From a virus (Duplodnaviria; Caudoviricetes): DNA of 61,962 nucleotides. The notes below the pieces were generated by a model that was not told the origin of the DNA, did not search any database, and was given only the letters and a program-made list of their open reading frames with translations. Within the stretch, counting starts at the first letter, position 1. The number at the start of each line of letters is the position of its first letter. Below are positions 1-61,962 of the stretch, piece after piece. The stretch is taken from the IMG/VR virus record IMGVR_UViG_3300016654_000115, positions 1 to 61,962 of that record; one strand, given 5' to 3'. The position numbers and the translations under genes are program-made.

Positions 1-22
1 GGACTTGCCCTACTGGTGTGAC
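1..22. repeat. Terminal overlap identical to 61941-61962 (circular assembly)
   Basis: GGACTTGCCCTACTGGTGTGAC occurs at both ends, and an ORF reads in frame across the join. Confidence 0.95.
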
Positions 23-1538
23 CGAGGTTGAGTATCTTGTGGTTGCTGGTGGGGGTGGGGGTGGTGGTGTTGGTACTTCTTCAGGAAATGCTGGCGGCGG
101 CGGTGCAGGCGGGTTCAGAACAGGAACCGGTTTGTCGGTGACCGCTGGCACGACTTACACGATTACTGTGGGAGGCGGCGGCAGCGGTGCGTCCGCTGGT
201 CCAAATGCGGGTTCGCCCGGAACCAATTCTGTTTTTTCTACCATTACTTCTGCTGGCGGTGGCGGGGGTTCAGCGGGTCGGGATGCTGGTCCGGGGGCGT
301 CTCCGGGTGGTTCTGGTGGAGGCGGAGGCGCTGGTGGCGGCGGGTCAACACAAGCAGGCGCAGCTGGCAACACTCCATCAACAGTACCCTCGCAAGGGAA
401 CGCTGGCGGCGATGGTTATATCAGTGGTCAAGGATACGGCGCGGGTGGCGGTGGAGGGGCTACAGGGACTGGCAGTAATGGGTCACAGACAAATGGCGGT
501 AACGGCGGTAATGGCACGGCGTCTTCAATCTCCGGTTCGTCAGTTACCTATGCGGGAGGAGGCGGCGGTGGAATCAACAATGTAGGGCCGTCTGTAGCTG
601 CTGGTTCAGGCGGTGCGGGTGGAGGCGGAGCGGGTGGAAGAAACGCTGGTGGCACTTCTGCTTCTCCCGCTAATCGTGGAGGTGGTGGTGGCGGTGGTGG
701 TGGAGACACTCCCGCACAGGGCGGAGGAAGTGGGTCATCCGGTATCGTAATCATCAAATACACATCTACTCTCAAAACCGTAATTTTTACTAGTTCTGCC
801 AGTTGGGTTGCTCCTACTGGTGTATCTAGTGTGGATTACCTAGTTGTCGCTGGTGGGGGTGGGGGTGGGGCTGGAGACGGGTCTGGTTTAGGTGGTGGCG
901 GCGGTGCTGGTGGGTTTAGAACCGCCAGTGGTTTTGCTGTAAGCGCCGGAACAACATACACAATTACTGTCGGCGGTGGGGGCGCTGCCGTTACCTCCCA
1001 AGCAGGTACAGACGGCACTAATTCTGTTTTTTCAACAATTACGTCTACCGGCGGCGGGGGTGGCGGCGGGCGTAGTGGCGGCTCATTGGTGGCCGGAAAA
1101 ACTGGCGGTTCTGGCGGCGGCGGAGCAGTCGATGGCGCATTGAGTCCAAACACATCATCCGGCGGAGCTGGAACCGCAGGACAGGGCAATGCAGGTGGTG
1201 CTGGTCAAGCTGGTGGCACAGACCGAGCCGGAGGCGGCGGGGGCGCTGGCGAGGCCGGTAATACAGATGGACAAGGCGAGGGGGGAGACGGCACAGCTTC
1301 ATCAATATCTGGCTCGTCAACTACCTATGCGGGTGGCGGCGGAGGAAGCGGCGGCAGTTCTTTTGGCGGTGGCGGCTCTGGGGGCGGCGGTCGAGGTTCT
1401 CAATACACTGGGCCAGCCAGCGATGCAGTAGCTGGCACAATCAATACTGGTGGTGGCGGCGGCGGCGGATCAATTGGCGGTGGCGGGCAACAAGGAAAAG
1501 CAGGCGGCTCCGGCATCGTAATCATCAAGTGGACTTAA
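1..1538 (+). CDS. Glycine-rich tail fibre/receptor-binding protein, 3' part; true start at 61826 across the junction (about 550 aa)
   Basis: Two tandem Gly-rich units, each opening with V[ED]YLVVAGGGGGG and ending GSGIVIIK-like; in frame with ATG 61826. Confidence 0.8.
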   Translation, partial: TCPTGVTEVEYLVVAGGGGGGGVGTSSGNAGGGGAGGFRTGTGLSVTAGTTYTITVGGGGSGASAGPNAGSPGTNSVFSTITSAGGGGGSAGRDAGPGASPGGSGGGGGAGGGGSTQAGAAGNTPSTVPSQGNAGGDGYISGQGYGAGGGGGATGTGSNGSQTNGGNGGNGTASSISGSSVTYAGGGGGGINNVGPSVAAGSGGAGGGGAGGRNAGGTSASPANRGGGGGGGGGDTPAQGGGSGSSGIVIIKYTSTLKTVIFTSSASWVAPTGVSSVDYLVVAGGGGGGAGDGSGLGGGGGAGGFRTASGFAVSAGTTYTITVGGGGAAVTSQAGTDGTNSVFSTITSTGGGGGGGRSGGSLVAGKTGGSGGGGAVDGALSPNTSSGGAGTAGQGNAGGAGQAGGTDRAGGGGGAGEAGNTDGQGEGGDGTASSISGSSTTYAGGGGGSGGSSFGGGGSGGGGRGSQYTGPASDAVAGTINTGGGGGGGSIGGGGQQGKAGGSGIVIIKWT

Positions 1539-1540
1539 CA

Positions 1541-1789
1541 ATGGATACCAAAATCAGATTGCTTTACGGCATCGACACGGCAATGCACCTACTGCGTCCG
1601 GGTGCCAAGTGGGAAATCTCCAACACCATGATTACCCGCTGGGATGACCCGCGCCCGTGTCCTACTTGGCAGGAATTGCAGGACACCATGGAGAAAATCA
1701 AAGCCTTTGAGGACTCCATCAATACCATCCTGCTGCCGCAGCAGATTGAACAAATCACCGGGTTCAACAAGATGCTTGAGGCCGCATGA
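1541..1789 (+). CDS. Small tail-fibre-associated protein (XkdW-like)
   Basis: A..LLRPGAKW...W.D.RP.PT motif directly after a fibre gene. Confidence 0.55.
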   Translation: MDTKIRLLYGIDTAMHLLRPGAKWEISNTMITRWDDPRPCPTWQELQDTMEKIKAFEDSINTILLPQQIEQITGFNKMLEAA

Positions 1790-2376
1790 GGATCGAGAGT
1801 CTCTTCCCCACGCCGGTTGCGTTCTGGAACCTTGTGTTGGACAAGGATGAGATTGATTTTGTCCGCAGTTTGGAGCAGCGCCCGAATACTGGAAACACGA
1901 CCAGCAAGAACAACTACGTCTTGCGTGAGCCGCAGATGCAGAGACTTGCCATGTTTGTCGGCACCTGTATTGATGAATACACCAAGGGCATCTACGCACC
2001 AAAACATCAGGTACAGGCATACGTTACCCAATCGTGGGTGAACTACACCAAGCCCGGACAGCATCATCACAAGCACGCACACCCCAATTCGTTTGTCTCT
2101 GGCTGTTTGTACATCGCCGCAAACGATGACCGGATTTATTTCTATCGTGATGGGTATCAGCAGATCAAGTTGCCAGCAGAGACGTACAACCTGTACAACT
2201 CTGAAAGCTGGTGGCTTAAGGTCAATCAGGGCGATGTGATTATGTTTCCATCCCACCTGACGCACATGGTAGATCGGCTGGCCGACGGTAAAGACGAACG
2301 CATCAGCATATCGTTCAACACCTTCCTCAAGGGCACTGTCGGGAGTGCCGACGAATTAACTGAACTGGAGATTTAG
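1786..2376 (+). CDS. 2OG-Fe(II) oxygenase (TIGR02466-like)
   Basis: LFPTP start, SWVN, H.H (KHAHPNS), FPSHLTHMV and RISISFN motifs. Confidence 0.85.
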   Translation: MRIESLFPTPVAFWNLVLDKDEIDFVRSLEQRPNTGNTTSKNNYVLREPQMQRLAMFVGTCIDEYTKGIYAPKHQVQAYVTQSWVNYTKPGQHHHKHAHPNSFVSGCLYIAANDDRIYFYRDGYQQIKLPAETYNLYNSESWWLKVNQGDVIMFPSHLTHMVDRLADGKDERISISFNTFLKGTVGSADELTELEI

Positions 2377-2676
2377 ATGGCGCATTTCTGCGAACTGGAC
2401 GAAAACAACACAGTGCTCCGTGTTGTGGTAATTGCCAACAATGATACCGCCGACGCCCACGGAGTGGAAAAGGAACACATCGGTGCAGCTTTCTGCGAAC
2501 GACTGTTCGGCGGCCGCTGGGTGCAGACCAGCTACAACGGCAACATCCGGCAACGCTACGCAGGCATCGGGTACACATACGACGAGGCTACCGATGCGTT
2601 TGTGCCGCCGCAAAGTGAGCCGGTGCCAGAGGTAGAGATTGGTGGCGCATCGGCTGGGCCGACCATTGCTGTTTGA
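2377..2676 (+). CDS. Conserved fibre-associated phage protein
   Basis: MAHF.ELDENN.V..V and W.QTSYN..R..YAGIGYTYD motifs; RBS GGAG. Confidence 0.7.
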   Translation: MAHFCELDENNTVLRVVVIANNDTADAHGVEKEHIGAAFCERLFGGRWVQTSYNGNIRQRYAGIGYTYDEATDAFVPPQSEPVPEVEIGGASAGPTIAV

Positions 2677-2685
2677 GGAGCAAAC

Positions 2686-4200
2686 ATGCCGGTAACTAAT
2701 TTTACCCCGCTATTGGGGCTGGCTTTGCCCACTACGGGCGATTTGTCTGGGACTTGGGGCACAGCAGTTAACGACGCAATTACCACCCTGTTGGATACGG
2801 CGGTGGCAGGGACTACCACCCTGAATACTGACGCCGATGTCACACTTACCACAAGCAATGGGGTAGCTAATCAAGCCCGCAGCGCCGTAATTTTGTGGAC
2901 GGCCAGTGGCGCGACAACTCGCAATATTACCGCCCCCGCTCAGAGCAAAGCCTATATTGTGATAAATGCTACTGGCGGCGCCCAATCTATTGTGTTTCGC
3001 GGGGCGGGGCCAACGACAGGCGTAACAATTGTGGCGGCTGAAAGATGTGTGGTGGCATGGAACGGAAGCGATTTTATAAAAATAGCATCCAGCTTTTTGA
3101 ATTTTAATACCGCCTCAATTACCGGAACACTGGGCGTTGTAAATGGCGGGACCGGGCAAACAACGCTAAGTTCTAACGCTTTATTGGTTGGCAACGGTTC
3201 AAGCGCGGTTCAAACAATTGCGCCGGGGGCTAACGGGTATTTTCTTCAATCTAACGGCACCTCTTGGTCGGCAGCAGCCCCTCCGGCGGTAACGGCAACA
3301 TTTAACGAATTCACAACCAGTGGCACATGGAGCAAACCCGGCGGCGCAACTTTTGTGATGGTTGAGTGTTGGGGCGGAGGGGGGGGAGGCTCCTCTGGCG
3401 CCAAGGGCGCGGCGGGCAATTTTATGTCTGGCGGCGCTGGCGGAGGAGGTGGAGCATACACATATCGGTTGTTTAAAGCATCCGATCTTTCCGCTACTGT
3501 TGCTGTTACTATCGGCGCGGGAGGCTCTGGCGGCCCCTCCCAGACAAGTAATAGCTCGGACGGCCTTAGTGGAAGTGGTGGAGGCACAACAACTTTTGGC
3601 TCTTATTTGTCCTCCTATGGAGGGGGCACCGGTCTTTGGGGCGTTATTGCGGGGTCTTTTGCGTACATAACCGGAGGTGCCGGGGGTGGCGTTTTGAGTG
3701 CCGGGTCGCAGACCACGGCGGGATATCCATATTCACGCGCCACAAACGGTACCGGAAGCTTTATTGCCGGTCAGTTTGGTGGAGGAGCATTCAGACTTGC
3801 CTCCGGTTTTGGCGGCGGATCGGGAGGCGATGGAGATGGAGGCGGCGGCGCTGGCCTTGATGGATATGCCTCTTATCAGGGCGGCGCTGGCGGCGGGGGC
3901 GGGGGCGGTATCAATTCTTCTTCCACCTCCGGTACTGGCGGCGCTGGAGGATGTGATTCCAACCTTAACGGAGGCGGCGGCGCATCTGGTGGCGTAAACA
4001 CAAATGGTGGTGCTGGCGGAGCTAGGCAAGGCGGCGGGGCCGGTGGGGCAAGCAACGGAAGCGCAAATGCTGGCTCCGGGGGTGTTGGCGGCACAGGGGG
4101 AGGCGGTGGTGGCGGTGGTGGTGCCGCCTTTAACGGGTCGTACAACTCCGGCGCTGGCGGAGCGGGCGGCGGTGGGCTGGTTCGTGTTTATTCTTGGTGA
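2686..4200 (+). CDS. Tail fibre with N-terminal anchor and C-terminal Gly-rich domain
   Basis: LGL.LP..G..SGTWG N-terminus, GTLGVVNGGTG repeat, FTTSGTW.KP..ECWGGGGGG domain; RBS GAGGAG. Confidence 0.8.
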   Translation: MPVTNFTPLLGLALPTTGDLSGTWGTAVNDAITTLLDTAVAGTTTLNTDADVTLTTSNGVANQARSAVILWTASGATTRNITAPAQSKAYIVINATGGAQSIVFRGAGPTTGVTIVAAERCVVAWNGSDFIKIASSFLNFNTASITGTLGVVNGGTGQTTLSSNALLVGNGSSAVQTIAPGANGYFLQSNGTSWSAAAPPAVTATFNEFTTSGTWSKPGGATFVMVECWGGGGGGSSGAKGAAGNFMSGGAGGGGGAYTYRLFKASDLSATVAVTIGAGGSGGPSQTSNSSDGLSGSGGGTTTFGSYLSSYGGGTGLWGVIAGSFAYITGGAGGGVLSAGSQTTAGYPYSRATNGTGSFIAGQFGGGAFRLASGFGGGSGGDGDGGGGAGLDGYASYQGGAGGGGGGGINSSSTSGTGGAGGCDSNLNGGGGASGGVNTNGGAGGARQGGGAGGASNGSANAGSGGVGGTGGGGGGGGGAAFNGSYNSGAGGAGGGGLVRVYSW

Positions 4201-4205
4201 TTTAA

Positions 4206-4442
4206 ATGACACAACGATACGCAATAATTGAAAACGGGCTTGTTGTCAATGTGGTTATTGCCTCTGAAGAAGTGGCACAGGCAGATTGGGTCAGGACGGA
4301 TGTAGCCGGTCCCGGATATACATATAGCGACGGCGTGTTTCTTGCTCCGCCGCCCGTTACCCCCGAGCCGCCCCCCACAAAAAACATGCTGCTTGCAATT
4401 GTGCAAGATTTGCAAAACCAGATTGCCCTGCTAAAAGACTAA
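4206..4442 (+). CDS. Small fibre-associated protein
   Basis: YAIIENG.VVNV...G.TY.DG.F..P pattern, follows the fibre gene. Confidence 0.6.
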   Translation: MTQRYAIIENGLVVNVVIASEEVAQADWVRTDVAGPGYTYSDGVFLAPPPVTPEPPPTKNMLLAIVQDLQNQIALLKD

Positions 4443-4444
4443 TT

Positions 4445-4537
4445 ATGTTTGACTGGCTGCTCTCCCTTGTGATTGCGGCCTGCCTCTGTGTGGCAACTGT
4501 CTGCCTTGTTTGGCTGACATTAGTCATAGTCTTTTAG
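4445..4537 (+). CDS. 30-aa membrane peptide (not in ORF track)
   Basis: MFDWLLSLVIAACLCVATVCLVWLTLVIVF; starts 2 nt after the previous stop. Confidence 0.45.
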   Translation: MFDWLLSLVIAACLCVATVCLVWLTLVIVF

Positions 4538-4589
4538 GGTTTCACAAAACTGTCAGTTTGTTGTCGTATAACGGCAGGCTGGAGGCCGC

Positions 4590-4955
4590 ATGAAATCTCA
4601 GAATGTGCCAAATTTTGAGCAGATCGAACGGTTTGCGTTCTACATAAAACACTGGCAGCAAATCCTTAATTTGGTTGACTGGCGCATCGAGCGCAGCAAG
4701 AAAAAAGCCGCTAAAGGGTGTATGGCCGATGTGGACATGGACTCCACAGCGCGACTAGCAACCTACCGCTTAGGGGATTTTGGCTCGGAAGAAATTACAG
4801 AGCAGGCTCTGAAAAATACCGCTCTGCACGAGTGTTTACATGTATTCCTGCACGACCTCATAGCAGCGGCGCAGGCCCACCCTCAAAACGCCGAAACCCT
4901 ATCTGCGGCGGAGCATCGGGTAATCAACGTTTTAGAAAAGATATTGGGGAAATGA
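4590..4955 (+). CDS. Small zincin-like metallopeptidase
   Basis: ALHECLH (HExxH) plus downstream EH; RBS GGAGG. Confidence 0.65.
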   Translation: MKSQNVPNFEQIERFAFYIKHWQQILNLVDWRIERSKKKAAKGCMADVDMDSTARLATYRLGDFGSEEITEQALKNTALHECLHVFLHDLIAAAQAHPQNAETLSAAEHRVINVLEKILGK

Positions 4956-4956
4956 C

Positions 4957-5937
4957 ATGACTCTGCCATCCATTGACGAAGAAGGTTTCATCAAAATATG
5001 GCAGAGAAATCCAAGTCCCACAGGGGTAGCAAGAGAGCTTGGCATCAGCGCTAGAGCGGTGTACGAGCGAAGAGAAAGGCTGGCGAAAAAGGGCATTGTG
5101 CTGCCAAGCATTTCTCAAAAAGCAGTTGCCTATAAAGCCGCATCGGTCGATCTAGTGCTTTCCGCCCGAAGAGATACACACCGTATCTCTATTGATAACG
5201 GCATCATCTTGGTGGGATCAGACGCCCACTACAGTCCCGGATATATACCAATAGCCCACAAAGCCCTGTGCAACTTGTTGGTTGACTTTGGCGAAGATGT
5301 TAAGGCGGTGATCTTGAACGGGGACATTTTGGATGGTGGCATGGCGTCTAGGCACGCAAGAATCCGCTGGCATAAAGCACCAACTATTCAGCAAGAACTT
5401 GAGGCCGTGAAGGAAAGGCTTGGGGATATTGAGAAAATCCGCCCCGCCGGATGTGTGCTATTAAGAACGTATGGGAATCATTGCGCTCGCTTCGAGACAA
5501 GATTGAGTGCCCAAGTGCCCGAGTTTGAGGGTGTGCAGGGATTTCTTCTTAGAGACCATCTTCCCCACTGGCACGACTCTCTGCGAATAGATATCAACAA
5601 CGATTGTGTGGTAATCCACGATTGGCACAACGGCATCCATTCGGGGTGGAATGACGTTCTGAAAGGTGGGTGCCACATAGTGACAGGGCATACACACGAA
5701 CTAAGTGCCAAGGCGCACAAGGGGTTTAAAGATACCCACTACGGTATAAAAACAGGTATGCTTGCCGATGAGTGGCAAAACGAATTTAATTATCGACAAG
5801 GGAAGCCCGGATTCAACTGGCAGTCGGGCTTTGCTGTTTTAACTTGGATAGACGGAATGCTGCTACACCCCGAATTTGCTGCTGTGCGGGATAACGGGGG
5901 TTGCTATTTCCGTGGAAAGCTGTATGGTGATCCATGA
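4957..5937 (+). CDS. HTH plus calcineurin-like metallophosphoesterase
   Basis: SDAH, NGDILD, GNH, H and GHTH motifs; N-terminal VARELGIS HTH. Confidence 0.85.
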   Translation: MTLPSIDEEGFIKIWQRNPSPTGVARELGISARAVYERRERLAKKGIVLPSISQKAVAYKAASVDLVLSARRDTHRISIDNGIILVGSDAHYSPGYIPIAHKALCNLLVDFGEDVKAVILNGDILDGGMASRHARIRWHKAPTIQQELEAVKERLGDIEKIRPAGCVLLRTYGNHCARFETRLSAQVPEFEGVQGFLLRDHLPHWHDSLRIDINNDCVVIHDWHNGIHSGWNDVLKGGCHIVTGHTHELSAKAHKGFKDTHYGIKTGMLADEWQNEFNYRQGKPGFNWQSGFAVLTWIDGMLLHPEFAAVRDNGGCYFRGKLYGDP

Positions 5938-6077
5938 GTGCATGGCTTATTGTTGCTGTTGGGGTGGCCTATGCGGTGGTTGCGGCGGAGCAGATCACCA
6001 AAGGTAACATATATATGGCTATCGTATACGCGGGGTATTCGTTTAGTAATGTGGGCCTTTACATGATGACGAGGTAA
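5934..6077 (+). CDS. 47-aa two-TM membrane protein (not in ORF track)
   Basis: MSAWLIVAVGVAYAVVAAEQITKGNIYMAIVYAGYSFSNVGLYMMTR; ATGA overlap with the upstream gene. Confidence 0.65.
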   Translation: MSAWLIVAVGVAYAVVAAEQITKGNIYMAIVYAGYSFSNVGLYMMTR

Positions 6078-6079
6078 TC

Positions 6080-6556
6080 ATGCTTGAGACTCTCCTTGGT
6101 GGGGTATTCGGCGGCCTTCTCAGGCTTGCCCCCGAAGTTTTTAAGCTCTTTGACAAGAAAAATGAGAGAGAGCACGAACTTAAAATGGTTCAGGCCGAGA
6201 TGGAGTTTGCTCGAATCCGTGGCGAGATAGCCATGAGACAGGTCGAGGCGTCCATGACAATGGCTGAGATGGATGCCATTGGAGAGGCGTTTAAGGAACA
6301 GAGCCAAACCGCCAAGAACGCCGGTTGGTTCATCTCTGGCATCTCTGCGCTGGTCAGGCCGACGGTCACCTACGCGTTTGTGGGCGCGTATTTTGCCGTT
6401 AAGGTAGCAGGGTATTTGATTGCATTGGAGCAGGGCGGCAACTGGAAGGAAGTGCTGTTAACCGTTTGGTCAGATTCTGATACACAAATACTTTTCATGA
6501 TCATTTCTTTCTGGTATTGTGGGCGCGTGTTTGAACGCAACAGCCAGAGACTATGA
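6080..6556 (+). CDS. Putative holin (3TM holin-like)
   Basis: Hydrophobic segments, VRP..TY and FW..GR motifs; upstream of the endolysin. Confidence 0.65.
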   Translation: MLETLLGGVFGGLLRLAPEVFKLFDKKNEREHELKMVQAEMEFARIRGEIAMRQVEASMTMAEMDAIGEAFKEQSQTAKNAGWFISGISALVRPTVTYAFVGAYFAVKVAGYLIALEQGGNWKEVLLTVWSDSDTQILFMIISFWYCGRVFERNSQRL

Positions 6557-7017
6557 GCACTTACCCAACCTACAAGCACGGACACAATTATTCTTCCCCA
6601 ACATACCGCAGTTGGAAAGTTATGCGGAATCGATGCGAACGCACGAATGACAAACAGTACAAAGACTACGGTGGGCGCGGCATAAAAGTTTGCGAAGCAT
6701 GGAAAACATTTGCCAATTTTTTGGCAGATATGGGATTGCGGCCAGAGGGAACCACGCTTGACAGAGTTAACAATGACGGAGACTACACGCCTGAAAATTG
6801 TCGTTGGGCAACCCGTGAGCAGCAAGGTAAAAATCGGCGGGACAATCGTATCGTCGTTTACGATGGTCGTTCCATGTCTTTGAAAGAGGCATGTAATCTT
6901 AGTGGAGTTAATTACGACGCAGCACGAAGCCGACTAGATCGGTACGGCTGGACATTTGAGCGTACGTTTGCCACAAAAGAGGACGCCCGAGGTCGGTATG
7001 ACCGCGCCCATAGATGA
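6553..7017 (+). CDS. HNH homing endonuclease
   Basis: W..M..RC, YGGRGI.VC..W, DMG.RP, TLDR.NN.G.Y.PENCRWAT motifs. Confidence 0.85.
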   Translation: MSTYPTYKHGHNYSSPTYRSWKVMRNRCERTNDKQYKDYGGRGIKVCEAWKTFANFLADMGLRPEGTTLDRVNNDGDYTPENCRWATREQQGKNRRDNRIVVYDGRSMSLKEACNLSGVNYDAARSRLDRYGWTFERTFATKEDARGRYDRAHR

Positions 7018-7459
7018 AGCGGTAGAGATTGCCGCATCTCTGTGCCGACCGTTTGAGGGGTTGCGGCTCAAGCCCTACCTCTGCCCCGCCGGATACCCAA
7101 CGATTGGCTACGGCACCGTATTCAAGCCCGACGGAACTCGGGTTAAACTAGACGACCCGCCGATTACCAAAGAAACAGCCGAGGAGTGGCTGATTTCTGA
7201 ACTTAAGTCCAATTACTTAGCCGGTGTGCTGAAGGCATCTCCGGGGCTAATCTCCCATCCTCGGGCACTAGGCGCAATAACAGATTTTGCTTACAATCTT
7301 GGGGTGGGGCGATACCGAGGCAGCACATTGCGCCGCCGAGTCAACGAACAAGATTGGGACGGTGCTGTACAGGAAATCGTACAATGGAATAAAGCGGGTG
7401 GACGGATACTCCCCGGCTTGGTAAAAAGACGCCGAGCAGAAGCCGTACTATTGAGGTGA
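6998..7459 (+). CDS. Endolysin, GH24 (T4-like) lysozyme
   Basis: FEGLRL.PY.CPAG.PTIGYG, FAYNLG and LPGLV.RR.AE motifs. Confidence 0.92.
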   Translation: MTAPIDEAVEIAASLCRPFEGLRLKPYLCPAGYPTIGYGTVFKPDGTRVKLDDPPITKETAEEWLISELKSNYLAGVLKASPGLISHPRALGAITDFAYNLGVGRYRGSTLRRRVNEQDWDGAVQEIVQWNKAGGRILPGLVKRRRAEAVLLR

Positions 7460-7462
7460 ATT

Positions 7463-9586
7463 GTGCCCCTGCAAAAAGTCATATTTAAACCCGGAGTCAA
7501 CCGGGAAAACACGCGCTATACCACCGAGGGTGGTTGGTATGAGTGTGACAAGGTGCGCTTTCGTCAGGGAAACCCAGAAAAAATTGGCGGTTGGACCCCA
7601 TTCAGCGGGACAACATTTGAAGGAGTTTGTCGTTCACTTTGGAATTGGGTGAACTTGGCGGCAGAAAATTTAGTTGGCGTTGGCACAAACTTAAAATTTT
7701 ATATTCTTAAGGGTGGTTCTTATAACGATATTACCCCAATTCGCTCTACGGTTACTTTAACCAACCCTTTTGTTGCCACTCTTAATTCCAGCACTATTAC
7801 AGTTACAGACAACGACCACGGAGCCGTTGATGATGATTATGTAATTTTTAGCGGGGCGGGGATTGTCGGCTTGGGTGGAAATATAACCTCGGCAGTATTG
7901 ACCGGAACATTTCAACTTACATATATTGATGCCAACTCTTACTCTATAACTGTTTCTGCCACGGCAAATGCTACCGACGTTGCTGGTTCTCCGGGCGGCG
8001 GAACAGTTGTAACGCAGTATGAAACAAATACGGGGCCATCCTATCAGGTTCCTCTAGTTGGGTGGGGGGCTGGTCCGTGGGGCGGGGGCACATGGGGCAA
8101 CGGCCAAGAGACATCTTCTAGTTTGCAGCTTTGGAATCAGCGCAATTTTGGAGAAGATTTGATTTATGGACCTCGTGGACAGGGGGTTTATTATTGGAAT
8201 GCATCCGTTGGCTATGCTCCAATTCAAATTACTATAACTATTGCCGCCCCCGGAGTTATTACATTACCTTCGGGATTTTTATTCCCCGACGGGACAGCAA
8301 TTACATTTACATCTACGGGAGCCCTGCCCACAGGATTGGCTGTAGGGACAGTTTATTTTGTAGTAAATTCTACGGGCGTAACTTTTAATGTTGCCACCTA
8401 TATTGATGGACCGGCAATTACGTTTACTGGCGCACAATCAGGAACACAACGCATTTCGGCAAGGGGGGTTAATATTTCTGCCGCAGGGGACGCCGATGCC
8501 CCACTGTTTCAGAATTTTATTGAGGTGTCTGACGTATCTCGATTTGTTCTTGTGTTTGGTACAAACGATTATGGTCAAACCTATCTTGACCCCATGTTGA
8601 TTCGATGGTCAGATCAAGAATCTCCCTATACATGGACTCCAGCAGCCACAAACCAAGCTGGCAGTTTAAGACTGTCGCAGGGCTCTGAAATTATCACCAC
8701 CCTGCAAATGCGGCAGGAAATTGTAGTTTTTACAGATTCTTCAATTTATTCCTTGCAGTATGTGGGCGCTCCATTTGTTTGGACCGCACAAATTCTTGGT
8801 TCTAATGTTTCTATTATTGGGCCAAATGCCGCTTGCATTGCATCTGGGCGCACATACTGGATGGGCGTGGATAAGTTTTACGTCTACGATGGTCGGGTGC
8901 AAACTCTTAACTGTGATTTACGAAGATATATATTTTCGGATTTTAACAATCTACAAACACAACAAGTTTATGCCGGAACAAACGAGGGATTTAATGAAGT
9001 TTGGTGGTTTTATTGTTCCAATGAAAGCAACGTAATTGACAGATATGTAATTTACAATTATTTAGAAAATGTTTGGTATTACGGCACAATGGGTAGAACC
9101 GCATGGCTTGATTCCGGTTTGTTGCCTCACCCAATTGCGGCCACATACAGTCAAGAACTTGTGCAGCATGAAGACGGGGTAGATTCTTACGACTTGGGGA
9201 ATGTGTCGGCGATTAATGCATATGTCTCCTCATCCGAGTTTGATATTGGAGATGGACACAACTTTGGATATATTTGGAGGGTGCTTCCAGATTTGACTTT
9301 TACTGGGTCAAACCCAGTGGCGGGACAAGCTGGGTCGGGTATTCCAACACCCGCCGTCACGATGACTCTGTACCCACTGCAAAACTCAGGATCGGGGACC
9401 GGTTCTTCCGCCTCCGCAGGGGTAACCAAGGGCTCCAACTACGTCATTACAGAGGAATTTACTGGACAAGTTTACACAAGAGTGCGGGGAAGGCAGTTAA
9501 TTTTTAAAATTGAGTCAACCAATCTTGGTACGACATGGCAACTGGGCGCACCCCGCATTGATATTCGTCCCGATGGGAGGAGATGA
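7463..9586 (+). CDS. Tail nozzle/stabilisation protein (podovirus tail tube B-like)
   Basis: 707 aa, beta-rich, IRWSDQE motif, C-terminal PDGRR; precedes the internal virion genes. Confidence 0.7.
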   Translation: MPLQKVIFKPGVNRENTRYTTEGGWYECDKVRFRQGNPEKIGGWTPFSGTTFEGVCRSLWNWVNLAAENLVGVGTNLKFYILKGGSYNDITPIRSTVTLTNPFVATLNSSTITVTDNDHGAVDDDYVIFSGAGIVGLGGNITSAVLTGTFQLTYIDANSYSITVSATANATDVAGSPGGGTVVTQYETNTGPSYQVPLVGWGAGPWGGGTWGNGQETSSSLQLWNQRNFGEDLIYGPRGQGVYYWNASVGYAPIQITITIAAPGVITLPSGFLFPDGTAITFTSTGALPTGLAVGTVYFVVNSTGVTFNVATYIDGPAITFTGAQSGTQRISARGVNISAAGDADAPLFQNFIEVSDVSRFVLVFGTNDYGQTYLDPMLIRWSDQESPYTWTPAATNQAGSLRLSQGSEIITTLQMRQEIVVFTDSSIYSLQYVGAPFVWTAQILGSNVSIIGPNAACIASGRTYWMGVDKFYVYDGRVQTLNCDLRRYIFSDFNNLQTQQVYAGTNEGFNEVWWFYCSNESNVIDRYVIYNYLENVWYYGTMGRTAWLDSGLLPHPIAATYSQELVQHEDGVDSYDLGNVSAINAYVSSSEFDIGDGHNFGYIWRVLPDLTFTGSNPVAGQAGSGIPTPAVTMTLYPLQNSGSGTGSSASAGVTKGSNYVITEEFTGQVYTRVRGRQLIFKIESTNLGTTWQLGAPRIDIRPDGRR

Positions 9587-10968
9587 CCCCCCATATGACT
9601 ACTCAAATTGTCACCACAGAGTTTAATCTTGATCGCCCCGCCGCGCCGAACCTGCCGCTGGCCCCGCAACAGTATGACCCTCGATATCACGAGCAACTAA
9701 ATAACGTCCTGCGGCTGTACTTCAACCGTTTAGACAACTTTCTGGCGAAGTTTATGGCAAATAACACACCTGTACCCATAGCTCCGGGCGGAACCGGTGC
9801 AGATGCGTTTGGCCGACTGCGGGTAAGTAATCCATTTACTTTGTTTGATAGCCAAAACCGCTATCAGAAAGACAACCAGTTTGCAGAGTCAACCGCGACG
9901 GGCGGAACAGTTACCTATACCCTTAACGAGTCAACAGTCAATTTAAACGTCACCACATCCTCTGGCTCTGAAACGATCAGGCAGAGCTATCGGGTTATGC
10001 CATACCAGCCCGGAAAAGGATTGTTGGTACTTGCCACATTTGTAATGAACAATGGCTTAGATGGGTTGCGCCAGAGGGTTGGATACTTCAACACCGACAA
10101 TGGCGTGTTCTTTCAGAAAGACGGAACAACCAATTCGTTTGTTTTGCGAACCAATACCAGCGGCACACCCAGCGATGCGCGGACAGTAAATCAGGCCGAC
10201 TGGAACGGCGACAAATTGGATGGCACCGGGGATTCCGGAATTACGCTAGACACCAGCAAGGCGCAGATTCTTTGGATGGACTTTGAGTGGCTGGGGGTAG
10301 GCTCTGTTCGGTGTGGATTTATTATTGACGGGCAGTACATCGTCTGCCATACGTTCAACAATGCTAATGATTTAAACAAAGTCTACATGACCACCGCCAT
10401 TTTGCCGATGCGGTATGAAATCAAAGCAACAGGGGCAATTTCTTCCGCCGCTACTTTGAAACAAATTTGTTGCACGGTAATTTCTGAAGGCGGATATCAG
10501 CAGGCGGTGGCAAACCAGTTTGCTCGTAGAACCACAGCACTAGCAACAATCAGCAGCACCTTCCTGCCGCTGGTGTCGATTCGCTTGGCATCTGATTCTT
10601 TGGGGGCGGTTGTTCTACCGGCAGCAATTCAGGTGTTTCCAACAACCACCCAAAACTATGAAATTGCCCTGTTTAAGAACCCAACCCTGACGGGCGCGTC
10701 TTATGACACCACCACGTTTACCCATGTAGATTATGATGTAACTGCATCTGCCATGTCTGGAGGCACGATGGTTCTTCAAAACTACACCGCATCATCCTCT
10801 CAGGGGAGAGCCGTTTCAATTACCCCCGCTGGGTACAACTTTGATCTCCAACTTGGGGTAGACCTATCCGGCACCAGTGACGTATATACATTGGCAATCA
10901 GAACCCTTACGGCAAGCCCAACAGGAGATGCGTTTGGGGTGATTGACTTCATTGATCTGACGGACTGA
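9583..10968 (+). CDS. Virion structural protein
   Basis: N-terminal PNLPLAP..Y....L.LYF segment fused to a DAFGRLRVS.P...YQPGK...WLGVG beta domain. Confidence 0.6.
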   Translation: MTPHMTTQIVTTEFNLDRPAAPNLPLAPQQYDPRYHEQLNNVLRLYFNRLDNFLAKFMANNTPVPIAPGGTGADAFGRLRVSNPFTLFDSQNRYQKDNQFAESTATGGTVTYTLNESTVNLNVTTSSGSETIRQSYRVMPYQPGKGLLVLATFVMNNGLDGLRQRVGYFNTDNGVFFQKDGTTNSFVLRTNTSGTPSDARTVNQADWNGDKLDGTGDSGITLDTSKAQILWMDFEWLGVGSVRCGFIIDGQYIVCHTFNNANDLNKVYMTTAILPMRYEIKATGAISSAATLKQICCTVISEGGYQQAVANQFARRTTALATISSTFLPLVSIRLASDSLGAVVLPAAIQVFPTTTQNYEIALFKNPTLTGASYDTTTFTHVDYDVTASAMSGGTMVLQNYTASSSQGRAVSITPAGYNFDLQLGVDLSGTSDVYTLAIRTLTASPTGDAFGVIDFIDLTD

Positions 10969-10970
10969 TC

Positions 10971-12179
10971 ATGGAATATACGTTTGGCGGCGACCCAATA
11001 GATATTGTTGGATATAGGCCAAGGGCGCATGAAATTGCTGCGGCCCTAGAACAAGAGCGGCTAGCAACTCCCTATGTAAACGCAAACCCTGAAGCAAGCG
11101 CCGCCCCCGCCGGGATTATTAGTTTAAATCAACAAACAGCATCTCCAATATCCCAAGCCGTGCAAACGGCTCCGGTTGTAGCCCCAATTGCACCGGGTAA
11201 ATTTGTTACTGATTATCAAGGCAACAAATTTGATGCTGGAACCACATTAAACCTGTCAAAACAAATAGCAAATGCTTTTGATAGAAATTCAAGCGGCACA
11301 GCCTTTACAACAAAAGGCGAAAGTATTGGGTTTGATTACAACCAAGCCAAAGAAATACTTGGCAACGACCCCAACGCCATACAACAGGTTATGTTTGATA
11401 TGGCCCGCTACTTGCAGCAGGCGGGAGTTACTGATTTAAACCAAATCGGGGTAAGGCAATCTGAAATCCCTTATTACAATGAGCAGGGGAACATTGATGG
11501 ATATACACAGGGGCGGGAGTTTTACAACAAAGAAACCGGGCAAGCCATTCAAGAACAATTTGGACAGACCTACACCGGAAAGGGCGGCACCGCCTATTTT
11601 CTGACCGAAAAGGACGGAAAGGTTGGTGTAAAGGCCAAGGGGTTTGATACCAGCGATGCAGGGTTAGCCGCCCCCCTTCTGATGGCTGCAAGTTTCATGA
11701 TGCCCGTGATAGCGCCCGGCCTACAGTCTGCTATAGCCAGTGCTGTACCAGCAGCCGGTGCGGCGGGCTCTTTAGGGAATGTGGCTTTGACCAACGCGCT
11801 AACAAGCGGAGCGATGGCTGGCCTTATGGGTGGAGATCCATTGAAAGCCGCCCTTCTTGGGGGAGCGACTCCATTTATTAGTTCTGGGATAGGGTCTGTA
11901 TTGCCAACAGATTTTGTTAAAAGCAACCCGGCTATTGCAAAATTCCTTACAAGCGCAGGTACATCTGCCGTGACGGGCGCTTTAAGCGGGAGAGATTTTG
12001 ATTTAGGACAGTCTCTCCAAAACTCATTAATGGGCGGCATTGCGGGTACAGCCTTGGGTAAAGCGGGCATTCCCTCCGAACTAGCGCCGATACTTGTTTC
12101 TTTAGCGAAGAGTGGGACAATAACACCACAGACCGTGATGCAAATGATGAGCCAGATGAGCGCCAAGAAAGGTACATGA
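10971..12179 (+). CDS. Putative internal virion/ejection protein
   Basis: Ala/Gly-rich hydrophobic C-terminal half; position after the tail genes. Confidence 0.55.
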   Translation: MEYTFGGDPIDIVGYRPRAHEIAAALEQERLATPYVNANPEASAAPAGIISLNQQTASPISQAVQTAPVVAPIAPGKFVTDYQGNKFDAGTTLNLSKQIANAFDRNSSGTAFTTKGESIGFDYNQAKEILGNDPNAIQQVMFDMARYLQQAGVTDLNQIGVRQSEIPYYNEQGNIDGYTQGREFYNKETGQAIQEQFGQTYTGKGGTAYFLTEKDGKVGVKAKGFDTSDAGLAAPLLMAASFMMPVIAPGLQSAIASAVPAAGAAGSLGNVALTNALTSGAMAGLMGGDPLKAALLGGATPFISSGIGSVLPTDFVKSNPAIAKFLTSAGTSAVTGALSGRDFDLGQSLQNSLMGGIAGTALGKAGIPSELAPILVSLAKSGTITPQTVMQMMSQMSAKKGT

Positions 12180-13537
12180 TGGACCCCAGACTTATTGCCC
12201 TATTGCAAATGATGCAGAAGCCCGTCCGCCGCTTTGATAATGGTGGTTACCTCCCAATGGATGACGGCACAACCGACGATATTCTAAAGTTAATTGGCGG
12301 CGGATACGACCAGCCAATTGATTTTGGCGGTATTGATCTTAGCAATCTGTTTGACTCCGGAGAAATTGACACAAGCAATATTTTTGGCGATGCAATGGAT
12401 GATTACACCACCGAAGGAATTCAGGATGCTATTAATGCATTGGTTGGTGGCAACACTGGCGGCGGAGGAGCCAATAATACTGTGGCTAGAACCAGAAGCC
12501 TGACATTTGGCGGCACTGGCGGTGGAGGAGCCGACAATACTGAATTGATTTCTAATTTGGGGGATGAGTTTTTAGATCAGAGATACGCGCAAGGGAGCGA
12601 AGAAGCATCGCTTGCCGAAAGGTATGGGCCGGGTAGCATGTATGGCGGCCCTTCGCAAGAAGAAATGCGTCAAGGCATTACCGCTACCGGCAACGTGCAG
12701 AACGCTGGGGGCGATACAGTCATTGTTAATGATGACGGCACGGCGCTCGGGTTTAGTTCGCAAACTGGCGAACCATATGAATTGTCCAAAGAAGAAGTGG
12801 ACAAGATGGTCAAAGCCGGGGTATTGAATAGTTACGCATCCGGCTACAACACCCTGACTGGGGGTAACAAAATTGCCCCCGGTGGCGGTAAAGAAGTTAC
12901 TACTTCAGACGGCAAAAAAGTTACCGTAATGCCTGATGGCAAAGTTGTCGGTGCTGATGGCAGATACGTAACGAACACCAACACAGTTCGTGATGCCATT
13001 ACCAGAGCGACTGGTGGCGGCGGCACACAAACCGGCTCCCAATCCAACATGTCATGGCTGCTCCCCCTGCTGTTGATGATGCTTGCCATGAACAGGAACC
13101 AAGGGCAGGGCACCAGCCAAGCGGTGATTCCCAAACTGTCGGCCTCTCAAGCGCAGTTGCCCTATCAGCAGGTTCAACAGGCACCGGGCTATCGCCCCGG
13201 TCAGGGCGGTGTTAGGTATGTATCTGATGTTCAATACAAGCCTATGGCAGATGGAGGCATCACATCATTGATGGCGCGGGGTGGCACCAGAGGACTGCTG
13301 CATGGGGCAGGTGATGGAGTATCGGATTCCATCCCGGCGACTATCGGTGGTACGCAGCCCGCTCGACTGGCCCGTGGCGAGTTTGTAGTGGATGCCCGCA
13401 CCGTATCGGAACTGGGCAACGGCTCTACCGAAGCTGGAGCAGAGCGTTTATACGAAATGATGAATCGTGTTCACAGTGCGCGGAAGAAGGCAAAGCGTGG
13501 ACAAGACACCAAAGCAAGCAAATATCTTCCGGGTTAA
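12176..13537 (+). CDS. Putative ejection protein
   Basis: GAGDGVSDSIPA...LARGEFVV motif, one hydrophobic segment, several xxGG motifs. Confidence 0.6.
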   Translation: MMDPRLIALLQMMQKPVRRFDNGGYLPMDDGTTDDILKLIGGGYDQPIDFGGIDLSNLFDSGEIDTSNIFGDAMDDYTTEGIQDAINALVGGNTGGGGANNTVARTRSLTFGGTGGGGADNTELISNLGDEFLDQRYAQGSEEASLAERYGPGSMYGGPSQEEMRQGITATGNVQNAGGDTVIVNDDGTALGFSSQTGEPYELSKEEVDKMVKAGVLNSYASGYNTLTGGNKIAPGGGKEVTTSDGKKVTVMPDGKVVGADGRYVTNTNTVRDAITRATGGGGTQTGSQSNMSWLLPLLLMMLAMNRNQGQGTSQAVIPKLSASQAQLPYQQVQQAPGYRPGQGGVRYVSDVQYKPMADGGITSLMARGGTRGLLHGAGDGVSDSIPATIGGTQPARLARGEFVVDARTVSELGNGSTEAGAERLYEMMNRVHSARKKAKRGQDTKASKYLPG

Positions 13538-13546
13538 GGAATAAAT

Positions 13547-15682
13547 ATGGCAACTTCAACTACAGCCCTTCCGCCGGGTTCGACCAACGTCTCGGGTCTT
13601 GCGCCTTGGGCTCAAGACTATATTACCGACTATCTTGGCAAATCCCAAGCTTTGTCGGGCATGGGTTATCAGGTCTACCAAGGGCCGCAGACGGCGGGCT
13701 TTGCCCCTCTTCAGCAGGCTGGCTTTCGGGGTATTGCAAATTTAGCTGTACCCCAAGCCTTGATGCAGGGCGGAGAATATTTAAATCAAATTGCTCAAAA
13801 CTTGGGCAATGTAGCCTATCAGCCGGTTGGTGTTTCTTTCACCGGGAAAGACATCCCAACCCGAGCCAACATGCCCTTAACCCAAGGTGCAGTGTCAAAA
13901 CTAGAGGGGACTCTTGGAGCCCCCATTGGGGCGGGGGAATATCTTCCTTGGGGTGGATTTGAGCAAAAAACCGCCGCAACCACCACAACCCCCATTTCCG
14001 AGCTAAACAATCTTTATCAACAATATTTTGGTAAAGCTGGTGACGCAGAAGGCATGGCTTACTGGCAAAATAAATTTGGCAAAGAAATAGATGCAAATGA
14101 GTTAAGTGAATTTATTAGGGCTGGTATTGGAGCTATCAAAAATACACCTGCTCCGGCTGTGACAACCCCCATCTCCGAGCTAAATAATTTGTACCAACAA
14201 TATTTTGGTAAAGCTGGCGACGCAGAGGGGATGGCCTATTGGCAAAATAAATTTGGCAAAGAAATAGATGAAAATGAACTAGACGAGTTTATTAAAGCGG
14301 GTATTGGAGCTTTAAAGGGGGGCACAACCACTACAGCCACTACAAAACCAATTTCTGAGCTAAATAATCTTTATCAAAAATACTTTGGTAAAGATGGTGA
14401 TGCGGAAGGAATGGCCTATTGGCAAAATAAATTTGGCGAAGAAATAGATCAAGATGAACTAGATCAGTTTATTTCAGCAGGTATTGGGGCTCTAAAGGGG
14501 GGCACAACCACCACGGGAACTGGTACAGGAACTGATACAGGAACCACTACAAAGACCGGGGTCAATAAAAATGTTACTGATTTGTATCAGCAATATCTTG
14601 GAAAAGACCCAGACTTAGAGGGCGGAAAATACTGGTCAGATCGCTTTGGATCAGAGGTAGACAATACCGAATTGCTGTCTTTTCTCCAGTCGGCCCAAAC
14701 TGTATTAGAGGGGCAGGGAAAAGAAGTTCCTAAATCTATCACAGATAAAATTGCGGAGTTGACAAGCGCCCCAGATAAAAGTGGTTTTAATACCGAAAGA
14801 GTTCGTCGTTATGCCGACGGCGGTGCGGTGTCGTCTGGAGTTACGACCAGCGGGGGGATAGGCTCTTTGGCTGGAAATACCGACCAATCAACCTATAAGC
14901 CAGCAATTTACACCAGCAATGCAAGTAATGTTCTTGGCGGGGTAAATGCCACAACGCCCCAAGCTTCGCAGCCGGTTAGTTCCTATGCAGAACAATACAT
15001 GAATCCTTATCTGCAAGCCTCTTTAACCCCTCAATATGAAGAGCTTCGTCGGCAATCTCAAATTAATTTGCAGCCAACTCTTTCTAAACTTGCGCAAGCA
15101 GGTGCATTTGGTGGCGGGAGACAAGCCATTATAGAATCCGAGGCCCAACGCAATCTTCTACAAGCCCAACAGAATTTACTTGGGCAAGGATATAAAACAG
15201 CCTTTGACGAAGCTCAACAACAATTTAATACTGAACAGCAGCGGGCAATCCAAGAGGCTCAATATGGCGCTGACTATGGATTACGCGCAGCACAGCAACA
15301 AACCCAAGCCGCACAGGCAATGGGGCAGTTGGGACAAGCGCAAAACCAAGCGCAGTTGGCAAACCTAAATCTTGCATTGACTGGGGGCGGCATCCAGAGA
15401 GATGTTGCACAACAGGGAACCACCGCAGATTACAACGAGTTTTTGAGGCAGGTTCAGTATCCATATCAACAGCTTCAGTTCCAGCGCGATATGCTTTCCG
15501 GTCTTCCGGTATCAACAATTCAGAACCAACCGGCCCAGTTGTCTGGTATTGCTTCTCTTATTAGCGTACTTGGGGGAACCAGTAATTTGGCAAATAGCCT
15601 TGCCAATCCCAACATCCAGAATCTTTTGAAGAATCTTGGACTTGGTAACATTTTCAGCTCTAGCGACTCCGGAACAAATTAA
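13547..15682 (+). CDS. Putative ejection/DNA-pilot protein with inserted DUF4214-like repeats
   Basis: YMNPY, GAFGG.RQ and Gln-rich coils; 3-4 LY..Y[FL]GK..D.EG..YW repeats. Confidence 0.65.
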   Translation: MATSTTALPPGSTNVSGLAPWAQDYITDYLGKSQALSGMGYQVYQGPQTAGFAPLQQAGFRGIANLAVPQALMQGGEYLNQIAQNLGNVAYQPVGVSFTGKDIPTRANMPLTQGAVSKLEGTLGAPIGAGEYLPWGGFEQKTAATTTTPISELNNLYQQYFGKAGDAEGMAYWQNKFGKEIDANELSEFIRAGIGAIKNTPAPAVTTPISELNNLYQQYFGKAGDAEGMAYWQNKFGKEIDENELDEFIKAGIGALKGGTTTTATTKPISELNNLYQKYFGKDGDAEGMAYWQNKFGEEIDQDELDQFISAGIGALKGGTTTTGTGTGTDTGTTTKTGVNKNVTDLYQQYLGKDPDLEGGKYWSDRFGSEVDNTELLSFLQSAQTVLEGQGKEVPKSITDKIAELTSAPDKSGFNTERVRRYADGGAVSSGVTTSGGIGSLAGNTDQSTYKPAIYTSNASNVLGGVNATTPQASQPVSSYAEQYMNPYLQASLTPQYEELRRQSQINLQPTLSKLAQAGAFGGGRQAIIESEAQRNLLQAQQNLLGQGYKTAFDEAQQQFNTEQQRAIQEAQYGADYGLRAAQQQTQAAQAMGQLGQAQNQAQLANLNLALTGGGIQRDVAQQGTTADYNEFLRQVQYPYQQLQFQRDMLSGLPVSTIQNQPAQLSGIASLISVLGGTSNLANSLANPNIQNLLKNLGLGNIFSSSDSGTN
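13985..14515 (+). repeat. Three imperfect in-frame tandem repeats of about 175 bp
   Basis: Units encode PISELNNLYQ.YFGK.GDAEGMAYWQNKFG.EID..EL..FI.AGIGA. Confidence 0.85.
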
Positions 15683-15691
15683 GGATTTGTC

Positions 15692-17266
15692 ATGCCATTA
15701 AATCTTGTTCAAATTAAAGAGCGTTTAAAGGGTATGCCTATTCAGGCAATAATGGCGTATGCCAATGGGTCGAACCGGATGGAGGTCCCCCCCGACATGG
15801 CTTTGGGAGAACTCCTGCGCCGCAAAGAGATGCAAGAGAATGCCCAAATGCCGCAGGGCACCGTTAAGGACAGAATAGAACAAAGCGTTTTACAGGATCA
15901 AATGGCATTAATGCAGACTCAGGCTGCAAAGATGCAGGCTAATGCTCAACAGCAGCAGGCGGCCGCCGCGCAGGTTCCATCAATCCCGCCCGGAACCCCG
16001 GAGCCAGTCCAAATGGCGCGTGGCGGAGTTACCAGCCTCCCATCCCGGTTTAACTTTGCGCCGGGAGGGATTGTTGCTTTTGCGGGGGCGGGCAGTGTTG
16101 GTGGTGAGTTTGAGGCAGAAACAAGCCCTCAGCAGGCCGCATTGGATGAGCTAAGGGTTCGGGAGGAGGCCCGGAAGAGGGAAGAAAAGAAAAGAGCAGA
16201 CATGCTTGAGTTTCTTGAAAGAGCGGGAGCGCCTCAAGCCGAAAAATATAGAGACTCCAAACCACCAGAAGCCGAACAGGAAAAGAAACATTCTCCCCCA
16301 GAGGTTAAACAGCGCCCTCCGGCGACAAGGGGCGTCACCACCGAAATCGCCCCAAGGGAGCCATCCATGATGGAGTTGGCCCGCGAATTTTTTAAAACCA
16401 AACAAACCACCCCCCCAGAGGAAAAGGCAGCGCCCGGCTCCCTTGCATCCCGCCCCGCCTATACAGATTTTGAGCAGTTTCTCAAGACATTTGAACAATC
16501 TCAGGGCGAGAGGGACAGGGCCGCATTGGAGCGTGAAGCTCGTCGCCAACAGGCAGAGTTTTTAAACAGCCTGATTGAGGGGGCGGAGGCAAGCCGTGGT
16601 CAGAGAGGGTTTGCCAACATCGGGGCCATCATGGGTGGCATTGGAAAGAGTCTTGGGACAGCACAGGTTGCCGCCCTTGACCGGGCCGACAAGCTGGCTG
16701 AAGTTGAGCGTGATCGCCAGATGAAGATGGCAGAGTACCGCATGAAGATTGAGGAGGCAAGAAGGGCCGAAGAGCGCGGCGACCTCAAGGCCCGCAATGA
16801 TCGCCTTATGGAGGCAGCAAAGATTGAGCGCGAGATTGCCCGCGACAAGGCGACATTGGCCGCCAATTTGGCACAGACTGAAGAGATGGCTAAAACCCGC
16901 GCCGCAACGGCGGCGGCTGGCAGCAGAGATTCCCTTGATTCCATAGCAGCCAACCTGAGACGGGAGAACCCCAAGCTCTCATACCAGCAGTCGATGGAAG
17001 CAGCATCTCGCATCAAGTTTGGTGCATCGTTTGAGAGAACCAGTGTTGCCAACATGGAGGCGTTTCGCAAGGCCGTTGAGAAAATTGATGCAAGATATCC
17101 CCTTCTCCAAGCGGGAGGGGATTCTCCAAAAATTAAAGATATGCAGGCCAAACGTGATGCCGAGGTTCGTCGGGAGGCTGCTCTATATGGCATTGGAGGA
17201 GACGCTGTGGCAGCGCCCCCTAAGATCGACACCTCAACGGTCAGGAACGTTACCCAAACTCAATAA
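15692..17266 (+). CDS. Putative ejection protein (coiled-coil)
   Basis: MARGG and FAPGGIVAF motifs, long charged helices. Confidence 0.55.
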   Translation: MPLNLVQIKERLKGMPIQAIMAYANGSNRMEVPPDMALGELLRRKEMQENAQMPQGTVKDRIEQSVLQDQMALMQTQAAKMQANAQQQQAAAAQVPSIPPGTPEPVQMARGGVTSLPSRFNFAPGGIVAFAGAGSVGGEFEAETSPQQAALDELRVREEARKREEKKRADMLEFLERAGAPQAEKYRDSKPPEAEQEKKHSPPEVKQRPPATRGVTTEIAPREPSMMELAREFFKTKQTTPPEEKAAPGSLASRPAYTDFEQFLKTFEQSQGERDRAALEREARRQQAEFLNSLIEGAEASRGQRGFANIGAIMGGIGKSLGTAQVAALDRADKLAEVERDRQMKMAEYRMKIEEARRAEERGDLKARNDRLMEAAKIEREIARDKATLAANLAQTEEMAKTRAATAAAGSRDSLDSIAANLRRENPKLSYQQSMEAASRIKFGASFERTSVANMEAFRKAVEKIDARYPLLQAGGDSPKIKDMQAKRDAEVRREAALYGIGGDAVAAPPKIDTSTVRNVTQTQ

Positions 17267-17278
17267 CGGAAAAATCAA

Positions 17279-20200
17279 ATGGCAAAGTTCCGCGTCGAAA
17301 TGGTCGATGGTCGGGCTTATGAGGTTGAGGCCCCAGAGGGAACGCCACAGGAAACCTTGTTTGCCGCCATCCAAGAACGCTACCCCCTTGCGTTTAAATC
17401 TACTGAGGAGTTGGAGTCCGCTAAATCGGCCCCCTTCAGAGCAGCAGACATTGCCAAGTCCGCCAAAATGGGTTTGGCTGGTGGGGTTCAAAGCCTAACC
17501 GACATCTTTGGGGCGGGCAATGTTGCCTCCCAATATCTTCAAGAGGCTCAGCAGGAGGCCTTTAAAGGTCTATCTCCAGAGCGTATTGCAGAGATTGAGC
17601 GCCGGGAAGAACTCAAGAAGAGGGCGGAAGGCAAGGGTCTTGGGAGAGAGATTGGCGCATCTGTTGGCGCGTTTACCGAGGCCCCAGCACAAACCCTTGC
17701 GCAAGCACTTTTTTCCTCCGCCCCAATTATTGCCAGCGCAGCGATCCCCGGAGGTCAGGCGGCTGGCGCTGCCCGCCTTCTTGCTGCCGCTAGAGGGCCC
17801 ACAGCAGTTGGCGCTGCCATGGGTCTTGGTGGACAGAAGGGGCAGGACTACGAGACAGTTAAACGAGAACTGTTGTCTCAAGGGATTCCTGAGGAGGAGG
17901 CAGAGCAAAGAGCCCAAAAGGCAGCAGAATATTCCGCTCAAAACATTCTTCGCCAAGCCGGTGCCGCCGCCGCCGGGGCGGTTGAGGGCAGATTCGGTGT
18001 TGAGCCTGCGGTGGGTAGATTGCTGTCCCGCCGAACAATTGAGGGGGGTAAAACTCCGCCCACATGGAGCCAAGCTATTGGTCAGAGCGTGCTTGGTGAG
18101 GCAGCGCCCGAGGCCCTACAGGCTGCGGTTGGAACCATAGGAACTAACCAAGCCCTTGATCAGGCTGGAATACCAACAGAGCTATCCAGAGGACTTGCCG
18201 GTACTGTCGCCCATGATGCTTTGGTTGGCGCGGTTCTGGGGCTGGGCCTTTCTCCGGCCCAGAAGGCAAACCTTTCGAGGGATTATGAGGCCGACCGGGC
18301 GGCTGAGAGAAAGAAGTTTGAGGATGAGGAGCGGGCAAAGATTGAGGAGATTGCCCGAAAGCAACAGGAAGAATATGAGAGGAAGGGCTACCAAGAGGTA
18401 CGGAAGGCCTTCGCCCCACAAGATTTAACAAAGAACCCGCTGGGAACATTCAAGGCTCAAGACCTGTCTCCTGCGGTGGTGGAGTATCTTGACAACTTCC
18501 GGGCCCAGTCTGGACTTCCAAAACTCAAGGAATACAGCATCGAAGATATAGCCGATGCGATGCCCGGAAGGGAGCCCGCCAAGGAGAAAGAGGCACTGGC
18601 TCAGTTTGTCGGAGAGAGGGCTGGCTATACACCCGATTCACAGGTCACCGTTCAGACGGTGCTGGATGAGGCCCTGCGTAAAAATATTGATATTGACGCA
18701 AGAAGTTTTACGGATTTCCTTGGAAGAGCAACAGGTGTAAACGATATTCGGGAGATGATGCCGCAGCAGTTGTTTGCTGCATACAAGAGTCTTTCCGCCC
18801 TCCCGGAGTCACCCACCATCCGAGAGATCGAGGGCGGGACTAATGCAACCCGCTTCGACCAAGCCCAGTATGAATCTGCTTTAAACGGGATTGATGCCCT
18901 GCTGGCAGAACTAGGCCGACCCGCCTCTCTCCCCGCCGTCAATGAGGAGATTAAACGAACAACTGGGTTAAAGAGCGGTAAAGCCATTCAAAGTCTTTTG
19001 GATGAGGCTATCCGGCGCGGCGATCTTGATGAGGTTCAAACGCCCCGCTACCGAACCATCGTTCCGGAAACGGGTGAGATTGTTGGGGCTATCTATGACA
19101 CCCGCGAGGAGGCAGAAAAGGCCGCTCCAAAGGGGGCGGAGGTACAGGAGGTCACCCAGCGTGCGATCTCGTCTCCTAGCGCCACCGCGAGGCTTCCGGA
19201 GGGCTATGACATCAGGGAGGGACTGCTCCAAACTGGCGAGGCACCCCAAGCCTATGACGTAATGGCGGGCGATCAGATTCTGAATCGGGTCAAGAGCGAG
19301 GAGGAGGCCCAGACCAAGCTGGAGTCTTACGCCAAGACAAGGGCGGCAGAGACAGAAAACGCCCGGAAGGTCATCGATAAACAGAATGCCCGCCTTACCA
19401 AGAGCCAAGAGAATTTAAACCTGATGCAGGTCGAGGGGCGGGGTAGGACCAATGTGTATCAGCAGGCGATAGCCAAACATCAAAAGCTGACCGACGAGGT
19501 CAACCAGATTATCGCCAAGCAGAACGAAAGAATCAGGAAGTTTGACCCAGATACCACCCCCCTCTCTATCGCGCCCGTTGGCGCGAAGGCTGTTGGGAAG
19601 ACCGGATTTACCGTCCTTAAAGATGGCGCTCCGGTGGCAACCTTCCCCACCCGAGAAAAGGCAGAGTCATCCATTCTGGAGGGACTGCCTACAAGCAGGC
19701 TTGAGGAACTGACCCGTGAAAAGGTCCGCCGGGGCATTGGGCCGAAGGCCCAGAAGGAACTGGAGCGCAGGGCGGGCAAAGAGAAACCAGAACAGGTCAC
19801 AAAGCTGGAGGCAGACCTCCGCAAGGTACTAAACAAGTTTGGTTTAAAGGATGTATCTCTTGAGGTTGCAGAGGCAATTGATGGTGGTAAAGCTGGTGGT
19901 TCTTATTTAAACAGTCTTATCAAGGTTGCGCTGGATGAGGCTAACCCGGTCAGAACCCTCCGCCATGAATCTCTCCATGCCCTCCGCGATCTGGGATTCT
20001 TTACCGACCAGCAGTGGAAGGCCTTAACCAATCAGGCCAAGTCCAAGTGGATCGACACCTACCTCAAACAAAAGAACATTGATGGTCAGCCCCTGAGGGC
20101 GGGAGAAACCTCCCGCTATGAGGCCTATGTCTCCGCCTACATGGGGGATATGGATTCAATCATTGAGGAGGCGGTGGCGGATGCCTTTGCTGATTTTGAT

Positions 20201-23200
20201 GCAAACAAGGCCCCGCCGGGGATGATCGCCGCCATCCTGAAGAAACTCAATGATTTCTTCACCGCCCTTCGTAATGCTTTAAACGGTGCTGGATATCAGA
20301 CCGCAGAGGATGTATTTGGAAAAATTGAGAGGGCGGAGTTGACCCCATCCGCAAAAGCTCAAGGTAGAATGCAAGAACGCCTAGCAAGGCGAGGAGAAAG
20401 ATATGCAACCACTGAACCTAAACAACCTTCCGTTCGACCCAGCCTTAGAGGCGGCGAAGGAAAGCAAGAAGAGGGAGCAGGAGGTCGAGACAGAGGAAGA
20501 CGGTTTACGGGCAGAGGCCTTGCGCCGCTTGCAGGTGCGCCGATTATTCAGGGAGCAACCGGGCCAGACCCGAGACTAGTTGCTGTTGCGCAACAGTATG
20601 CCGAGAAAATTGGCATACCCTTCCGCCGTCAGGCGGAATATGTAGAAGTAGATGAGAGCCGCGCAAGGCGGATCGCTCAAGCGTATGAGGATATGCCTCA
20701 TGCGCCTCAAGACCCAGAGGTCAAAGAAGCATATGCAGACCTGATCCAACAGACCAAGGATCAGTACGATGCCCTTGTAGATGCTGGCTATGAATTTACA
20801 TTCTTTGACAGCAATACTGACCCCTATGATGGCAACCCGTTTAACGCCATGCGCGATCTCCGCAATAACAAGCGGATGGCTGTTTACGGAACATATGATG
20901 GATACGGTACAGATGGAATAACTGGTGCCGCCGTCGAAGACAACCCCATGTTGGCTGACACCGGATTGCGTTGGCCGGACCAGAACGGGGTTGAGCATAT
21001 GGTCACCGCCAATGACTTGTTCCGCGCCGTGCATGATGCATTTGGTCACGGGCTGGAGGGCGCTGGCTTCCGGGCCCGTGGCGAAGAAAACGCATGGCAG
21101 GCACATGCCAAACTGTTTACAGGCCCGGCAGTTGGGGCAATCACGTCCGAGACTCGCGGTCAGAACAGTTGGCTGAACTACGGCCCGTATGGGGAAAAGA
21201 ACCGTACCGCCAAATTGCAAGATACCGTATTTGCCGAACAGAAGACCGGCCTAATGCCCGAGTGGACATGGACCGAGGGCATGGTTGCTGAGGAGCCGAC
21301 GGGCATCGTCTTGGGTCAAAAGCAAACCGGAGCATCTTCTTTTAACGGAACCCACTACGGAACCTCTCGGGTTGATAGCCTTTCTGGCGCAAAGTACGGC
21401 ACAGGCATTCGCGGGGCAGAGCGCCGCCGCCTTGAAGCCACGGACGACGAACGAATCAAAAGGCGTGTTTACTTCTACATCCCCAAGCCGGATGGCACCA
21501 TGCCAATTCCAGAGGCCGGTTTGGGGCAGTATGTTTACACGCAAAGTTTTGACAACATTCTTGGCCCCGGCGCTGAAATGAGTAGGCTGTTTAGCGAGGC
21601 GCGGGGAGATGCCAACACATTTGAGAGTTTGGTTGTCGATGCCGGATACGACGGTTATGCAGCGCCCAACATGGGCATGATGGTTGTCTTGAACAACGAT
21701 GTACCCGTCGATTACAAAGGTACAGCAGCCCAACAAAGAGAAAAACTAAGCCTTAGAAGCGATATTTTTGCCAAACGATTGAACTCCATTGGAGTTAAGT
21801 CAACAGATGATTTCTGGAAATTATGGCAAAACATAATGATTGGAACCGCAGGTCCGCGCCCCGGTCTTTCTGGCGTATTGGATGAAAGACCCCGCCAAGA
21901 ACAAATTAAAGATGCCGTAGCGGTGTGGAAAAAAGATGTTGAACAATATGGAATGCGCAGGTATTTGTACGGTTACTTGAATACTGCCGATGATGAGATA
22001 GTAAAAGCAAAAGTTGCCAGAGAGATACTAGAACTAGCGCAAATCAAGCCAACAGTACAAAATGCAATTTGGGCTTATAACTCTTTGCCGGGGCACGTAA
22101 TTTCTGCAAATGATGCGGCAGTCATTAGATCATTGCCAGACGATTTTGATCAAAAGGCAATTTTCAAAGACAAAGAATTTCCGCGCAAACCAAAAACTGG
22201 AACTGACTGGCTTACGGGTAAAGAACTCATAGAGCCAGAAGCAGAAAATGAGCCAAAGTTCAGTCTACGCATTATGAGGGGAGAGATTACCCCCAAGTTT
22301 GATGGCAAGGTGACGGTCGATAAGATTGGCAAATATTTTGATGACCAAATTTTTGCTGAGTTTGGTAGAAAACTCGATTACAACAACCCCCAAGATTTTG
22401 ATCGTGCTATTAGGGTGGCAAACGAAGAGGTTGCATATCAATTAACTCAGGAAAAATCCGGCCTTGATTGGTATGAGGAAGACATCAAAAAGGCGTTTAA
22501 AGACACAATCAAGATCATCCCAGAACTCAAGAAGGAACAAAACCGTATTCTATTTAGCATTATGGCTGGCATTATGTCGCCCCAAACTAACGCCAGAGAC
22601 AACTGGTTTATTGCTGCAAAGGCTTTCCAGCATTATTTAAACACTGGAGTCATACCCGGTGTAAATCCAGAAACAGGCGGACTGTGGCAGGGTGGGACAA
22701 CTTCTGTAAACAAGAAAGTCCAATTGGAGTTTCTAAACAGATTGGTTGCTCAGGTTGGGCAAAGAAAAGCCGTTGATTGGGCAATGGACGACCACACCGT
22801 CGCAGAAATCAATGATTACCGTTCTGAATATGGAAAGTTAAAGACCGGCATCGACGGCAAGTTGGGCGACATCAAGCCGGGGCTTTATGCATTTGGCCCG
22901 AAGGTTGGCCCATTCGTCTCCAACATCAATGGTATTCACGATGTCACGGTAGACATGTGGATGACCAGAACATTTAATAGGTACTTCGGTACAATGATTG
23001 GCCCCGATGGCAAGATCATTGATGCACCGACAGAGCCTCAACGCAGAGCCATCAAAGAGTTTGTCAACAAGGTAGCACAAGATGCAAACATCAAACCGTA
23101 TCAAGCCCAATCGGTCCTCTGGTTCTATGAGCAAAGCCTCTACAGGAAGCTCGGGAGCCCGGCCCCCTCTCATGGATTCAGCGACGGAGCGGCCAAGTTC

Positions 23201-26200
23201 GTCTCTGAGTCAGGAGGAGGAGGCGGTAAGGAGGGTGTGCCAGTTGCTGCTAAGAAGGCTCAGAGAAAGCGATTAAGCCTCCGAGCCCCCCAAACACCTG
23301 AATTTAAACGGTGGTTTGGCAGGTCTAAGGTGGTTGATGAGGGCGGCGAACCAAAAATCATGTATCACGGCACTGCCGGGGACTTCGAGGCGTTCCGACC
23401 CGGTAAGGCAGATGCCATTTTTGTTTCTCCCAACGCCAAATTTGTGGAAAGTTTTGGTGGATACGGAGAGGACGAACTAATTGAGCAAATTGCAAAGCAA
23501 TTTGATCAACAGCCGGAGCGCAAACGCAGCCTTCTGATTCCGTTGATTGATGATGCAATTGCTGATAAACGCCTTGCCACCGACAAAAATTCAAACGGGT
23601 TATATGGCACAACCCGCGAGGAATTGATTGATCGCTTTATGGATAGCGATCTTAGTAATTTGATGGGAAGCGTTGGCATTGGCAGTCAGTTGCGTGATGC
23701 ATTGGAAAATGAATTGCCAAGTCGGGCAAACATTATTCCTGTATATGTTAAATCAGATAATCCATTTGACTACGAAAACACAAAGCATGTAAATCAAGTT
23801 GCGCGTCTTGTTCAAAACAATGTTGGCGTTGGCACGATGTTCCTTGCTGATGGATCGCGGTTAAAAACCAAAGACCTTTCGCAGTTACTGAAGGAGGGCT
23901 CTTGGCGGGCGATTGAAAGCGAAGATGTTCAAGATGCCATCCGTTCGCTTGGTTTTGATGCTTTCCATATCAAAGAAGGCACAATTAAAAATTTAGCCGT
24001 CTACAACCCCAACCAACTTAAGTCGGTGTTTAATCAACGTCCGACTGAGCGGCCTGAGATGAGATTTAATCTTAGAGCCAATATTGATCCATCTCTGATG
24101 GCAATGGTTGATCGGGTAACTCCAGAGAGGATTGAGAAGACTTGGGTACAAAGCATCACTGAAGCGATTGCCCCGAAGTCCTACAGCCACTTCCGTCAAC
24201 AGGCTTTAAACAGATATAACCGGCTGGGTGAGGCTGAGGTGTTTAGATCCCAGAAGATGGGTGGCCCCATCCGGATGGCGGAGGACAATGCAGAATCTGC
24301 CGCGCTGATGTCTGATAATGCTGCCGGGGTCGCTGCATCTGCTCTGGGGGTTCATGACAGGGCGGGGGGTGCTCCTGTTTACCGCAACGGTGTAACCAGC
24401 GTCTGGAACGATAACGGAAACATCAAGGGCCCGGTGGCGATCTTCGCCCCCCTTGCCAAATACAACAACCCCGATATCTATCGGCTCTACCAGTTCTGGG
24501 CAGGCTCTACCCGAGCGCGACGCCTATTGGATCAAGGGAAAGAGCGTTTATACACAGCGGCAGAGATTACCCGCGCCAAGGAACTGCTCCAGCAGTTCCC
24601 CGAGTTTGAGCAAATCCAGAAGGAATGGATTAAGTACAACAATGCTCTGGTGGACTACGGCGTTGCCACGGGCGTTCTAACGCCCGAGAAGGCTGCGGAG
24701 TTCAAGAAGTATTCCGACTACATCCCCTTCTACCGACAGTTGGATGGGGAGAGGACCGCCGGGCCAAAAATTTTCCAATCCATATCTGGAGTTAAGCCAC
24801 CCAAGAAAATAAAGGGCGGGGAGCAGCCTCTGGATGACCTGATTGAGACTGTCGTTAGGAATACTCAGTCGATGATTGAGGCTGGCATGAAGAATGTGGC
24901 GGCACAGAAGGCCGTCAATTTGGCGGCGGACATTGGTCTTGCCACCCGCCTGCCCTCTAAACAAACGCGGGAGGATGTTGTTACCGTCCTTGAGAGGGGG
25001 GTTGAGGTTAGCTACGAGGTGGCTGATCGACTCTTCATCGATGCGGTTAAATCTTTAAACCTTCCAGACCTTCCGTTTATTGGTCTCCTTTCCGGCCCCG
25101 CAAATCTTCTCCGTAACTTGGTGACCAAAGACCCCGGCTTCATGTTGGCAAACATGATGAGGGACTCAATGGCAGCTTGGGTGACCTCCGGTGTAAAGAT
25201 GGTACCGGTAACCTCTACGGTCATCAATTTTGGCAAAGCGATTGCCGGGCGAGACCCGGTTTTCCTAGCCCTTTTAAACGCTGGAATTATTGGTGGATAT
25301 GAGTTCTCCCAGAACGTCAAAGCCGGTGCGGCTGAGATGGAGAAGGCGATGAACAAGGTCGCCGGGGTCAGGCCCAAGGGTGCAGCAGCAGCCCTCAAGC
25401 CCTTCACATCCCTCTGGGATGCTTTAGAGAGGGGAACGACCGCATCCGACGCCGCAACCCGGATGGAGGTCTACAAACAAACAATGGCTGAAACCGGGAA
25501 CGAGGCGGAGGCTCTCTTCCGCGCCCTTGAGGTGATGAACTTCAACCGTAAAGGTTCTTCTCCCGTCATAAGAATTCTTACGGCAGCCATCCCATTTTTA
25601 AACGCAAGGATGCAGGGCTTAGACGTTCTCTACCGGGCGTCCTTCGGGAGGATGGTCAACAAGGACGCAGCAACAATTCAGAAGGCATTCTTTGTGCGGG
25701 GCATGACTATCGCCGCCCTATCTTGTATGTATTGGGCGCTGACCCATGATGATGATGAATACAAGAAGCAGGAGGAGGAAACCAAGGACAACAACTGGCT
25801 CATTCCCTCCTTGGGCATCAAGATTCCAATCCCCTTCGAGGTTGGTGTTTTGTTTAAAGTGGTGCCAGAAAGGATCATGGCCTACGCCTTCGGAACCGAC
25901 ACAGGGAAGGACTTCCTTGATTCGATGAGTCGGCAGTTGGTTTCAACCTTGGTGATAAACCCAATCCCTCAGGCCGCCCTCCCCGTGGTTGAGGCGGTGA
26001 CCAATTATTCTTTCTTTACCCAGCGGGAGATCATTGGTCAGGGTTTAAAGGATGTTGAACCCAAGTTTCAAGTTGGACCCAGCACATCTTTGGTATCTCA
26101 AACCATAGGGGAGTCATTGGGCATCTCCCCAATGAAACTGGATCACATCATCAAGGGCTACACCGGAACGATGGGCATGTACATGATAGACATGCTAGAT

Positions 26201-26608
26201 GCTGTTATGGATTTAAACAGCGATAGCCCGAGAGCAACAAAAAGGTTTGAGCAGTTGCCTGTGATTAAACGCTTTGCTGTTGACCCGGAGGCAAGGGGAA
26301 ATGTCACCGCCTACTACGACCTGAAGAACTCTGTTGACACGGCGGTCAGAACATCAAATCTTCTTGAGAGAACTCAGAACCTAGATAACTACGGGCCATA
26401 CCGGGAATCTGTCATGGGAATGCTGGCTACCCGAGATTATGTTTTGAACCTTGAGAAGACCATGAAAGAGTTGCGGGAGATAAAGATTCTTATCCGGTCC
26501 TCCGACATGTCGGGAGATGATAAGAGAGATGCCTTGCTTGAGATCAACAGGAGGGAGGACCAGTTGGTCGAGAACATCAGGGAGATCAGGAACTTCGCAC
26601 GCCCATGA
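17279..26608 (+). CDS. Giant polyvalent (probably injected) protein: zincin peptidase, HDxxGH domain, two ART-like domains, HhH-glycosylase-like domain, LPD38
   Basis: HESLH (aa 896), FRAVHDAFGH/GEENAW, YHGT...PVY...NP...GFD...NQLKS, VTVDMW, NFNRKG...IPFLNA...IPIPFEVG. Confidence 0.75.
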   Translation: MAKFRVEMVDGRAYEVEAPEGTPQETLFAAIQERYPLAFKSTEELESAKSAPFRAADIAKSAKMGLAGGVQSLTDIFGAGNVASQYLQEAQQEAFKGLSPERIAEIERREELKKRAEGKGLGREIGASVGAFTEAPAQTLAQALFSSAPIIASAAIPGGQAAGAARLLAAARGPTAVGAAMGLGGQKGQDYETVKRELLSQGIPEEEAEQRAQKAAEYSAQNILRQAGAAAAGAVEGRFGVEPAVGRLLSRRTIEGGKTPPTWSQAIGQSVLGEAAPEALQAAVGTIGTNQALDQAGIPTELSRGLAGTVAHDALVGAVLGLGLSPAQKANLSRDYEADRAAERKKFEDEERAKIEEIARKQQEEYERKGYQEVRKAFAPQDLTKNPLGTFKAQDLSPAVVEYLDNFRAQSGLPKLKEYSIEDIADAMPGREPAKEKEALAQFVGERAGYTPDSQVTVQTVLDEALRKNIDIDARSFTDFLGRATGVNDIREMMPQQLFAAYKSLSALPESPTIREIEGGTNATRFDQAQYESALNGIDALLAELGRPASLPAVNEEIKRTTGLKSGKAIQSLLDEAIRRGDLDEVQTPRYRTIVPETGEIVGAIYDTREEAEKAAPKGAEVQEVTQRAISSPSATARLPEGYDIREGLLQTGEAPQAYDVMAGDQILNRVKSEEEAQTKLESYAKTRAAETENARKVIDKQNARLTKSQENLNLMQVEGRGRTNVYQQAIAKHQKLTDEVNQIIAKQNERIRKFDPDTTPLSIAPVGAKAVGKTGFTVLKDGAPVATFPTREKAESSILEGLPTSRLEELTREKVRRGIGPKAQKELERRAGKEKPEQVTKLEADLRKVLNKFGLKDVSLEVAEAIDGGKAGGSYLNSLIKVALDEANPVRTLRHESLHALRDLGFFTDQQWKALTNQAKSKWIDTYLKQKNIDGQPLRAGETSRYEAYVSAYMGDMDSIIEEAVADAFADFDANKAPPGMIAAILKKLNDFFTALRNALNGAGYQTAEDVFGKIERAELTPSAKAQGRMQERLARRGERYATTEPKQPSVRPSLRGGEGKQEEGAGGRDRGRRFTGRGLAPLAGAPIIQGATGPDPRLVAVAQQYAEKIGIPFRRQAEYVEVDESRARRIAQAYEDMPHAPQDPEVKEAYADLIQQTKDQYDALVDAGYEFTFFDSNTDPYDGNPFNAMRDLRNNKRMAVYGTYDGYGTDGITGAAVEDNPMLADTGLRWPDQNGVEHMVTANDLFRAVHDAFGHGLEGAGFRARGEENAWQAHAKLFTGPAVGAITSETRGQNSWLNYGPYGEKNRTAKLQDTVFAEQKTGLMPEWTWTEGMVAEEPTGIVLGQKQTGASSFNGTHYGTSRVDSLSGAKYGTGIRGAERRRLEATDDERIKRRVYFYIPKPDGTMPIPEAGLGQYVYTQSFDNILGPGAEMSRLFSEARGDANTFESLVVDAGYDGYAAPNMGMMVVLNNDVPVDYKGTAAQQREKLSLRSDIFAKRLNSIGVKSTDDFWKLWQNIMIGTAGPRPGLSGVLDERPRQEQIKDAVAVWKKDVEQYGMRRYLYGYLNTADDEIVKAKVAREILELAQIKPTVQNAIWAYNSLPGHVISANDAAVIRSLPDDFDQKAIFKDKEFPRKPKTGTDWLTGKELIEPEAENEPKFSLRIMRGEITPKFDGKVTVDKIGKYFDDQIFAEFGRKLDYNNPQDFDRAIRVANEEVAYQLTQEKSGLDWYEEDIKKAFKDTIKIIPELKKEQNRILFSIMAGIMSPQTNARDNWFIAAKAFQHYLNTGVIPGVNPETGGLWQGGTTSVNKKVQLEFLNRLVAQVGQRKAVDWAMDDHTVAEINDYRSEYGKLKTGIDGKLGDIKPGLYAFGPKVGPFVSNINGIHDVTVDMWMTRTFNRYFGTMIGPDGKIIDAPTEPQRRAIKEFVNKVAQDANIKPYQAQSVLWFYEQSLYRKLGSPAPSHGFSDGAAKFVSESGGGGGKEGVPVAAKKAQRKRLSLRAPQTPEFKRWFGRSKVVDEGGEPKIMYHGTAGDFEAFRPGKADAIFVSPNAKFVESFGGYGEDELIEQIAKQFDQQPERKRSLLIPLIDDAIADKRLATDKNSNGLYGTTREELIDRFMDSDLSNLMGSVGIGSQLRDALENELPSRANIIPVYVKSDNPFDYENTKHVNQVARLVQNNVGVGTMFLADGSRLKTKDLSQLLKEGSWRAIESEDVQDAIRSLGFDAFHIKEGTIKNLAVYNPNQLKSVFNQRPTERPEMRFNLRANIDPSLMAMVDRVTPERIEKTWVQSITEAIAPKSYSHFRQQALNRYNRLGEAEVFRSQKMGGPIRMAEDNAESAALMSDNAAGVAASALGVHDRAGGAPVYRNGVTSVWNDNGNIKGPVAIFAPLAKYNNPDIYRLYQFWAGSTRARRLLDQGKERLYTAAEITRAKELLQQFPEFEQIQKEWIKYNNALVDYGVATGVLTPEKAAEFKKYSDYIPFYRQLDGERTAGPKIFQSISGVKPPKKIKGGEQPLDDLIETVVRNTQSMIEAGMKNVAAQKAVNLAADIGLATRLPSKQTREDVVTVLERGVEVSYEVADRLFIDAVKSLNLPDLPFIGLLSGPANLLRNLVTKDPGFMLANMMRDSMAAWVTSGVKMVPVTSTVINFGKAIAGRDPVFLALLNAGIIGGYEFSQNVKAGAAEMEKAMNKVAGVRPKGAAAALKPFTSLWDALERGTTASDAATRMEVYKQTMAETGNEAEALFRALEVMNFNRKGSSPVIRILTAAIPFLNARMQGLDVLYRASFGRMVNKDAATIQKAFFVRGMTIAALSCMYWALTHDDDEYKKQEEETKDNNWLIPSLGIKIPIPFEVGVLFKVVPERIMAYAFGTDTGKDFLDSMSRQLVSTLVINPIPQAALPVVEAVTNYSFFTQREIIGQGLKDVEPKFQVGPSTSLVSQTIGESLGISPMKLDHIIKGYTGTMGMYMIDMLDAVMDLNSDSPRATKRFEQLPVIKRFAVDPEARGNVTAYYDLKNSVDTAVRTSNLLERTQNLDNYGPYRESVMGMLATRDYVLNLEKTMKELREIKILIRSSDMSGDDKRDALLEINRREDQLVENIREIRNFARP
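20403..20579 (+). CDS. Possible nested 58-aa ORF in the +1 frame of the giant gene
   Basis: AGGAG 6 nt before the ATG; spans a low-complexity linker of the host frame. Confidence 0.35.
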   Translation: MQPLNLNNLPFDPALEAAKESKKREQEVETEEDGLRAEALRRLQVRRLFREQPGQTRD

Positions 26609-26879
26609 TGCCGTTATCAAAGAGCCACCCTATTGTGGCCCGGTGGGCATCCTCCCAAATCTGTTTTCTTTCCTCTTTGTTCCACGTGGAACCTTGATCA
26701 AGCTCGAAGTGGCAGGAGTGGCAGAGGGCGGCTATCCTGTAATCGTGGGCCTTGATTGATCTGCCCTTCCCATCCCTCAACTGATTAGAGTGGGCCGCCA
26801 CCACCGTGCCATCTGATATTCCACAGTTCTGACAGGGGGCCTCTCTCACCGCCCTTAGAAGTTTTTCGTCTCTGTACAA
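26586..26879 (-). CDS. DUF1364-like Zn/HNH-type nuclease
   Basis: PCQNCG...AAHSN..GKG..K.HD...LCHSCH..LD; TTG start uncertain. Confidence 0.7.
   Translation of the reverse strand: MYRDEKLLRAVREAPCQNCGISDGTVVAAHSNQLRDGKGRSIKAHDYRIAALCHSCHFELDQGSTWNKEERKQIWEDAHRATIGWLFDNGIMGVRSS
26678..26693. promoter_or_regulatory. parS-like palindrome TGTTCCACGTGGAACC
   Basis: 15/16 match to TGTTCCACGTGGAACA; lies inside a CDS. Confidence 0.45.
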
Positions 26880-27006
26880 GGCCAAGAACCCTCTCCTCAG
26901 TAAAGAAGCGGTGCCCATTTTCGCATTCCCGCTTCCTTTTTATTGGCTCACCCTTCCACGTGTAAATGACAGAGTGGGTGGAGGAGTTGCAAACTGGGCA
27001 TTTCAT
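26785..27006 (-). CDS. Zn-ribbon protein (NrdR N-terminal-like)
   Basis: MKCPVC...RKRECENGHRF.T.E. Confidence 0.65.
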   Translation of the reverse strand: MKCPVCNSSTHSVIYTWKGEPIKRKRECENGHRFFTEERVLGLVQRRKTSKGGERGPLSELWNIRWHGGGGPL

Positions 27007-27010
27007 GGGC

Positions 27011-27235
27011 CTATTCTAGCCCCAACCTCACCTCGTGGTCGGTCTCAATCCAAACCCTAGCCCCGCAAGAGAGGGGCTTGTCGGGGCTGTAAACCACCCT
27101 ACTCGGTCCATCAATCTCAACAGAGTGGGCATATCTGTTTGATTTGTAGGTCTTGACAGTCAAAACGGGATCATTCGACCCCGTTTTTTGGTTCCGTTTA
27201 ATCACATGTTGATTTACATGAATAACTGTTTTCAT
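27011..27235 (-). CDS. Conserved phage hypothetical protein
   Basis: IHVNQH.I..N...PDKPLSCGARVWIET. Confidence 0.7.
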   Translation of the reverse strand: MKTVIHVNQHVIKRNQKTGSNDPVLTVKTYKSNRYAHSVEIDGPSRVVYSPDKPLSCGARVWIETDHEVRLGLE

Positions 27236-27404
27236 TGTTTTCAACATCAAACCATTCGTAAATTTCATTCAAGATATGTTTTTCAACATAGCTCTTGATT
27301 GTATTCATGTCGGGTTTATCATCATGTTTAAATGCGCGGGATAGGCCCAAAGATATCCCGTTTTCAATGCACATTTCTAAAACCATAATTGATTTAGGTT
27401 TCAT
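27198..27404 (-). CDS. Hypothetical protein
   Basis: MKPK..VLEMCIENG; coupled in the leftward cluster. Confidence 0.6.
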   Translation of the reverse strand: MKPKSIMVLEMCIENGISLGLSRAFKHDDKPDMNTIKSYVEKHILNEIYEWFDVENNENSYSCKSTCD

Positions 27405-27606
27405 GTTCCAACTTGCGCCTCCAGAGCAGTTCTGTGACCTCCCTTGCTCCAAGCCTTTTCAACTCCTCCGAAGTGTATATCCATGAATAATGTGGGTAGC
27501 CGGGCCCGACATATACGTTTGGCACAGTGTAGTGTGGGAGATATGTGATCCCGTTTGCACGGTATGCTTTCATGCGATACAAGGGGGCCAAATCTTCTTG
27601 GTTCAT
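27394..27606 (-). CDS. Hypothetical protein
   Basis: Overlap-coupled in the leftward cluster. Confidence 0.55.
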   Translation of the reverse strand: MNQEDLAPLYRMKAYRANGITYLPHYTVPNVYVGPGYPHYSWIYTSEELKRLGAREVTELLWRRKLEHET

Positions 27607-27770
27607 TTCTCTTCCTCTTCCTTGATTTCAACCTCCGACCACGCGGCGGGGTGATAGACCTTGCCCTCGTCGTCGGTGCAAAAAGAATACATTCCATCAA
27701 TGTGGTGAAAAAGCAACTTAATGCCCTCCACCTTGATGCGGGTGTTGCGGGGAACGTCGTAGAGTTTCAT
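27603..27770 (-). CDS. 55-aa hypothetical protein (not in ORF track)
   Basis: MKLYDVPRNTRIKV...HIDGMYSFC; RBS AGGAGAGA; ATGA overlaps. Confidence 0.65.
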   Translation of the reverse strand: MKLYDVPRNTRIKVEGIKLLFHHIDGMYSFCTDDEGKVYHPAAWSEVEIKEEEEK

Positions 27771-27913
27771 TCTTTCTCTCCTCTTGCTCTGATGGCGGCG
27801 CGGGTGCGCTGGAGTTCTGCATTGCTGATGTGATACGCGCCGAGCATTTCAATAATTGCCTCGCGCTCGGCTGCTGCGACGAGTGCGGCGAAACGTTCAA
27901 GAACCGTTCTCAT
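27767..27913 (-). CDS. Hypothetical protein (ERE..IRARG family)
   Basis: LERFAALVAAAERE...AAIRARG. Confidence 0.6.
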   Translation of the reverse strand: MRTVLERFAALVAAAEREAIIEMLGAYHISNAELQRTRAAIRARGEKE

Positions 27914-28103
27914 GTTTATTTCTTTCTCTAATTTGTTTGCCGAGGTAATAACCGATGTTTGATACCGTAGGGTGGCGGTCGTCATACGCCTCACACACCT
28001 TCGCACACGCTTCGCGCTCTTCTTGTCTAATCAACTCAGCAAAGTGCTCGATGTCACCGTGCAGAGTCAAGCCGTTATCTTCTATTAACTTAAATACGTT
28101 CAT
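27897..28103 (-). CDS. Hypothetical protein (EREACA family)
   Basis: FAELIRQEEREACAKVC; RBS GGAGAGA. Confidence 0.6.
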   Translation of the reverse strand: MNVFKLIEDNGLTLHGDIEHFAELIRQEEREACAKVCEAYDDRHPTVSNIGYYLGKQIRERNKHENGS

Positions 28104-28353
28104 TCTTTCTCTCCGTCTCGTGTGTACATGCGTTTGTATCCCTCCATGTGCCATCGCTAAAAATGAAGCGTGTAAACAACAAATTTCCGTCTTTGTCGTA
28201 GTGTGCCGCCATGCATGGTGGCTCGTTGTACGCCGGAGCGCAGGGATGTAGCCCCATGCCGCTTTTCTTTTCATGCGGAAAGTAGTACATGGTGGTGACC
28301 GCTTCCTTTGGGGTATCCGGTGGTGTAGTGAAGTCGTACAGGTCGCGGTTCAT
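28090..28353 (-). CDS. Hypothetical protein
   Basis: RBS AGGAGA; coupled. Confidence 0.55.
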   Translation of the reverse strand: MNRDLYDFTTPPDTPKEAVTTMYYFPHEKKSGMGLHPCAPAYNEPPCMAAHYDKDGNLLFTRFIFSDGTWRDTNACTHETERKNERI

Positions 28354-28790
28354 ACCTTCTCCTTCAGCCGCTCCCGTAGTGCGGTGATGGCGGCGCGGCT
28401 TATGTTGCCTATCTCAAGGCGCATGTCTGTTACTTGTTGCGCCGTGAGCGTATCGGACGCGGGTGTGCCGTATTCAACAATGAGGGTAATTTGCTTCAGC
28501 GCGACCAACGCCTGTTGCAGCACAGCGGTGTCTTCTACGGGGTGTGTGTAGAGGGGCAGTGCTTTGTGCTGATCGGTGAAATCAGCAGGGTTATCGGTCA
28601 CGCACACAGACTTGCCATCAAGCGTGTAAACCATCCACGCCACCGGCTCCTGCTCAGGCTCCGCAAGCGCGGCGCGGAGGGCGGGGATGGCTTCCTCGCA
28701 ATACATTGCAAGCACTTGCGTGTCCCCTGTACGGTTAGTATGTTCCAGCGCATCGAGCGCCATCTGCGCGGCTTCTCGTAGTGGGTTCAT
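28350..28790 (-). CDS. Hypothetical protein (EPVAW...PLY family)
   Basis: LREAAQMALDALE...QEPVAW...PLYT. Confidence 0.65.
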   Translation of the reverse strand: MNPLREAAQMALDALEHTNRTGDTQVLAMYCEEAIPALRAALAEPEQEPVAWMVYTLDGKSVCVTDNPADFTDQHKALPLYTHPVEDTAVLQQALVALKQITLIVEYGTPASDTLTAQQVTDMRLEIGNISRAAITALRERLKEKV

Positions 28791-29016
28791 TTGATACTCC
28801 TTTATTTATCGCTAATGCAGCGCGGCCTTTGTCGGTCAGTCGATCTACTGCAACAAGGTTGCCTGCGCGGTGAATCGTCGGGCCTTTGCCAATAAACCCA
28901 CGGCGACGCAACGACCAGTACGTCGTCCACGACCCGGGCTTGGAGTTATACATCTTGAAGCCCCAGCCTTTCTCAAACATACGCAGCATGAACAGTTGGT
29001 GCGGAGAGAGTTTCAT
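28735..29016 (-). CDS. Hypothetical protein, possible wHTH
   Basis: LS..Q....L...SL.RRG.I...LT.KG..AL pattern. Confidence 0.5.
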   Translation of the reverse strand: MKLSPHQLFMLRMFEKGWGFKMYNSKPGSWTTYWSLRRRGFIGKGPTIHRAGNLVAVDRLTDKGRAALAINKGVSNEPTTRSRADGARCAGTY

Positions 29017-29201
29017 TCCTGCTCTACCTTGAAGTCGAGCGCCTTGGCAATCAGGCGCAGCGCGTTGTCAATCATCTCGTCGTAGACGCCGGGGGCGGTG
29101 TCTTTGATGACTTGCAAAACAATTTGCGCCTCATTCATTGCCTCGACGTCAAGCGACTCGCGCTCCGACAGTAGCCACGGATCGTTGTATTCTTCAGTCA
29201 T
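29013..29201 (-). CDS. Hypothetical protein
   Basis: RBS AGGAGA before MTEEYND. Confidence 0.5.
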   Translation of the reverse strand: MTEEYNDPWLLSERESLDVEAMNEAQIVLQVIKDTAPGVYDEMIDNALRLIAKALDFKVEQE

Positions 29202-29279
29202 TGCGCTTTCTCCTTTATTTATGTCTGCAATCAAAAACACAAACTCTATAGTGTCTGTGATTGCGGTTTATCCACCCAA

Positions 29280-29732
29280 TCAGTCCCACAACGCTTGGTA
29301 ATATTTGCCAAAAAGTCGCAGACCGTTTTTGATTCGCGCGTGATGGGCGTCTAAACCTTCACGATCAACCGTGATTTGAGCAAGCTGATCCATAGCAGGG
29401 GCTAATTTATCCACACCGGAGTCGTCAAAAAACTTGCTGTCGCCTTCGATCAACGCGTCAAAGGTCCAGATCATTTCATCGAGAATGTAGTCCCAGCGTT
29501 TAAAGTGATTGGAATCTACGTCGCCGTCCTCTGCATCTTTGGCGTCTTGCAGTTCTTTTGGTACGTCGTCGTCATCGGTTGCTGGCGCACCGTGTTTCGT
29601 GGCTTTCAGTTGCTTCAACATCGGCGCAATAATTAGGGCTAACGTGGTGTCCATGTTCCACGTGTCCCACTTGTCTATATTGATGCTGACCTCGCGCTCA
29701 TCATCGGTGTATTCACCAATATGCACCTTCAT
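29280..29732 (-). CDS. Conserved phage hypothetical protein
   Basis: IDKWDTW.MD.TLA.II.PMLKQLK..KHG.P...LFGKYY..LWD. Confidence 0.75.
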   Translation of the reverse strand: MKVHIGEYTDDEREVSINIDKWDTWNMDTTLALIIAPMLKQLKATKHGAPATDDDDVPKELQDAKDAEDGDVDSNHFKRWDYILDEMIWTFDALIEGDSKFFDDSGVDKLAPAMDQLAQITVDREGLDAHHARIKNGLRLFGKYYQALWD

Positions 29733-29847
29733 TTTTCTCTCCTGTCAAATTTTTTTTCATGTCATTAATTATCAACAACCCGCCAATTATCCATGGAAGG
29801 ATAACTAACAAACAAAAAACCAGCATGATCCAGTCAATTGTTAGCAT
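29713..29847 (-). CDS. 44-aa membrane peptide (not in ORF track)
   Basis: MLTIDWIMLVFCLLVILPWIIGGLLII... Confidence 0.45.
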   Translation of the reverse strand: MLTIDWIMLVFCLLVILPWIIGGLLIINDMKKNLTGEKNEGAYW

Positions 29848-29993
29848 GATTTGTAAGCCTTTGGATTTAATCTCAGCATAAGCCGGGCCTTGCGGAAAGT
29901 TTTTTCCAAATGATTTAATGTTGTATGTGATGCCGGAACATATTTAAACTTGGGGTCAGAAATACTTCTAAGAGGCATTGTTGGTTTTTTCAT
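29841..29993 (-). CDS. 50-aa hypothetical protein (not in ORF track)
   Basis: SISDPKFKYVPA...KTFRKAR; fills a gap in the cluster. Confidence 0.5.
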   Translation of the reverse strand: MKKPTMPLRSISDPKFKYVPASHTTLNHLEKTFRKARLMLRLNPKAYKSC

Positions 29994-30195
29994 TTTCCAT
30001 GTACCCTTTCATTTTGGAGCCAATCCAGAACCCATCTTTATTTAGAGCCATCCCATCCTCAATCATTTCTTCCTCTGTTTTACACCGCCTGTCTATCCCG
30101 TATTTTCCCGTGCGGTGTTTTTCAAATGCGCCGGTGCTGTTGAAGTATTTCTTGCAGGCGGCGCATTGATTGTGATTGCCCCTAAGCAGTTTCAT
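29968..30195 (-). CDS. Zn-binding FDXHR-type phage protein
   Basis: QCAAC..YF.S..AFEKHRTG....R.C. Confidence 0.7.
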   Translation of the reverse strand: MKLLRGNHNQCAACKKYFNSTGAFEKHRTGKYGIDRRCKTEEEMIEDGMALNKDGFWIGSKMKGYMENEKTNNAS

Positions 30196-30493
30196 TGATT
30201 GCCTCAGACAATTTGATTTCTGCCAAGGATGCCTCAATCAACTCTGCAAACGATTTTCCTGAAGGAAAACGCATTTGCGCGGCGGTGCAGTTGTTGACCT
30301 TTTTAATTGATGCGTCCACAGCATCGTTCCAACCGCTGACGTATCTGTCTCCCTCAACAACCCTTGCGTTGATGGCCTCCCGAACAATCATGCTCATTGG
30401 CATATTTTGAGATTTTGAAAACTTTTTTAGCTTGGCGTATTCTTTTTCCCCAAGATATGCCATGAATGGTTTAAATTTAACCGAATGGGTCAT
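30182..30493 (-). CDS. Ribbon-helix-helix (CopG-like) DNA-binding protein
   Basis: FMAYL....Y.KL......MS.IVREAI. Confidence 0.6.
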   Translation of the reverse strand: MTHSVKFKPFMAYLGEKEYAKLKKFSKSQNMPMSMIVREAINARVVEGDRYVSGWNDAVDASIKKVNNCTAAQMRFPSGKSFAELIEASLAEIKLSEAINETA

Positions 30494-30863
30494 ATTCTTC
30501 CTCGTAATTTTTAGAAATAACATCAAACCTTTCTTGTGCTTTTCTGTTGCCGTTCAGTTCTGACCTTGACTCAATGCCAAGTCTCAGGCAGAGATTGATG
30601 GCGGCCTCCTCCTCCGATGCGACCCCCAGCCACTCCTGAAAAGACATGTCCCTGCAAAGCATCGCCGCCCTCTGAACCCTGTTGTTATATGATTTGGCGG
30701 ACTCATCGTCCTCAATCCTTACCATGGCACAGCCATACCGCGCCCCAACAAAGTCCCGGAACATTTCCTCAGGCAGTTCATCGGGGTGAATTGCCAAGGT
30801 CAGAATAAAACCGTTGCGGTCCTGCTTTAAAGCAATCTTTCTTGCCTCAAACTGAAGTGCCAT
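30477..30863 (-). CDS. Hypothetical protein
   Basis: Coupled ORF, GI.SRSEL motif. Confidence 0.6.
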   Translation of the reverse strand: MALQFEARKIALKQDRNGFILTLAIHPDELPEEMFRDFVGARYGCAMVRIEDDESAKSYNNRVQRAAMLCRDMSFQEWLGVASEEEAAINLCLRLGIESRSELNGNRKAQERFDVISKNYEEEYDPFG

Positions 30864-31140
30864 TTTGAGAGTCCTTCAAACCAAGCTGATGCTCCAGATA
30901 TGAAATTACAAATTTGTAACCCATGATTTGGTTTTTTAGCTGTTTAATAACCAAACTATCGGCGGAAATAACCTCTCGCAGAATATTTTGCCCTTGCGAT
31001 ATTTCAGTCTTTGGTTTTTGCAATTGGCTTTTTATTTGGTAAATCAAGGCGCTATTGCATTTGACTTGTTTTGCAATCTCCGATGTTTTGATTTTCGGAT
31101 TGGCTTTAAGCAACTCTCGAATGCGATCTGATTTGGTCAT
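30847..31140 (-). CDS. HTH DNA-binding protein
   Basis: KSDRIRELL..NP....EIAKQV....L.Y; RBS AGGAGAGA. Confidence 0.6.
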   Translation of the reverse strand: MTKSDRIRELLKANPKIKTSEIAKQVKCNSALIYQIKSQLQKPKTEISQGQNILREVISADSLVIKQLKNQIMGYKFVISYLEHQLGLKDSQNGTSV

Positions 31141-31150
31141 GGTTCTCTCC

Positions 31151-31411
31151 TTAAAACTCATCTTCTTCCCTCTGCTGGGAGGGGGGGGATTGGCGGTTGA
31201 CAGACAGAGACAGGTAGGTTGCGCCTGTCTTGCTGACCTTCTTCCAGCCAGAAATCTTGTAAATATGCAAGCCGTTCTCAATCGTCACATTGGACAAGTC
31301 CTTGGGGTTGATCGCAATCTCCCCCCAGTAGTCCGGTGAATTCTGGGTCCTCTTGGACTGTGACGCCATGAGGCGTCCACTATCTGGCTTTTGCTCAAAC
31401 TTCCGATCCAT
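31151..31411 (-). CDS. Putative ssDNA-binding protein (DUF736-like)
   Basis: G.L...K....PDY.G.I...ISGW.K......YLSLSV; acidic tail EEDEF. Confidence 0.65.
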   Translation of the reverse strand: MDRKFEQKPDSGRLMASQSKRTQNSPDYWGEIAINPKDLSNVTIENGLHIYKISGWKKVSKTGATYLSLSVNRQSPPSQQREEDEF

Positions 31412-32159
31412 CTTGCTTCTCCTGTTTAAATGAATCCTTCTTTGCGGTGAAGGCATCCCGAACCTCGGCAAACCAGTCTGGGTGACTGACCTTGAGGCTA
31501 TCTAGTTGGCCTTGATTGGCCTTCCAGTACGCACGCAGTCCCTTCTCATCCTTGCAGATGGACAGATACTGCTTCATCCCGTCGCAAAACAGACGGGCAT
31601 TCGCAACCTTCGCGTCCCCGCCTTCTGCGACCGTTTGGATGGCGGTGGCTATCGCAGCCTCAACCGCCTCTTTCGCAGCTTCTGGGACGGACGGCGAAGC
31701 CTCTGGCAGGTCTTCCCCCGCATAGATGTACAGGCCGAGCCCGAACAGACTCAGGCACTTGGTCATGCACCGCATCAGGGCAGTGTTGACCTGAAAGGAG
31801 TCTGGGTTGGGGATGGATTTGTTCCGGTGATCCATCACCGGCAGAAAGCATTCCCGGGTCACGCCCCGCAGGGTCACAGAAACAAACACCATCCCTGTGC
31901 CACCCGGCAGGGACATGTACGGCAGTTCCGTGTACTCGTCGTGTTTAAATGTCCTGACATGGAATGTCGCTGCCGGGTCGGCCTTCAGAGCCTCCGCCCA
32001 AGCCCACGCCCACGAGAGATAGGTCAGTCCCTGCTTCTTTTCCGTCTTTTCATTGACGTTAACCTTGAGCAGAGTAATCTCTAAATTGTTCGCACCACTG
32101 CGCAACCCCGCAGTAGTTTCCAATACATCGCTTGGGCTCTCCAAGACGGGTTTCGACAT
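31395..32159 (-). CDS. Sak3/DUF1071-like single-strand annealing recombinase
   Basis: EKK.GLTYLSWAWAW, LPVMD.RN, RC.TK....GLGLYIYAGEDLP; RBS AGGAGA. Confidence 0.85.
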   Translation of the reverse strand: MSKPVLESPSDVLETTAGLRSGANNLEITLLKVNVNEKTEKKQGLTYLSWAWAWAEALKADPAATFHVRTFKHDEYTELPYMSLPGGTGMVFVSVTLRGVTRECFLPVMDHRNKSIPNPDSFQVNTALMRCMTKCLSLFGLGLYIYAGEDLPEASPSVPEAAKEAVEAAIATAIQTVAEGGDAKVANARLFCDGMKQYLSICKDEKGLRAYWKANQGQLDSLKVSHPDWFAEVRDAFTAKKDSFKQEKQDGSEV

Positions 32160-32922
32160 AGCCTTTCTCCTTTTCGGCCAACTCGTTGGCCTCTTCAATG
32201 GTTTTAAACAAACGAATGGCAGTTTTCCTGCCCTGCTTTTTGACTGCATACACAGCCTCTGACATCCACCTCTCTGAGTCTGAACAAAGTTGAAGGGGCT
32301 CCCCAAGGTCGTGGCTGACCTTGGCCTCTCTGTGCATGTCAAGCCTCTCCCGGATGTATGTTTCTGCGGACACGATGTCCCACCTTGGGATGTCAATCAT
32401 GCATATCGGTGCCTGCGGGTATCCCTCCCTGATTTCGTGGCGCGAAAAATCTCTGACAAGGGCACAGATTTTCAAACCACAGACAGGAACCTTTTTTACA
32501 ACCTCAACCAACCATTTATAGACGTTTAACTGCTGAATCCAATCCTCCTTTGTGTTCATCACAGACCAAGCGGAGGTGAACTTGTAGTCAATCAAAACTA
32601 CGCCGCCCTCCACCTTCTGCTGGAGATCAATCGCTCCACTAATCGTTACACCGTCGATGCTTGCGAAGAGTCTTTCCTCGGTGATGTAGTTGGGGGTCTG
32701 GCCCCTCTCCATGACCACATGGAGTGCGGAACCCATCATCGACCACAGCATGTCCGAAACATCCTGCTCGATGACATCGTTGTACTGCTCACGCAGCCTT
32801 CTTATCCTTGGGGGCGACATCAACTCGGTGACGCTGTACTGGGAGGCCCCCTTGGTGTAGTATTCCTTTCCCGCCAGCGTCAGCAGCGGCTCCGGCACCC
32901 CATGCTTGTTGGTGATCTTCAT
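32059..32922 (-). CDS. PD-(D/E)XK (Cas4/RecB-like) exonuclease
   Basis: SVT.L, G.A.H, E, SG.ID, IDYK.T, QLN.Y; C-terminal Cys cluster. Confidence 0.8.
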   Translation of the reverse strand: MKITNKHGVPEPLLTLAGKEYYTKGASQYSVTELMSPPRIRRLREQYNDVIEQDVSDMLWSMMGSALHVVMERGQTPNYITEERLFASIDGVTISGAIDLQQKVEGGVVLIDYKFTSAWSVMNTKEDWIQQLNVYKWLVEVVKKVPVCGLKICALVRDFSRHEIREGYPQAPICMIDIPRWDIVSAETYIRERLDMHREAKVSHDLGEPLQLCSDSERWMSEAVYAVKKQGRKTAIRLFKTIEEANELAEKEKGYVETRLGEPKRCIGNYCGVAQWCEQFRDYSAQG

Positions 32923-32941
32923 TGTTTCTCCGAGGTCATGC

Positions 32942-33400
32942 ATGAATAATAGTGATAGTGCGAACGAATTGCAAGCCCTTGTGCAAGTAATTTACGGCGA
33001 ACCAGCTTCAAAAAGTAACAGCAGGAGGGTTGTCAAGTTCGGAGGCATGCCCCGCCTCATCAAGAGTGAAAAGGCACTGACCTACTCCGACACATTCAGA
33101 GAGCAATGCACACAACTTGCAACATTGATGTCGGGCGATCTGCGGGTTACTCTGCACATTTACTATGCCTCTCGAAGGCCCGATCTCGACGAGACATTGA
33201 TTCTGGATTTGATGCAGGGGCTGATCTACCACAACGACAGGCAGGTCAAGGAGCGCCACACCTACTGGCACCTCGACCCAGAGACGCCCCGCTCGGAGAT
33301 TCTGATTGAGAAAATCCCGGAGGTTGCGCCCGAAAAAAAGCCCCGGTCCAGCCGGGGCAAAGTCTCTAGGAGAGAGACGCCCGAAGCCGGGCCCGAATAA
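32942..33400 (+). CDS. RusA-like Holliday junction resolvase (start uncertain)
   Basis: GEP.SK.N, RRPDLD....D......NDRQV. Confidence 0.75.
   Translation: MNNSDSANELQALVQVIYGEPASKSNSRRVVKFGGMPRLIKSEKALTYSDTFREQCTQLATLMSGDLRVTLHIYYASRRPDLDETLILDLMQGLIYHNDRQVKERHTYWHLDPETPRSEILIEKIPEVAPEKKPRSSRGKVSRRETPEAGPE
33333..33358 (-). terminator. Intrinsic terminator on the minus strand
   Basis: GCCCCGG/CCGGGGC stem followed by T7 on the minus strand. Confidence 0.7.
33333..33392 (-). ncRNA. Predicted three-hairpin sRNA of about 60 nt with an anti-SD loop
   Basis: Extended -10 TGGTACATT (33399-33407, minus); hairpins GCCCG/CGGGC and GTCTCT-CTCCT-AGAGAC, then the terminator. Confidence 0.5.
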
Positions 33401-33409
33401 TGTACCACA

Positions 33410-33426
33410 GGCTCACCGGGTGAGCC
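33410..33426. promoter_or_regulatory. Palindrome GGCTCAC-CGG-GTGAGCC between divergent promoters
   Basis: Perfect 7-bp inverted repeat in the intergenic region. Confidence 0.4.
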
Positions 33427-33483
33427 ACAGTTAAACCTGTGTCTTGGTTCTTACAATCACATAAAAGGTAACAATTTTTCCCG

Positions 33484-33512
33484 TTGACGGGGGGTTCCCG
33501 TCGGCGCAGAAT
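33484..33512 (+). promoter_or_regulatory. sigma70-type promoter TTGACG-N17-CAGAAT
   Basis: Correct spacing; upstream of the structured RNA and replication genes. Confidence 0.55.
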
Positions 33513-33518
33513 GAAGTT

Positions 33519-33745
33519 TGGCGCAAGCCCGTACTCCGCACGTTAGCAGGGGCCGCAAGTGGGGCCGCCCGGAAGAAAACCGCGACACCGTATGCCTTAG
33601 GGCTAGGGGGCAGTTCCCGAACAACCGGTGGGGCTAGTCGAATCTGCAAGCCCGGGGGTTTCGAGAGAAACATGCAGATGCCTTAACAGGCGGGCGACCT
33701 CTTCCTCTCCGTTTACACGGGGTAGGGGGAGTCTTTGAGGCGACC
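33519..33745 (+). ncRNA. Candidate structured RNA or long leader (about 230 nt)
   Basis: Helices 33561-71/33691-701, ATCTGCA/TGCAGAT, GTTTC-GAGA-GAAAC and a 3' hairpin; no credible ORF. Confidence 0.5.
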
Positions 33746-33765
33746 GATGTAAAACTAAGGATACG

Positions 33766-34266
33766 ATGGATGTCTTGACCCCCGCCGGGATAAAAACCCT
33801 TGAGGATGAAGAGAGGGCAAAACAGATATTTGAATGTCACTATCCATCATTCAAATATATACATACACCAAAGGATCAGCCATCTGATATTGATGCAATA
33901 CTAATTGATCAAAACAGGGTGCGCGGCGTTATTGAAACCAAATGTCGCTATGACGTCACCCTTGAAGAATTCAATACAAAGTACAAGGCCTCATGGTTGA
34001 TTACCTTTGACAAGGTTTTAAAGGCCAAGGCTCTAGCAGATGGTCTCAGGGTTCCTTTGTACGGATTTTTGTATTTAAAACAATCAGATGTTTTAATGGT
34101 TACGAAAATATATTCTGACGGGGCATTTCTCAGGAAAATATTCATTGACAACACCCTTACCCAAAAAACCGTAAACGGGGGGCAGATTGTTAGAACCAAC
34201 GCATACATTGACATGGCGGGCGTCAATGTATACAAATTTCAAGATAAAAACAGAGGATTCCAATGA
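33766..34266 (+). CDS. PD-(D/E)XK-family endonuclease-like protein
   Basis: S.ID.......IETKCR motif. Confidence 0.6.
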   Translation: MDVLTPAGIKTLEDEERAKQIFECHYPSFKYIHTPKDQPSDIDAILIDQNRVRGVIETKCRYDVTLEEFNTKYKASWLITFDKVLKAKALADGLRVPLYGFLYLKQSDVLMVTKIYSDGAFLRKIFIDNTLTQKTVNGGQIVRTNAYIDMAGVNVYKFQDKNRGFQ

Positions 34267-34511
34267 GGGATTACAAATCTGAATACAAAAACTATGATGG
34301 CACAGATGCCGTCAAGAAGAAGAGGGCCCAGAGAAACAAGGCCCGCCGGATGATGGAGAGGGAGGGTGCCGTACACAAGGGGGATGGGAAGGATGTTGAC
34401 CACAAGACCCCCCTCAGCAAGGGCGGTACAACCGCCCGATCCAATCTCAGGGTCAAGAACTCCTCATCCAACAGGAGTTACCCGAGAACATCCTCCGGTT
34501 CAATCAAATGA
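34263..34511 (+). CDS. Small HNH endonuclease
   Basis: GKDVDH..PLSKGG.....NLRV.....NRS. Confidence 0.8.
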   Translation: MRDYKSEYKNYDGTDAVKKKRAQRNKARRMMEREGAVHKGDGKDVDHKTPLSKGGTTARSNLRVKNSSSNRSYPRTSSGSIK

Positions 34512-36190
34512 TTGCATTTGATGATTTCCCGGGCGATTTTGCCCGGGTTGTCTGTCCATTCTGTGCGGGGGACAGAAAGAAATCAAGGCTAAAGGAAATG
34601 GCCCTGAGCCGCCGCCCCGACGGGGCTATCCTCTATTTTTGTCATCACTGCGAGGCAAGCGGGTCGGTCCAGCCACGCAAGCAGGAGTTTAAATTGTCGG
34701 CAGTTCCATCACTCACTATTGTTTCAAAGCAATTGACAGATCGCCACTATGCCTATCTTTCAAAGAGAGGAATATCCAAAGAAACGGCAGATAAAGCAAA
34801 GTTATTTGCGGCAGAGAAATATTTCAATCGGTTGGGAAAACAGGCAGATGCAATAGGCTTTCCATATTACAGGAAGGGGGCTCTGGTTTCGGCGAAATAC
34901 AGGTCATTCCCAGATAAAGATTTCACACAGGATTCTGGGGGAGCCCATGATTTTTTCAACATCGACAACATTGACCCGACACAGCCCCTGATTATTGTTG
35001 AGGGTGAGATTGATTGTTTAACCGTTATTGAGGCCGGGCTCACTAATGTTGTTAGTGTTCCGGGCGGGGCGCCCATCAAGGTGGCGGATGGAAAGGTTCT
35101 TCCCAGCGAAGACAAGAAGTTTGCCTTTGTCTGGAATGCAAGAGAGGTTATTGATCAGGTTCCATCTGTTATTTTGGCAACAGATCAGGATGGGCCGGGG
35201 CAGGCTCTGGCGGAGGAACTGGCAAGAAGGATTGGAAAAGAGAAATGCAGGATAGCCAAGTTCGACAGAAAAGATTTGAATGAGGTTCTGCTCGACGATG
35301 ACCCAACACAGGATAGCAAGGAAAAGATCAAGGAGATTATTGACGGGGCAACCCCCTACCCCATCTCCGGCCTGTCGGAGGCCAACACCTACCTTGATCG
35401 TTTAAATGATTTATTTGCAAAGGGAACAGGCAAGGGGTTTTCCACCGGCTATCAATCGCTCGACACCATTTACACCGTTGCGCCCGGGCAACTGACTGTC
35501 GTTACAGGTTACCCCTCATCGGGTAAGAGCAACTTCGTAGACCAGTTGATGGTCAACCTAGCGACCCGGGATCAGTGGAAGTTCGCGGTTGCGTCCTTCG
35601 AGAATCAACCCGAGATACACATCACCCGACTGATGGAGATCAAGACCCGCAAAAGATTCTTTGACGGTAGGGAGAGGATGGATCAACCGGAGATGCAGGA
35701 TGCATTTAAATGGGTAGATGACCATTTCCTTTTTATCGATTCTGCGGGCGAGGAACCAAATACCCTCGATTCAATCCTTGAGCGGGCAAGGGCGTCGGTT
35801 AAACGCATGGGAATCAGGGGTATGGTTATTGACCCCTACAACTACATCGACCTTCCAAGGGATGGGACAGAGACCGAGGCTATCAGTCACATGCTTACAC
35901 GGGTGCAGAAGTTCTGCAAGGCCAACGATGTACATGTCTGGTTTGTTGCTCACCCCGCAAAGATTCAGAGGAGCGGGACAGACCAACCGCGCCCGGACGG
36001 TATGAGCATCGCAGGATCAATGGCATGGTGGGCAAAGACGGACTGCGGCGTTACCGTGCATCGGCAGGATCAGTACGTCGAAATCGCGGTATGGAAATGC
36101 CGCTACAGGTGGGTAGGGACGCAGGGTGAAACGACCCTTCTCTACAACAAAACCTCGGGCACATACGCCGAGATTTTGGACATGTTTTAA
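34508..36190 (+). CDS. T7 gp4/Twinkle-like DNA primase-helicase
   Basis: CPFC/CHHC Zn finger, TOPRIM EGEID and DQD, Walker A GYPSSGKS, VIDPYN, VAHP. Confidence 0.92.
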   Translation: MIAFDDFPGDFARVVCPFCAGDRKKSRLKEMALSRRPDGAILYFCHHCEASGSVQPRKQEFKLSAVPSLTIVSKQLTDRHYAYLSKRGISKETADKAKLFAAEKYFNRLGKQADAIGFPYYRKGALVSAKYRSFPDKDFTQDSGGAHDFFNIDNIDPTQPLIIVEGEIDCLTVIEAGLTNVVSVPGGAPIKVADGKVLPSEDKKFAFVWNAREVIDQVPSVILATDQDGPGQALAEELARRIGKEKCRIAKFDRKDLNEVLLDDDPTQDSKEKIKEIIDGATPYPISGLSEANTYLDRLNDLFAKGTGKGFSTGYQSLDTIYTVAPGQLTVVTGYPSSGKSNFVDQLMVNLATRDQWKFAVASFENQPEIHITRLMEIKTRKRFFDGRERMDQPEMQDAFKWVDDHFLFIDSAGEEPNTLDSILERARASVKRMGIRGMVIDPYNYIDLPRDGTETEAISHMLTRVQKFCKANDVHVWFVAHPAKIQRSGTDQPRPDGMSIAGSMAWWAKTDCGVTVHRQDQYVEIAVWKCRYRWVGTQGETTLLYNKTSGTYAEILDMF

Positions 36191-36192
36191 AC

Positions 36193-36212
36193 AAGGTAAA
36201 AACTTTTACCTT
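36193..36212. promoter_or_regulatory. Perfect palindrome AAGGTAAAA-AC-TTTTACCTT
   Basis: 9-bp inverted repeat; a 16/20 copy lies at 33465-33484. Confidence 0.45.
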
Positions 36213-36244
36213 AAAGAGAAAGGGGGGCATAGCCCCCCCTTCTC
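36213..36244 (-). terminator. Intrinsic terminator between convergent units
   Basis: GGGGGGC-ATA-GCCCCCC stem; T-rich tail on the minus strand. Confidence 0.7.
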
Positions 36245-36359
36245 AATATGGCGCGTCGGGTATCTTGTCCCTCTGCCTGCGCTCGTACTCCCTTTGCTGT
36301 TTGGGTGTCCAAGGTATCGGACCACCCGGGGGCGGGAAAGGCCAGTTAAACGGCTGCAA
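36243..36359 (-). CDS. 38-aa WPFP-motif peptide (not in ORF track)
   Basis: NWPFPPPGGPIPWTPKQQREY...; TTG start uncertain. Confidence 0.45.
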   Translation of the reverse strand: MQPFNWPFPPPGGPIPWTPKQQREYERRQRDKIPDAPY

Positions 36360-36582
36360 GGTAGACCGCCCGGTAGATGGTTTGGGCAGACCCGACATGG
36401 GTACCCACCCTGCATGGTTGCATCCGCATTACCCTCCATAGCCCTGCGTTCCAAACAATGTAGCGTTCGCCCGGGGCAATGAACCGCTCATCGTTTTGCA
36501 GGTCGATCAGGTCATCAGCGGCATAGGCCACCTTCAAAAACGCAGGGTTGCGGTTGGTGATGGTCTTTATTTTGGTGAACAT
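36346..36582 (-). CDS. Hypothetical protein
   Basis: Abuts the upstream ORF in the early cluster. Confidence 0.5.
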   Translation of the reverse strand: MFTKIKTITNRNPAFLKVAYAADDLIDLQNDERFIAPGERYIVWNAGLWRVMRMQPCRVGTHVGSAQTIYRAVYLAAV

Positions 36583-36816
36583 TTAAACGACCTCAAACAT
36601 CTTGTCGTCGTCGTCAATGTCGTCAAGCACTCGACCGTCGATGGTTTGCGAAAGCATTTCCCATGCAGCATCCGCATGCTGCCGAGGCACTTGCAGGATC
36701 GGTGCGTGGAAAGATCGACCGTTGCGCCTGTGGGGAATTCCCTGCTTGTCAAGCATTCCCTCGATGTAGCGCAACTTCGGATCGTTGGTGCGTTTGCAAA
36801 AAGTTTCCCATGTCAT
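36583..36816 (-). CDS. Hypothetical protein
   Basis: RBS AGGAGA. Confidence 0.6.
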   Translation of the reverse strand: MTWETFCKRTNDPKLRYIEGMLDKQGIPHRRNGRSFHAPILQVPRQHADAAWEMLSQTIDGRVLDDIDDDDKMFEVV

Positions 36817-36849
36817 TTAAACATCTCCTTCTTAGACTACGGTCATCAA

Positions 36850-37080
36850 TTACGGGCGACCGTCAGACCCAACCCAACCCATCGCAACAGGGTCAAAGGG
36901 TTCTTCCTCATATTCGCAGTTCAGTACCTCATGTACCTGATATGCCCCCTCACCTACAGCGAACCCGTGCCGCTGCGCGTAGTCCATCGCTGCCTGCTCA
37001 GAATCGAACAGTCCATATACTTGCACCGGGGAGTGCGGGAAAAAGTGCAACACAACGAATTTGCCAGTTGTCTCGTCCAT
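36850..37080 (-). CDS. Hypothetical protein with C-terminal MGWVGSDGRP
   Basis: YG.FDS...A..YA; C-terminal motif shared with 37535-38209. Confidence 0.6.
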   Translation of the reverse strand: MDETTGKFVVLHFFPHSPVQVYGLFDSEQAAMDYAQRHGFAVGEGAYQVHEVLNCEYEEEPFDPVAMGWVGSDGRP

Positions 37081-37111
37081 GTTTAAACCTTTCATGTGAT
37101 GTCAAGGGATG

Positions 37112-37219
37112 TCAGGTGGTCCACCAGTAGACCGCCGCAACAGCGATGCCGATGCCGATGGCAATCGCAAGCAAAAAATCCATTGCCGCCTCGGCGCGGC
37201 GCAGTGCAGGGTGTTTCAT
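37112..37219 (-). CDS. 35-aa membrane peptide (not in ORF track)
   Basis: DFLLAIAIGIGIAVAAVYWW; ATGA overlap with the upstream gene. Confidence 0.55.
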   Translation of the reverse strand: MKHPALRRAEAAMDFLLAIAIGIGIAVAAVYWWTT

Positions 37220-37509
37220 AGCCCCTCCGGAACGTCTACCTCGTCACCGAGGCGGGATGCAACGTAGCAGCGCATGGCTGCAATCAGGGGAGTAGGCCCA
37301 CTCTGTAGGCCAGCGGCCCACCCACGCTCGTTTCCCAAGGGGAAAACGCCAATTCCCTCACGCTCGATGATTGGGCCACCGATAGCCCAACTGGTAGAAG
37401 GCTTGAAGGTGTAGTACCCGTCCGGGGCTAGATCAAACTCAACCCCTTCACACTTCGCCACTGCCCAATCGAGCGCGGTATCTGTCAGTTCACTTGTCTT
37501 GATCTTCAT
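37216..37509 (-). CDS. NinX/DUF2591-like protein
   Basis: ALDWAVAK, PST.W..GGPIIERE, GPTPLIAAMRCYV. Confidence 0.75.
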   Translation of the reverse strand: MKIKTSELTDTALDWAVAKCEGVEFDLAPDGYYTFKPSTSWAIGGPIIEREGIGVFPLGNERGWAAGLQSGPTPLIAAMRCYVASRLGDEVDVPEGL

Positions 37510-37534
37510 TGCTTCTCTCCTTCTTGGTTACAAA

Positions 37535-38209
37535 TTAAGGGCGACCATCATGGCCGACCCACCCCATCCCAGCGTAGTCGTTGGGGTCTTCGGGTTGCGG
37601 TTGAGTATCCCTCCACGGGGTGATCGTCCACTCCCCAACTGTGAGGAACTTCTCCTCGGTGCGACCGAACGCCCAGTCATTCGCCCACTTCTCAAACGCT
37701 TGCACGATCTCGACCGGGATGTCAGGGTGCGGCACGCCAACTGTGTCGTCAGCGCCGTCGTATTGCCAACCCCACCAATGGTAGTTGTCGCCCGGGGGTG
37801 ACAGGTTCTCTCCCCACCCAATGCTGACGAGGTAAGTCTCCTCCCAGCGCCCCTCTCGCCCGACGCTGAATCCTTCGTATTCCTGATTCTCACCCCTGTC
37901 CAACTCTGCCTTGTCCCATGCGTTGCTGATGCAATCTTGGATGGCATCAATCGTCCACTCGTTGGTGCTGGCGTAACCTCCACCGAGGGTGTCAAAGTCA
38001 TCAGACACAGACACCTCGACCTTGATCTTGGCGCCGTCCTCTGACCAGATGCGTGCGGATGCGATCTCCTTCTTGCTGGAGTACCAACCCGTGTCGAACG
38101 GCTCGTGCGCCTCAAGCGCGGCCTTGAGTTCTGCTTCGCCGTCGTCGTACCAATCAGACAGCCCCCAATGGGCGCCGTCTCCGCGTTGGAATGCTTCAAG
38201 TTTCTTCAT
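37535..38209 (-). CDS. Acidic Trp-rich hypothetical protein with C-terminal MGWVGHDGRP
   Basis: 224-aa ORF, RBS AGGAGA. Confidence 0.65.
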   Translation of the reverse strand: MKKLEAFQRGDGAHWGLSDWYDDGEAELKAALEAHEPFDTGWYSSKKEIASARIWSEDGAKIKVEVSVSDDFDTLGGGYASTNEWTIDAIQDCISNAWDKAELDRGENQEYEGFSVGREGRWEETYLVSIGWGENLSPPGDNYHWWGWQYDGADDTVGVPHPDIPVEIVQAFEKWANDWAFGRTEEKFLTVGEWTITPWRDTQPQPEDPNDYAGMGWVGHDGRP

Positions 38210-38218
38210 TGCTTTCTC

Positions 38219-38443
38219 CTATTTGATAAGTTGACCAAAGGTTCTCAGCGCAGTGTCGAATGCCATTGCGGCACTGCCAACCTGATCTATCGGGCAGGGG
38301 TAGATTTCCCATGAAACCTCAAGCGTGCGCTGCCGCGCGTAATTCACGAAGTTCGCTGCCTTGTCGTGCATGTTGAACGCATAGAACCATGTTGGTTCAC
38401 TCGCGCCAGAGTTAGTGCCGACGCACACAAATACTGTTTGCAT
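38219..38443 (-). CDS. Hypothetical protein
   Basis: RBS GGAG; coupled. Confidence 0.5.
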   Translation of the reverse strand: MQTVFVCVGTNSGASEPTWFYAFNMHDKAANFVNYARQRTLEVSWEIYPCPIDQVGSAAMAFDTALRTFGQLIK

Positions 38444-38445
38444 GT

Positions 38446-38694
38446 TTAAATCTCCGTTGCTTTTGCGATAGCGGCCAGTGCCTCGGCCTCGATGGTTTTT
38501 GCCCAATGACCCTTATCCATCAGGGCAATGTTTGCAATGGTTTGCAGCGCGGCCAGCATGTCAGGCGCGGCAGCGAACAGCAGTGCCTGCTGCCTGCGCA
38601 GGGTCATCGGTCGGTGCGACCCGACGACACGGGCGACCTCGACCTCCCCTTGCGGGGAGTGCTGCCATACCGTTGTGTTTTTCGCGTACATCAT
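38446..38694 (-). CDS. Hypothetical protein (AAAPD.L.AL family)
   Basis: A.L.AAAPDMLAAL...AAIAKAT. Confidence 0.65.
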   Translation of the reverse strand: MMYAKNTTVWQHSPQGEVEVARVVGSHRPMTLRRQQALLFAAAPDMLAALQTIANIALMDKGHWAKTIEAEALAAIAKATEI

Positions 38695-40358
38695 GCTGCC
38701 ACCTTAATCTGCGAGAGTGCGGCACTGGCAAGGTCGGCAGGGTCCACCACCTTGATGGCATTTGTGTACCAGACATCGGCCTGATTCCTCTCGCCGATGC
38801 CGATGGCTATTGTCGTAATGCCCAGCGCAGCACCGGCCTTGCACTGCGCACGAACCGCTGCGCCCTTGCCATCGCCATCCGTCAGAACAAACACAACCTT
38901 GCGCTGCTCCGGGCGCGTATAGATGCGCTCATGGGCAAGGCGCAGCGCCACCGAGTCGTTAGTGTCGCCCTCGTTATCTACGCACCGCACCGCATGCTTG
39001 ATGCGAGCGGCAGGGGTTCCAAACGGGCACAACACCGACGCCACAACACCGAATGTCACCACCTCGACCTGCACCCCTGCTGCGCTCAGTGAGTCGATCA
39101 GCGCATCACATGCCTGCACTGCTGCACCGATGAGTGCAGGCTGCGTAGCGCCATTGATGTTGCGCTCGACAAACATGCTGCTGCTCACGTCCAGCACAAC
39201 CGTCACCGCAGAGTCGATACCCTCAGGCTCATCATGACGTTTAAATACCCGATCACTGCCTGCTGCAACACGCGGCAGCACCGCGCTATTGATTGACCCA
39301 GCGCGTCGGTTGACTTCATACCCGCTGCGGTCGGTGTGCTCAAACATGCGGCGCACCTCACTGCGCAGGCGAGCAGGCGCATGGACAGGCGGCGCAGGCA
39401 CTGTGACTTTGTTTGTCAAATGGTGCCCATCCTTTGCAATCACCTCGTCGCGGGTAAATGAGCCACCCGGGGAGGGTTTGCCATCCATGCGCGGCTCGAC
39501 CTCACGTGCGGGTTGATGCTCGTGCGCCACCGGACGCGCATCGGGCGCGTCAGGCGCGTTTTTCCCGTCGCCTGCACCCTCACCCTCACCCTCGCCCTGA
39601 TCGCCGCCCTCAGGCCCATCTGATGCGTCTGAGTGGGCATCCTGATTGCCTGCGTCATCGCCTGCGTCATCGCCTTCCTGCTGCTGGTCATCGGGTTGCT
39701 GGTTGTCGGGTTGCTGGTTGTCGGGTTGCTGCACCTGCTGCAATTGTTTAAATACCCAATCGGCAATTGCCAGCGTGTCGCTGCTGCTGGTGCAACCAGA
39801 CAGGCGGCGATGCGCCTCGTCAAAGATCGGGCGCAGGCCACGCGCCAGCGGCACCTTGCGGGTTGCGTGATCCCGCAGATAGATCGCCAGCGCGAACGGG
39901 TATTGCGCCGTGTCCGACCAGTCGCTCACCTCCGCTAGTGCCTCGCCCACGATTGAATCCACCAGCGCGGACAGCAGGCCAGCGGCGTTGCCAACCAGAC
40001 CATCGCGGATGCACCGGCCCTCGATCCACGCATCCTCGACTGCGTTGTGCAGTGCCTGCACGTATTGCCCATTACCGCGCACCGAAAAGGTCGTGTACTT
40101 GCGGTGCAGCAGTTCGTGCAAAACAAACCCTGCATACCGTGCCACGGTGGCGCGGCCAATCACCGCATCGTCGGCCACGTTCGCCAGCACCATGTTGCCG
40201 CAGGCATTGATGGCGGCAGTGCTGATGCCTGCCCACTGGATCGTGACACGCGGCAGGCCCAGCGCAGCGCAAAGACGATGCGCGAATGCCTCGATTCCCG
40301 GGCGCAGTTCGATACCGCGAATGTTTGCGCGGCGCAGCAGTGTTTCGATGTTGCTCAT
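38691..40358 (-). CDS. CobT-like protein: HExxH domain, acidic linker, vWA domain
   Basis: LHELLH...NAVED, MIDAS DVSSSM, T, LTDG. Confidence 0.85.
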   Translation of the reverse strand: MSNIETLLRRANIRGIELRPGIEAFAHRLCAALGLPRVTIQWAGISTAAINACGNMVLANVADDAVIGRATVARYAGFVLHELLHRKYTTFSVRGNGQYVQALHNAVEDAWIEGRCIRDGLVGNAAGLLSALVDSIVGEALAEVSDWSDTAQYPFALAIYLRDHATRKVPLARGLRPIFDEAHRRLSGCTSSSDTLAIADWVFKQLQQVQQPDNQQPDNQQPDDQQQEGDDAGDDAGNQDAHSDASDGPEGGDQGEGEGEGAGDGKNAPDAPDARPVAHEHQPAREVEPRMDGKPSPGGSFTRDEVIAKDGHHLTNKVTVPAPPVHAPARLRSEVRRMFEHTDRSGYEVNRRAGSINSAVLPRVAAGSDRVFKRHDEPEGIDSAVTVVLDVSSSMFVERNINGATQPALIGAAVQACDALIDSLSAAGVQVEVVTFGVVASVLCPFGTPAARIKHAVRCVDNEGDTNDSVALRLAHERIYTRPEQRKVVFVLTDGDGKGAAVRAQCKAGAALGITTIAIGIGERNQADVWYTNAIKVVDPADLASAALSQIKVAA

Positions 40359-40360
40359 GT

Positions 40361-41818
40361 TTAAACCCCTTTGATGTTGGATTCGATCAGGCCCGGGTTG
40401 ATATTGGCAGCGTAGACTGCCTCCAGTGCGACCAGACCCTCGGCAGGTTGTTTGCTGGCAATGGTGGTTGCCCACGCATCCGCGACCGTGTGCCATGAGC
40501 AGGCGCGGATGAATGCCATCGCCTGCCGCAGGGAGGGTGCATCAACCAGCGCACCCGTTGCCAGTTGCTGGCGGCAGACATTGATCGCGGCCACAACATG
40601 CAGCGCCAGTGCGCGGGTGCATCCAGTGTGTTTAACCAGTGCATCGGCCTCGACGTCAGCAGGCAGGAAAGCAAAGGGGATCGTCCGGGCAAACCGGTCC
40701 AGCAGCGCGGCATTCATTTGCCGCACCCCAGCGTACCGGCCAGATGCATCGCCGCTGCCCAGCGTATTGTCGGCAGCGAAAACCATCACCCCAGCGGCGC
40801 GGCGATAAACCTTGCCGTGGATCGTCACCGCTGCCCCGGGTTCCAACAAACCATTCAGCATCGCCAGTTCACCGGCATCGCAATTGGAAACCTCGTCCAG
40901 CAGAATCACGGACCCGGGCGCAGTGAACGCGCGGAGAAAAGGACCCTCGACAAATTGAGTCGCGCCATTTACTAGACCGACCGCGCCGATATATTCTTCG
41001 ACCGTCGTGTATTTATGGAAGTTGATGCGGGTAAATGCGCGGCCTGTACGGGCGGCAAATTGCATAATGGTTTGCGTTTTGCCGGTACCCTTTTCACCAC
41101 CGAGCCAGATATTCTCCCCGGTATATTGCGACTGCACTAAATGCCGCACAATATCGGACCGCCAGATAAACGTGTTATCTACCGGTGGCGCATCATTATG
41201 GTTATAAATATCCAGCATAATGTTTGCGGACAATCCGGTAGTAATTCCGAAAACATTATCGGGATGATCCTGCCCAGCAGGCGCAGCAGCAGCAACAGCC
41301 ACAACCGCATCCTGCGCACCGGCATCAATCACTGCCTGTTTAAATGGACCAAATGCCTGCTCGACTGCCTGTGCGATCAGCACAGCAGCGGCACCAGTGT
41401 CAACCCTCGCAGCATCTACCTTGCCTTGCAAAGCAGACAGTGATGCATCTATTTTGTCTAAGGCGGCACCGTGCGCCAAGGATGCAGCATGCGCCTTGTT
41501 TGCGATATGCGCAGCACTGTCCAACGATTGCCGCTGAGTGCTGACAACCCTTGTAAGGTTGTCCACCGTGGTTTGCAGGTCCTTGACGTCCTGCGTCCGA
41601 ACAGCATCAACGACAACCTGATGCGCCGTCGGCGCAGCAGCAGGCGTGGCAGCAGCGCCAGCAATACGCTGCACGGTGGTGGTGCCGTTGTCAACCAGCA
41701 CCGCTAGTCGGCGGCACATGTCCAACTTATCGCCAGACATGACACTGTGCGCCTGCGCTGCGGTTTTGATCCGCGCCAGCGGCAGGCCCATGAGGGTTTT
41801 TTCGATTTGAGTGAGCAT
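40361..41818 (-). CDS. MoxR/CobS-like AAA+ ATPase
   Basis: GEKGTGKT, ILLDE, AADNT.G.G....Y.G....NAALLDRF, SLR. Confidence 0.88.
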   Translation of the reverse strand: MLTQIEKTLMGLPLARIKTAAQAHSVMSGDKLDMCRRLAVLVDNGTTTVQRIAGAAATPAAAPTAHQVVVDAVRTQDVKDLQTTVDNLTRVVSTQRQSLDSAAHIANKAHAASLAHGAALDKIDASLSALQGKVDAARVDTGAAAVLIAQAVEQAFGPFKQAVIDAGAQDAVVAVAAAAPAGQDHPDNVFGITTGLSANIMLDIYNHNDAPPVDNTFIWRSDIVRHLVQSQYTGENIWLGGEKGTGKTQTIMQFAARTGRAFTRINFHKYTTVEEYIGAVGLVNGATQFVEGPFLRAFTAPGSVILLDEVSNCDAGELAMLNGLLEPGAAVTIHGKVYRRAAGVMVFAADNTLGSGDASGRYAGVRQMNAALLDRFARTIPFAFLPADVEADALVKHTGCTRALALHVVAAINVCRQQLATGALVDAPSLRQAMAFIRACSWHTVADAWATTIASKQPAEGLVALEAVYAANINPGLIESNIKGV

Positions 41819-41828
41819 GGTTGTCCCC

Positions 41829-42410
41829 TCAAACAAGGTTGATCGTGTCGCCACAGACACACGTCGGCATGCCTTTGCTGGCCCACAGTGCCGACAGGCG
41901 AATGGTGTACCCGCACGATGGGCACAGCCCTTTGAGCAGTCGGGTGGCCTGCGTCTTGCGGGTGGTGGCCTGCAATGCAGCATGCGGGTAATCGCCCAGC
42001 CCCGAGATAATGGCCGAATACATGCCATCGAAAGCAGGTCCGGCACTGGTCGCCTTGTAGCCCCGGGTTGCGCTGGGCACGAGGCCCATCGCGTCAGCGA
42101 TAGCAGCGAATGCCTTACCGTGATTCATTGCACCGGCGCATGTATGCGCCACCTCATGCACCAGCACTGCCATCACATCCCGGGAATTGTCGAGAGTGGG
42201 CGCGACCAAAATCTCGTTGGTCTTGTCCGCGCTGGCAGTGTCAACCCAGCACTCGCCGAGTGCCTTGGACCTCTTCCAACTCGAAGGAAACCCGCAGGCA
42301 ACCCTGATACGGGCAGAGCAGGGGGCAGGCGCGTAGGCCTGAAAGATTGGGCGCAACTCCTCGACGGCGGCGGTCAGCCACTCCTCGCGTGTTGCATAGA
42401 TGATTGACAT
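41829..42410 (-). CDS. SprT-like zinc metalloprotease
   Basis: TREEWL, LGECW, LVHEVAH, HG..F, C-terminal CPSCGY..R...P.C.CG. Confidence 0.75.
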   Translation of the reverse strand: MSIIYATREEWLTAAVEELRPIFQAYAPAPCSARIRVACGFPSSWKRSKALGECWVDTASADKTNEILVAPTLDNSRDVMAVLVHEVAHTCAGAMNHGKAFAAIADAMGLVPSATRGYKATSAGPAFDGMYSAIISGLGDYPHAALQATTRKTQATRLLKGLCPSCGYTIRLSALWASKGMPTCVCGDTINLV

Positions 42411-42477
42411 TTCAAATTCTCCGGTAGCAGTGCGGGATTGCACTCCAATGCGCCCGGTCGGGCGCATCAGGGTGGAA

Positions 42478-42789
42478 TCAAAATGGAATATCGTCGTGGT
42501 CGCAGGCGAGGTCGCAGGACGCAGGGAGGCGTGGCAGAACCTCTGGCCGCGTCTCGCATCCGTCCCAATCGTTATACAGGGCCTCGGCGGCGTGGCCTGC
42601 CTCCTCGCGGGTTGCGTAATCACTGATATAGGCAGACTCCGTGCCCACGACAGCATCAGTAAACCGGCAATGCGCCGGTCCGGTAACAACAACCACAAAC
42701 CGGCCTGCCGCGATTGCGGCGCGGGTGATTTCATCCATCGGACGGCGCTGCATCAGGCTGAGGTGGTAGGCGTCTTGCAGGTCTTTCAT
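42478..42789 (-). CDS. First early gene; hypothetical protein ending in DDIPF
   Basis: RBS GGAG within a hairpin; SSB-like tail. Confidence 0.6.
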   Translation of the reverse strand: MKDLQDAYHLSLMQRRPMDEITRAAIAAGRFVVVVTGPAHCRFTDAVVGTESAYISDYATREEAGHAAEALYNDWDGCETRPEVLPRLPASCDLACDHDDIPF

Positions 42790-42932
42790 TTGTTCGCTCC
42801 ATTTTCGGGCGGGATTGCCCGGAGCGAATTGTCAAGGTAAACGCAAGCGCTGCGCGCCCCGTTCGCACTATTAAAGTGTAATAGTTTGTATCGCCCGGAT
42901 GCATGCTGCGGAGCAGCAACGGACAAAAAGCA

Positions 42933-42948
42933 CTGTACAAACATACAT
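42933..42948. promoter_or_regulatory. Near-consensus SOS box CTGTACAAACATACAT
   Basis: 1 mismatch to CTGT-N8-ACAG. Confidence 0.45.
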
Positions 42949-43040
42949 GCCTCTAAAACGCACCAGAAACGCCGTAGAGCGATTTTCTGCCGTCAGGCTA
43001 CCTACCCCTTGACCGGGGTCAGATCGTGCCACCTGCGCGT

Positions 43041-43112
43041 TTTTTCACATTGTGGAAAAAACTATCCACAAAAATCGGTGGATAACTTTATTTGTCCACA
43101 GGCTGTGGATAA
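43041..43112. promoter_or_regulatory. Cluster of six DnaA boxes in three inverted pairs (oriC-like)
   Basis: TTTTTCACA, TGTGGAAAA, CTATCCACA, GGTGGATAA, TTGTCCACA, TGTGGATAA. Confidence 0.75.
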
Positions 43113-43113
43113 C

Positions 43114-43141
43114 TTGACAAACATCTGTTTTTACGTACAGT
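43114..43141 (+). promoter_or_regulatory. sigma70 promoter TTGACA-N16-TACAGT upstream of terS
   Basis: Perfect -35 and a TAnnnT -10. Confidence 0.6.
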
Positions 43142-43158
43142 GCTGTTAATTGATACAG
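43125..43158. promoter_or_regulatory. Two tandem LexA/SOS boxes
   Basis: CTGT-TTTTACGT-ACAG (43125-40) and CTGT-TAATTGAT-ACAG (43143-58). Confidence 0.75.
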
Positions 43159-43204
43159 CGGCGCATCCAGCGCCGCGTGAAGTGACATCTAAATCAGCAA
43201 GACC

Positions 43205-43915
43205 ATGGTGCAGCGCACAACTCACAAAGACCTCATCAGCAGCATCGAGGATGCGGACCATGCCGAGATCGAGGAGGCAACAGCAGACCTCACCGATGCC
43301 GAGAGGATGGCCCTGCGAGCGGAGCCGCCGCCTTTAAATGCGAACAGGTTGGGCCCGGATGGTTTGCCCGGCGCCAGACGGCAGCGGCCTCTGACTGCAC
43401 AACAAATGGCATTCGCAAGGGGAGTCATAGAGGGGAAATCACTCAGGCAGGCATATAGAGACGCATACCCAAACGACACCAGCGCAGACAACACAATCAG
43501 CGCAGCAGCAAACAGACTGATCAAAGACACAAGGGTCAGCCAAGTAGTACAGACGGCGTGGGAAGAGACACAAGAGCATTTGACTGAGGATCGAGCAGCA
43601 GCACAAAGGTACGTCATGAGGCAACTGATAACGCTCAGCAAAGCAGGACGCCAAGAGGGTTCACGTTTAAAGGCACTGGAACTTCTCGGCAGAGCGGCAG
43701 GCATGTTCCGGGAGTCACCAGAGCAGGCCACTCAGTCCATCACCGCAGAGTCCCTCAAGAGGCAACTTAGCGCCCACCTGCGCCTGCTGGACAACGCTAG
43801 GACCTTCCGAGCATCACGGGCGACTGTCGTGGAGCAGGTAGCCCGGGAGAGGTTAAACGGCGATGCGGGGAGGGAGCGGACCCACCCTGCCCCCACCCCC
43901 CAAGATAGCGATTGA
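43205..43915 (+). CDS. terS: Terminase small subunit
   Basis: LT.QQ..FA.......QAY..AY...A..L and RLKALELLG.; upstream of TerL. Confidence 0.75.
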   Translation: MVQRTTHKDLISSIEDADHAEIEEATADLTDAERMALRAEPPPLNANRLGPDGLPGARRQRPLTAQQMAFARGVIEGKSLRQAYRDAYPNDTSADNTISAAANRLIKDTRVSQVVQTAWEETQEHLTEDRAAAQRYVMRQLITLSKAGRQEGSRLKALELLGRAAGMFRESPEQATQSITAESLKRQLSAHLRLLDNARTFRASRATVVEQVARERLNGDAGRERTHPAPTPQDSD

Positions 43916-43980
43916 CCACCCCCCTGCGCACTACGCTGTAATCCACTCATTCAAATATCCCCTAAATCAGAACACCCCCC

Positions 43981-43996
43981 CGTTCCACGTGAAACA
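43981..43996. promoter_or_regulatory. parS-like site CGTTCCACGTGAAACA
   Basis: 15/16 match to TGTTNCACGTGAAACA; intergenic. Confidence 0.65.
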
Positions 43997-44028
43997 CAAA
44001 CACCCCCGGGGTATATATATTTTTAAAA

Positions 44029-44280
44029 ATGAGCAGGCCTATAACAAAAATGACCAGCAGGAGAAAGCTGGTACTTGATTTTGTTGTTGCTTACACAAAG
44101 ATACATAAATGCGCCCCAACCATGGATGTTATTGCAAAAGCAATTGGATTGAAGAGCAGATCGAATATTCACAGGATAGTGAAGAGGCTGGAGGCGGATG
44201 GGTTTATTGAGACAAGGCCAAAGAAATACAGGTCTATTAGGGTTGTTGACAAGTCAATAAAGATTATTTCTTCGTTATGA
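44029..44280 (+). CDS. LexA-type DNA-binding (wHTH) domain only
   Basis: T.R...VLDF......PT...IA..IGLKS.S.IH..V..L...G.I......RSI; no S24 peptidase domain. Confidence 0.8.
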   Translation: MSRPITKMTSRRKLVLDFVVAYTKIHKCAPTMDVIAKAIGLKSRSNIHRIVKRLEADGFIETRPKKYRSIRVVDKSIKIISSL

Positions 44281-45776
44281 GTTTATTGACCAAAAAAGAA
44301 ATTTCTCATTTGCTGTCAATTGTTGATTCTGTTCCAAATTTGGAGAGGCAGAAGATTCATCAATTGTTGGAGATGGACAGGGTTGAGAAATGCAGGGAAT
44401 CATTTCTGTTTTTTGTTCAGCAGATGTGGCCCGGGTTTATTGGGGGTAAACACCATGCAATTATGGCTGAGGCATTTGAGAGAGTTATCAATGGAGAGTT
44501 GAAGAGGCTGATTATCAATATGCCTCCAAGGCATACAAAATCAGAGTTTGCATCCTATTTGTTGCCATCATGGTTTTTGGGTAAGTTTCCAGACAAAAAG
44601 ATTATCCAAACAGCCCACACAGCAGAGTTGGCGGTGGGTTTTGGACGGAAGGTTAGGAATTTGGTGTCTTCGGAGGATTACCAGAAGGTTTTTGAGACAA
44701 AGCTGTCAAGTGATTCAAAGGCGGCGGGGAGATGGAACACCGACAAGGGTGGTGATTACTTCGCCATCGGTGTTGGTGGCGCTGTAACGGGTAAGGGTGC
44801 CGATCTTTTGATCATTGATGATCCCCATTCTGAGCAGGAGGCCCGTCAGAACAACCCGGCAGTGTATGACGGAGTGTATGAGTGGTACACATCAGGCCCA
44901 AGGCAGCGTCTTCAGCCCGGCGGGGCCATCATTATTGTGATGACGAGATGGGCTAAGAGGGATTTAACGGGCCAAATTCTCAAAAATAGCCAAAAAGACG
45001 GAACAAATGAGTGGGAAGTCATTGATTTCCCGGCAATTTTGCCGTCCGGCACCCCTCTGTGGCCTGCCTTTTGGAAAAGGGAGGAGCTTGAGGCCTTAAA
45101 AGCAGAGCTTCCGGTGTCTAAATGGGAGGCCCAATACCAACAGAACCCAACCTCTGAGGAGGGGGCGATCATCAAGAGGGATCAATGGATGGTTTGGGAG
45201 CATGAGGACCCCCCATCCTGCGAATACATCATCCAATCATGGGACACAGCCTTTGAAAAAAGCAACAGAAGCGATTATTCGGCCTGTACCACATGGGGAG
45301 TTTTTTATCGGCCCGACAGCAAGGGGAATTCCAAGCCAAACATCATCCTCTTGGATGCGTTTAAAGAGAGAATGGAGTTCCCAGAGCTAAAAAAGAAGGC
45401 ATTGGAACTGTGGCAAGAATGGAACCCAGACACCCTGATTGTAGAAAAGAAGGCGGCGGGAGCCCCATTGATCTATGAGATGAGAAGGATGGGAATCCCC
45501 CTTTCGGAATATACACCGGGCAAGGGAAGCGATAAGATAGCGCGTGTAAACGCAATTTCTGATTTGTTTGCCTCTGGTGTTGTTTGGTGCCCAGAAACAA
45601 GATGGGCAGATGAGGTGATGGAGGAGATGGCCTCCTTTCCCAGTGGCGACCATGATGATCTTGTGGACTCGGCAAGTCAGGCCCTGATTCGTTTTCGGCA
45701 GGGCGGCTTCATCAGCATTGATTCAGATGAGCCGGAGGAGCCCAATTTTTACCGAAGAAAGATGGAGTATTACTAA
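44277..45776 (+). CDS. terL: Terminase large subunit
   Basis: MPPRHTKS, IIDDP, MTRW, QSWDTA, IVE, HDDLVD. Confidence 0.95.
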   Translation: MSLLTKKEISHLLSIVDSVPNLERQKIHQLLEMDRVEKCRESFLFFVQQMWPGFIGGKHHAIMAEAFERVINGELKRLIINMPPRHTKSEFASYLLPSWFLGKFPDKKIIQTAHTAELAVGFGRKVRNLVSSEDYQKVFETKLSSDSKAAGRWNTDKGGDYFAIGVGGAVTGKGADLLIIDDPHSEQEARQNNPAVYDGVYEWYTSGPRQRLQPGGAIIIVMTRWAKRDLTGQILKNSQKDGTNEWEVIDFPAILPSGTPLWPAFWKREELEALKAELPVSKWEAQYQQNPTSEEGAIIKRDQWMVWEHEDPPSCEYIIQSWDTAFEKSNRSDYSACTTWGVFYRPDSKGNSKPNIILLDAFKERMEFPELKKKALELWQEWNPDTLIVEKKAAGAPLIYEMRRMGIPLSEYTPGKGSDKIARVNAISDLFASGVVWCPETRWADEVMEEMASFPSGDHDDLVDSASQALIRFRQGGFISIDSDEPEEPNFYRRKMEYY

Positions 45777-48205
45777 TGGCAACTAATCTGATTGAAAAAG
45801 CTCTGTATCCCGCCCCCTTTGGGATTGGGTCTTTGGACGAAGAGCCTATTGAGATTGAGATTGAAAATCCGGAGTCGGTGGAGATTCGGGCGGGAGGAAT
45901 GGAGATTATCCTTGAGCCCGGCAATGAGATTGAGGACCGCTTTGACTCCAATCTGGCAGAAATTCTGGATGAGGGGTCTCTTGGGAAGATTGCCTCTGAA
46001 TTAATTGAGCTTGTTGATGCCGACATCAATTCCAGAAAAGAATGGGCAGAAACCTTTGTCAAGGGGCTAGAGGTTCTTGGTCTTCATTATGAAGAAAGAA
46101 CAGAGCCATGGAATGGGGCCTGCGGGGTTTACAGCGCCATCCTGACTGAGGCGGCTATCAGGTTTCAGTCTGAGTCAATCATGGAGACCTTCCCGGCTTC
46201 CGGGCCCGTCAAGACTGAAATCATTGGAGAGATAGACAAGAAAAAGGAAGATTCGGCCGAAAGGGTCAGGGACGACATGAACTATCGCCTGACAGAAAAA
46301 AATACCGAATATCGCCCGGAGCATGAAAGGCTTCTGTATTCCCTTGGTCTGGCGGGATCGGCCTTCAAAAAGGTTTACTACGACCCATCGATGGGCAGAG
46401 AGACCGCTATTTTTCTTCCGGCGGAGGATGTGATTGTTCCCTATGGGGCGTCCAACCTGAAGAGTGCGGAAAGAGTCACCCACATCATGCGCAAAACAAA
46501 AAATGAAATGCGCAAGATGATGGTTTCAGGATTTTATCGAGACATTGAGTTGGGGGAGCCCATCAATATTCTTTCCGACATTGATAAGAAAAAGGCAGAA
46601 CAACAAGGATATCGCGCATCCGATGACAACCGCTATCAAATTCTTGAAATTCATGCTGATTTGGATATTGATGGATTTGAAGATTTAAACGAAGATGGAG
46701 AGCCAACAGAGATTGCCCTGCCATATGTTGTAACTATTGACAGAGGAACAAATAAAGTTTTGGCAATTTACAGAAACTGGGAGGAGGATGATCAACAAAA
46801 GCGCCGAAGAATGCATTTTGTTGATTATTGTTACATCCCGGGCTTTGGTTTTTATGGGATGGGGTTGATCCATATTATAGGTGGGTACGCTAGGGCGGGA
46901 ACATCTTTGATTCGCCAATTGGTTGATGCCGGAACCCTTTCCAATCTGCCCGGCGGGCTCAAGGCAAGGGGGATGAGAATCAAGGGGGATGACACCCCCA
47001 TCGCCCCCGGAGAGTTCAGGGATGTAGATGTGCCCTCCGGAGCCATCAAAGATAACGTAATGACGCTCCCCTACAAGGAGCCTAGCCAAACCCTGCTAAC
47101 TCTTCTCAATCAGATTACCGAGGAGGGCAGAAGGCTTGGATCAATAGGGGAAATGAAGGTTAGCGACATGAGCGCCAACGCTCCAGTTGGCACAACCCTA
47201 GCCCTTCTGGAGAGGCAGCTTAAAACAATGTCGGCGGTTCAGGCCCGAGTCCATTACTCCATGCGTCAAGAGTTTAAATTGCTGAAGAGCCTGATAAGGG
47301 ATTATGCCCCAACACAATATTCATATATTCCCGATGGAGGGGACCGCCGCGCAAAACAGGAAGATTACGACATGGTGGAGGTCATTCCTGTTTCAGACCC
47401 CAACAGCAGCACCATGGCTCAAAGGATTATGCAGTATCAGGCTGTTATTCAATTAGCCAGCCAAGCCCCCCAAATTTATGATTTGCCACAACTCCATAGG
47501 CAAATGATTGAAGTTTTGGGCGTTAAAAATGCCGATAAATTGGTCCCCGTTGAGGATGATATTAAACCCAAGGACCCGATTAGTGAAAACATGGATTTGT
47601 TAACCGGTAAGCCGGTTAGGGCCTTTATCTATCAAGATCAAGATGCCCACATAGTTGCCCATCAAACCTTCATGCAAGACCCGATGATTGCCGCAACGAT
47701 TGGGCAAAACCCAATGGCTCAAAAAATCCAAGCCGCAATCATGTCCCATATTGCGGAACATCTTGCGTTTAAATACAGAAAGGATGTTGAGGATCAGATC
47801 GGGGTTCCTATCCCCCGCCCCGGCGCCGAACTTCCCGAGGATGTTGAGGTTGATCTCTCAAGATTGGTCTCTCTTGGGGCGCAGCAGCTTCTACAGAAAA
47901 ACACCGCTCAGGCTCAACAAGCCCAAGCCCAGCAACAAATGCAAGACCCCCTCGTCCAAATGCAACAGGCAGAGCTTCAGATTAAAGCTCAAGAGGCCCA
48001 GACAAAAGCTCAAAAGGTTGTGTCTGATTCTCAATTGGCACAAGCAAAACTACAACTTGAGACACAAAAAGCTCAAGCTCAAATTGCCGCTGAATCACAA
48101 AGGATTCAAACCCAACAACAAATCGAGATGGCCCGCCTTCAACAACAAGAAAAGCGCGATAACCAAAAGGTTCAGGTAGATATATTTAAACGAGGCAACA
48201 AATGA
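45776..48205 (+). CDS. Portal protein
   Basis: 809 aa after TerL; GS.FKKVY, GFYG.G, Gln-rich C-terminal coil. Confidence 0.85.
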   Translation: MATNLIEKALYPAPFGIGSLDEEPIEIEIENPESVEIRAGGMEIILEPGNEIEDRFDSNLAEILDEGSLGKIASELIELVDADINSRKEWAETFVKGLEVLGLHYEERTEPWNGACGVYSAILTEAAIRFQSESIMETFPASGPVKTEIIGEIDKKKEDSAERVRDDMNYRLTEKNTEYRPEHERLLYSLGLAGSAFKKVYYDPSMGRETAIFLPAEDVIVPYGASNLKSAERVTHIMRKTKNEMRKMMVSGFYRDIELGEPINILSDIDKKKAEQQGYRASDDNRYQILEIHADLDIDGFEDLNEDGEPTEIALPYVVTIDRGTNKVLAIYRNWEEDDQQKRRRMHFVDYCYIPGFGFYGMGLIHIIGGYARAGTSLIRQLVDAGTLSNLPGGLKARGMRIKGDDTPIAPGEFRDVDVPSGAIKDNVMTLPYKEPSQTLLTLLNQITEEGRRLGSIGEMKVSDMSANAPVGTTLALLERQLKTMSAVQARVHYSMRQEFKLLKSLIRDYAPTQYSYIPDGGDRRAKQEDYDMVEVIPVSDPNSSTMAQRIMQYQAVIQLASQAPQIYDLPQLHRQMIEVLGVKNADKLVPVEDDIKPKDPISENMDLLTGKPVRAFIYQDQDAHIVAHQTFMQDPMIAATIGQNPMAQKIQAAIMSHIAEHLAFKYRKDVEDQIGVPIPRPGAELPEDVEVDLSRLVSLGAQQLLQKNTAQAQQAQAQQQMQDPLVQMQQAELQIKAQEAQTKAQKVVSDSQLAQAKLQLETQKAQAQIAAESQRIQTQQQIEMARLQQQEKRDNQKVQVDIFKRGNK

Positions 48206-48405
48206 ACGAAGATGCTCGATTGTTAATTATTGTTTTGAATCAAATAAAAGAGAGAGAGTCAATACTCTCTGAAAGACTTGTATTGGGGGGCGCAAAAGAT
48301 TTCCCCGAATATCGAGAATTGTGCGGCAACATTCAGGGTCTGTTGTTTGCTCAATCCATAATCCAAGACCTTGTACGTAAACTGGAGCAAATTGACAATG
48401 ACTGA
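48202..48405 (+). CDS. Conserved small head-region protein
   Basis: L..G...D..EYR..CG.I.GL. Confidence 0.65.
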   Translation: MNEDARLLIIVLNQIKERESILSERLVLGGAKDFPEYRELCGNIQGLLFAQSIIQDLVRKLEQIDND

Positions 48406-48799
48406 ACTTCTAGTGAGTCAGGACGGAAAAACAACCACCTCACTGCCTACGTCGGCGGAAGAAAAGGCAAAACAATTGCCCGATCCTGCCACGTACCATC
48501 TTCTGTGCGTCCTGCCAGAGGCGGAGGAGGAATATGAAAGCGGTTTGGTAAAGGCCGGGCAAACTCTTCATTATGAGGAGGTTCTTTCGCCAGTTTTGTT
48601 TGTGGTGAAGGTCGGCCCGGATGCCTACAAAGACGAGAAAAGATTTCCATCTGGCCCGTCTTGCAAGGTTGGGGATTTTGTGTTGGTTAGACCCAACACA
48701 GGAACCCGCATAAAAATTCATGGCAAAGAGTTCCGCATTATCAATGATGATAGTGTGGAGGCCGTGGTTGAAGACCCCCGTGGCGTTTCCCGGGCCTAA
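48398..48799 (+). CDS. GroES-like co-chaperonin
   Basis: P....LL, SGL, V.KVGP, CKVGD.V, G..I...G.E.RIINDD.V.AVV. Confidence 0.8.
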   Translation: MTELLVSQDGKTTTSLPTSAEEKAKQLPDPATYHLLCVLPEAEEEYESGLVKAGQTLHYEEVLSPVLFVVKVGPDAYKDEKRFPSGPSCKVGDFVLVRPNTGTRIKIHGKEFRIINDDSVEAVVEDPRGVSRA

Positions 48800-48809
48800 G
48801 GAGTAAATC

Positions 48810-49784
48810 ATGGCAGAAAACACTACCTTTGAATTTCCAGACGAGATTGAAGAAAAAAAATCGCCCGCTGGCAAAAAATCCCAAGAATTAACCGAATCCA
48901 ATTCGGCTCCAGAGATTGAAATTGTTGACGACACCCCGGAGGAAGATCGTGGCCGGGCACCAATGTCAACCCCTCCACAAGAGCCAACAGATGAGGAGTT
49001 GCTCAATTACAGCCGGGAGGACCGGGCGCAAAAAATTCGTGAGTTCACCAAGGGATATCATGAGGAAAGGCGGGCAAAGGAAGCCGCCCTGCGCGAACGT
49101 GAGCAGGCAATTGAAATTGCCAAGGCGGTTATGGCAGAAAATCAACGCCTAAAGGGGACCGTTGATCAAAGCCAAGCCGTTTTAATTGAGCAGGCAAAGC
49201 GAGTTGTTTCACAAGAAATTGAAGAGGCAAGACGCAAATACAAAGAAGCTTATGAGAGCGGGGACGCCGACGCCCTCGTTTCCGCACAAGAAGAATTGAC
49301 CTCCGCCAAACTAAAGGCGGATAAAGTAAATCATTGGAAACCACAGCCCTCTTTACAACAAGAGAAAAATGCTGTACAAACTCCAACAGCCGCGCCACCG
49401 CCGGTTATTAAGCCTGACCCCAAGGCAGAAAATTGGCAACGAGCCAATGAATGGTTTGGACAGGATAAAGAAATGACCGCCTTTGCTTTGGCGGTTCATG
49501 ATCGGTTGGTGAACGAGGATCGAATTGATCCAACAAGCGACGAATACTATCGACGCCTTGACGGCAGGTTACGCCAAGTGTTCGCAGATAAGTTTGATTC
49601 TGCTGAACCCGCTGATACGAGACAGCGCCCCAAATCAAACGTGGTCGCTTCTGCAACGCGCAGCACCGCGCCCAAGAAGATTACGTTATCTTCATCGGAA
49701 GTGGCTATTGCCAAGCGGCTTGGTATTCCTTTGGAACGCTATGCCCGCGAAGTTGTGGTTTTGAGGAGAAATACAAATGGATGA
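48810..49784 (+). CDS. Scaffolding protein
   Basis: Acidic N-terminus, coiled coil, W...N.WFG, AKRLG.P.E.YA end. Confidence 0.7.
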   Translation: MAENTTFEFPDEIEEKKSPAGKKSQELTESNSAPEIEIVDDTPEEDRGRAPMSTPPQEPTDEELLNYSREDRAQKIREFTKGYHEERRAKEAALREREQAIEIAKAVMAENQRLKGTVDQSQAVLIEQAKRVVSQEIEEARRKYKEAYESGDADALVSAQEELTSAKLKADKVNHWKPQPSLQQEKNAVQTPTAAPPPVIKPDPKAENWQRANEWFGQDKEMTAFALAVHDRLVNEDRIDPTSDEYYRRLDGRLRQVFADKFDSAEPADTRQRPKSNVVASATRSTAPKKITLSSSEVAIAKRLGIPLERYAREVVVLRRNTNG

Positions 49785-50238
49785 GACGGAAAAGCAAAAG
49801 CGGGCACCCCGCGAAATGGAAAACAGAGAGTCAAGCATGCGTCCCACAAGCTGGACGCCACCCACTCTTTTGCCAGAGCCCGAACGGGAAATGGGGTGGA
49901 GTTACCGCTGGGTTCGAACCAGTACGCTAAATTCTGCCGATCCAACCAATATTTCTACAAAATTCCGCGAGGGATGGGAACCTGTCAAGGCTGCCAGCCA
50001 ACCCAAACTCCGTTTCCTGAACAACCCAAATGGGCGGTTTCCGGAAGGAATCGAGATTGGCGGTCTGCTTTTATGCAAAACCCCAACTGAATTTACTGAA
50101 CAGAGAAATGAATACTATCAAAAGGTGTCAGATTCTCAAATGTTGTCGGTAGATAACAGTTTTATGCGCCAAAGTGATGCCCGAATGCCTCTGTTCAAGG
50201 AGAGGAATTCCAAGGTGACTCTAGGCAAAACCATTTAA
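49777..50238 (+). CDS. Conserved head-module protein
   Basis: W.PP..LP, YRWVR, REGWEPV, GGLLLCK. Confidence 0.65.
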   Translation: MDETEKQKRAPREMENRESSMRPTSWTPPTLLPEPEREMGWSYRWVRTSTLNSADPTNISTKFREGWEPVKAASQPKLRFLNNPNGRFPEGIEIGGLLLCKTPTEFTEQRNEYYQKVSDSQMLSVDNSFMRQSDARMPLFKERNSKVTLGKTI

Positions 50239-50254
50239 ATTTTAGGAGTTAAAC

Positions 50255-51136
50255 ATGGCATACCCCAGTGTTGACGCCCCCTATGGCTTTAAACCCGTCA
50301 ATCGACTTGACGGACTGCCGTATGCGGGTGCAATTCGTCAAATCCCCGTTGCCAATGCATACGCTCAGAACATCTTCTACGGCGACGTAGTTCAGATTTC
50401 TGGCGGAACCATTGTGCGTTCCTCGTACACCCCCGCTACTTCACCAACCACGCCTATTGACGGCACCGTTGGCGTTTTTGTTGGGTGTTCGTACACCAGC
50501 CCATCTACCGGGCAAAAACTGTTTGCTCAGTACTACCCGGCAAGCACCGCCGCAAACGACATCATGGCGTTTGTTGTGGATGACCCGCGCGCACTGTTTA
50601 AAGCAGTTGTTACTACCCAAAGCACTTCGCTGGCTAACACCAGCACCACTGTGGGCTACATGAACCCGGCCTATGTCGGTTCCAATGCATACCAAATTGG
50701 TGGCGGCGGCGGCGTGTCGGGCAGCACCATTACTGGTGATTCGGCGTTTTCTGTGTCTGGTGGGGCAGTGTCTTCTGGCACCGCAGGTACTGGCGCTCGG
50801 GTAACGACCGCCGCTCCGTTCCGGGTTGTTGGTGTGGTTCCTGAGACTGCTGTGACTCTTTCGGGCACTGGCAGCACCTCTGGTTCTAGCGCAACCGTGA
50901 CCCTGACCGCCGCTGTGACTGGCCTCAAGCCCGGTATGCAGTTGATCTGCCCGACCGGAACTGGAACGCTTGCTGGTAACTATTCGACCGTGATCAACGT
51001 GGCAACCACCACGCTGACCTTGGCTTCGGCAGTTACTCTGGCTTCTGGTTCGTCGCTGTCCTTCGTGGGCTACCCCGAAGTTCTGGTGGCATGGAACGGC
51101 AATTTCCATTCCTACAACAACACTACCGGTGTTTAA
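50255..51136 (+). CDS. Capsid-associated/decoration protein
   Basis: APYG.KPV, IFYGD.V, GVF.GC.Y, V.DDP; precedes the capsid gene. Confidence 0.6.
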   Translation: MAYPSVDAPYGFKPVNRLDGLPYAGAIRQIPVANAYAQNIFYGDVVQISGGTIVRSSYTPATSPTTPIDGTVGVFVGCSYTSPSTGQKLFAQYYPASTAANDIMAFVVDDPRALFKAVVTTQSTSLANTSTTVGYMNPAYVGSNAYQIGGGGGVSGSTITGDSAFSVSGGAVSSGTAGTGARVTTAAPFRVVGVVPETAVTLSGTGSTSGSSATVTLTAAVTGLKPGMQLICPTGTGTLAGNYSTVINVATTTLTLASAVTLASGSSLSFVGYPEVLVAWNGNFHSYNNTTGV

Positions 51137-51146
51137 GGAGTAAATC

Positions 51147-52058
51147 ATGGCAATTTCTCGTGCCCAACTACTGAAAGAGCTTCTTCCCGGCCTGAACGCC
51201 CTGTTTGGTCTGGAGTACGCCCGTTACGGCGAGGAGCATAAGGAAATCTACGAAACCGAAACCTCGGAGCGTAGCTTTGAAGAGGAAACCAAGCTGTCGG
51301 GTTTCTCTGCTGCACCTGTCAAAAACGAAGGCGCTGCCATCGCTTACGACAATGCACAGGAAGCATGGACTGCGCGGTACAACCACGAAACCATCGCCAT
51401 GGGTTTCTCAATTACCGAAGAGGCAATTGAGGACAACCTTTATGACAGCCTCTCGGCTCGTTATACCAAGGCTCTGGCCCGGGCGATGTCGTACACCAAG
51501 CAGGTCAAGGCTGCCGCAGTTTTGAACTATGGGTTTAACGGCGCCGTTACCTACGGCGACGGCCAGCCCCTGTTCTCAACCGCGCATCCGCTGATCTCTG
51601 GTGGCACCAACAGCAACACGCCATCCACCGCCGCCGACCTGAATGAAACTTCTCTTGAGAATGCTGTCATTCAGATCGCCGCTTGGACGGATGAACGTGG
51701 TCTGCTGATCGCCGCTAAACCGCGTAAGTTGATCGTGCCCCCGGCACTGATGTTTGTTGCGACCCGACTGCTGGAGACTGAACTCCGCGTGGCGACCGCC
51801 GACAACGACATCAGCGCGCTCAAGAATAACGGCTCTATCCCCGAGGGTTATACCGTTAATCACTTCTTGACCGACACCAACGCTTGGTTCCTGACCACGG
51901 ATGTCCCCAACGGCCTGAAGCATTTCGTGCGTACTCCGCTGCAAAACAGCATGGACGGCGACTTTGACACCGGCAATGTCCGCTACAAGGCGCGTGAGCG
52001 TTATTCGTTTGGCGTGTCTGATCCGCTTGGTATTTACGGCTCTCCGGGCGCCTCCTGA
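51147..52058 (+). CDS. Major capsid protein
   Basis: MAISRAQL.KEL.PGLNALFG...RERYSFG.SDP; strong codon bias; followed by a terminator. Confidence 0.88.
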   Translation: MAISRAQLLKELLPGLNALFGLEYARYGEEHKEIYETETSERSFEEETKLSGFSAAPVKNEGAAIAYDNAQEAWTARYNHETIAMGFSITEEAIEDNLYDSLSARYTKALARAMSYTKQVKAAAVLNYGFNGAVTYGDGQPLFSTAHPLISGGTNSNTPSTAADLNETSLENAVIQIAAWTDERGLLIAAKPRKLIVPPALMFVATRLLETELRVATADNDISALKNNGSIPEGYTVNHFLTDTNAWFLTTDVPNGLKHFVRTPLQNSMDGDFDTGNVRYKARERYSFGVSDPLGIYGSPGAS

Positions 52059-52076
52059 GTTCTGTAGCAACCAAGT

Positions 52077-52106
52077 AAACGGGGGCCTTGTGCCCCCGTT
52101 TCTTTT
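52077..52106 (+). terminator. Intrinsic terminator after the capsid gene
   Basis: GGGGGC-CTTGT-GCCCCC then GTTTCTTTT. Confidence 0.8.
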
Positions 52107-52166
52107 CTGTCATTTTTATGGTGTATGCTGTTATTGCAGCGCGGTTGCTGCAAATACGGAGGCAAT

Positions 52167-52409
52167 ATGTACAAGCTGGAAATTGACTTTAGCAATTGGG
52201 GCGTGGCTAAGGTTTTGGTTGAGGCAAATGACTTCAACGTGTTGCAAGTCCTGCAAAAGTTTATTGAGTGGCAAATTGACCAAGATTGGCTTGGCGAATA
52301 CGAAACTCTGGAAGACGAGTTTGACGAAGACGAAGAATCCGATGAAGACGAAGAGTCTGACGAGGATGACGAGTTTGAAGAAGAGTCTGAAGAAAAAGAT
52401 AGCAAATAA
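52167..52409 (+). CDS. 80-aa highly acidic protein
   Basis: RBS GGAGG; D/E tract of about 35 aa. Confidence 0.7.
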   Translation: MYKLEIDFSNWGVAKVLVEANDFNVLQVLQKFIEWQIDQDWLGEYETLEDEFDEDEESDEDEESDEDDEFEEESEEKDSK

Positions 52410-52413
52410 GCGC

Positions 52414-52440
52414 AGGGGGCCTTGCGCCCCCTTTTCTTTT
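52414..52440 (+). terminator. Second, near-identical terminator
   Basis: GGGGGC-CTTGC-GCCCCC then TTTTCTTTT. Confidence 0.8.
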
Positions 52441-52459
52441 GCTGTATATTGATCTTATT

Positions 52460-52535
52460 CCGGGGTTTCCGGCGTTCTGACAGTCCCGGCTGACGACATG
52501 CAGACAGAGCGCCCACACTATTCGCATGTGAGGAA
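52460..52535 (+). ncRNA. Candidate pseudoknotted (kissing-loop) leader RNA
   Basis: Three interleaved helices, the last abutting the RBS. Confidence 0.5.
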
Positions 52536-52537
52536 TC

Positions 52538-53056
52538 ATGGCTAATACGACCTTCACCGGGCCGGTTCGTTCCCAGAACGGCTTTCAATCTGTGTCTGTT
52601 AACAGCACCACCGGCGCTGTTACCACCACCGCAACCTTTGACGCAACTACTAGCGTCACCAATCTGACCACAACCAATCTGGTTGTTACGGATCAGAACC
52701 ACCCATCTACTGCGGCTATCAACGCTACAGCAACCGCAACCGCCGCGCAAGTAGCTACCGGCTACATAACTTCAACTTCGGCGGCAGCAACCACCATTAC
52801 GCTACCCACCGGCACCGACTTGGGAACTCAACTTGGAGCGACCCGAGGCACCGTCCTTGAGTTGTATATTGACAACACCGCTGGTGCAAACACTGTGACT
52901 ATTGCAGTTAACACCAATGCAGTTCTGTCTTCTGCCGCTGTGGATACCGCCGCCTCTTTTGGTGATCTGACTATTGCGTCGGGCGCAACTGGGTTGGCGC
53001 GGTACACCATCATGTTCTCCAGCGCCACGGCATACGCATTTACCCGTACCGCTTAA
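52538..53056 (+). CDS. Virion structural protein (Thr/Ala-rich)
   Basis: MA.TTF.GPVRS.NGF; TITLP. Confidence 0.6.
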   Translation: MANTTFTGPVRSQNGFQSVSVNSTTGAVTTTATFDATTSVTNLTTTNLVVTDQNHPSTAAINATATATAAQVATGYITSTSAAATTITLPTGTDLGTQLGATRGTVLELYIDNTAGANTVTIAVNTNAVLSSAAVDTAASFGDLTIASGATGLARYTIMFSSATAYAFTRTA

Positions 53057-53071
53057 TAGGAGCGCATCGCC

Positions 53072-53353
53072 ATGATGCAAACTGATGTCAAGTCCGGGTA
53101 CGTAGCGTCCTCGGCAACGGTCTTCAATGGTCGAACGCGGCTTAAGGGATTGCTTGTAACCCCCGGATCGGCAGCAGGTACTGTTGTTGTAAAAGACGGG
53201 GGCAGCGGCGGGACGACGTTAATCTCTACCGCCACAGTAAGTGGCGGAACCCCATTTTCGGCTGTCATTCCCGGAGAAGGGGTTTTGTGCCAAACCAACC
53301 TGTACGTTGCTGTAACCGGTGCCGACACAACGGCGGTGGTGTTCTATGGCTAG
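53072..53353 (+). CDS. Small virion protein
   Basis: MQTDVK...R.KG...IPGEG. Confidence 0.6.
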   Translation: MMQTDVKSGYVASSATVFNGRTRLKGLLVTPGSAAGTVVVKDGGSGGTTLISTATVSGGTPFSAVIPGEGVLCQTNLYVAVTGADTTAVVFYG

Positions 53354-53597
53354 CCCCGCATGGACTCGCAAGGAAGGCAAAAACCCCAAGGGCGGACTCA
53401 ACGCCAAGGGCCGAGCCTCCTACAACAAAGCCAATCCGGGCAAGCCGGGTCTAAAGCCTCCTCAACCAGAAGGCGGCTCACGCCGCGACTCTTTCTGTGC
53501 GAGGATGAAAGGTATGAAGAAGAAATTGACTTCTTCCAAAACTGCAAACGACCCCAATTCCCGGATTAACAAAAGTCTACGGGCATGGAACTGCTAA
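53346..53597 (+). CDS. Basic conserved phage protein (DUF6321-like)
   Basis: GGLNAKGR...RR.SFCARM...SRINKSLR.W.C. Confidence 0.7.
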   Translation: MASPAWTRKEGKNPKGGLNAKGRASYNKANPGKPGLKPPQPEGGSRRDSFCARMKGMKKKLTSSKTANDPNSRINKSLRAWNC

Positions 53598-53598
53598 C

Positions 53599-53811
53599 AT
53601 GAAACACGAAAATGTTGAACTGATAAAGCAGGTGGGGGACGGCCTTTCTGTAGTTACAGCAATTGGCACCCTTATGCAGCTACTTCCGGCAGTTGCGGCC
53701 TTGTTCACAATTATTTGGACGGGCATGCGGATTGCCGAAATGGTGACCGGCAAAGAGTTTTCTGTGCTGATTGGTTGGAAGAAAGGGTCTTCCGATGCCG
53801 AGCAAGAGTAA
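53599..53811 (+). CDS. Small membrane protein
   Basis: LP.VAALFTIIWT..RI.E. Confidence 0.6.
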   Translation: MKHENVELIKQVGDGLSVVTAIGTLMQLLPAVAALFTIIWTGMRIAEMVTGKEFSVLIGWKKGSSDAEQE

Positions 53812-54190
53812 AGCACAACACAATCTGATGGCGATGGTTTCAAATGACCCCGCCGCAGCAAAGCGCCTTGGCATACCCCAAAAGGTTGGCAAGGAATTTA
53901 TGGAGGCCGATAAGGGCCGCAAGTTTGCAAAAGGTGGCGAAATGAAAGAGTCCAAGTCAATGATGAAAAAAGAAATTGGTTTCATGAAAAATAAAGGCGC
54001 TCCTAAGTCCATGATCAAACATGAGATGAAGGAGGCTGGCATGAAAAAGGGCGGCTACGCGATGGCTGGCGGCGGCATGACCAAAATGGGCGCAGTTAAA
54101 ACCGCAGCCCCGAGCCGCGACGGTGTTGCTACCAAAGGCAAAACCAAAGGCACCATGATCAAGATGAACAAGGGCGGCCGCTCTTGTTAA
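53795..54190 (+). CDS. Lys/Met-rich basic protein with xxGG motifs
   Basis: MPSKSK.Q...M; DG.A.KGKTKG. Confidence 0.65.
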   Translation: MPSKSKAQHNLMAMVSNDPAAAKRLGIPQKVGKEFMEADKGRKFAKGGEMKESKSMMKKEIGFMKNKGAPKSMIKHEMKEAGMKKGGYAMAGGGMTKMGAVKTAAPSRDGVATKGKTKGTMIKMNKGGRSC

Positions 54191-54199
54191 GGAGCCGTC

Positions 54200-55318
54200 A
54201 TGGCTAAAAACAACCGTAAATTTAAACGCTTTGACAAGGGCGGTTTAAGCGAAGAAGAGTATAAACAAAAGGGGCTTGAGGAATCCGGAAAAAAGCCCTC
54301 GGTTAGTTTTCTTCGTCGCTTGATGATGGGCAACATTGATGACCCTCAATCTGAGGCGTATCGTCAATTTGGGGCTGGGCGCGGCAGAGCCCTATCTGTT
54401 CCCATTGAGGACAGAGAATTCACTCCAGTTAGGCGGGATAACACAAATGACGCCGCCAGCGCAACCCCAGCGTCCGCGCCCGGCGCAATTGCAACGCCCG
54501 TGGTTTCGTCCAACGTAAAACCAACAGACAACGGCAACAGCGGCAATGACTACAATGCTTTGGCGGAAGCATATCCAGCACCCGCGCCAGCGCCCGCGCC
54601 AGTTAAACAGGCAGGTTCACCCGCAGGGTCCACAACCAAACCGGATGCTACCGGGCCCTCAAATAAACCTCCGCAGAATCGACCGGCCCAAGCGGCCAGT
54701 CGGGGCATAGGCCAAAAGACATACAACAGAACAGGTGGAGAGGGCTACGGGGAAAGACAGGCCTATATACAGGCAAAGGAAGCAGAGCGCATTGCCGATA
54801 TGCTTCGCAACCCGGAGCGACAGGCTATTCAAAGGGTGACGCCGGAAGAGAATTTGATTGGGGGCCCCGGGCTGAAAGCAGTTGGTGCTCTTGCCAAAAA
54901 ATTAGCGAAGCCACCCGCCCCCGCTCGTGATCGAATTGAACCTGAATTTTTACGTGAATACATACAGCCCTTGTTGCCCGGTCGCAAAAAACAAGAATTG
55001 CTAGAGGGCCCCGGTAATCTTCCTCGACTTTCAGGCCCCGGCAATGTTCCGCGCCTTCCGGCACCTCCCAAGCGCCTTTCGGGCCCGGGGGAGAGGCCAA
55101 GACAAACAGACCCCGGGAAAATAAAAAGCGAACCTCCCGCCGTTAAAAAACAAGGGGAGGCGGCAAAAAAAAGAACTAGAAAATTTAACGAGGATGAAGA
55201 TGGAGTTGAATTTAAACAAGGCGGGAAAGTTAAAAAGCCTGAGCCAAAAGTTACAATGGCATCTCGTCGAGGTGATGGCATTGCCCTGAGGGGCAAAACC
55301 CGTGGAGGTAGTTACTAA
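54200..55318 (+). CDS. Low-complexity protein with xxGG motifs
   Basis: FDKGG, FKQGG, RGDGIA.RGKTRG. Confidence 0.6.
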   Translation: MAKNNRKFKRFDKGGLSEEEYKQKGLEESGKKPSVSFLRRLMMGNIDDPQSEAYRQFGAGRGRALSVPIEDREFTPVRRDNTNDAASATPASAPGAIATPVVSSNVKPTDNGNSGNDYNALAEAYPAPAPAPAPVKQAGSPAGSTTKPDATGPSNKPPQNRPAQAASRGIGQKTYNRTGGEGYGERQAYIQAKEAERIADMLRNPERQAIQRVTPEENLIGGPGLKAVGALAKKLAKPPAPARDRIEPEFLREYIQPLLPGRKKQELLEGPGNLPRLSGPGNVPRLPAPPKRLSGPGERPRQTDPGKIKSEPPAVKKQGEAAKKRTRKFNEDEDGVEFKQGGKVKKPEPKVTMASRRGDGIALRGKTRGGSY

Positions 55319-55530
55319 TGTCGCGCCCTACTCAACAAGAGATTGACGACATTCGCAATCAAAGAAAAATTGATGAGGCTTATGAGAAGTCTCTGACATC
55401 TCCGGAAATGGTTAATCCTCCGCCCCCCAAAAAACCGGCAAAAGACCCGGTTAAGAAGGCAAGTGGTGGTTATGTCAGGGCGGCAGATGGTTGCTGCAAA
55501 AAGGGCAAAACTCGCGGGAAGATGGTGTAA
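55318..55530 (+). CDS. Small basic protein
   Basis: KASGG, ADGCCKKGKTRGK. Confidence 0.6.
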   Translation: MSRPTQQEIDDIRNQRKIDEAYEKSLTSPEMVNPPPPKKPAKDPVKKASGGYVRAADGCCKKGKTRGKMV

Positions 55531-55532
55531 CT

Positions 55533-55820
55533 ATGATGGCTTCAAGGGGCATGGGGGCAATCTCCTCAAGCAAAATGCCCAAGGGGTCTAAAAAGCCCCG
55601 TCGTGACAACACCGACTTCGATCAATACGCCGAGGGCGGGAAGGTTAAGTCGAAGGTGAATCAGGCTGGCAACTACACCAAGCCGGGTATGCGCAAGTCT
55701 TTGTTTGAGTCCATCAAATCCCGAGCGGTGCAGGGCACTGCGGCAGGGCAGTGGAGCGCGAGAAAAGCACAGATGCTTGCCAAGCAATACAAAGCCCGTG
55801 GTGGTGGCTACCGTGACTAA
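55533..55820 (+). CDS. Basic protein (DUF5872-like, N part)
   Basis: GQWSARKAQ.LAK.YK..GGGY. Confidence 0.65.
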   Translation: MMASRGMGAISSSKMPKGSKKPRRDNTDFDQYAEGGKVKSKVNQAGNYTKPGMRKSLFESIKSRAVQGTAAGQWSARKAQMLAKQYKARGGGYRD

Positions 55821-56049
55821 AAACCCGCAACAGTCTTTGAAAGACTGGACCAATCAAAAATGGAGAACGAAAAGTGGTAAGCGATCTTCTGACACTGGGG
55901 AAAGATACCTTCCAGAGGCTGCGATCAAAAGTCTCAGCCCTGCTGAATACGCTGCGACGACGCGTGCAAAACGTGAAGGCAAAAAAGCAGGAAAGCAGTT
56001 TGTAAAGCAACCCAAAAGCATAGCTCAAAAAACGGCGAGGCACCGATGA
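55813..56049 (+). CDS. Basic protein (DUF5872-like, C part)
   Basis: QQSL..WT.QKW.TKSG....RYLP. Confidence 0.65.
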   Translation: MTKNPQQSLKDWTNQKWRTKSGKRSSDTGERYLPEAAIKSLSPAEYAATTRAKREGKKAGKQFVKQPKSIAQKTARHR

Positions 56050-56237
56050 AATATTTCATGACGCAACAGCTTGAGATGGCTCATAGACTTTGCGAAATGA
56101 TGGCAAAAGACCACGATGAGCGGGTAAAGGGTTTTAATCATTGGGCGGAAATAACCCACAGCCTGATTAAAAAACTTGAGCAGCGTGATCAGACCATTGC
56201 CGAGTTGAAGAAACAAATCAAAGAATTGAAGAAGTAA
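56046..56237 (+). CDS. Hypothetical coiled-coil protein
   Basis: Coupled ORF. Confidence 0.5.
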   Translation: MKYFMTQQLEMAHRLCEMMAKDHDERVKGFNHWAEITHSLIKKLEQRDQTIAELKKQIKELKK

Positions 56238-57170
56238 ATGGCAACGACCGGAACAACGCTATTTAATCTTGATTTCACCGAAATAGCGGAGGAGGCGTGG
56301 GAACGCGCCGGTCGGGAAATGAGGTCTGGCTACGACCTGAGAACGGCCCGCCGCTCGATGAACCTGATGACCATCGAGTGGCAGAACCGTGGCATCAACA
56401 TGTGGACCATCGAGCCGGGGACAATAACCCTAACGGCAGGTTTAAATACATACCCTCTTCCGACAGACACAATTGATCTACTTGAGCAGGTTATCCGAAC
56501 CGGGGCCAACCAAACCAACTTACAATCTGATTTAAATATTACAAGAATTAGTGTTTCAACCTACGCAACAATTCCAAACAAACTTATTCAAGCAAGACCA
56601 ATTCAGGTATGGATTCAAAGATACTCTGGAGAAAGAAGTTCAATCTCTGGAACACTGTCCAGTACAATTAACAGCACGGTAACGTCAATACCTTTATCCA
56701 GCGCCGCCGGACTACCGGCATTTGGGTATGTTGATATTGATTCCGAAACTATTTTTTATCAATACATTTCGGGCAACACCCTGAGCGGATGTGTTAGGGG
56801 ACAGAACGGAACCACGGCGGCGTCCCACACCTCTGGTGCCACGGTTTATTGGAACCAACTGCCAGCCATAACGGTTTGGCCGACGCCCGATGCCTCAACC
56901 ACCTACACCTTTGCTTACTGGCGCATGCGTAGAGTCCAAGATGCCGGGGCGGGCGTTGAAGTTGCGGATATGAACTTTCGCTTTTTGCCATGCCTTGTGG
57001 CTGGATTGGCATATCACATAGCTGTCAAGGTGCCCGAACTGATGCCTCGCGTACCAATGCTGAAAGAACAATACGACGAGCAGTTCAATCTTGCGGCAGG
57101 CGAAGACCGAGAAAAGGCCGCCGTAAGGTTTGTGCCTAGACAAATGTTCATAGGCGGAGGCACAGCATAA
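56238..57170 (+). CDS. Putative head-completion/adaptor protein
   Basis: EEA.ER.G, ARRS.NL...W.NRG, WP.PD, RFLP.L..GLAY. Confidence 0.6.
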   Translation: MATTGTTLFNLDFTEIAEEAWERAGREMRSGYDLRTARRSMNLMTIEWQNRGINMWTIEPGTITLTAGLNTYPLPTDTIDLLEQVIRTGANQTNLQSDLNITRISVSTYATIPNKLIQARPIQVWIQRYSGERSSISGTLSSTINSTVTSIPLSSAAGLPAFGYVDIDSETIFYQYISGNTLSGCVRGQNGTTAASHTSGATVYWNQLPAITVWPTPDASTTYTFAYWRMRRVQDAGAGVEVADMNFRFLPCLVAGLAYHIAVKVPELMPRVPMLKEQYDEQFNLAAGEDREKAAVRFVPRQMFIGGGTA

Positions 57171-57586
57171 TGGGAAACAGGTTTGCGTCCGGCAAAAACA
57201 GCATTGCCGAGTGCGACCGGTGCGGGCAACAGTTTAAATTAACAAAATTAAAGTTTGAAATAATAAAGACTAAACTGTATCAACTTAAGGTTTGCCCGGA
57301 ATGTTGGGACCCCGACCACCCCCAACTTCAATTGGGCATGTATCCGGTCGATGATCCGCAGGCTGTACGTCAACCAAGGCGCGATTCAACCTACGTGACG
57401 GCAGGTTTAAATGGTTTACAACTTGACCCGGCAAATCCTTTTGGTGGGTATCCAACCGGCGGCTCTAGGGATTTACAATGGGGCTGGAACCCGGTTGGCG
57501 GAGCTAGAGCAAACGATAACGGGCTAACGCCAAATTATCTTGTTGCAACAACATATATTGGTACAGTCACAGTAAACGTGACATAA
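57170..57586 (+). CDS. Zn-finger neck-region protein
   Basis: CDRCG...VCPECWD..HPQL. Confidence 0.65.
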   Translation: MGNRFASGKNSIAECDRCGQQFKLTKLKFEIIKTKLYQLKVCPECWDPDHPQLQLGMYPVDDPQAVRQPRRDSTYVTAGLNGLQLDPANPFGGYPTGGSRDLQWGWNPVGGARANDNGLTPNYLVATTYIGTVTVNVT

Positions 57587-57596
57587 GGAGTTAAAC

Positions 57597-57770
57597 ATGG
57601 ACGCAAAGAAGGCAGTTCACAAGCACGAAGCACATATGCACCCCGGCAAAAAGCCGACTAAACTTGCCAAGGGTGGCAAGACCAACGAGCAGATGCGCAG
57701 CTTGGGCCGCAACTTGGCTAAAGTTGCAAACCAGAAGAAGTCATCGTTTACCTACAAACGAGGGGGCTGA
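57597..57770 (+). CDS. 57-aa basic protein (not in ORF track)
   Basis: RBS AGGAG; VHKHE..MHPG...LAKGG...GRNLA. Confidence 0.65.
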   Translation: MDAKKAVHKHEAHMHPGKKPTKLAKGGKTNEQMRSLGRNLAKVANQKKSSFTYKRGG

Positions 57771-57771
57771 C

Positions 57772-58041
57772 ATGGCTAAGTTCAGCAAAAAAATGGGCGG
57801 CAAGGAAGTTGGTGACGCAGAAGTTTATGCGCCCCCGCATACCATGAAAGGCAAGGCGGTAAATGCGGCGGATGCTGGCAACGGCTACCGTTCTGAGCCG
57901 ACCGTGGCAAATCGAATGAATGCCTCTGTTGGTAATGTAAATCGCTTTGGTTATGACGCAGAGCCCAAAACTTCCGGCATTAAAGCTCGTGGTACTGGAT
58001 GTGCAACAAAAGGCACTATGGCTAGAGGGCCGATGGCGTGA
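57772..58041 (+). CDS. Small basic protein
   Basis: C-terminal RGTGCATKG..ARGPMA. Confidence 0.65.
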   Translation: MAKFSKKMGGKEVGDAEVYAPPHTMKGKAVNAADAGNGYRSEPTVANRMNASVGNVNRFGYDAEPKTSGIKARGTGCATKGTMARGPMA

Positions 58042-58733
58042 ACTATCAAGAGTTGTTTGACGCTGTTCAGTCGTATTCGGAAAATAATTTTCCGGCCTTT
58101 GACCTTTCAACCGGCTCTCAGGACACAACCACTGAACAAATTAATCGGTTTATCAGGCAGGCCGAACAGCGTATTTACAACACAGTACAACTAGCAAATT
58201 TGCGAAAAAATGTAACCGGGGTTTTGCAAACAAACAATAAATATTTGTCTGCGCCGGATGATTTTCTCTCTGTATATTCGCTCGCAGTTGTTAAGGCAAA
58301 CGGTGATTATTTGTATCTGTTGAATAAAGATGTAAATTTTATTCGAGAGGCTTACCCCGCATCAAGTCCAACCGCCCTACCGAAACATTACGCTATATTT
58401 GGCCCGACGGTAACTGGCGGAGCTTTGACAAACGAACTGTCTTTTATTTTGGGGCCGACACCAAACTCAAATTATTCAGTTGAGTTGCATTATTATTTTT
58501 ATCCAGAGTCTATTGTCACGGCCCAAACGACTTGGCTAGGCGATAACTTTGATTCTGCTTTGTTGTATGGGACTATGTGTGAAGCCATAGCCTACATGAA
58601 GGGCGAAATAGACATGGTAAAGCTGTACAACGAACGATATATTCAAGCAATTGCTTTGTTAAAAAATCTTGGCGATGGCAAACAGCGCATGGATGCGTAT
58701 AGGGATGGGCAGGTTAGGGTGCCTGTATCATGA
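58038..58733 (+). CDS. Putative head-tail adaptor
   Basis: FI..AE.RI, P..Y, GPTP..Y, LLYG...EA..Y. Confidence 0.65.
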   Translation: MNYQELFDAVQSYSENNFPAFDLSTGSQDTTTEQINRFIRQAEQRIYNTVQLANLRKNVTGVLQTNNKYLSAPDDFLSVYSLAVVKANGDYLYLLNKDVNFIREAYPASSPTALPKHYAIFGPTVTGGALTNELSFILGPTPNSNYSVELHYYFYPESIVTAQTTWLGDNFDSALLYGTMCEAIAYMKGEIDMVKLYNERYIQAIALLKNLGDGKQRMDAYRDGQVRVPVS

Positions 58734-59149
58734 GCATTGTTCAAACGCAAACAACGAGTTTTAAAAAAGAACTTTATCAGGGCATCCATGATTTAACGGT
58801 GGATACCCTTAAAATTGCATTGTTTACAGCAAATGTTGATTTAAACGAAGATACAACAGTCTACGCCGCAAATAATGAAATTAGTGGAACAGGCTATTCT
58901 GCTGGCGGCAAAGTTATTACCGGTGTTACTGTAAATTCTTCCGGCTTTACGGCTTATGTAAGTTTTGACAATGTAGTTTGGAATCCGGCGGTTTTTACGG
59001 CCCGCTGCGCATTAATTTATAACAGCAGCAAGTCAAATAAATCAATTGCAGTTTTAGATTTTGGGTCTGACAAAACAGCCACCAGCACATTTACTATTGC
59101 GCTTCCAACAAACGACGCAAATAATGCGTTGATTCGATCTTCCAATTAA
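58730..59149 (+). CDS. Tail structural protein
   Basis: TSFK.EL..G.H...K.AL, GY.AGG, ALIYN, DFG.DK. Confidence 0.65.
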   Translation: MSIVQTQTTSFKKELYQGIHDLTVDTLKIALFTANVDLNEDTTVYAANNEISGTGYSAGGKVITGVTVNSSGFTAYVSFDNVVWNPAVFTARCALIYNSSKSNKSIAVLDFGSDKTATSTFTIALPTNDANNALIRSSN

Positions 59150-59156
59150 GGTTTAC

Positions 59157-59351
59157 ATGGCACTAATCACCACTATCAAAGGCGAAATGGACGAATCCCT
59201 GCTTGATAAGAAAGAGGGATTTGTGGACAATGACAACGAATACACGACATGGGTCGAGTATTGGCACGATGGTGAATTGGTTCACCGTTCGGCTCACGTT
59301 ACGTTGAAAATGGCGCTTGAACTGGGCGCTGCGGCTGCATCGTTTAATTAA
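59157..59351 (+). CDS. Conserved small protein
   Basis: T.KG.MD.S.L...WVEYW.DGELVHRS. Confidence 0.65.
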   Translation: MALITTIKGEMDESLLDKKEGFVDNDNEYTTWVEYWHDGELVHRSAHVTLKMALELGAAAASFN

Positions 59352-59361
59352 GGAGACTATT

Positions 59362-59820
59362 GTGGCAAACACTCAATCCATGTGTACTTCGTTTACGCGA
59401 GAACTGCTGACGGCAACACACGATTTCACTCCCGCTACCGGCGATACCTTCAAGGCCGCGCTGTATGAAACAACCGCAACCTACAATGCGGCAACCACCG
59501 CATACTCTACAGTTGGAGAGGTGGTAGGCTCTGGTTATACGGCGGGCGGGGTTACGGTCACCAATGCCACCGCCCCCGCCTCAACCAATACATCGGCTAC
59601 CGCCGGGGTGGCCTACTGGACATCCTCGGCCTCTCTTACCTATACAACGGTTACACTGACAACGGCCTTTGATGCGGTGCTGATCTACAACTCTTCAAAA
59701 TCAAACAAGGCAGTTAGCGTTCACACCTTTGGCTCTCAGACAGTGACCTCTGGTACCTTTACTCTGACGATGCCGTCCAATACGACTTCGACAGCATTGT
59801 TGCGCTTGGCTACAACCTAA
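59362..59820 (+). CDS. Tail structural protein, paralog of 58730-59149
   Basis: TSF..EL...H.F...FK.ALY, GYTAGG, LIYN, FG; RBS AGGAG before GTG. Confidence 0.65.
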   Translation: MANTQSMCTSFTRELLTATHDFTPATGDTFKAALYETTATYNAATTAYSTVGEVVGSGYTAGGVTVTNATAPASTNTSATAGVAYWTSSASLTYTTVTLTTAFDAVLIYNSSKSNKAVSVHTFGSQTVTSGTFTLTMPSNTTSTALLRLATT

Positions 59821-59853
59821 CAGGGATGGCGGGGATAACCCGCTAGGGTAGCC

Positions 59854-60660
59854 ATGTCGTTTGGAATATCCCCGTTTTCAGATGTACCGTTTTCCTCTCT
59901 TCCCGGAGAGGCGGGGGTTAGCGTTGCTTTAATTGGGGTTCAATCCTCCGGCGCAGCGGGAAGCGTTGTTACATCCACCTCCGTATCTCTTACGGGGGTT
60001 TATGCAGACGGAATTGCCGGGGCGGTAAATACCTCCTATGTTCAAGCTCTTACTGGAGTTGTTGCAACCGGAGGCGTTGGTGTTGTTCAATCCCTCCTCT
60101 CTCTTACCGGAGTTCAGGCCAGCGGCGCAACCGGGAATGTAAATACATCCGTTTCGGCGGCACTAACTGGCGCTTCGGTTAACGGGTTGTTGGGTAGCGT
60201 TACCGCCCTGACCCAAGTAACCGGGCTTGGCGCTCAAGCAAGCGGGTTCTCCGGCACACCGCTCCCAAACACCAGCGTTGGGTTGATCGGTGTTCAGTTA
60301 GATGGGGCGGTTGGCACGGTCGTGCCAGAAATTGTTCTGGGCGGGGCTCAGGCTCTGGGGAGTGCTGGCGCAGTTGCCCCATCTGTGGCCGTTTCCATTA
60401 CTGGAGTTGTTGGGTCTGGTGTTGTAAATTCGGTTATTGTTGTTCACGGGCCTACTATCTCCGGCGTTGCTGAAGTGGGCTCGGTTGGTTCGGTGGGGGT
60501 GGGGCCGCGCACGGTTCAACTCGCGGGCGCGCAAGTGGCGGGTGTTGTTGGTAATTTGGGTGTATTTTATTGGTCTCTAATTGATGACAGCGAAACCGCT
60601 AACTGGCAAAATATAGATACAACCGAAACCGCAGGGTGGACGTTAATTCAAACGGGGTAA
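59854..60660 (+). CDS. Val/Gly-rich repeat tail protein
   Basis: LTGV.A.G..G.V repeats of about 19 aa. Confidence 0.65.
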   Translation: MSFGISPFSDVPFSSLPGEAGVSVALIGVQSSGAAGSVVTSTSVSLTGVYADGIAGAVNTSYVQALTGVVATGGVGVVQSLLSLTGVQASGATGNVNTSVSAALTGASVNGLLGSVTALTQVTGLGAQASGFSGTPLPNTSVGLIGVQLDGAVGTVVPEIVLGGAQALGSAGAVAPSVAVSITGVVGSGVVNSVIVVHGPTISGVAEVGSVGSVGVGPRTVQLAGAQVAGVVGNLGVFYWSLIDDSETANWQNIDTTETAGWTLIQTG

Positions 60661-60663
60661 TAC

Positions 60664-61167
60664 ATGGCGCTTGTCGTAGCAGACCGGGTAAAGGAAACGA
60701 CCACGACGACGGGTACTGGCACAGTCACGCTTGCCGGTGCCTCGACAGGGTATCAGTCTTTTTCTGTGGTTGGCAACGGGAACCAGACCTACTACACCAT
60801 CGCCGGACAGACTGGGTCAGAGTGGGAAGTTGGGGTAGGAACATACGCATCTTCCGGCACCACGCTGTCCCGCGACACAGTTCTTGCCTCTAGCAACTCT
60901 GGCAGTTTGGTGAACTTTGGAGCAGGCACAAAAGATGTTTTTATCACCTACCCGGCTGGATATAGCGTTAATTCCACCAACAATCCGGGAACATCTGGGC
61001 AGTTTCTTAAGTCTAATGGAACAGGCATAGCGCCCACTTGGGCAAGCGTTTCTACATATTTGCCGGTGTTGACCTATGGTGGATCAACTACAAACGTAAC
61101 TATTTCAAATGGTTATTTACAAATTTTAAACAATGCTGGCGCAACAATTAGCGTGCCTGTTTATTAA
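60664..61167 (+). CDS. Tail fibre-associated protein
   Basis: DRVKETTTTTGTG...WEVG.GTY...K.VF.TYPA. Confidence 0.65.
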   Translation: MALVVADRVKETTTTTGTGTVTLAGASTGYQSFSVVGNGNQTYYTIAGQTGSEWEVGVGTYASSGTTLSRDTVLASSNSGSLVNFGAGTKDVFITYPAGYSVNSTNNPGTSGQFLKSNGTGIAPTWASVSTYLPVLTYGGSTTNVTISNGYLQILNNAGATISVPVY

Positions 61168-61175
61168 GGTGAACT

Positions 61176-61826
61176 ATGGCAACAAGATATCCCTTGGTTC
61201 TAAACGGGACCACAATTCAAGAAACCCAAAGCGGCGACACAATCCAATTGCCATCTCCGATGGGAGTTGCATCCGGAGGTACTGGCGCGGTCACGCTTAC
61301 TGGAATTGTTAAAGGCAGCGGCACCTCCGCTTTTACGGCAGCCACAGCAGGCACCGATTATGTAGCGCCAGCCACCTCCACCACCTTCACCGCCCTGCAA
61401 ACCTTCAGCGGCAGCACCAGCGTAGCCGCCGTAAAGCTAGCCAACGCCAAAGAAATCTGCACCGTATCCGCCACCGCTGCAACCGGCACGATCAACTACG
61501 ACGTCACCACACAGTCCGTCCTGTACTACACCTCTAACGCATCTGGTAACTGGACGCTGAACGTGCGCGGTTCGTCTGGTACGTCATTGGACACCCTCAT
61601 GAGTACGGGTGAATCCATCACGATTGCCTTTCTTGTGACCAACGGCGCTACTCCTTACTACCAGACCGCACTCAACATCGACGGTAGCGCAGTCACGCCC
61701 AAGTATCAGGGTGGCACGGCATTTACCGCAGGCAACGCCAGTTCGATTGATGCCTACACGGTAACGATTGTGAAGACGGGTTCTGCCACGTTCACCGCAT
61801 TTGAATCACAAACCAAGTTCGCATAA
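61176..61826 (+). CDS. Tail fibre protein
   Basis: GVASGGTG repeat and a C-terminal beta domain. Confidence 0.6.
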   Translation: MATRYPLVLNGTTIQETQSGDTIQLPSPMGVASGGTGAVTLTGIVKGSGTSAFTAATAGTDYVAPATSTTFTALQTFSGSTSVAAVKLANAKEICTVSATAATGTINYDVTTQSVLYYTSNASGNWTLNVRGSSGTSLDTLMSTGESITIAFLVTNGATPYYQTALNIDGSAVTPKYQGGTAFTAGNASSIDAYTVTIVKTGSATFTAFESQTKFA

Positions 61827-61962
61827 TGGCACCTCCATTACCTATTACCTTTGGTGCGGCATCTGCTCGCGGCTTCGGGCTGTTCTCGCTTGTTGCCAGT
61901 CCTTACGTCGTCATCCAAACCTTTACCGCTTCCGGCTCGTGGACTTGCCCTACTGGTGTGAC
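61826..61962 (+). CDS. 5' part of the Gly-rich fibre gene, continuing at position 23
   Basis: MAPPLPITFGAASARGFG...TFTASGSWTCPTGVT joins the 18..1538 ORF. Confidence 0.8.
   Translation, partial: MAPPLPITFGAASARGFGLFSLVASPYVVIQTFTASGSWTCPTGV

Follow-up and report, generated by a model that had tools for sequence, protein, structure and literature searches.

A short peptide tag marks the cassette junctions of a giant phage protein and accompanies its putative zincin

A 3109-residue polyvalent protein encoded in the phage DNA analyzed here (the window, 61,962 nt) carries the motif [KR]-x-[SN]-L-R five times, each copy at a junction in its string of enzyme cassettes. In relatives, the motif keeps its junction position, is conserved as a peptide, is restricted to the cargo region, and is linked to one type of HExxH domain whose catalytic residues are invariant. 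From these observations we infer that the protein may be packaged, injected and cut at the tags by the protease activity of its own zincin. This self-processing effector polyprotein is a reading that we hold tentatively, at just short of an even chance. The idea that a zincin splits the polyvalent chain into functional units goes back to Iyer et al. (2017; main text, PMC5512222); what is new here is the defined tag.

The giant protein, its scaffold and its putative zincin

The gene (P0001) occupies nt 17279..26608 of the window, on the plus strand like all features described below. The frame given in the first-pass annotation is open throughout, with no internal stop. The gene directly follows a neighbor (13547-15682) that matches the PHROG ‘DNA ejection protein’, and lies among other virion genes. 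Its 3,109-residue product is probably packaged in the phage head and injected. The protein combines ART-PolyVal, LPD38, an HhH-GPD-like fold and an HExxH domain, and so falls within the definition of polyvalent proteins (Iyer et al., 2017); its signature domains, PF18857 LPD38 and PF18760 ART-PolyVal, both score above their cut-offs.

N1 (aa 1-350; 17279..18328) is an Ala/Gly-rich N-terminal scaffold region whose conservation in many relatives begins at residue 1; a hydropathy scan shows a single TM-like stretch (aa 306-324). Part of N2 (aa 643-790; 19205..19648) is modeled by AF2, mostly at pLDDT above 90, as a long alpha-helical hairpin with two small beta units. Foldseek returned only weak rows for this part, to the periplasmic adaptors MacA, EmrA, MexA, AcrA and ZneB (E 0.47-1.1), and the VIA rows were generic helical hairpins. 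The C-terminal scaffold (24077..26605), assigned from Pfam and PHROGs 9854 and 18222, comprises I1 (aa 2267-2800) and the LPD38 region (Pfam match aa 2825-2995). Pfam thus confirmed the LPD38-type end that had been read from the sequence (PF18857, 122.6 bits, E 2.7e-35, cut-off 27). Homologous C-terminal ends are found in phages PTXU04, Vibrio 1.232.O, Achromobacter CF418P1 and Bacillus Pascal. A search of the phage collection brought up no cultured phage of the tag-bearing clade; from the sources of relatives, freshwater Betaproteobacteria such as Limnohabitans might be guessed as hosts.

The putative zincin, ZN (aa about 875-1037; 19901..20389), contains the sole HExxH of the protein, the HESLH at aa 896 (nt 19964-19978) recognized in the first reading, and a downstream Glu963/Glu964 pair (nt 20165-20170). 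H896, E897, H900, E963 and E964 were invariant in 58/58 and 27/27 aligned sequences, and it is on the strength of this invariance that we call the HESLH...EE domain a putative zincin-like metallopeptidase. The ZN model has a pLDDT of 86-97 over most of the domain and places both the HExxH and the downstream Glu on predicted helices (model 277-285 and 339-357); the region before the HExxH, where a beta-sheet is expected, was modeled at a pLDDT of about 50. ZN matched no Pfam model at E ≤ 1, the ZN and whole-protein profiles found nothing meaningful among PDB sequences, and a Foldseek search of the PDB with the ZN model returned nothing at E ≤ 0.001, while the VIA wide-search list was filled by helical-hairpin matches. 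Atlas leads for ZN were LPD23, LPD1/LPD5 and MuF_C. A profile search with ZN recovered 2703 cluster representatives at E ≤ 0.001; for the cassette region, hits numbered 1,409.

Enzyme cassettes and the tag at their junctions

Cassettes D to H lie between ZN and I1. Cassette D (aa about 1095-1350; 20561..21328) is the confidently modeled FRAVHDAFGH domain. It belongs to no family, its sole profile match being PHROG 3170, which itself has no annotated function; a portion of gp106 (433 aa) from Mycobacterium phage Spud also matches this cassette. Cassette E (aa 1351-1488; 21329..21742), an alpha/beta segment defined by its model and by junction analysis, travels with D across a gap of 3 aa. It has no Pfam match, and among the matches listed no fold row covers it. 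Its earlier designation as a first ‘ART-like’ domain was not confirmed: hhalign against cassette H gave a probability of 8.9% over 25 columns, which surround G[YF]DG[YF]. Cassette F (aa 1494-1659; 21758..22255), found in a minority of relatives, is poorly modeled (pLDDT 27-49, few aligned relatives).

The last two cassettes have recognizable folds, and all 50 fold matches listed were to the HhH-GPD fold or to ARTs. Cassette G (aa 1665-1997; 22271..23269) has an HhH-GPD-like fold (DUF7178-type), which supports, at the fold level, its reading as an HhH-glycosylase-like domain. In the VIA comparison it matched the queuine salvage enzyme QNG1/DUF2419 (Z 9.4, rmsd 4.1-4.2 over 213-215 aligned residues) and, at Z 5-9, OGG, AGOG, EndoIII, MutY, MagIII and AlkA, all moderate values; its score against Pfam DUF7178, 26.4 bits, is just below the cut-off of 27. 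Cassette H (aa 2003-2261; 23285..24061) is the ADP-ribosyltransferase, and here the ART-like call held: PF18760 ART-PolyVal matches the segment at 58.1 bits (E 2.2e-15; 41.8 bits on the whole protein, cut-off 31.2), with an ART fold close to tankyrase/PARP (Z about 7), MbcT (6.6) and chain B of the cyanophage A4 pre-ejectosome (8.3).

A motif scan found all five tags at exactly the nucleotides given in the first-pass annotation, and each falls on a homology breakpoint. Tag 1 (RPSLR, aa 1053-1057, 20435..20449) lies at the ZN/D junction, tag 2 (KLSLR, aa 1489-1493, 21743..21757) at E/F, tag 3 (KFSLR, aa 1660-1664, 22256..22270) at F/G, tag 4 (RLSLR, aa 1998-2002, 23270..23284) at G/H and tag 5 (RFNLR, aa 2262-2266, 24062..24076) at H/I1. 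The protein has no [SN]LR triplets beyond those of the five tags. Shuffled versions of it contained a mean of 0.19 copies of [KR]-x-[SN]-LR, and 0/2000 shuffles reached the observed 5. A six-frame scan of the window found the motif in no other plausible gene; nine other matches sit in stop-to-stop frames of 12-219 aa, none of them an assigned gene. Internal translation starts at the tags were also considered and rejected, with an ATG just upstream of one of the five sites only; by eye, no Shine-Dalgarno-like run was seen in the flanks of the five tags.

The same arrangement recurs in relatives, which were chosen for these counts by similarity to aa 1000-2300. In comparisons with 119 relatives, homology breakpoints cluster at each of the five motifs; at tag 3, for example, 63 HSP starts fall at aa 1650-1664, and the S and L are invariant columns of alignment A4. 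A relaxed tag, [KR][FYLWMIV]S[LIVM][RKP], occurred 3.15 times per protein on average in 120 relatives, compared with 0.21 in shuffles. Its copies are concentrated in the cargo region: in 101 proteins, 334 lie between the end of the zincin and the start of I1 (44% of the length) and 2 lie outside. The four-residue core, [KR]-x-S-[LIVM], was found within 25 aa at 273/295 adjacent-cassette junctions, whichever cassettes meet, and the relaxed five-residue form at 177/295. About four core matches are expected per protein, so that the loose core cannot separate clades and is informative at junction windows only. At the D/E boundary, a 3-aa gap inside one unit, the core was present in 14/66 only.

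Cassette order varies among the relatives. The segments between tags form 42 clusters, and 267 strict copies of the tag connect flank clusters, 20 on the upstream side and 20 on the downstream side, in 42 different pairings. Conservation covers the 4-5 tag residues and does not extend to the neighboring linker residues. The H/I1 junction has a strict tag in 45/91 distinct contexts, and most of the others read [KR][YF]S[LIV] with P or K as the next residue. Tag variants at +2 include R, K/P, AP and G. In a divergent lineage (P0090), the form [KR]xS[VI]A[PK] stands at seven sites in place of SLR, changing in step across junctions, which may reflect either peptide-level selection or gene conversion; locus L010 is a different, shorter relative. 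The comparison of cassette content among homologs thus bore out the earlier suggestion that the motifs are cassette junctions: breakpoints fall on them, the order around them is shuffled, and they are kept whatever flanks them.

The first-pass annotation had also asked whether the motifs fall inside folded domains. In AF2 models of the segments, four of the five copies lie in predicted disordered linkers: tags 1, 3, 4 and 5 fall in coil of pLDDT<50 between confident domains, tag 1 within a tail of pLDDT<50 (aa 1038-1060) and tag 4 at the end of such a linker (aa 1980-2000), with the ART-PolyVal start, PEFKRWFG, five residues further on. Unlike these, tag 2 was modeled inside a helix (aa 1483-1503), at a pLDDT of 63-73.

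Sixteen fetched loci served to compare codons (and scaffolds). The tag serine is encoded by AGY in 21 cases and by TCN in 8, with both codon families within one gene in 3/9 genes, and the tag Leu and Arg each use five codons. Because codons differ between copies, selection acts on the tag peptide and not on the DNA. For the same reason, the earlier alternative that the motifs serve cassette swapping at the DNA level is unsupported.

Association of the tag with the zincin type

The same cassettes also occur on scaffolds whose zincin is of a different type (FLHExxHFFL or VIHEMGHFFLE), and there the junctions have no tag. This was true for proteins P0068, P0077, P0084 and P0102, for phages ctQRb9, OctBD1 and Limnohabitans DC33, and for loci L015, L017, L019, L021 and L022. 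In phage ctQRb9, cassette D is 68% identical to that of the window and has no flanking tag. The LPD38 proteins of PTXU04, Vibrio 1.232.O, Achromobacter CF418P1 and Bacillus Pascal, which have no HExxH at all, are also untagged. Conversely, relatives in which the zincin is present and N1/N2 cannot be detected keep their tags; thus, among the parts of the scaffold, the tag follows the zincin. An hhalign comparison of ZN with the other zincin type aligned the HExxH and the Glu helix, at a probability of 10%.

The tag-bearing proteins all belong to one scaffold clade, and so the link between tag and zincin could reflect shared ancestry; the untagged controls represent few lineages. Among 139 representatives selected by their zincin, 43 had no relaxed tag, although many of the 43 show variants by eye; P0122, with four zincin-like stretches, shows no tag variant by eye. 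The other-zincin clade retains one tag-like sequence, KLS[LM]PI, about 240 aa after the HExxH, which may therefore belong to a zincin-associated structure rather than be a cut site. A de novo k-mer search for other tags in non-ZN scaffolds misses even the SLR of the window protein and so carries no weight.

Proposed processing, alternatives and known systems

In the mechanism that we propose, the N-terminal part, the zincin and the C-terminal I1-LPD38 module would form a conserved scaffold, and D+E, F, the HhH-GPD-like domain and the ADP-ribosyltransferase a variable cargo. Every cassette boundary would be a flexible linker with [KR]-x-S-[LIVM]-[R/K/P], here [KR]-x-[SN]-L-R, serving as the site that the protein's own zincin (HESLH...EE) recognizes. 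The cuts, made in the capsid or once the protein has been injected, would yield an N-terminal piece (aa 1-1052 or so), cargo of about 431, 166, 333 and 259 aa, and a C-terminal LPD38 piece, and any cassette placed between two tags would be released on delivery. Thermolysin-type zincins prefer a hydrophobic residue in S1', and by analogy the likeliest scissile bond would be Ser|Leu, or the bond before Tyr/Phe/Leu; a Pro at +2 in many tag copies limits the possible cut positions. If the cut fell before Tyr/Phe/Leu, residues that act as bacterial N-degrons would become exposed and might time the life of each effector, which is pure speculation. Co-evolution of tag and protease would explain the other tags in other lineages (SVAP, P0090). 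We hold somewhat more tentatively the wider picture of a large clade of uncultured dsDNA podophages with a plug-and-play string of anti-host enzymes, whose 4-5-residue tags would be read by the zincin and cut at Ser|Leu or before an aromatic residue or Leu.

In the AF2 model, tag 1 does not lie near the zincin active site, which counts against cleavage, as does the helix predicted around tag 2. A complex prediction of the zincin (aa 855-1039) with Zn and the 35-residue linker at aa 1978-2012 scored 0.26 against a mark of 0.32, was run without controls, and counts neither way.

The peptide-level conservation of the tag, its linker position and its confinement to the cargo would fit a binding tag equally well. 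The tag might then be an uncleaved linker element (a docking site, hinge or threading signal) for capsid packing or for passage through the portal and tail, in a chain that stays whole. The main text of Iyer et al. (2017; PMC5512222) describes zincin-bearing polyvalent proteins that are delivered uncut (N4 vRNAP, ArdC and TraC1), and some proteins of the zincin family end at a tag-like tail (P0149, 473 aa, DVRKSLR), which is odd for a cut site. Nevertheless, no candidate reader follows the tag as the zincin does, I1/LPD38 scaffolds that lack this zincin are untagged, and a short tag at every enzyme junction beside a conserved protease active site resembles polyprotein sites; we consider an uncut chain unlikely. 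It is less probable again that another protease, either of the host envelope or cytoplasm or an unrecognized one of the phage, cuts the tags while the zincin attacks the cell wall or host proteins. For the LPD38 protein gp47 of phi24B, a preprint proposes that the metallopeptidase degrades the cell wall (peptidoglycan) (bioRxiv 10.64898/2026.04.10.717836), the main text of Iyer et al. (2017) gives such zincins effector roles, and a basic-hydrophobic-Ser-aliphatic pattern could suit many proteases. However, Pfam (E ≤ 0.001) detected no protease family in 34 other ORFs of the window, and the confinement of the tag to one plausible gene led us to reject a general head-maturation site. The absence of tags from the same cassettes on scaffolds without this zincin type is also unexpected for a host-protease site, unless the hosts differ.

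Breakpoints on the tags and a shuffled cassette order are also what recombination scars, microhomologies of cassette shuffling or a co-copied linker would leave, with no function in the protein. Against this, synonymous positions differ, with AGY and TCN serine codons in single genes; homologous exchange would need more than fifteen degenerate bases; conservation stops at the tag while the linker around it drifts; and the same cassettes sit untagged on other scaffolds. We regard this account as very improbable.

Self-processing at the tags would have partial parallels in known systems. MARTX toxins carry swappable effectors and are cut in unstructured linkers, at a short and weakly specific site, by an internal cysteine protease. 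The window protein likewise is one chain with several swappable effector domains and its own, here putative, protease. The MARTX protease, however, is an inositol-hexakisphosphate-activated cysteine protease of a secreted bacterial toxin, whereas here a putative zinc protease would act as part of a phage particle; the two systems are not homologous and differ in recognition motif. Phages of the T4 and phiKZ/SPN3US types process many of their head proteins, the capsid protein among them, at short consensus sites by means of a separate prohead protease. If the window protein is cleaved, the likeness lies in short sites within proteins that are packed and ejected, but no prohead-type protease was found among 34 other ORFs of the window, and the tag is confined to one of its plausible genes.

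Like the polyvalent proteins of Iyer et al. (2017; PMC5512222), the window protein is a giant phage chain with ART-PolyVal, LPD38, an HExxH...E zincin-type domain and other enzymes. Unlike the MPTase domains in that work, its zincin matches no Pfam peptidase model. The main text of Iyer et al. names no cleavage motif, and the terms ‘linker’, ‘boundar’ and ‘recognition site’ are absent from it; the present analysis places a defined tag at the junctions and assigns it to a single zincin clade. The same main text describes DdrB of phage P1, a zincin-bearing head protein that is proteolytically processed before packaging. DdrB has a single processing event, no known site motif and a protease that is itself a prediction, whereas the window protein has five tags. 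Two very large podophage proteins ending in LPD38 are also comparable: phi24B gp47 (by its description), which was found in virions by proteomics and is a proposed ejection protein (bioRxiv 10.64898/2026.04.10.717836), and PTXU04_00025, which is needed for efficient infection (bioRxiv 10.1101/2023.09.18.558157). The C-terminal part of PTXU04_00025 aligns with that of the window protein at about 28% identity, but PTXU04_00025 has no HExxH and no tag. The available text of these two preprints reports no processing of either protein, and that of the cyanophage A4 paper does not mention ejection-protein processing. Within the surveyed part of the literature on polyvalent-protein cleavage and ejection-protein processing, such a junction tag is not described.

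Zincin processing of polyvalent proteins has been predicted since 2017 without a testable site. A defined tag, mapped to junctions in >100 relatives and absent from the same cassettes on other scaffolds, makes that prediction directly testable. The zincin family is large (2,703 cluster representatives). If the prediction is true, the polyprotein logic known from RNA viruses and MARTX toxins would extend to tailed dsDNA phages. It would also explain how a string of globular enzymes some 3,000 residues long becomes fit to exit the capsid, and would provide a rule for delimiting effector cassettes in metagenomes.

Recurring tags and domains of the giant protein

The open reading frame at 17279-26608 (+) of the window, open over 3,109 codons, encodes a giant protein in which the motif [KR]-x-[SN]-LR (strict tag) recurs as RPSLR (tag 1, starting at aa 1053), KLSLR (tag 2, aa 1489), KFSLR (tag 3, aa 1660), RLSLR (tag 4, aa 1998) and RFNLR (tag 5, aa 2262), exactly where the first-pass annotation had placed them. 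These five copies account for every [SN]LR triplet in the protein. Shuffles of its sequence held a mean of 0.19 copies (0/2,000 reached five), and the motif was not found among the other plausible genes of the window. HESLH at aa 896 was also present, and is the protein's sole HExxH. It lies in ZN, a putative zincin that belongs to the scaffold (N1, N2, ZN, I1 and LPD38); the cargo cassettes D to H lie between ZN and I1.

The exact 22-base direct repeat common to both ends of the window (1-22 and 61941-61962) indicates that the phage genome, about 61.94 kb long, was assembled as a circle and is probably complete; contigs of relatives are 61-64 kb long. It encodes a terminase, portal, HK97-type capsid protein, two SU10-type adaptors that are paralogues (56238-57170 and 58038-58733, both +), tail-fibre genes with a 2OG-Fe(II) oxygenase lying among them (1786-2376, +), and a replication and recombination block. 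A Cpn10/GroES-like gene (48371-48799, +) lies directly 3' of the portal, and a CobT/vWA-like gene is paired with an AAA gene (porphyrin/cobaltochelatase-type PHROG; 38691-42046, −). The gene directly 5' of the giant ORF matches the PHROG 'DNA ejection protein', and the position after a DNA ejection gene is the usual site for internal virion proteins of podophages. A metagenome contig of 4246 bases (L011) encodes cassettes F, G and H at 100% amino acid identity with identical codons at tags 3 and 4, and therefore represents the same phage assembled in another data set.

Pfam placed LPD38 at the C-terminus (122.6 bits), as annotated at first pass, and ART-PolyVal at aa 2148-2256, with a weak DUF7178 match in cassette G. 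Two AlphaFold2 models (alignments of 27 and 25 sequences) covered aa 620-1060 (mean pLDDT 80.4) and aa 1080-2279 (mean 71.0). Tag 1 lies in a tail (aa 1038-1060) with pLDDT <50, and tags 3, 4 and 5 are coil, also <50, separating confident domains, so that four of the five tags lie in predicted flexible linkers. Tag 2 may depart from this pattern, lying within a predicted helix (aa 1483-1503, pLDDT 63-73); the adjoining cassette F, with few relatives in the alignment, has pLDDT 27-49.

Fold comparison of the models supports an HhH-GPD-type fold for cassette G (Z 9.4 against QNG1/DUF2419 and 5-9 against several DNA glycosylases) and an ART for cassette H (Z about 7 against PARP/tankyrase and 8.3 against one cyanophage A4 pre-ejectosome chain), as the motifs had suggested for both. 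Cassettes D, E and F had no match in this comparison. The proposed first ART-like domain, in E, was not confirmed. Upstream, at window 19205-19648 (aa 643-790), small β elements and a long α-helical hairpin were confidently modelled; Foldseek gave only weak rows to the efflux-pump periplasmic adaptors MacA, EmrA, MexA, AcrA and ZneB (E 0.47-1.1). The modelled unit would suit a trans-periplasmic conduit, or may be merely a generic hairpin.

Cassette junctions among relatives

A search with aa 1000-2300 returned 1,409 proteins of 1,709-5,441 aa, the best 120 of which were examined. The scaffold is common to nearly all of these, but the intervening cassettes (D+E, F, G, H and others) vary in order and number; P0003, for example, reads ZN-G-D-E-F-H vs. 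ZN-D-E-F-G-H in the window. The strict tag averaged 2.24 copies per protein, and a relaxed tag, [KR][FYLWMIV]S[LIVM][RKP], 3.15 vs. 0.21 in shuffles. Among 292 distinct [SN]LR contexts, K or R occupied −2 in 220 and Y, L or F occupied −1 in 168; the remaining flanks were rich in Gly, Ala, Glu and Pro and not conserved. When flanks were clustered (20 upstream, 20 downstream), 267 strict copies fell into 42 combinations, and at least eight unrelated tails, all upstream of I1, terminate in the tag.

The core [KR]xS[LIVM] lay within 25 residues of 273/295 adjacent cassette junctions, and the relaxed form of 177/295; the proteins being related and selected by similarity, these counts, like the others given for the relatives, describe one clade and not independent events. 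Both ZN and I1 are present in 101 proteins; the stretch between them, 44% of the length, held 334 relaxed copies, and 2 lay elsewhere. Local alignments of the window protein to 119 relatives had ends clustered on all five tags, with one additional homology breakpoint, untagged, at the D|E boundary (about 21328, aa 1350/1351). In the tagged clade D and E travel together with a 3-residue gap, and the core occurs at only 14/66 of these boundaries; thus, D+E behaves as one unit. Elsewhere, each occurs without the other: D in gp106 (433 aa) of Mycobacterium phage Spud (199/215 matching phage records are Mycobacterium phages), and E in the Limnohabitans phage DC33 giant protein. Several relatives carry a second HExxH-bearing, tag-bounded cassette between the ART and I1 (P0005 aa 1924, P0010 aa 1994, P0014 aa 2115, P0024 aa 1963 and others).

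The tag and the zincin

The same cassettes also occur on T7-gp16-like or other giant proteins that lack LPD38 and have a different HExxH context (FLHExxHFFL or VIHEMGHFFLE). On these other-zincin scaffolds (P0068, P0077, P0084, P0102; phages ctQRb9, OctBD1 and Limnohabitans DC33; loci L015, L017, L019, L021, L022), no tag was found at cassette junctions and whole-protein counts were at chance; the D cassette of ctQRb9 is untagged, yet its 68% identity to that of the window matches the identities found inside the tagged clade. No relaxed tag was found in LPD38 proteins without any HExxH (PTXU04, Vibrio 1.232.O, Achromobacter CF418P1, Bacillus Pascal) or in Planktothrix phage Pag-Yong1, which joins I1-LPD38 to other zincins. 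Relatives with ZN and no detectable N1/N2 kept their tags. Thus, among scaffold parts, the tag follows ZN.

At E≤0.001, 2,703 cluster representatives matched a profile built from ZN. The best 150 included 139 new proteins, with a mean of 1.66 relaxed tags vs. 0.24 in shuffles; 43/139 have none, though many show variants by eye (e.g. DIRKSLR, DIRKSIGG). The top match, P0122 (4460 aa), contains four zincin-like stretches, with HExxH at aa 950, 1618, 3129 and 3827, and has neither a relaxed tag nor a variant by eye. In P0090, the most divergent ZN examined, seven sites read [KR]xS[VI]A[PK], having changed in step across junctions. The 473-aa P0149 ends in DVRKSLR directly after the zincin, and the zincin-family proteins P0178, P0147, P0162 and P0180 end in tag-like [EIS][VI]RKS[LM][KR]x; these may be genuine C-termini, fragments or products of split genes.

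Giants with the VIHEMGHFFLE zincin keep one tag-like GGKLS[LM]PI[LM]KE some 240 residues C-terminal to HExxH (near aa 1965 or 1205 in the giant ORFs of L015, L017, L019, L021 and L022; aa 2098 of P0068), and in a ZN subclade K[LF]SLP[IV] stands at the junction immediately following ZN. Such an element could be an ancient cis site bordering the protease itself on the C-terminal side, or it could belong to a structure associated with the zincin. In hhalign, the two zincin types align over 147 columns so that their HExxH motifs and Glu helices coincide, at a probability of only 10%.

H896, E897, H900 and E963/E964 are invariant in 58/58 aligned ZN sequences, in keeping with the HExxH-plus-Glu definition of a zincin that Iyer et al., 2017 (PMC5512222) quote. 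ZN itself had no match in Pfam, PDB-sequence or fold searches, and a language-model look-up gave leads only (LPD23, LPD1/LPD5, MuF_C).

Readings of the tag

In one large clade of polyvalent proteins, junctions are marked by the tag, a signal carried in linkers and kept by selection. The first-pass annotation had read the motifs as zincin cleavage sites or as junctions for cassette swapping. The alignment ends on all five tags bear out the second reading as far as cassette boundaries go, and would also suit a recombination scar; tag codons, however, differ from copy to copy, so that a repeat or recombination signal at the DNA level is unsupported. The window's five copies use CTT, CTA or CTC for Leu and AGA, CGC or CGA for Arg. 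Across nine genes with DNA, Ser codons belong to the AGY family in 21 cases and to TCN in 8, with three genes using both families; Leu and Arg are each encoded by five codons. Selection thus acts on the peptide, and a scar is very improbable.

The most economical reader of the tag is the conserved putative zincin, which always accompanies it. That the same linker-borne signal is instead a non-cleaved docking or threading element seems unlikely, and a site for another protease less likely again, no other protease family having been found in 34 further window ORFs. Zincin processing of polyvalent proteins was already proposed by Iyer et al., 2017 (PMC5512222), whose main text names no cleavage site and lacks the words linker, boundary and recognition site; literature searches turned up no account of the tag. 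If the zincin reads the tags, the giant protein would be a self-processing polyprotein. We tentatively favor this reading, at somewhat under even odds, in which the putative polyprotein would free its cargo pieces in the capsid or after injection.

Follow-up and report, generated by a model that had tools for sequence, protein, structure and literature searches.

The genome of an uncultured lake phage (Caudoviricetes; IMG/VR record IMGVR_UViG_3300016654_000115) harbors, antisense to the 3′-end of its rusA-like gene, a compact cassette that is predicted to encode a small RNA (sRNA) of approximately 60 nt. As the best reading, which we hold tentatively, we propose that this sRNA acts in trans and masks the ribosome binding sites (RBSs) of the phage's own early genes by means of an anti-Shine-Dalgarno (anti-SD) sequence. 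The proposal builds on the anatomy of the cassette, its conservation in related phages, a difference between the RBSs of early and late genes and the co-variation of the pairing sequence with the RBSs of the phage carrying it.

Genome organization and relatives

The window analyzed here, i.e., the whole stretch of 61,962 bp, is a complete virus record with direct terminal repeats. It is contained in 13 sequencing runs, all of which are DNA. The structural genes constitute a rightward block (terminase at 44277, portal at 45776 and a 3109-aa protein ending at 26608), which wraps across the ends of the record. Two leftward blocks (42734-36206 and 32943-26586) are composed of small genes mostly without known function. 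Between them lies a short rightward module that starts with rusA and continues, beyond a 366-bp spacer, with a PD-(D/E)XK-like gene, a small HNH gene and a primase-helicase gene (34508-36190). The leftward block adjoining rusA opens with genes for a PD-(D/E)XK exonuclease (exo) and a Sak single-strand-annealing protein.

Attempts to find cultured relatives by a blastn search of positions 32000-35000 against 50,697 phage records gave no match, and the closest primase of a cultured phage is only 33% identical. Primases with 60-67% identity were detected in metagenome bins and MAGs labelled beta proteobacterium or Burkholderiaceae. In addition, the betaproteobacterial RNA family RF02932 occupies the same rusA-primase spacer in the related locus L061. 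These bin labels and the RF02932 neighbor give a weak hint that the host belongs to the Burkholderiales. The spacer of the studied genome also contains a pseudoknotted RNA of about 225 nt on the plus strand; a 19-mer of this structured RNA had nine matches in bacterial genomes, seven of them by chance.

Anatomy of the predicted sRNA cassette

The first-pass annotation had described an extended -10 region, two hairpins and a terminator with seven U residues on the minus strand, all of which were recovered at their places and agree with the RNAfold prediction (Table 1). The 5′-end of the RNA was deduced from the -10 region, while its 3′-end was set at the U-tract. RNAfold yielded exactly three hairpins for this RNA (-32.4 kcal/mol, z -3.1), and only 1 out of 200 shuffled sequences folded as well as the native one. 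The terminator possesses a stem of 7 bp, all of them GC, and a loop of 5 nt, and ranks second among the terminator-like sites found by a pattern scan of 8.5 kb (30000-38500). It overlaps the last rusA codons of the other strand, the region 33333-33400 being located wholly inside the rusA frame. The CU run of the seed is half buried in a 6-bp stem and has a mean unpaired probability of 0.51.

Upstream of the -10 region no good -35 sequence is present. A perfect palindrome directly upstream of it is a possible operator. Palindromes of the type GCTCA...TGAGC, which resemble it, were seen by eye near the cassette in related phages. No minus-strand gene exists upstream of the cassette between 33400 and 36200. 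The sequence thus suggests a self-contained sRNA gene with its own predicted promoter and terminator, lying outside longer transcription units.

Table 1. Features of the rusA region and RBSs that perfectly match the seed of the predicted sRNA
Feature	Position	Strand	Basis or remark
rusA-like resolvase gene	32942..33400	+	Pfam RusA 7e-7; PHROG RusA-like 4e-9
Extended -10 region TGGTACATT (TG-n-TACATT; hexamer TACATT at 33404-33399)	33399..33407	-	sequence
Predicted sRNA, ~60 nt	33333..33392	-	RNAfold and cassette conservation
5′ hairpin GCCCG-GCUU-CGGGC	33379..33392	-	RNAfold; most of the variants from relatives likewise have a 5′ hairpin
Hairpin 2 GUCUCU-CUCCU-AGAGAC	33362..33378	-	sequence and RNAfold
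CU-rich seed UCUCUCUCCU	33377-33368	-	within hairpin 2; CUCCU loop at 33372-33368
Predicted intrinsic terminator GCCCCGG-CUGGA-CCGGGGC plus U7	33333..33358	-	stem-loop 33358-33340, U7 33339-33333
Palindrome, perfect 8+8, GGCTCACC-G-GGTGAGCC (candidate operator)	33410..33426	none	directly upstream of the -10 region
AGGAGAGA in the RBS of the gene starting at 37509	37514..37521	-	predicted target; best duplex, -15.5 kcal/mol
AGGAGAGA in the RBS of the gene starting at 31140	31144..31151	-	predicted target
AGGAGAGA in the RBS of the gene starting at 29732	29736..29743	-	predicted target
AGGAGAGA in the RBS of the ORF starting at 27770 (55 aa)	27775..27782	-	predicted target

Two other roles for this region were considered and rejected. 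In one of them the sRNA would be the terminated leader of the exo-sak operon, of the lambda pR'-tR' 6S or nut/put type. Since a canonical promoter directly precedes exo, we discarded the possibility of a leader or attenuator. This promoter (TTGCAA-17-TAT(T/C)AT), situated inside the first rusA codons and in the studied genome at 32974-32946, was encountered in most of 49 distinct upstream sequences (48 relatives and this genome), a few of which have variant -35 hexamers (e.g., TTGACC, TTGCGC). In the other, the purine-rich complement of the seed would serve as RBS of a small plus-strand ORF. Inspection by eye revealed no start codon at a usable distance, neither in this genome nor in the relatives.

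Conservation of the cassette in related phages

By means of the primase, 80 related loci (70-77% identity) were collected, 58 of which include rusA. A unit composed of a -10 region, an unpaired CU-rich motif and a terminator was found in the rusA-to-primase spacer of all 58 rusA-bearing loci, supporting a stand-alone cassette conserved in position and features. It is antisense to rusA in 55 loci. A script detected the minus-strand GC-rich hairpin followed by a U-run at the rusA 3′-end in 53 loci, and two weaker ones were located by hand. In the three remaining loci (L028, L031, L034) the cassette has the opposite orientation, being located some 200 nt further along on the other strand. In a further set of loci, obtained via the exonuclease, the cassette is co-oriented with rusA in ten relatives (L117, L118, L121-L124, L127, L128, L130 and L132) whose exonucleases are 45-73% identical, while a search in L126, L134-L139, L140 and L141 failed to detect it. 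The cassette thus appears to be portable as a module that may be inserted in either orientation, as judged by these arrangements. The 5′ base of the terminator hairpin is directly contiguous with the rusA stop codon in most of the relatives shown (e.g., L011, L015, L016, L032, L053, L075); in some others (e.g., L018, L062, L068) this codon is placed elsewhere relative to the terminator.

In 48 out of 50 distinct cassettes a TA[ACT]A[ACT]T hexamer resides 50-112 nt upstream of the 3′-end (125-nt upstream stretches were inspected); the remaining two contain TAATAT instead. Trimming to the predicted transcripts resulted in 47 distinct RNAs of 55-92 nt, whose sequences and hairpin layouts differ widely. 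A CU-rich run (CUCC, UCCU or similar, outside of the terminator) was flagged by a script in 45 of these 47 variants. The other two disclosed such a run by eye, which the script rule had skipped because it is merged with the terminator. Averaged over the 45 variants, the CU run is unpaired with a probability of 0.77. Because the remaining sequence and the hairpin layout diverge, we concluded that selection acts on the CU motif itself.

An exact-pattern scan of viral contigs for closer homologues of the variant encoded by the studied genome gave none, and a blastn search of the sRNA body against the 80 loci gave no match. A motif (GC)AGUUG, present in 41 of the 47 RNA variants, is absent from this RNA. 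For the relatives' motif GCAGUUGC, the candidate target sequence GCAACTGC occurs 33 times outside of the cassette in 749 kb, compared to about 23 occurrences expected, and none of these sites is at a conserved position.

Early and late genes differ in their ribosome binding sites

In the studied genome, AGGAGA precedes the early starts at 28353, 29201, 31411, 32159, 36816 and 38209, while AGGAGT or AGGAGC precedes the late starts at 2686, 48810, 50255, 51147, 53072, 54200 and 57597, with exceptions among the late genes at 49777 and 59362. All these sites, and likewise the starts preceded by AGGAGAGA, had been given correctly in the first-pass annotation. Its list was incomplete, though, as it omitted two early AGGAGT sites (27452, 28790) and a further early A-site (26885).

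For a systematic count, sites consisting of AGGAG, a spacer of 4-10 nt and the start codon of an ORF with at least 45 codons were considered; gene starts were called with a simple heuristic. In the studied genome the nucleotide A follows AGGAG at 11 of 13 leftward early starts and at 2 of 9 late starts (Fisher p 0.007), if three ORFs inside longer late genes (3797, 20403, 54041) and one inside the primase gene (34694) are left out. The count was extended to three related genomes (G001, G004, G005), whose modules were mapped by homology, under a rule that had been set beforehand and left out rows whose open frame upstream exceeded 60 codons as well as antisense ORFs in late blocks. By this rule A follows AGGAG in 10/12 early and 3/11 late sites of the studied genome (p 0.012), in 13/22 and 2/10 sites of G001 (p 0.060), in 16/20 and 1/9 sites of G005 (p 0.0009) and in 7/10 and 1/16 sites of G004 (p 0.0013). 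Pooled over the four genomes, the numbers are 46/64 for early and 7/46 for late sites (Fisher p 2.7e-9), a value that overstates independence because orthologous genes inherit their RBSs by common descent. The typical late RBS is UAAGGAGU/C, the typical early RBS (A/C)AGGAGA(G/A)A. Thus, the difference in RBS dialect between early and late genes is real and was reproduced across four genomes. Its causes may be unrelated to the sRNA.

Predicted targets and co-variation of the seed with RBSs

There are five copies of the sequence AGGAGAGA, to which the seed is complementary, in the 61,962-bp genome (1.18 sites expected), a number reached by 1 out of 100 shuffles. One of these sites is the sRNA's own complement on the plus strand (33368-33375). 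All four others are located in leftward RBSs, 3-4 nt in front of the start codons (Table 1). Similarly, stretches of 8 nt or longer that perfectly match the seed of the respective phage were found 2-12 nt before a start in numbers of 4, 3, 7 and 3 in the four genomes, and all 17 of them belong to early modules. This count leaves out two further matches, of which one falls within the primase gene and the other on an antisense ORF of a late block. Yet the claim that the loop matches early RBSs stood only in part. It is supported by the RBS dialect, but the full 8-nt match is confined to 4 of about 33 early genes in the studied genome.

When all genes of this genome were tabulated by pairing energy, early genes had a mean of -6.6 kcal/mol (n=33) and late genes of -5.5 kcal/mol (n=51), a difference without statistical significance (p 0.13). 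The p value was 0.72 when starts were called more strictly, strong sites then making up 4/23 early and 7/51 late genes. These values, which were computed without accessibility, count against the proposal of the first-pass annotation by the criterion that it had itself set. Likewise, strong sites were not enriched in the early genes of G004 (1/29 vs. 4/35). There was no gene family that consistently provided the top target among the loci; the Sak leader was within the top three in 9 of 35. The sequence GTTTAAAC, which is frequent in the spacers of relatives, is not enriched in the studied genome (two sites vs. 1.27 expected).

We also studied whether the seed co-varies with the RBSs, using 47 loci that form 19 sequence clusters. 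Every CU seed was paired with the translation-initiation regions (TIRs) of every locus, and the duplex energies, again computed without accessibility, were double-centred; five TIRs less than 60 nt away from a cassette had been removed. On the top three TIRs of its own phage, a seed performed better than foreign seeds (residual -0.80 kcal/mol, permutation p 0.00015), and the residual was negative in 15 out of 19 clusters. Reversed seeds gave -0.26, and windows inside the same genes +0.12, which is not significant. For 27 composition-preserving shuffles of the seeds the mean was 0.02 (sd 0.14, minimum -0.24). The effect averaged over all TIRs (-0.26) is largely compositional, since reversed (-0.17) and shuffled seeds (-0.22) reproduce it. 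Some seeds match their own phage over long stretches, e.g., over 12 bp in L050 and over 11 bp in both L030 and L018. The seeds therefore co-vary with the RBSs of their own phage beyond composition, a statistical result obtained with loci that are mutually related.

Comparison with known RNAs

No Rfam family reached its gathering score anywhere in the genome. Membership in RF00519 (suhB/mmgR, alpha-r8) was rejected with 36.2 bits (E 3e-6) in a search at relaxed thresholds, as the gathering score is 41. The sRNA can be aligned to this model from end to end (model positions 1-77 of 77), and both have in common a GCCC...GGGC hairpin, a CU-rich single strand (CUCCCU-AGACUUU) and a terminator. In the records of five relatives, RF00519 attained 17.9 and 12.8 bits in two and no match in three; because of these values we regard the likeness as peculiar to the studied variant and probably convergent. 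MmgR, an alphaproteobacterial RNA linked to PHB metabolism, is described as a trans-encoded sRNA (bioRxiv 10.64898/2025.12.09.693200).

Membership in RF02278, the Betaproteobacteria toxic or double-hairpin sRNAs, was rejected as well (23.1 bits, gathering score 50). Four of eight relatives' loci searched (L080, L069, L050, L011) gave 24.9-28.8 bits and the other four had no match listed at E <= 1. Homology to RF02278 is therefore not established, with scores of 23-29 bits against a cut-off of 50. The designs are alike, though. For the Burkholderia members used for comparison (ncS03, ncS05, NcS27, ncS62), a length of 57-92 nt and CU-rich, unpaired stretches reverse-complementary to RBSs are reported (PMC5688073), and, as far as these accounts go, their overexpression attenuates growth (PMC5688073, PMC4603805, PMC10987360). 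The phage RNA is likewise short, with few hairpins, a terminator and unpaired CU-rich stretches complementary to RBSs. Unlike these RNAs, which are encoded by bacterial chromosomal genes, it is specified by a phage gene, and the sites it matches best are early RBSs of the phage itself.

Among phage RNAs, lambda OOP is described as a 77-nt RNA with its own promoter and terminator, convergent to and overlapping the 3′-end of a neighboring gene beside the replication genes (PMC12197685). The cassette studied here resembles it in being a short unit with promoter and terminator near replication genes that runs convergent to rusA and overlaps its 3′-end. OOP acts via full cis-complementarity to cII, while in the present case the orientation to rusA varies and it is the CU-rich motif that is conserved; antisense overlap with a convergent gene's 3′-end is not a constant feature of the loci. 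According to the same source, the c4 RNA of P1/P7 and the sar RNA of P22 block translation by occluding a ribosome-binding region and have their pairing sequences in loops (PMC12197685). Each of them is directed to one specific message (ant), whereas the predicted sRNA would address a whole class of RBSs. Measured against anti-SD sRNAs, the cassette has its own predicted promoter and intrinsic terminator and an accessible seed, complementary to RBSs, that co-evolves with them in the statistical sense given above.

Alternative explanations

Given the resemblance to the Burkholderia RNAs, the sRNA might be a host-directed regulator, i.e., a phage copy of the CU-rich, RBS-masking design of the Burkholderiales whose main targets are host mRNAs. 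It would slow down host metabolism or translation during takeover, and it would match early RBSs only because strong SD sequences resemble one another. RF02278 is in fact the best or near-best of the weak Rfam matches for this genome and for four of the eight relatives, the labels of the bins containing primase relatives point to the same bacterial group, the betaproteobacterial RF02932 resides in the same spacer of a relative, and growth attenuation by RF02278 members, as far as reported (PMC5688073), would suit such a role. However, every RF02278 score is far below the cut-off, and a role restricted to the host predicts neither the co-variation of the seed with the phage's own TIRs nor perfect matches solely in early modules. 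We therefore consider this explanation unlikely. Still less probable is the lambda OOP-like alternative of the first-pass annotation, a cis-antisense RNA to the rusA 3′-end. Such an RNA would pair with the end of the convergent rusA transcript, and with read-through into the replication genes, and trigger its cleavage. In this genome the RNA lies antisense to the rusA frame over its full length, 55 of 58 loci have the terminator embedded in the last rusA codons, and the site beside the replication module recalls oop as described (PMC12197685). A purely cis-antisense role, though, gives no reason for an invariant CU-rich motif, and in most of the antisense cases only the terminator overlaps rusA. 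An OOP-like role is disfavored because the orientation flips, as in the three inverted loci and the ten relatives of the exonuclease set, while CU motif, -10 region and terminator stay.

The cassette might also have no RNA function at all. It could be an insulator, whose terminator shields rusA and the downstream leftward promoter against stray transcription from the right, or a decoy or binding site for CU-binding proteins (ribosomal protein S1, Hfq). The terminator is the best-conserved part of the cassette, and the conserved leftward exo-sak promoter about 370 nt downstream would profit from being shielded. An insulator, on the other hand, needs neither a conserved -10 region of its own (48/50) nor a conserved unpaired CU motif, and it would not persist when inverted; we thus deem this explanation, too, very unlikely.

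Proposed mechanism and implications

According to our preferred reading, an anti-SD sRNA acting in trans on the phage's own early RBSs, the host RNA polymerase would transcribe the sRNA gene leftward from the extended -10 promoter and stop at its intrinsic terminator, a step predicted from the sequence and its conservation. With its length of about 60 nt, the RNA would present the CU-rich, anti-SD-like sequence UCUCUCUCCU, partly within a hairpin loop. This sequence would pair in trans with the purine-rich RBSs (AGGAGAGA or AGGAGA) of the early, leftward genes and those of the replication module, forming 6-10 bp, compared to about 5 with the late dialect UAAGGAGU/C. Pairing would block the access of ribosomes and perhaps trigger decay, and the synthesis of early proteins would fall while the sRNA accumulates. 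In vivo pairing, the direction of the effect and its timing are what we infer beyond the data. The timing which a shut-off model needs is left unexplained by the promoter, because it looks like an ordinary host-type promoter.

A more far-reaching version, in which the sRNA is an RNA-only temporal switch that reads the early dialect and shuts off the whole early class as it accumulates, is conceivable but rather doubtful. In such a switch the dialects AGGAGA(G/A)A and UAAGGAG(U/C) would mark early and late genes, respectively, and the seed would co-evolve with them in each lineage. It would be an RNA counterpart of RegA and RegB of phage T4, proteins which shut off early messages through a feature of the translation-initiation region. 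RegB cleaves GGAG in early Shine-Dalgarno sequences. In contrast to these proteins, it would be an RNA that reads the class-specific RBS. The suggestion of the first-pass annotation that the sRNA replaces a protein repressor is not supported by the present results.

To our knowledge, phage-encoded sRNAs are few and come mostly from E. coli phages. If the proposed mechanism holds true, a virus would time a whole class of genes at the level of translation by a class-specific RBS and one tiny RNA instead of a protein. The early/late RBS dialect is useful by itself, as an aid for annotating the timing of genes in uncultured phages.

A conserved structured RNA downstream of rusA

The 366-bp spacer that separates the rusA-like resolvase gene from the gene at 33766 was found to contain a conserved region of approximately 225 nt, which matched the corresponding sequences of relatives equally well in three reading frames and is thus non-coding. 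Its fold comprises 10 helices with 46 pairs. In the alignment 96.2% of the paired cells were able to pair, compared to 84.6% for shuffled alignments, and two-sided changes were detected at 19 pairs. Two of the helices form a pseudoknot, each of them being 100% paired and including three co-varying pairs. Because of the G-U pairs, the plus strand was identified as the RNA strand. An Rfam search with the structured RNA of the window did not reveal a match to any family. The model R1 built for this RNA matched 56 out of 88 sources searched, and 55 of these matches lay on the plus strand of the loci as oriented here, i.e., in the sense of the primase gene where a locus had been fetched by its primase. 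The sole minus-strand match was obtained with L093, a contig fetched by a DNA pattern and without a set orientation. The coordinates of several features are listed in the table.

Features identified in the window and in related loci
Feature	Sequence	Position	Strand	Remarks
Sigma-70-type promoter TTGCAA-17-TATTAT	Window	32946-32974	-	Within the first rusA codons; serves the leftward exonuclease-Sak operon
Perfect palindrome GGCTCACC-G-GGTGAGCC	Window	33410-33426		Abuts the -10 region of the sRNA
Structured RNA, ~225 nt	Window	33523-33748	+	Flanked by the sRNA promoter and the gene at 33766
Structured RNA copy	L104	9796-10041	+	104 bits, E 1e-31
Betaproteobacteria-1 RNA (RF02932)	L061	3990-4115	+	87.8 bits vs. 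cut-off 49.4

One copy of the structured RNA was also present in a cultured genome, on a contig of Variovorax rhizosphaerae (L104), where a TATACT box is located upstream of it. Its neighbours are an Abi_2-like gene, an IrrE-type M78 peptidase, a DUF6791-ThiF gene and a Tn3 transposase; the setting is a mobile or defence-like island. The RNA was not detected in 150 further genomes sampled in the same bacterial family.

Sequence motifs of the sRNA cassette

Attention was also paid to the cassette encoding the predicted minus-strand sRNA with its CU-rich seed. Out of 47 distinct sRNA variants predicted in related loci, 41 harbored the motif (GC)AGUUG(C/U) adjoining the CU-rich run on either side (e.g., L016, 1380-1458, minus strand). 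The window's own sRNA is devoid of this motif, and the complement of the motif was not enriched elsewhere in the related loci. The palindrome next to the sRNA promoter of the window may be an operator. By eye, similar GCTCA...TGAGC palindromes were seen near the cassette in several relatives.

At many starts of the window (e.g., 37080, 38443, 40358, 50255 and 57597), TTTAAAC or TTAAAC occurs as a spacer immediately in front of the ATG. The same string makes up the -10 region (GGTTTAAACT) of many of the relatives' sRNA promoters. GTTTAAAC itself was not enriched within the window.

Both ends of the rusA-like gene

Most of the relatives have their rusA stop codon right against the terminator hairpin of the cassette. 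The reading frame of the window extends approximately 60 nt beyond this point (33340-33400, plus strand), across the entire sRNA gene, and the Pfam RusA match stops at residue 134 of the 164-residue product. At the opposite end of the gene, the leftward promoter implies a start of the exonuclease at 32922 (MKITNK..., the same start as in relatives) instead of 32943. This promoter was recovered in most of the 48 distinct upstream sequences examined from relatives, a few of which exhibited variant -35 hexamers.

Possible exchange of RNAs within the spacer

In the lineage represented by the related loci L055 and L061, a known motif of another kind, RF02932, occupies the position of the pseudoknotted RNA. 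Therefore, the spacer appears to be a site at which structured RNAs can replace one another.

Follow-up and report, generated by a model that had tools for sequence, protein, structure and literature searches.

What are six DnaA boxes, three SOS boxes and a parS-like site doing between the early and late arms of a phage in which no integrase, DNA polymerase or repressor is recognised? The question is raised by a freshwater phage of about 62 kb (IMG/VR record IMGVR_UViG_3300016654_000115), whose entire sequence of 61,962 nt was analysed and is referred to here as the window. The original prediction described these sites in a complete genome and read them as those of a mini-chromosome operated by the host. 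All of the site coordinates checked out, and the sites indeed lie between the divergent arms, with the same positions being occupied in relatives that share no more than about 40-58% terS identity. Completeness was likewise borne out, by a 22-bp terminal repeat, by the IMG/VR class of direct terminal repeats and by a CheckV estimate of 100%. What had been overlooked is the large freshwater clade of which the window is a member, judging by terL, which has 384 relatives among IMG/VR records and 223 among JGI metagenomes. The source DNA was detected in freshwater and reservoir metagenomes only, with no RNA data set listed among them, and contigs from four sequencing runs, where they cover it, carry an identical control region, save for a 1-nt deletion in the stretch of A residues at 43070. 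The reading that we favor, tentatively and with somewhat less than even confidence, is that the sites make up the master control region of a podophage with neither polymerase nor integrase, in which host DnaA and LexA would operate the late promoter.

The gene inventory, which can be read directly from the genome, should be considered first. Six-frame HMM searches of the window gave no matches at E≤1 for Phage_integrase, Resolvase, DNA_pol_A, DNA_pol_B, ParB_N, CbiA/ParA or Peptidase_S24, and so back the claim that integrase, ParA/ParB, DNA polymerase and CI repressor are missing; no Rep family appeared in Pfam or PHROGs scans. The same seven families are absent among 65 early-arm ORFs of three relatives, while integrase was found in none of five and none of eight relatives and ParB_N in none of eight. 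The further claim that the phage has no initiator holds insofar as no conserved one was found, but a replication protein is encoded, namely a T7 gp4/Twinkle-type primase-helicase (34508..36190, + strand; Toprim and DnaB_C domains; phrog_239, 6.9e-90). This protein, 66-73% identical in relatives, is the sole recognisable replication enzyme of the window and, together with a LexA-DBD-only protein considered below, had been omitted from an otherwise mostly correct inventory. Recombination genes are represented by a Sak annealing protein and an exonuclease, and lambdoid early genes by NinX and DUF968 in the window and by RusA and YbcO in relatives. No Rfam families or tRNA were found in the window, and an Atlas search with two unknown ORFs gave no lead.

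The DnaA-box array (43041..43112) comprises six boxes predicted by motif scan within 72 bp, arranged as three head-to-head pairs (in order, 43041+, 43051-, 43062+, 43077-, 43092+ and 43104-). TTWTNCACA is the DnaA-box consensus, to which the boxes at 43041(+), 43051(-) and 43104(-) conform exactly, while those at 43062-43070 (+, CTATCCACA), 43077-43085 (-, TTATCCACC) and 43092-43100 (+, TTGTCCACA) each contain one mismatch. Across the window, exact boxes are not enriched (6 versus 5.4 expected, with 46 of 100 shuffles reaching 6). The clustering is, however, unique, as no other spot in the window holds three or more boxes (≤1 mismatch) per 80 bp, and six boxes per 80 bp were reached in none of 200 first-order Markov simulations, where the maximum was 2 in 77, 3 in 114, 4 in 8 and 5 in 1. 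The DnaA signal thus lies in the clustering and not in the total. The simulations place DnaA clustering, and shuffled controls the LexA and parS sites, beyond chance, while the genome-wide DnaA count stays at chance level. Together with the clade-wide densities given below, these controls rule out a chance origin of the sites.

In sequence, the boxes belong to the high-affinity type CTGTGGATAAC, which we take to match the flanks of R1 and R4 in E. coli oriC. High-affinity boxes, and the reliance of the phage on a host polymerase, would also suit a decoy, with the boxes, and parS where present, draining DnaA and ParB from the host chromosome, such that host initiation and segregation would stop and the replisome would be freed for the phage. 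A sink could work from anywhere in the genome, yet the array keeps to a single promoter clade-wide and occurs once per genome, and we consider a decoy function highly unlikely.

The last DnaA box ends 1 bp ahead of the -35 element of the rightward promoter P_R, a predicted sigma70-type promoter (43114..43141, + strand; TTGACA, 16-nt spacer, TACAGT; 10/12) upstream of the small terminase subunit gene terS (43205..43915, + strand; phrog_51, 2.6e-11). P_R is overlapped, at 43125-43158, by two predicted SOS boxes. Box 1 (CTGTTTTTACGTACAG, 43125..43140) covers the spacer and -10, and box 2 (CTGTTAATTGATACAG, 43143..43158) covers the expected transcription start; the two have A+T-rich spacers and lie 2 bp apart, or 18 bp from centre to centre. 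A third predicted box, CTGTACAAACATACAT, matches at 15/16 positions (42933..42948). Two perfect LexA boxes over the terS promoter and a near-consensus one at 42933 had thus been described correctly. CTGT-N8-ACAG is the Beta/Gammaproteobacterial LexA box, and may not be the LexA motif of the host of this phage; it occurs four times in the window versus 0.57 expected, a count reached in none of 100 shuffles.

The third box overlaps the left arm (42926..42947, - strand) of a 22-nt inverted repeat (repeat I4, 77% complementary), and GTACAGTGCT is found exactly at both 42929(-) and 43135(+). As 42926..42947 mirrors the -10/SOS-box part of P_R, its sequence suggests a leftward early promoter, with a -10 of TACAGT at 42937-42932 and a poor -35. 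Two mirror-image sigma70-type promoters would accordingly diverge here, one driving the leftward early arm and P_R driving terS, the LexA-DBD gene, terL and the structural genes. From this layout we infer the protein-DNA contacts and the sign of regulation. Bound at P_R, DnaA and LexA from the host would silence the packaging/late operon, the 15/16 SOS box would act likewise at the leftward promoter, and firing of P_R would need both LexA cleavage (SOS) and the loss or titration of DnaA. The proposed model is E. coli uvrB, which both proteins are reported to repress through interleaved DnaA and LexA boxes, with an overlap between one box of each kind (PMC6015884). However, uvrB is a cellular repair gene and not a phage switch, and the array of the window is denser, with six boxes per 72 bp.

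The positions of the sites relative to the promoter, their enrichment and their conservation were observed directly across the clade. Among 45 distinct control-region variants, 41 have an array of at least four DnaA boxes within 120 bp upstream of terS, and DnaA-box density over 51 variants is 18.8/kb in the control region versus 1.58/kb elsewhere in the same loci. Of the 45 variants, 11 have an exact SOS box and 32 have one when a single mismatch is allowed, which leaves 13 with none. SOS density (≤1 mismatch; 51 variants) reaches 4.22/kb in the control region versus 0.31/kb elsewhere, a difference of about 14-fold, while for exact boxes the corresponding values are 0.83/kb and 0.02/kb. Tandem SOS boxes with the 18-bp spacing recur in relatives at positions -75, -57 and -39, and boxes equivalent in position to that at 42933 were found in L017, L018, L020, L058, L059 and L108 and, as tandem pairs, in L002, L004, L005, L007 and L016. 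In L004 and L005, CTGTGGATATATACAG reads as both a DnaA and a LexA box. How far a site is conserved depends on its type: the array is nearly clade-wide, SOS boxes come and go between variants, and parS is limited to three lineages.

In 45 of 51 variants, the promoter-proximal DnaA box touches the best promoter (abutting it in 12 and overlapping it in 33), a count based on promoter calls that are crude and partly circular, since DnaA boxes resemble the -35 hexamer. With the proximal box so placed, an operator role fits at least as well as an origin. The same placement would also serve a purely lytic timer that couples late expression to replication. A single incoming genome would be fully occupied by DnaA and LexA, keeping P_R off, until amplification titrates DnaA and ssDNA triggers LexA cleavage, turning P_R on. 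Coupling of late transcription to replication is reported for phages Mu and T4 (PMC12867686). Such a timer would also agree with the first early genes, which look lytic, and with the late operon, as no late activator was recognised in the window besides the wHTH protein encoded within that operon. Lysogens were not found either: 185,579 species genomes (one per species) yielded no close relative other than a 1.5-kb MAG contig, and PLSDB contained no plasmid form (best terL identity, 36%), although the host may simply be unsampled. However, the leftward early promoter has SOS boxes as well, both here and in several lineages, such that early genes would be blocked in undamaged cells. We regard the timer as unlikely.

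The array also sets the clade apart from phages with which it shares other modules. HTVC023P-type podophages and DSL-LC04 resemble the window in their virion and packaging module (portal 37-45% and terL about 50-57% amino acid identity) but carry PolA and lack a DnaA array, whereas the clade of the window has a lambdoid-like early module. Exact TTATCCACA is found nowhere in DSL-LC04 or HTVC023P, and seven PolA-type IMG/VR genomes show background box counts and no DnaA array. This contrast may represent a single evolutionary event. Contig G010, which combines a terL of 84% identity with a PolA module, was considered as a natural test and set aside, as it ends inside the LexA-DBD gene and is possibly chimeric. 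PolA loci taken with 8-kb flanks contained no terS or terL.

The late operon encodes a protein that could itself be thought to bind these sites. The gene at 44029..44280 (+ strand) specifies an 83-aa protein consisting only of a LexA DNA-binding domain (PF01726, 1.7e-11; TIGR00498 at 4.4e-12 over residues 6-78), with no S24 domain; were translation to start at 44050, the protein would have 76 aa, as in the database gene call. It lies directly ahead of the large terminase subunit gene terL (44277..45776, + strand), which opens the late, structural arm, and is present in 19 of 19 loci that contain both terS and terL. A homologue search with this wHTH protein returned three proteins only. The gene is a constant of the array-bearing clade but went undetected in three distant isolates, as might be expected if its product, rather than host LexA or DnaA, bound the boxes. 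Head-to-head DnaA boxes, moreover, form palindromes of the CACA-nn-TGTG kind, and gp6 of phage GIL01 is reported to bind such a palindrome at a -35 (PMC6182141). However, the recognition helix is near-invariant among 54 distinct LexA-DBD proteins, with or without SOS boxes or parS, while the SOS boxes come and go. This helix, KS(K/R)SNIHRIV, differs from the SPNAAEEH of solved LexA and is thus unlike that of a CTGT-reading LexA, whereas the boxes match the host consensus exactly. DnaA-box pairs were rejected as a wHTH operator, as the two boxes of the proximal pair stand anywhere between 2 and 13 or more bp apart among variants, and so was parS, which is lineage-specific while the helix is not. 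We give binding of the boxes by the phage protein very little probability. Analogy with GIL01 gp6 instead suggests that the LexA-DBD protein is an independent phage regulator with its own target.

Phages known to borrow host LexA include GIL01 and CTXphi. GIL01, a Bacillus tectivirus whose lytic switch involves host LexA, gp7 and gp6, is a close comparison for a switch held by host LexA: it reportedly has no dedicated phage repressor, its late promoter contains tandem boxes bound by host LexA, and one of its genes specifies a truncated, DBD-only LexA homologue (PMC6182141). The protein of the window gives no BLASTP alignment with gp6, and the two are therefore analogous, not orthologous. The systems also differ in that the LexA-DBD gene of the window is in the late operon and the GIL01 homologue in the early one, and in that GIL01 brings its own protein-primed polymerase and has been proven to persist as a linear plasmid prophage, whereas the window phage has no polymerase and its lysogens were not found. 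GIL01 is not known to carry a DnaA array or parS.

Besides its proposed role at P_R, the DnaA array is probably an origin from which the host replisome copies the phage, a function that we infer from its sequence and setting. Given that the phage brings a gp4-type primase-helicase and recombination genes, and that no conserved initiator was found, the array between the two promoters is the likeliest place for replication to start. No iterons or tandem repeats hinting at another origin were seen in the window. The array resembles oriC and P1 oriR-type origins as a cluster of consensus DnaA boxes with no phage polymerase, but differs in lacking an adjacent DUE. Indeed, no DUE-like unstable stretch accompanies it in the window, where its flanks are of average or above-average stability and the least stable 60-mers are elsewhere, including at 33819-34284, beside the primase-helicase gene; in some relatives, the left flank of the array is A+T-rich. 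P1 oriR, furthermore, uses a Rep protein, none of which was found in the scans of this phage, and P1/N15-type phage-plasmids differ in having their own Rep and ParA/ParB. Cumulative GC skew has its minimum near 42-44 kb but was rejected as origin evidence, as the skew follows the direction of transcription: an island of + strand genes at 33.7-37.1 kb shows positive skew although it lies within the minus arm.

Conserved multi-box DnaA arrays in phage non-coding DNA need not be origins. T5-like phages keep eight DnaA boxes in a non-coding, non-origin region, and by comparison with their iss region, the array might hold incoming DNA at membrane-bound DnaA as an entry or anchoring signal, although this role is no more than hypothetical in T5 too (bioRxiv 10.1101/866236). 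The T5 array differs in being situated in the terminal repeat of a phage with its own polymerase, away from a terS promoter and without SOS boxes or parS, while the array of the window is coupled to a promoter. An entry signal is, of the explanations considered, the one that we credit least.

Several further elements lie in the control region and its flanks. The first leftward ORF (42478..42789, - strand) encodes an acidic protein of 103 aa with no matches in Pfam, PHROGs or NCBIfam and no tblastn matches in relatives, in which differing small ORFs occupy this position; first leftward genes are thus small, variable and acidic. Beyond it lies the conserved early-side neighbor of the region, a gene for a SprT-like protein (41829..42413, - strand; PF10263, 7e-4; phrog_6361, 5e-38), which likely starts near 42413 and not at the listed 42734, as relatives start at M..TREEWL. 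A conserved spacer block (42950..43040) contains GGCTACC, which among 50 variants is forward in 9, reversed in 10 and absent in 31. Past P_R, terS alignments with relatives stop at residue 195-204, and later residues are probably a read-through of a conserved non-coding block. A C-rich conserved block follows at 43880..43980, with the motifs CCCACC.TGCCCC.ACCCCCC and TACGCTsTAATCCAC. At 44000..44028 (+ strand), CCCCCGGGG is followed by TATATATATTTTT, a combination found clade-wide as GGGGGTATATATATTTT and suggestive of a terminator-like or easily melted element. GAACGTTC and GTTTAAAC, recurrent in the spacers of relatives, are either missing from the window or show no enrichment there, and ATGCGAAC and TGCGAAC are not enriched.

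The parS-like site at 43981..43996 (CGTTCCACGTGAAACA, predicted) was confirmed as a 15/16 match to TGTTNCACGTGAAACA, the chromosomal parS consensus. A second copy had been overlooked: the palindrome TGTTCCACGTGGAACC (26678..26693), which agrees with the symmetric form at 15/16 positions, falls within the HNH/DUF968-like ORF at 26586-26918(-), where the window encodes DQGSTWNK and relatives encode DQG(N/S)KMSK. At up to two mismatches, the consensus gives four matches in the window (two sites, both strands) versus 0.10 expected, and the half-site TTCCACGTG (26954..26962, with a further copy at 29656-29664) gives five matches at four sites versus 0.41 expected; neither count was reached in 100 shuffles. 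The same post-terS spot holds parS in the L003/L005/L012 and L021-L028/L042-L049 lineages, with 16/16 matches in L012 and G011. Nonetheless, parS is confined to three lineages, being found in one of five and one of eight larger relatives and in none of four relatives at least 90% complete. The copies resemble chromosomal parS in sequence and, after terS, in fixed position, but the phage has no cognate parB or parA. As a lineage-specific addition, they probably load host ParB. Our literature search found no published description of host-type parS in any phage genome, and if the sites work as read, these copies would be the first host-type centromere sites known to us in one.

The original prediction was of a mini-chromosome. 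Here, the phage would be an autonomous episome, initiated by host DnaA, segregated by host ParAB/SMC via parS and silenced by LexA until SOS; having handed repressor, initiator and, in some lineages, partition to the host, the clade would idle as a host-run episome by cis-sites alone, needing no maintenance gene of the phage, and fire upon a change in the DNA-damage and replication signals of the host. The sites on which this lifestyle was proposed are real: all three types are present and non-random in the window, two parS copies bracket the early arm, the second having arisen through amino acid changes in a coding region, and SOS boxes are found at both promoters. Integrase, Rep, ParAB and repressor were not found in the window, the early genes are lambdoid and temperate-like, and GIL01 offers a precedent for host LexA as the prophage repressor of an episomal phage (PMC6182141). 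However, parS is missing from most relatives, 13 of 45 variants have no SOS boxes, no DUE was seen by the array, and neither lysogen nor plasmid form was found, the phage being known from metagenomes only. We thus consider a host-run episome unlikely.

Single DnaA boxes are known to modulate some phage promoters. New here is an entire clade, in genomes without polymerase, integrase or repressor, with a conserved DnaA array at its central switch, often accompanied by SOS boxes and sometimes by parS. If the sites work as read, such a phage would read DNA damage and the replication potential of its host directly, at the very promoter through which it commits to packaging. If true, this would render replication start and late-gene timing of polymerase-less phages testable in uncultured freshwater systems.

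The whole record is a single 61,962-bp contig, the two ends of which share a 22-bp direct repeat; it is classed in IMG/VR under direct terminal repeats and has a CheckV completeness of 100%. The late arm runs rightward from terS (43205) through terL, the portal and the head and tail genes, then round the record end to 26608, where its last gene, encoding a 3109-aa polyvalent protein, ends. The early arm runs leftward from 42789 down to 26586 and contains a + strand island (33766-37130). No tRNA genes were found in the window. The structural module is distant kin of that of HTVC023P-type pelagiphages, DSL-LC04, Pag-Yong1 and others, with portals 27-45% identical. Metagenome runs of three studies, on freshwater and reservoirs, contain the same DNA, and no isolate genome with it was found. 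Domains of the ART-PolyVal (ADP-ribosyltransferase) and LPD38 types were recognised in the polyvalent protein (17279-26608, +), of which relatives share the C-terminal third at 48-60% identity, the middle being variable. Within ORF 13547-15682, part of which resembles a DNA-ejection protein, three tandem copies of a 180-bp unit (80% matches) occupy 13980-14511.

Protein scans against Pfam, PHROGs and NCBIfam covered the early arm and most late ORFs (all but about 25 small ones). These scans identified a T7 gp4-type primase-helicase in the + strand island, a Sak annealing protein, a PD-(D/E)XK exonuclease, NinX and a DUF968-like HNH protein. A conserved trio, composed of SprT-like, MoxR-type AAA (561 aa) and VWA/CobT-like (601 aa) proteins, adjoins the control region on the minus strand (38691-42413). 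In six-frame HMM searches of the whole genome, in each of which the positive control worked, DNA_pol_A, DNA_pol_B, Phage_integrase, Resolvase, ParB_N, CbiA (ParA) and Peptidase_S24 gave no matches at E<=1. The original prediction had listed integrase, initiator, ParAB, polymerase and CI repressor as not recognisable. That list stands (no hidden integrase emerged at that threshold), except that the window does encode a replication enzyme and a regulator resembling LexA. Among 65 early-arm ORFs of three relatives, the same families as in the window were seen, and no Rep, integrase, polymerase or ParAB.

All sites that had been predicted in the control region between the two arms were confirmed at their positions. 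The DnaA array consists of three exact boxes (43041+, 43051- and 43104-) and three one-mismatch boxes (43062+, 43077- and 43092+), arranged as three head-to-head pairs in 72 bp. The exact DnaA motif is not enriched genome-wide (6 observed vs 5.4 expected); the array is, nonetheless, the sole place in the window with at least three boxes (<=1 mismatch) per 80 bp, and six boxes in 80 bp were reached by none of 200 Markov simulations. In a 2025 reservoir run, a population variant has one A fewer in the A-run between boxes 3 and 4 (43070-43074), so that this pair is 5 bp apart instead of 6, with the boxes themselves intact.

A consensus scan placed P_R, the rightward promoter before terS, at 43114-43141 (TTGACA-16-TACAGT, 10/12), with its -35 starting 1 bp past the end of the last DnaA box. 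The SOS motif CTGT-N8-ACAG occurs four times in the window against 0.57 expected, a count reached in 0 of 100 shuffles. SOS box 1 (43125) spans the P_R spacer and -10, while box 2 (43143), in tandem with it, spans the expected transcription start; a third box lies at 42933 (15/16 match). Because the -10/SOS part has a mirror copy on the opposite strand, in a 22-nt inverted repeat (42926-42947 vs 43126-43147) with GTACAGTGCT exact in both arms, the control region looks, judging by its sequence, like two divergent promoters with an SOS box on each, the leftward -35 being poor. The block from the leftward promoter to the array (42950-43040) is conserved; in relatives, GGTAGCC is found there either way (9 forward, 10 reverse, 31 without the 7-mer), which hints at an invertible or palindromic element.

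Relatives were sought in IMG/VR and JGI metagenomes with terS, terL and the product of the LexA-DBD gene, an 83-aa phage protein, as queries. For terL, 384 stretches were found in IMG/VR and 223 in JGI metagenomes; the analysis retained the top 80 from either source. Every sufficiently long locus presented the order AAA, SprT-like, control region, terS, LexA-DBD, terL, portal, with terL 80-85% and terS 39-58% identical to the window, and the LexA-DBD gene was found in 19/19 loci having both terS and terL. The 110 loci included 86 with a terS match, 65 of which had more than 350 bp upstream, yielding 45 distinct control-region variants; densities were taken over 51 variants, told apart by their last 200 bp. 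The metagenome contig that carries one terL relative (L095) and its six-box DnaA array is 138,223 bp long and might represent a concatemer, an element of larger size or an integrated copy. A 52-kb IMG/VR contig (G010; loci L154 and L200) combines a window-type late module (terL 84% identical) with an early module of the PolA (polymerase) type; because the join falls within the LexA-DBD gene, this contig represents either a genuine recombinant or a chimeric assembly.

The 120 bp upstream of terS contain at least four DnaA boxes (<=1 mismatch) in 41 of the 45 variants and two or three in the remaining four. Box density is 18.8/kb from -350 to -20, against 1.58/kb in the rest of the same loci. 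An exact SOS box is present in 11/45 variants and one with <=1 mismatch in 32/45, with none in 13/45. Over the same interval, the density of SOS boxes is 4.22/kb vs 0.31/kb elsewhere in the loci (<=1 mismatch), or 0.83/kb vs 0.02/kb (exact), and tandem SOS-like boxes spaced by 18 bp recur in relatives at -75, -57 and -39. At about -313 from terS in two loci (L004/L005), CTGTGGATATATACAG reads as two box types together, SOS (exact) and DnaA (one mismatch), as at uvrBp3.

The parS site at 43981 is a 15/16 match, and a second parS-type palindrome (15/16), overlooked in the original prediction, lies at 26678; 0.10 matches are expected in the window by chance, and the half-site TTCCACGTG occurs at four sites (five matches) vs 0.41 expected. 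Since the peptide at 26678 is DQGSTWNK in the window and DQG(N/S)KMSK in two relatives, this palindrome was made by amino-acid changes and is no by-product of a conserved peptide. The order 3' of terS is a C-rich conserved block, parS, an element with CCCCCGGGG/TATATATATTTTT and the 83-aa ORF. The 351,029 bases of clade DNA hold ten parS matches (<=1 mismatch), nine at this same post-terS spot and the tenth at window 26678, while shuffled controls gave none in 29/30 cases and one in 1/30. Three lineages account for the post-terS matches: that of the window, that of L003/L012 (in L005 the site has two mismatches) and that of L021-L028. The site is also found in L042-L049, with a perfect copy in a larger relative (G011). 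Most relatives, even so, do not have it: parS is missing from 4/5 and 7/8 larger relatives and from all four relatives that are at least 90% complete.

The spacer between terS and the LexA-DBD gene holds a tRNA gene in some relatives (e.g. L024, 3454-3526). In some (L005, L012, L014, L021, L024 and L027) it has one or two inserts, with CAACACGCATGGG.ATT... at one end and ...CCAG.CGTGTTGG at the other, which matched no Rfam family and which, by their sequence, look like a structured or mobile element. Repeats of G(T/G)TTAAAC and of GTGTAAAC occur at the terS 3' end and in the spacer of relatives (e.g. L009 3942-4010, L003, L012), where the palindrome CGAACGTTCG adjoins a promoter-like site, TTGCGA-N17-TAAACT, ahead of the LexA-DBD gene. 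Such sites are not in the window and are possible pac sites or operators of the LexA-DBD (wHTH) protein.

The 83-aa ORF (44029-44280; 76 aa in the protein database) encodes the LexA DNA-binding domain alone (PF01726, 1.7e-11; TIGR00498, 4.4e-12, residues 6-78). Across 54 distinct proteins its recognition helix reads KS(K/R)SNIHRIV, apart from occasional replacements by A, M, V or Y, and is unlike the SPNAAEEH helix of a solved LexA. SOS boxes, parS and DnaA-box pairs are unlikely as its operator, because the protein is constant while the sites come and go and pair spacing varies. The closest known case is GIL01, in which the late promoter has tandem boxes bound by host LexA and is activated by gp6, a truncated LexA homologue that acts at a palindrome of its own (PMC6182141). 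As pairwise alignment of the window protein with gp6 gave no match, this likeness should be considered parallel and not shared ancestry.

Is the array an operator or an origin? Throughout the clade its position is linked to the promoter: 45 of 51 variants have a best sigma70-like promoter that the proximal DnaA box abuts (12) or overlaps (33), a crude call that is partly circular since DnaA boxes resemble the -35 hexamer. Replication from the array is favored by the lack of a phage polymerase in the window, with no conserved initiator candidate. Relatives with a polymerase do not have the array: DSL-LC04 and HTVC023P possess PolA and lack an exact TTATCCACA. Seven IMG/VR genomes of the PolA-type sister group (at least 597 relatives, terL 38-57% identical) contain 1-6 exact boxes each, about as many as the reversed-pattern control, and no array. 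Pag-Yong1 has neither PolA nor DnaA boxes. Several points count against an origin: in the window the array is not adjoined by an unstable stretch, GC skew tracks transcription, and the contrast between PolA and array may reflect a single evolutionary event. On this balance and given the promoter-tied position, we favor the array as a putative operator, which probably serves as a predicted replication origin too.

The original prediction, that the phage may persist as a mini-chromosome run by host DnaA, ParB/SMC and LexA through cis-sites alone, is partly supported, as the sites are real and the absent-gene list largely holds, but nothing shows lysogeny and most relatives do without parS; we regard it as improbable. 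A terL scan of 185,579 species genomes gave only a 1.5-kb MAG contig, PLSDB held nothing closer than 36% identity, and integrase was found in 0/5 and 0/8 relatives. What speaks for a temperate past or present is the SOS boxes on both promoters and early genes of lambdoid type, represented in the window by NinX and DUF968 and among relatives by RusA and YbcO.

LexA-run phages are already known. DnaA boxes occur at a phage promoter in lambda pR and at an origin in P1 oriR. In T5, the non-coding iss region has DnaA boxes (bioRxiv 10.1101/866236). The literature covered, with most subscription journals outside, held nothing relevant on the combination seen here or on host-type parS in phages, which is no proof of absence. 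The novelty lies in the combination: phages with neither polymerase nor integrase share, across their clade, a DnaA array on the packaging/late promoter, often joined by SOS boxes and, in some lineages, by a host-type parS.
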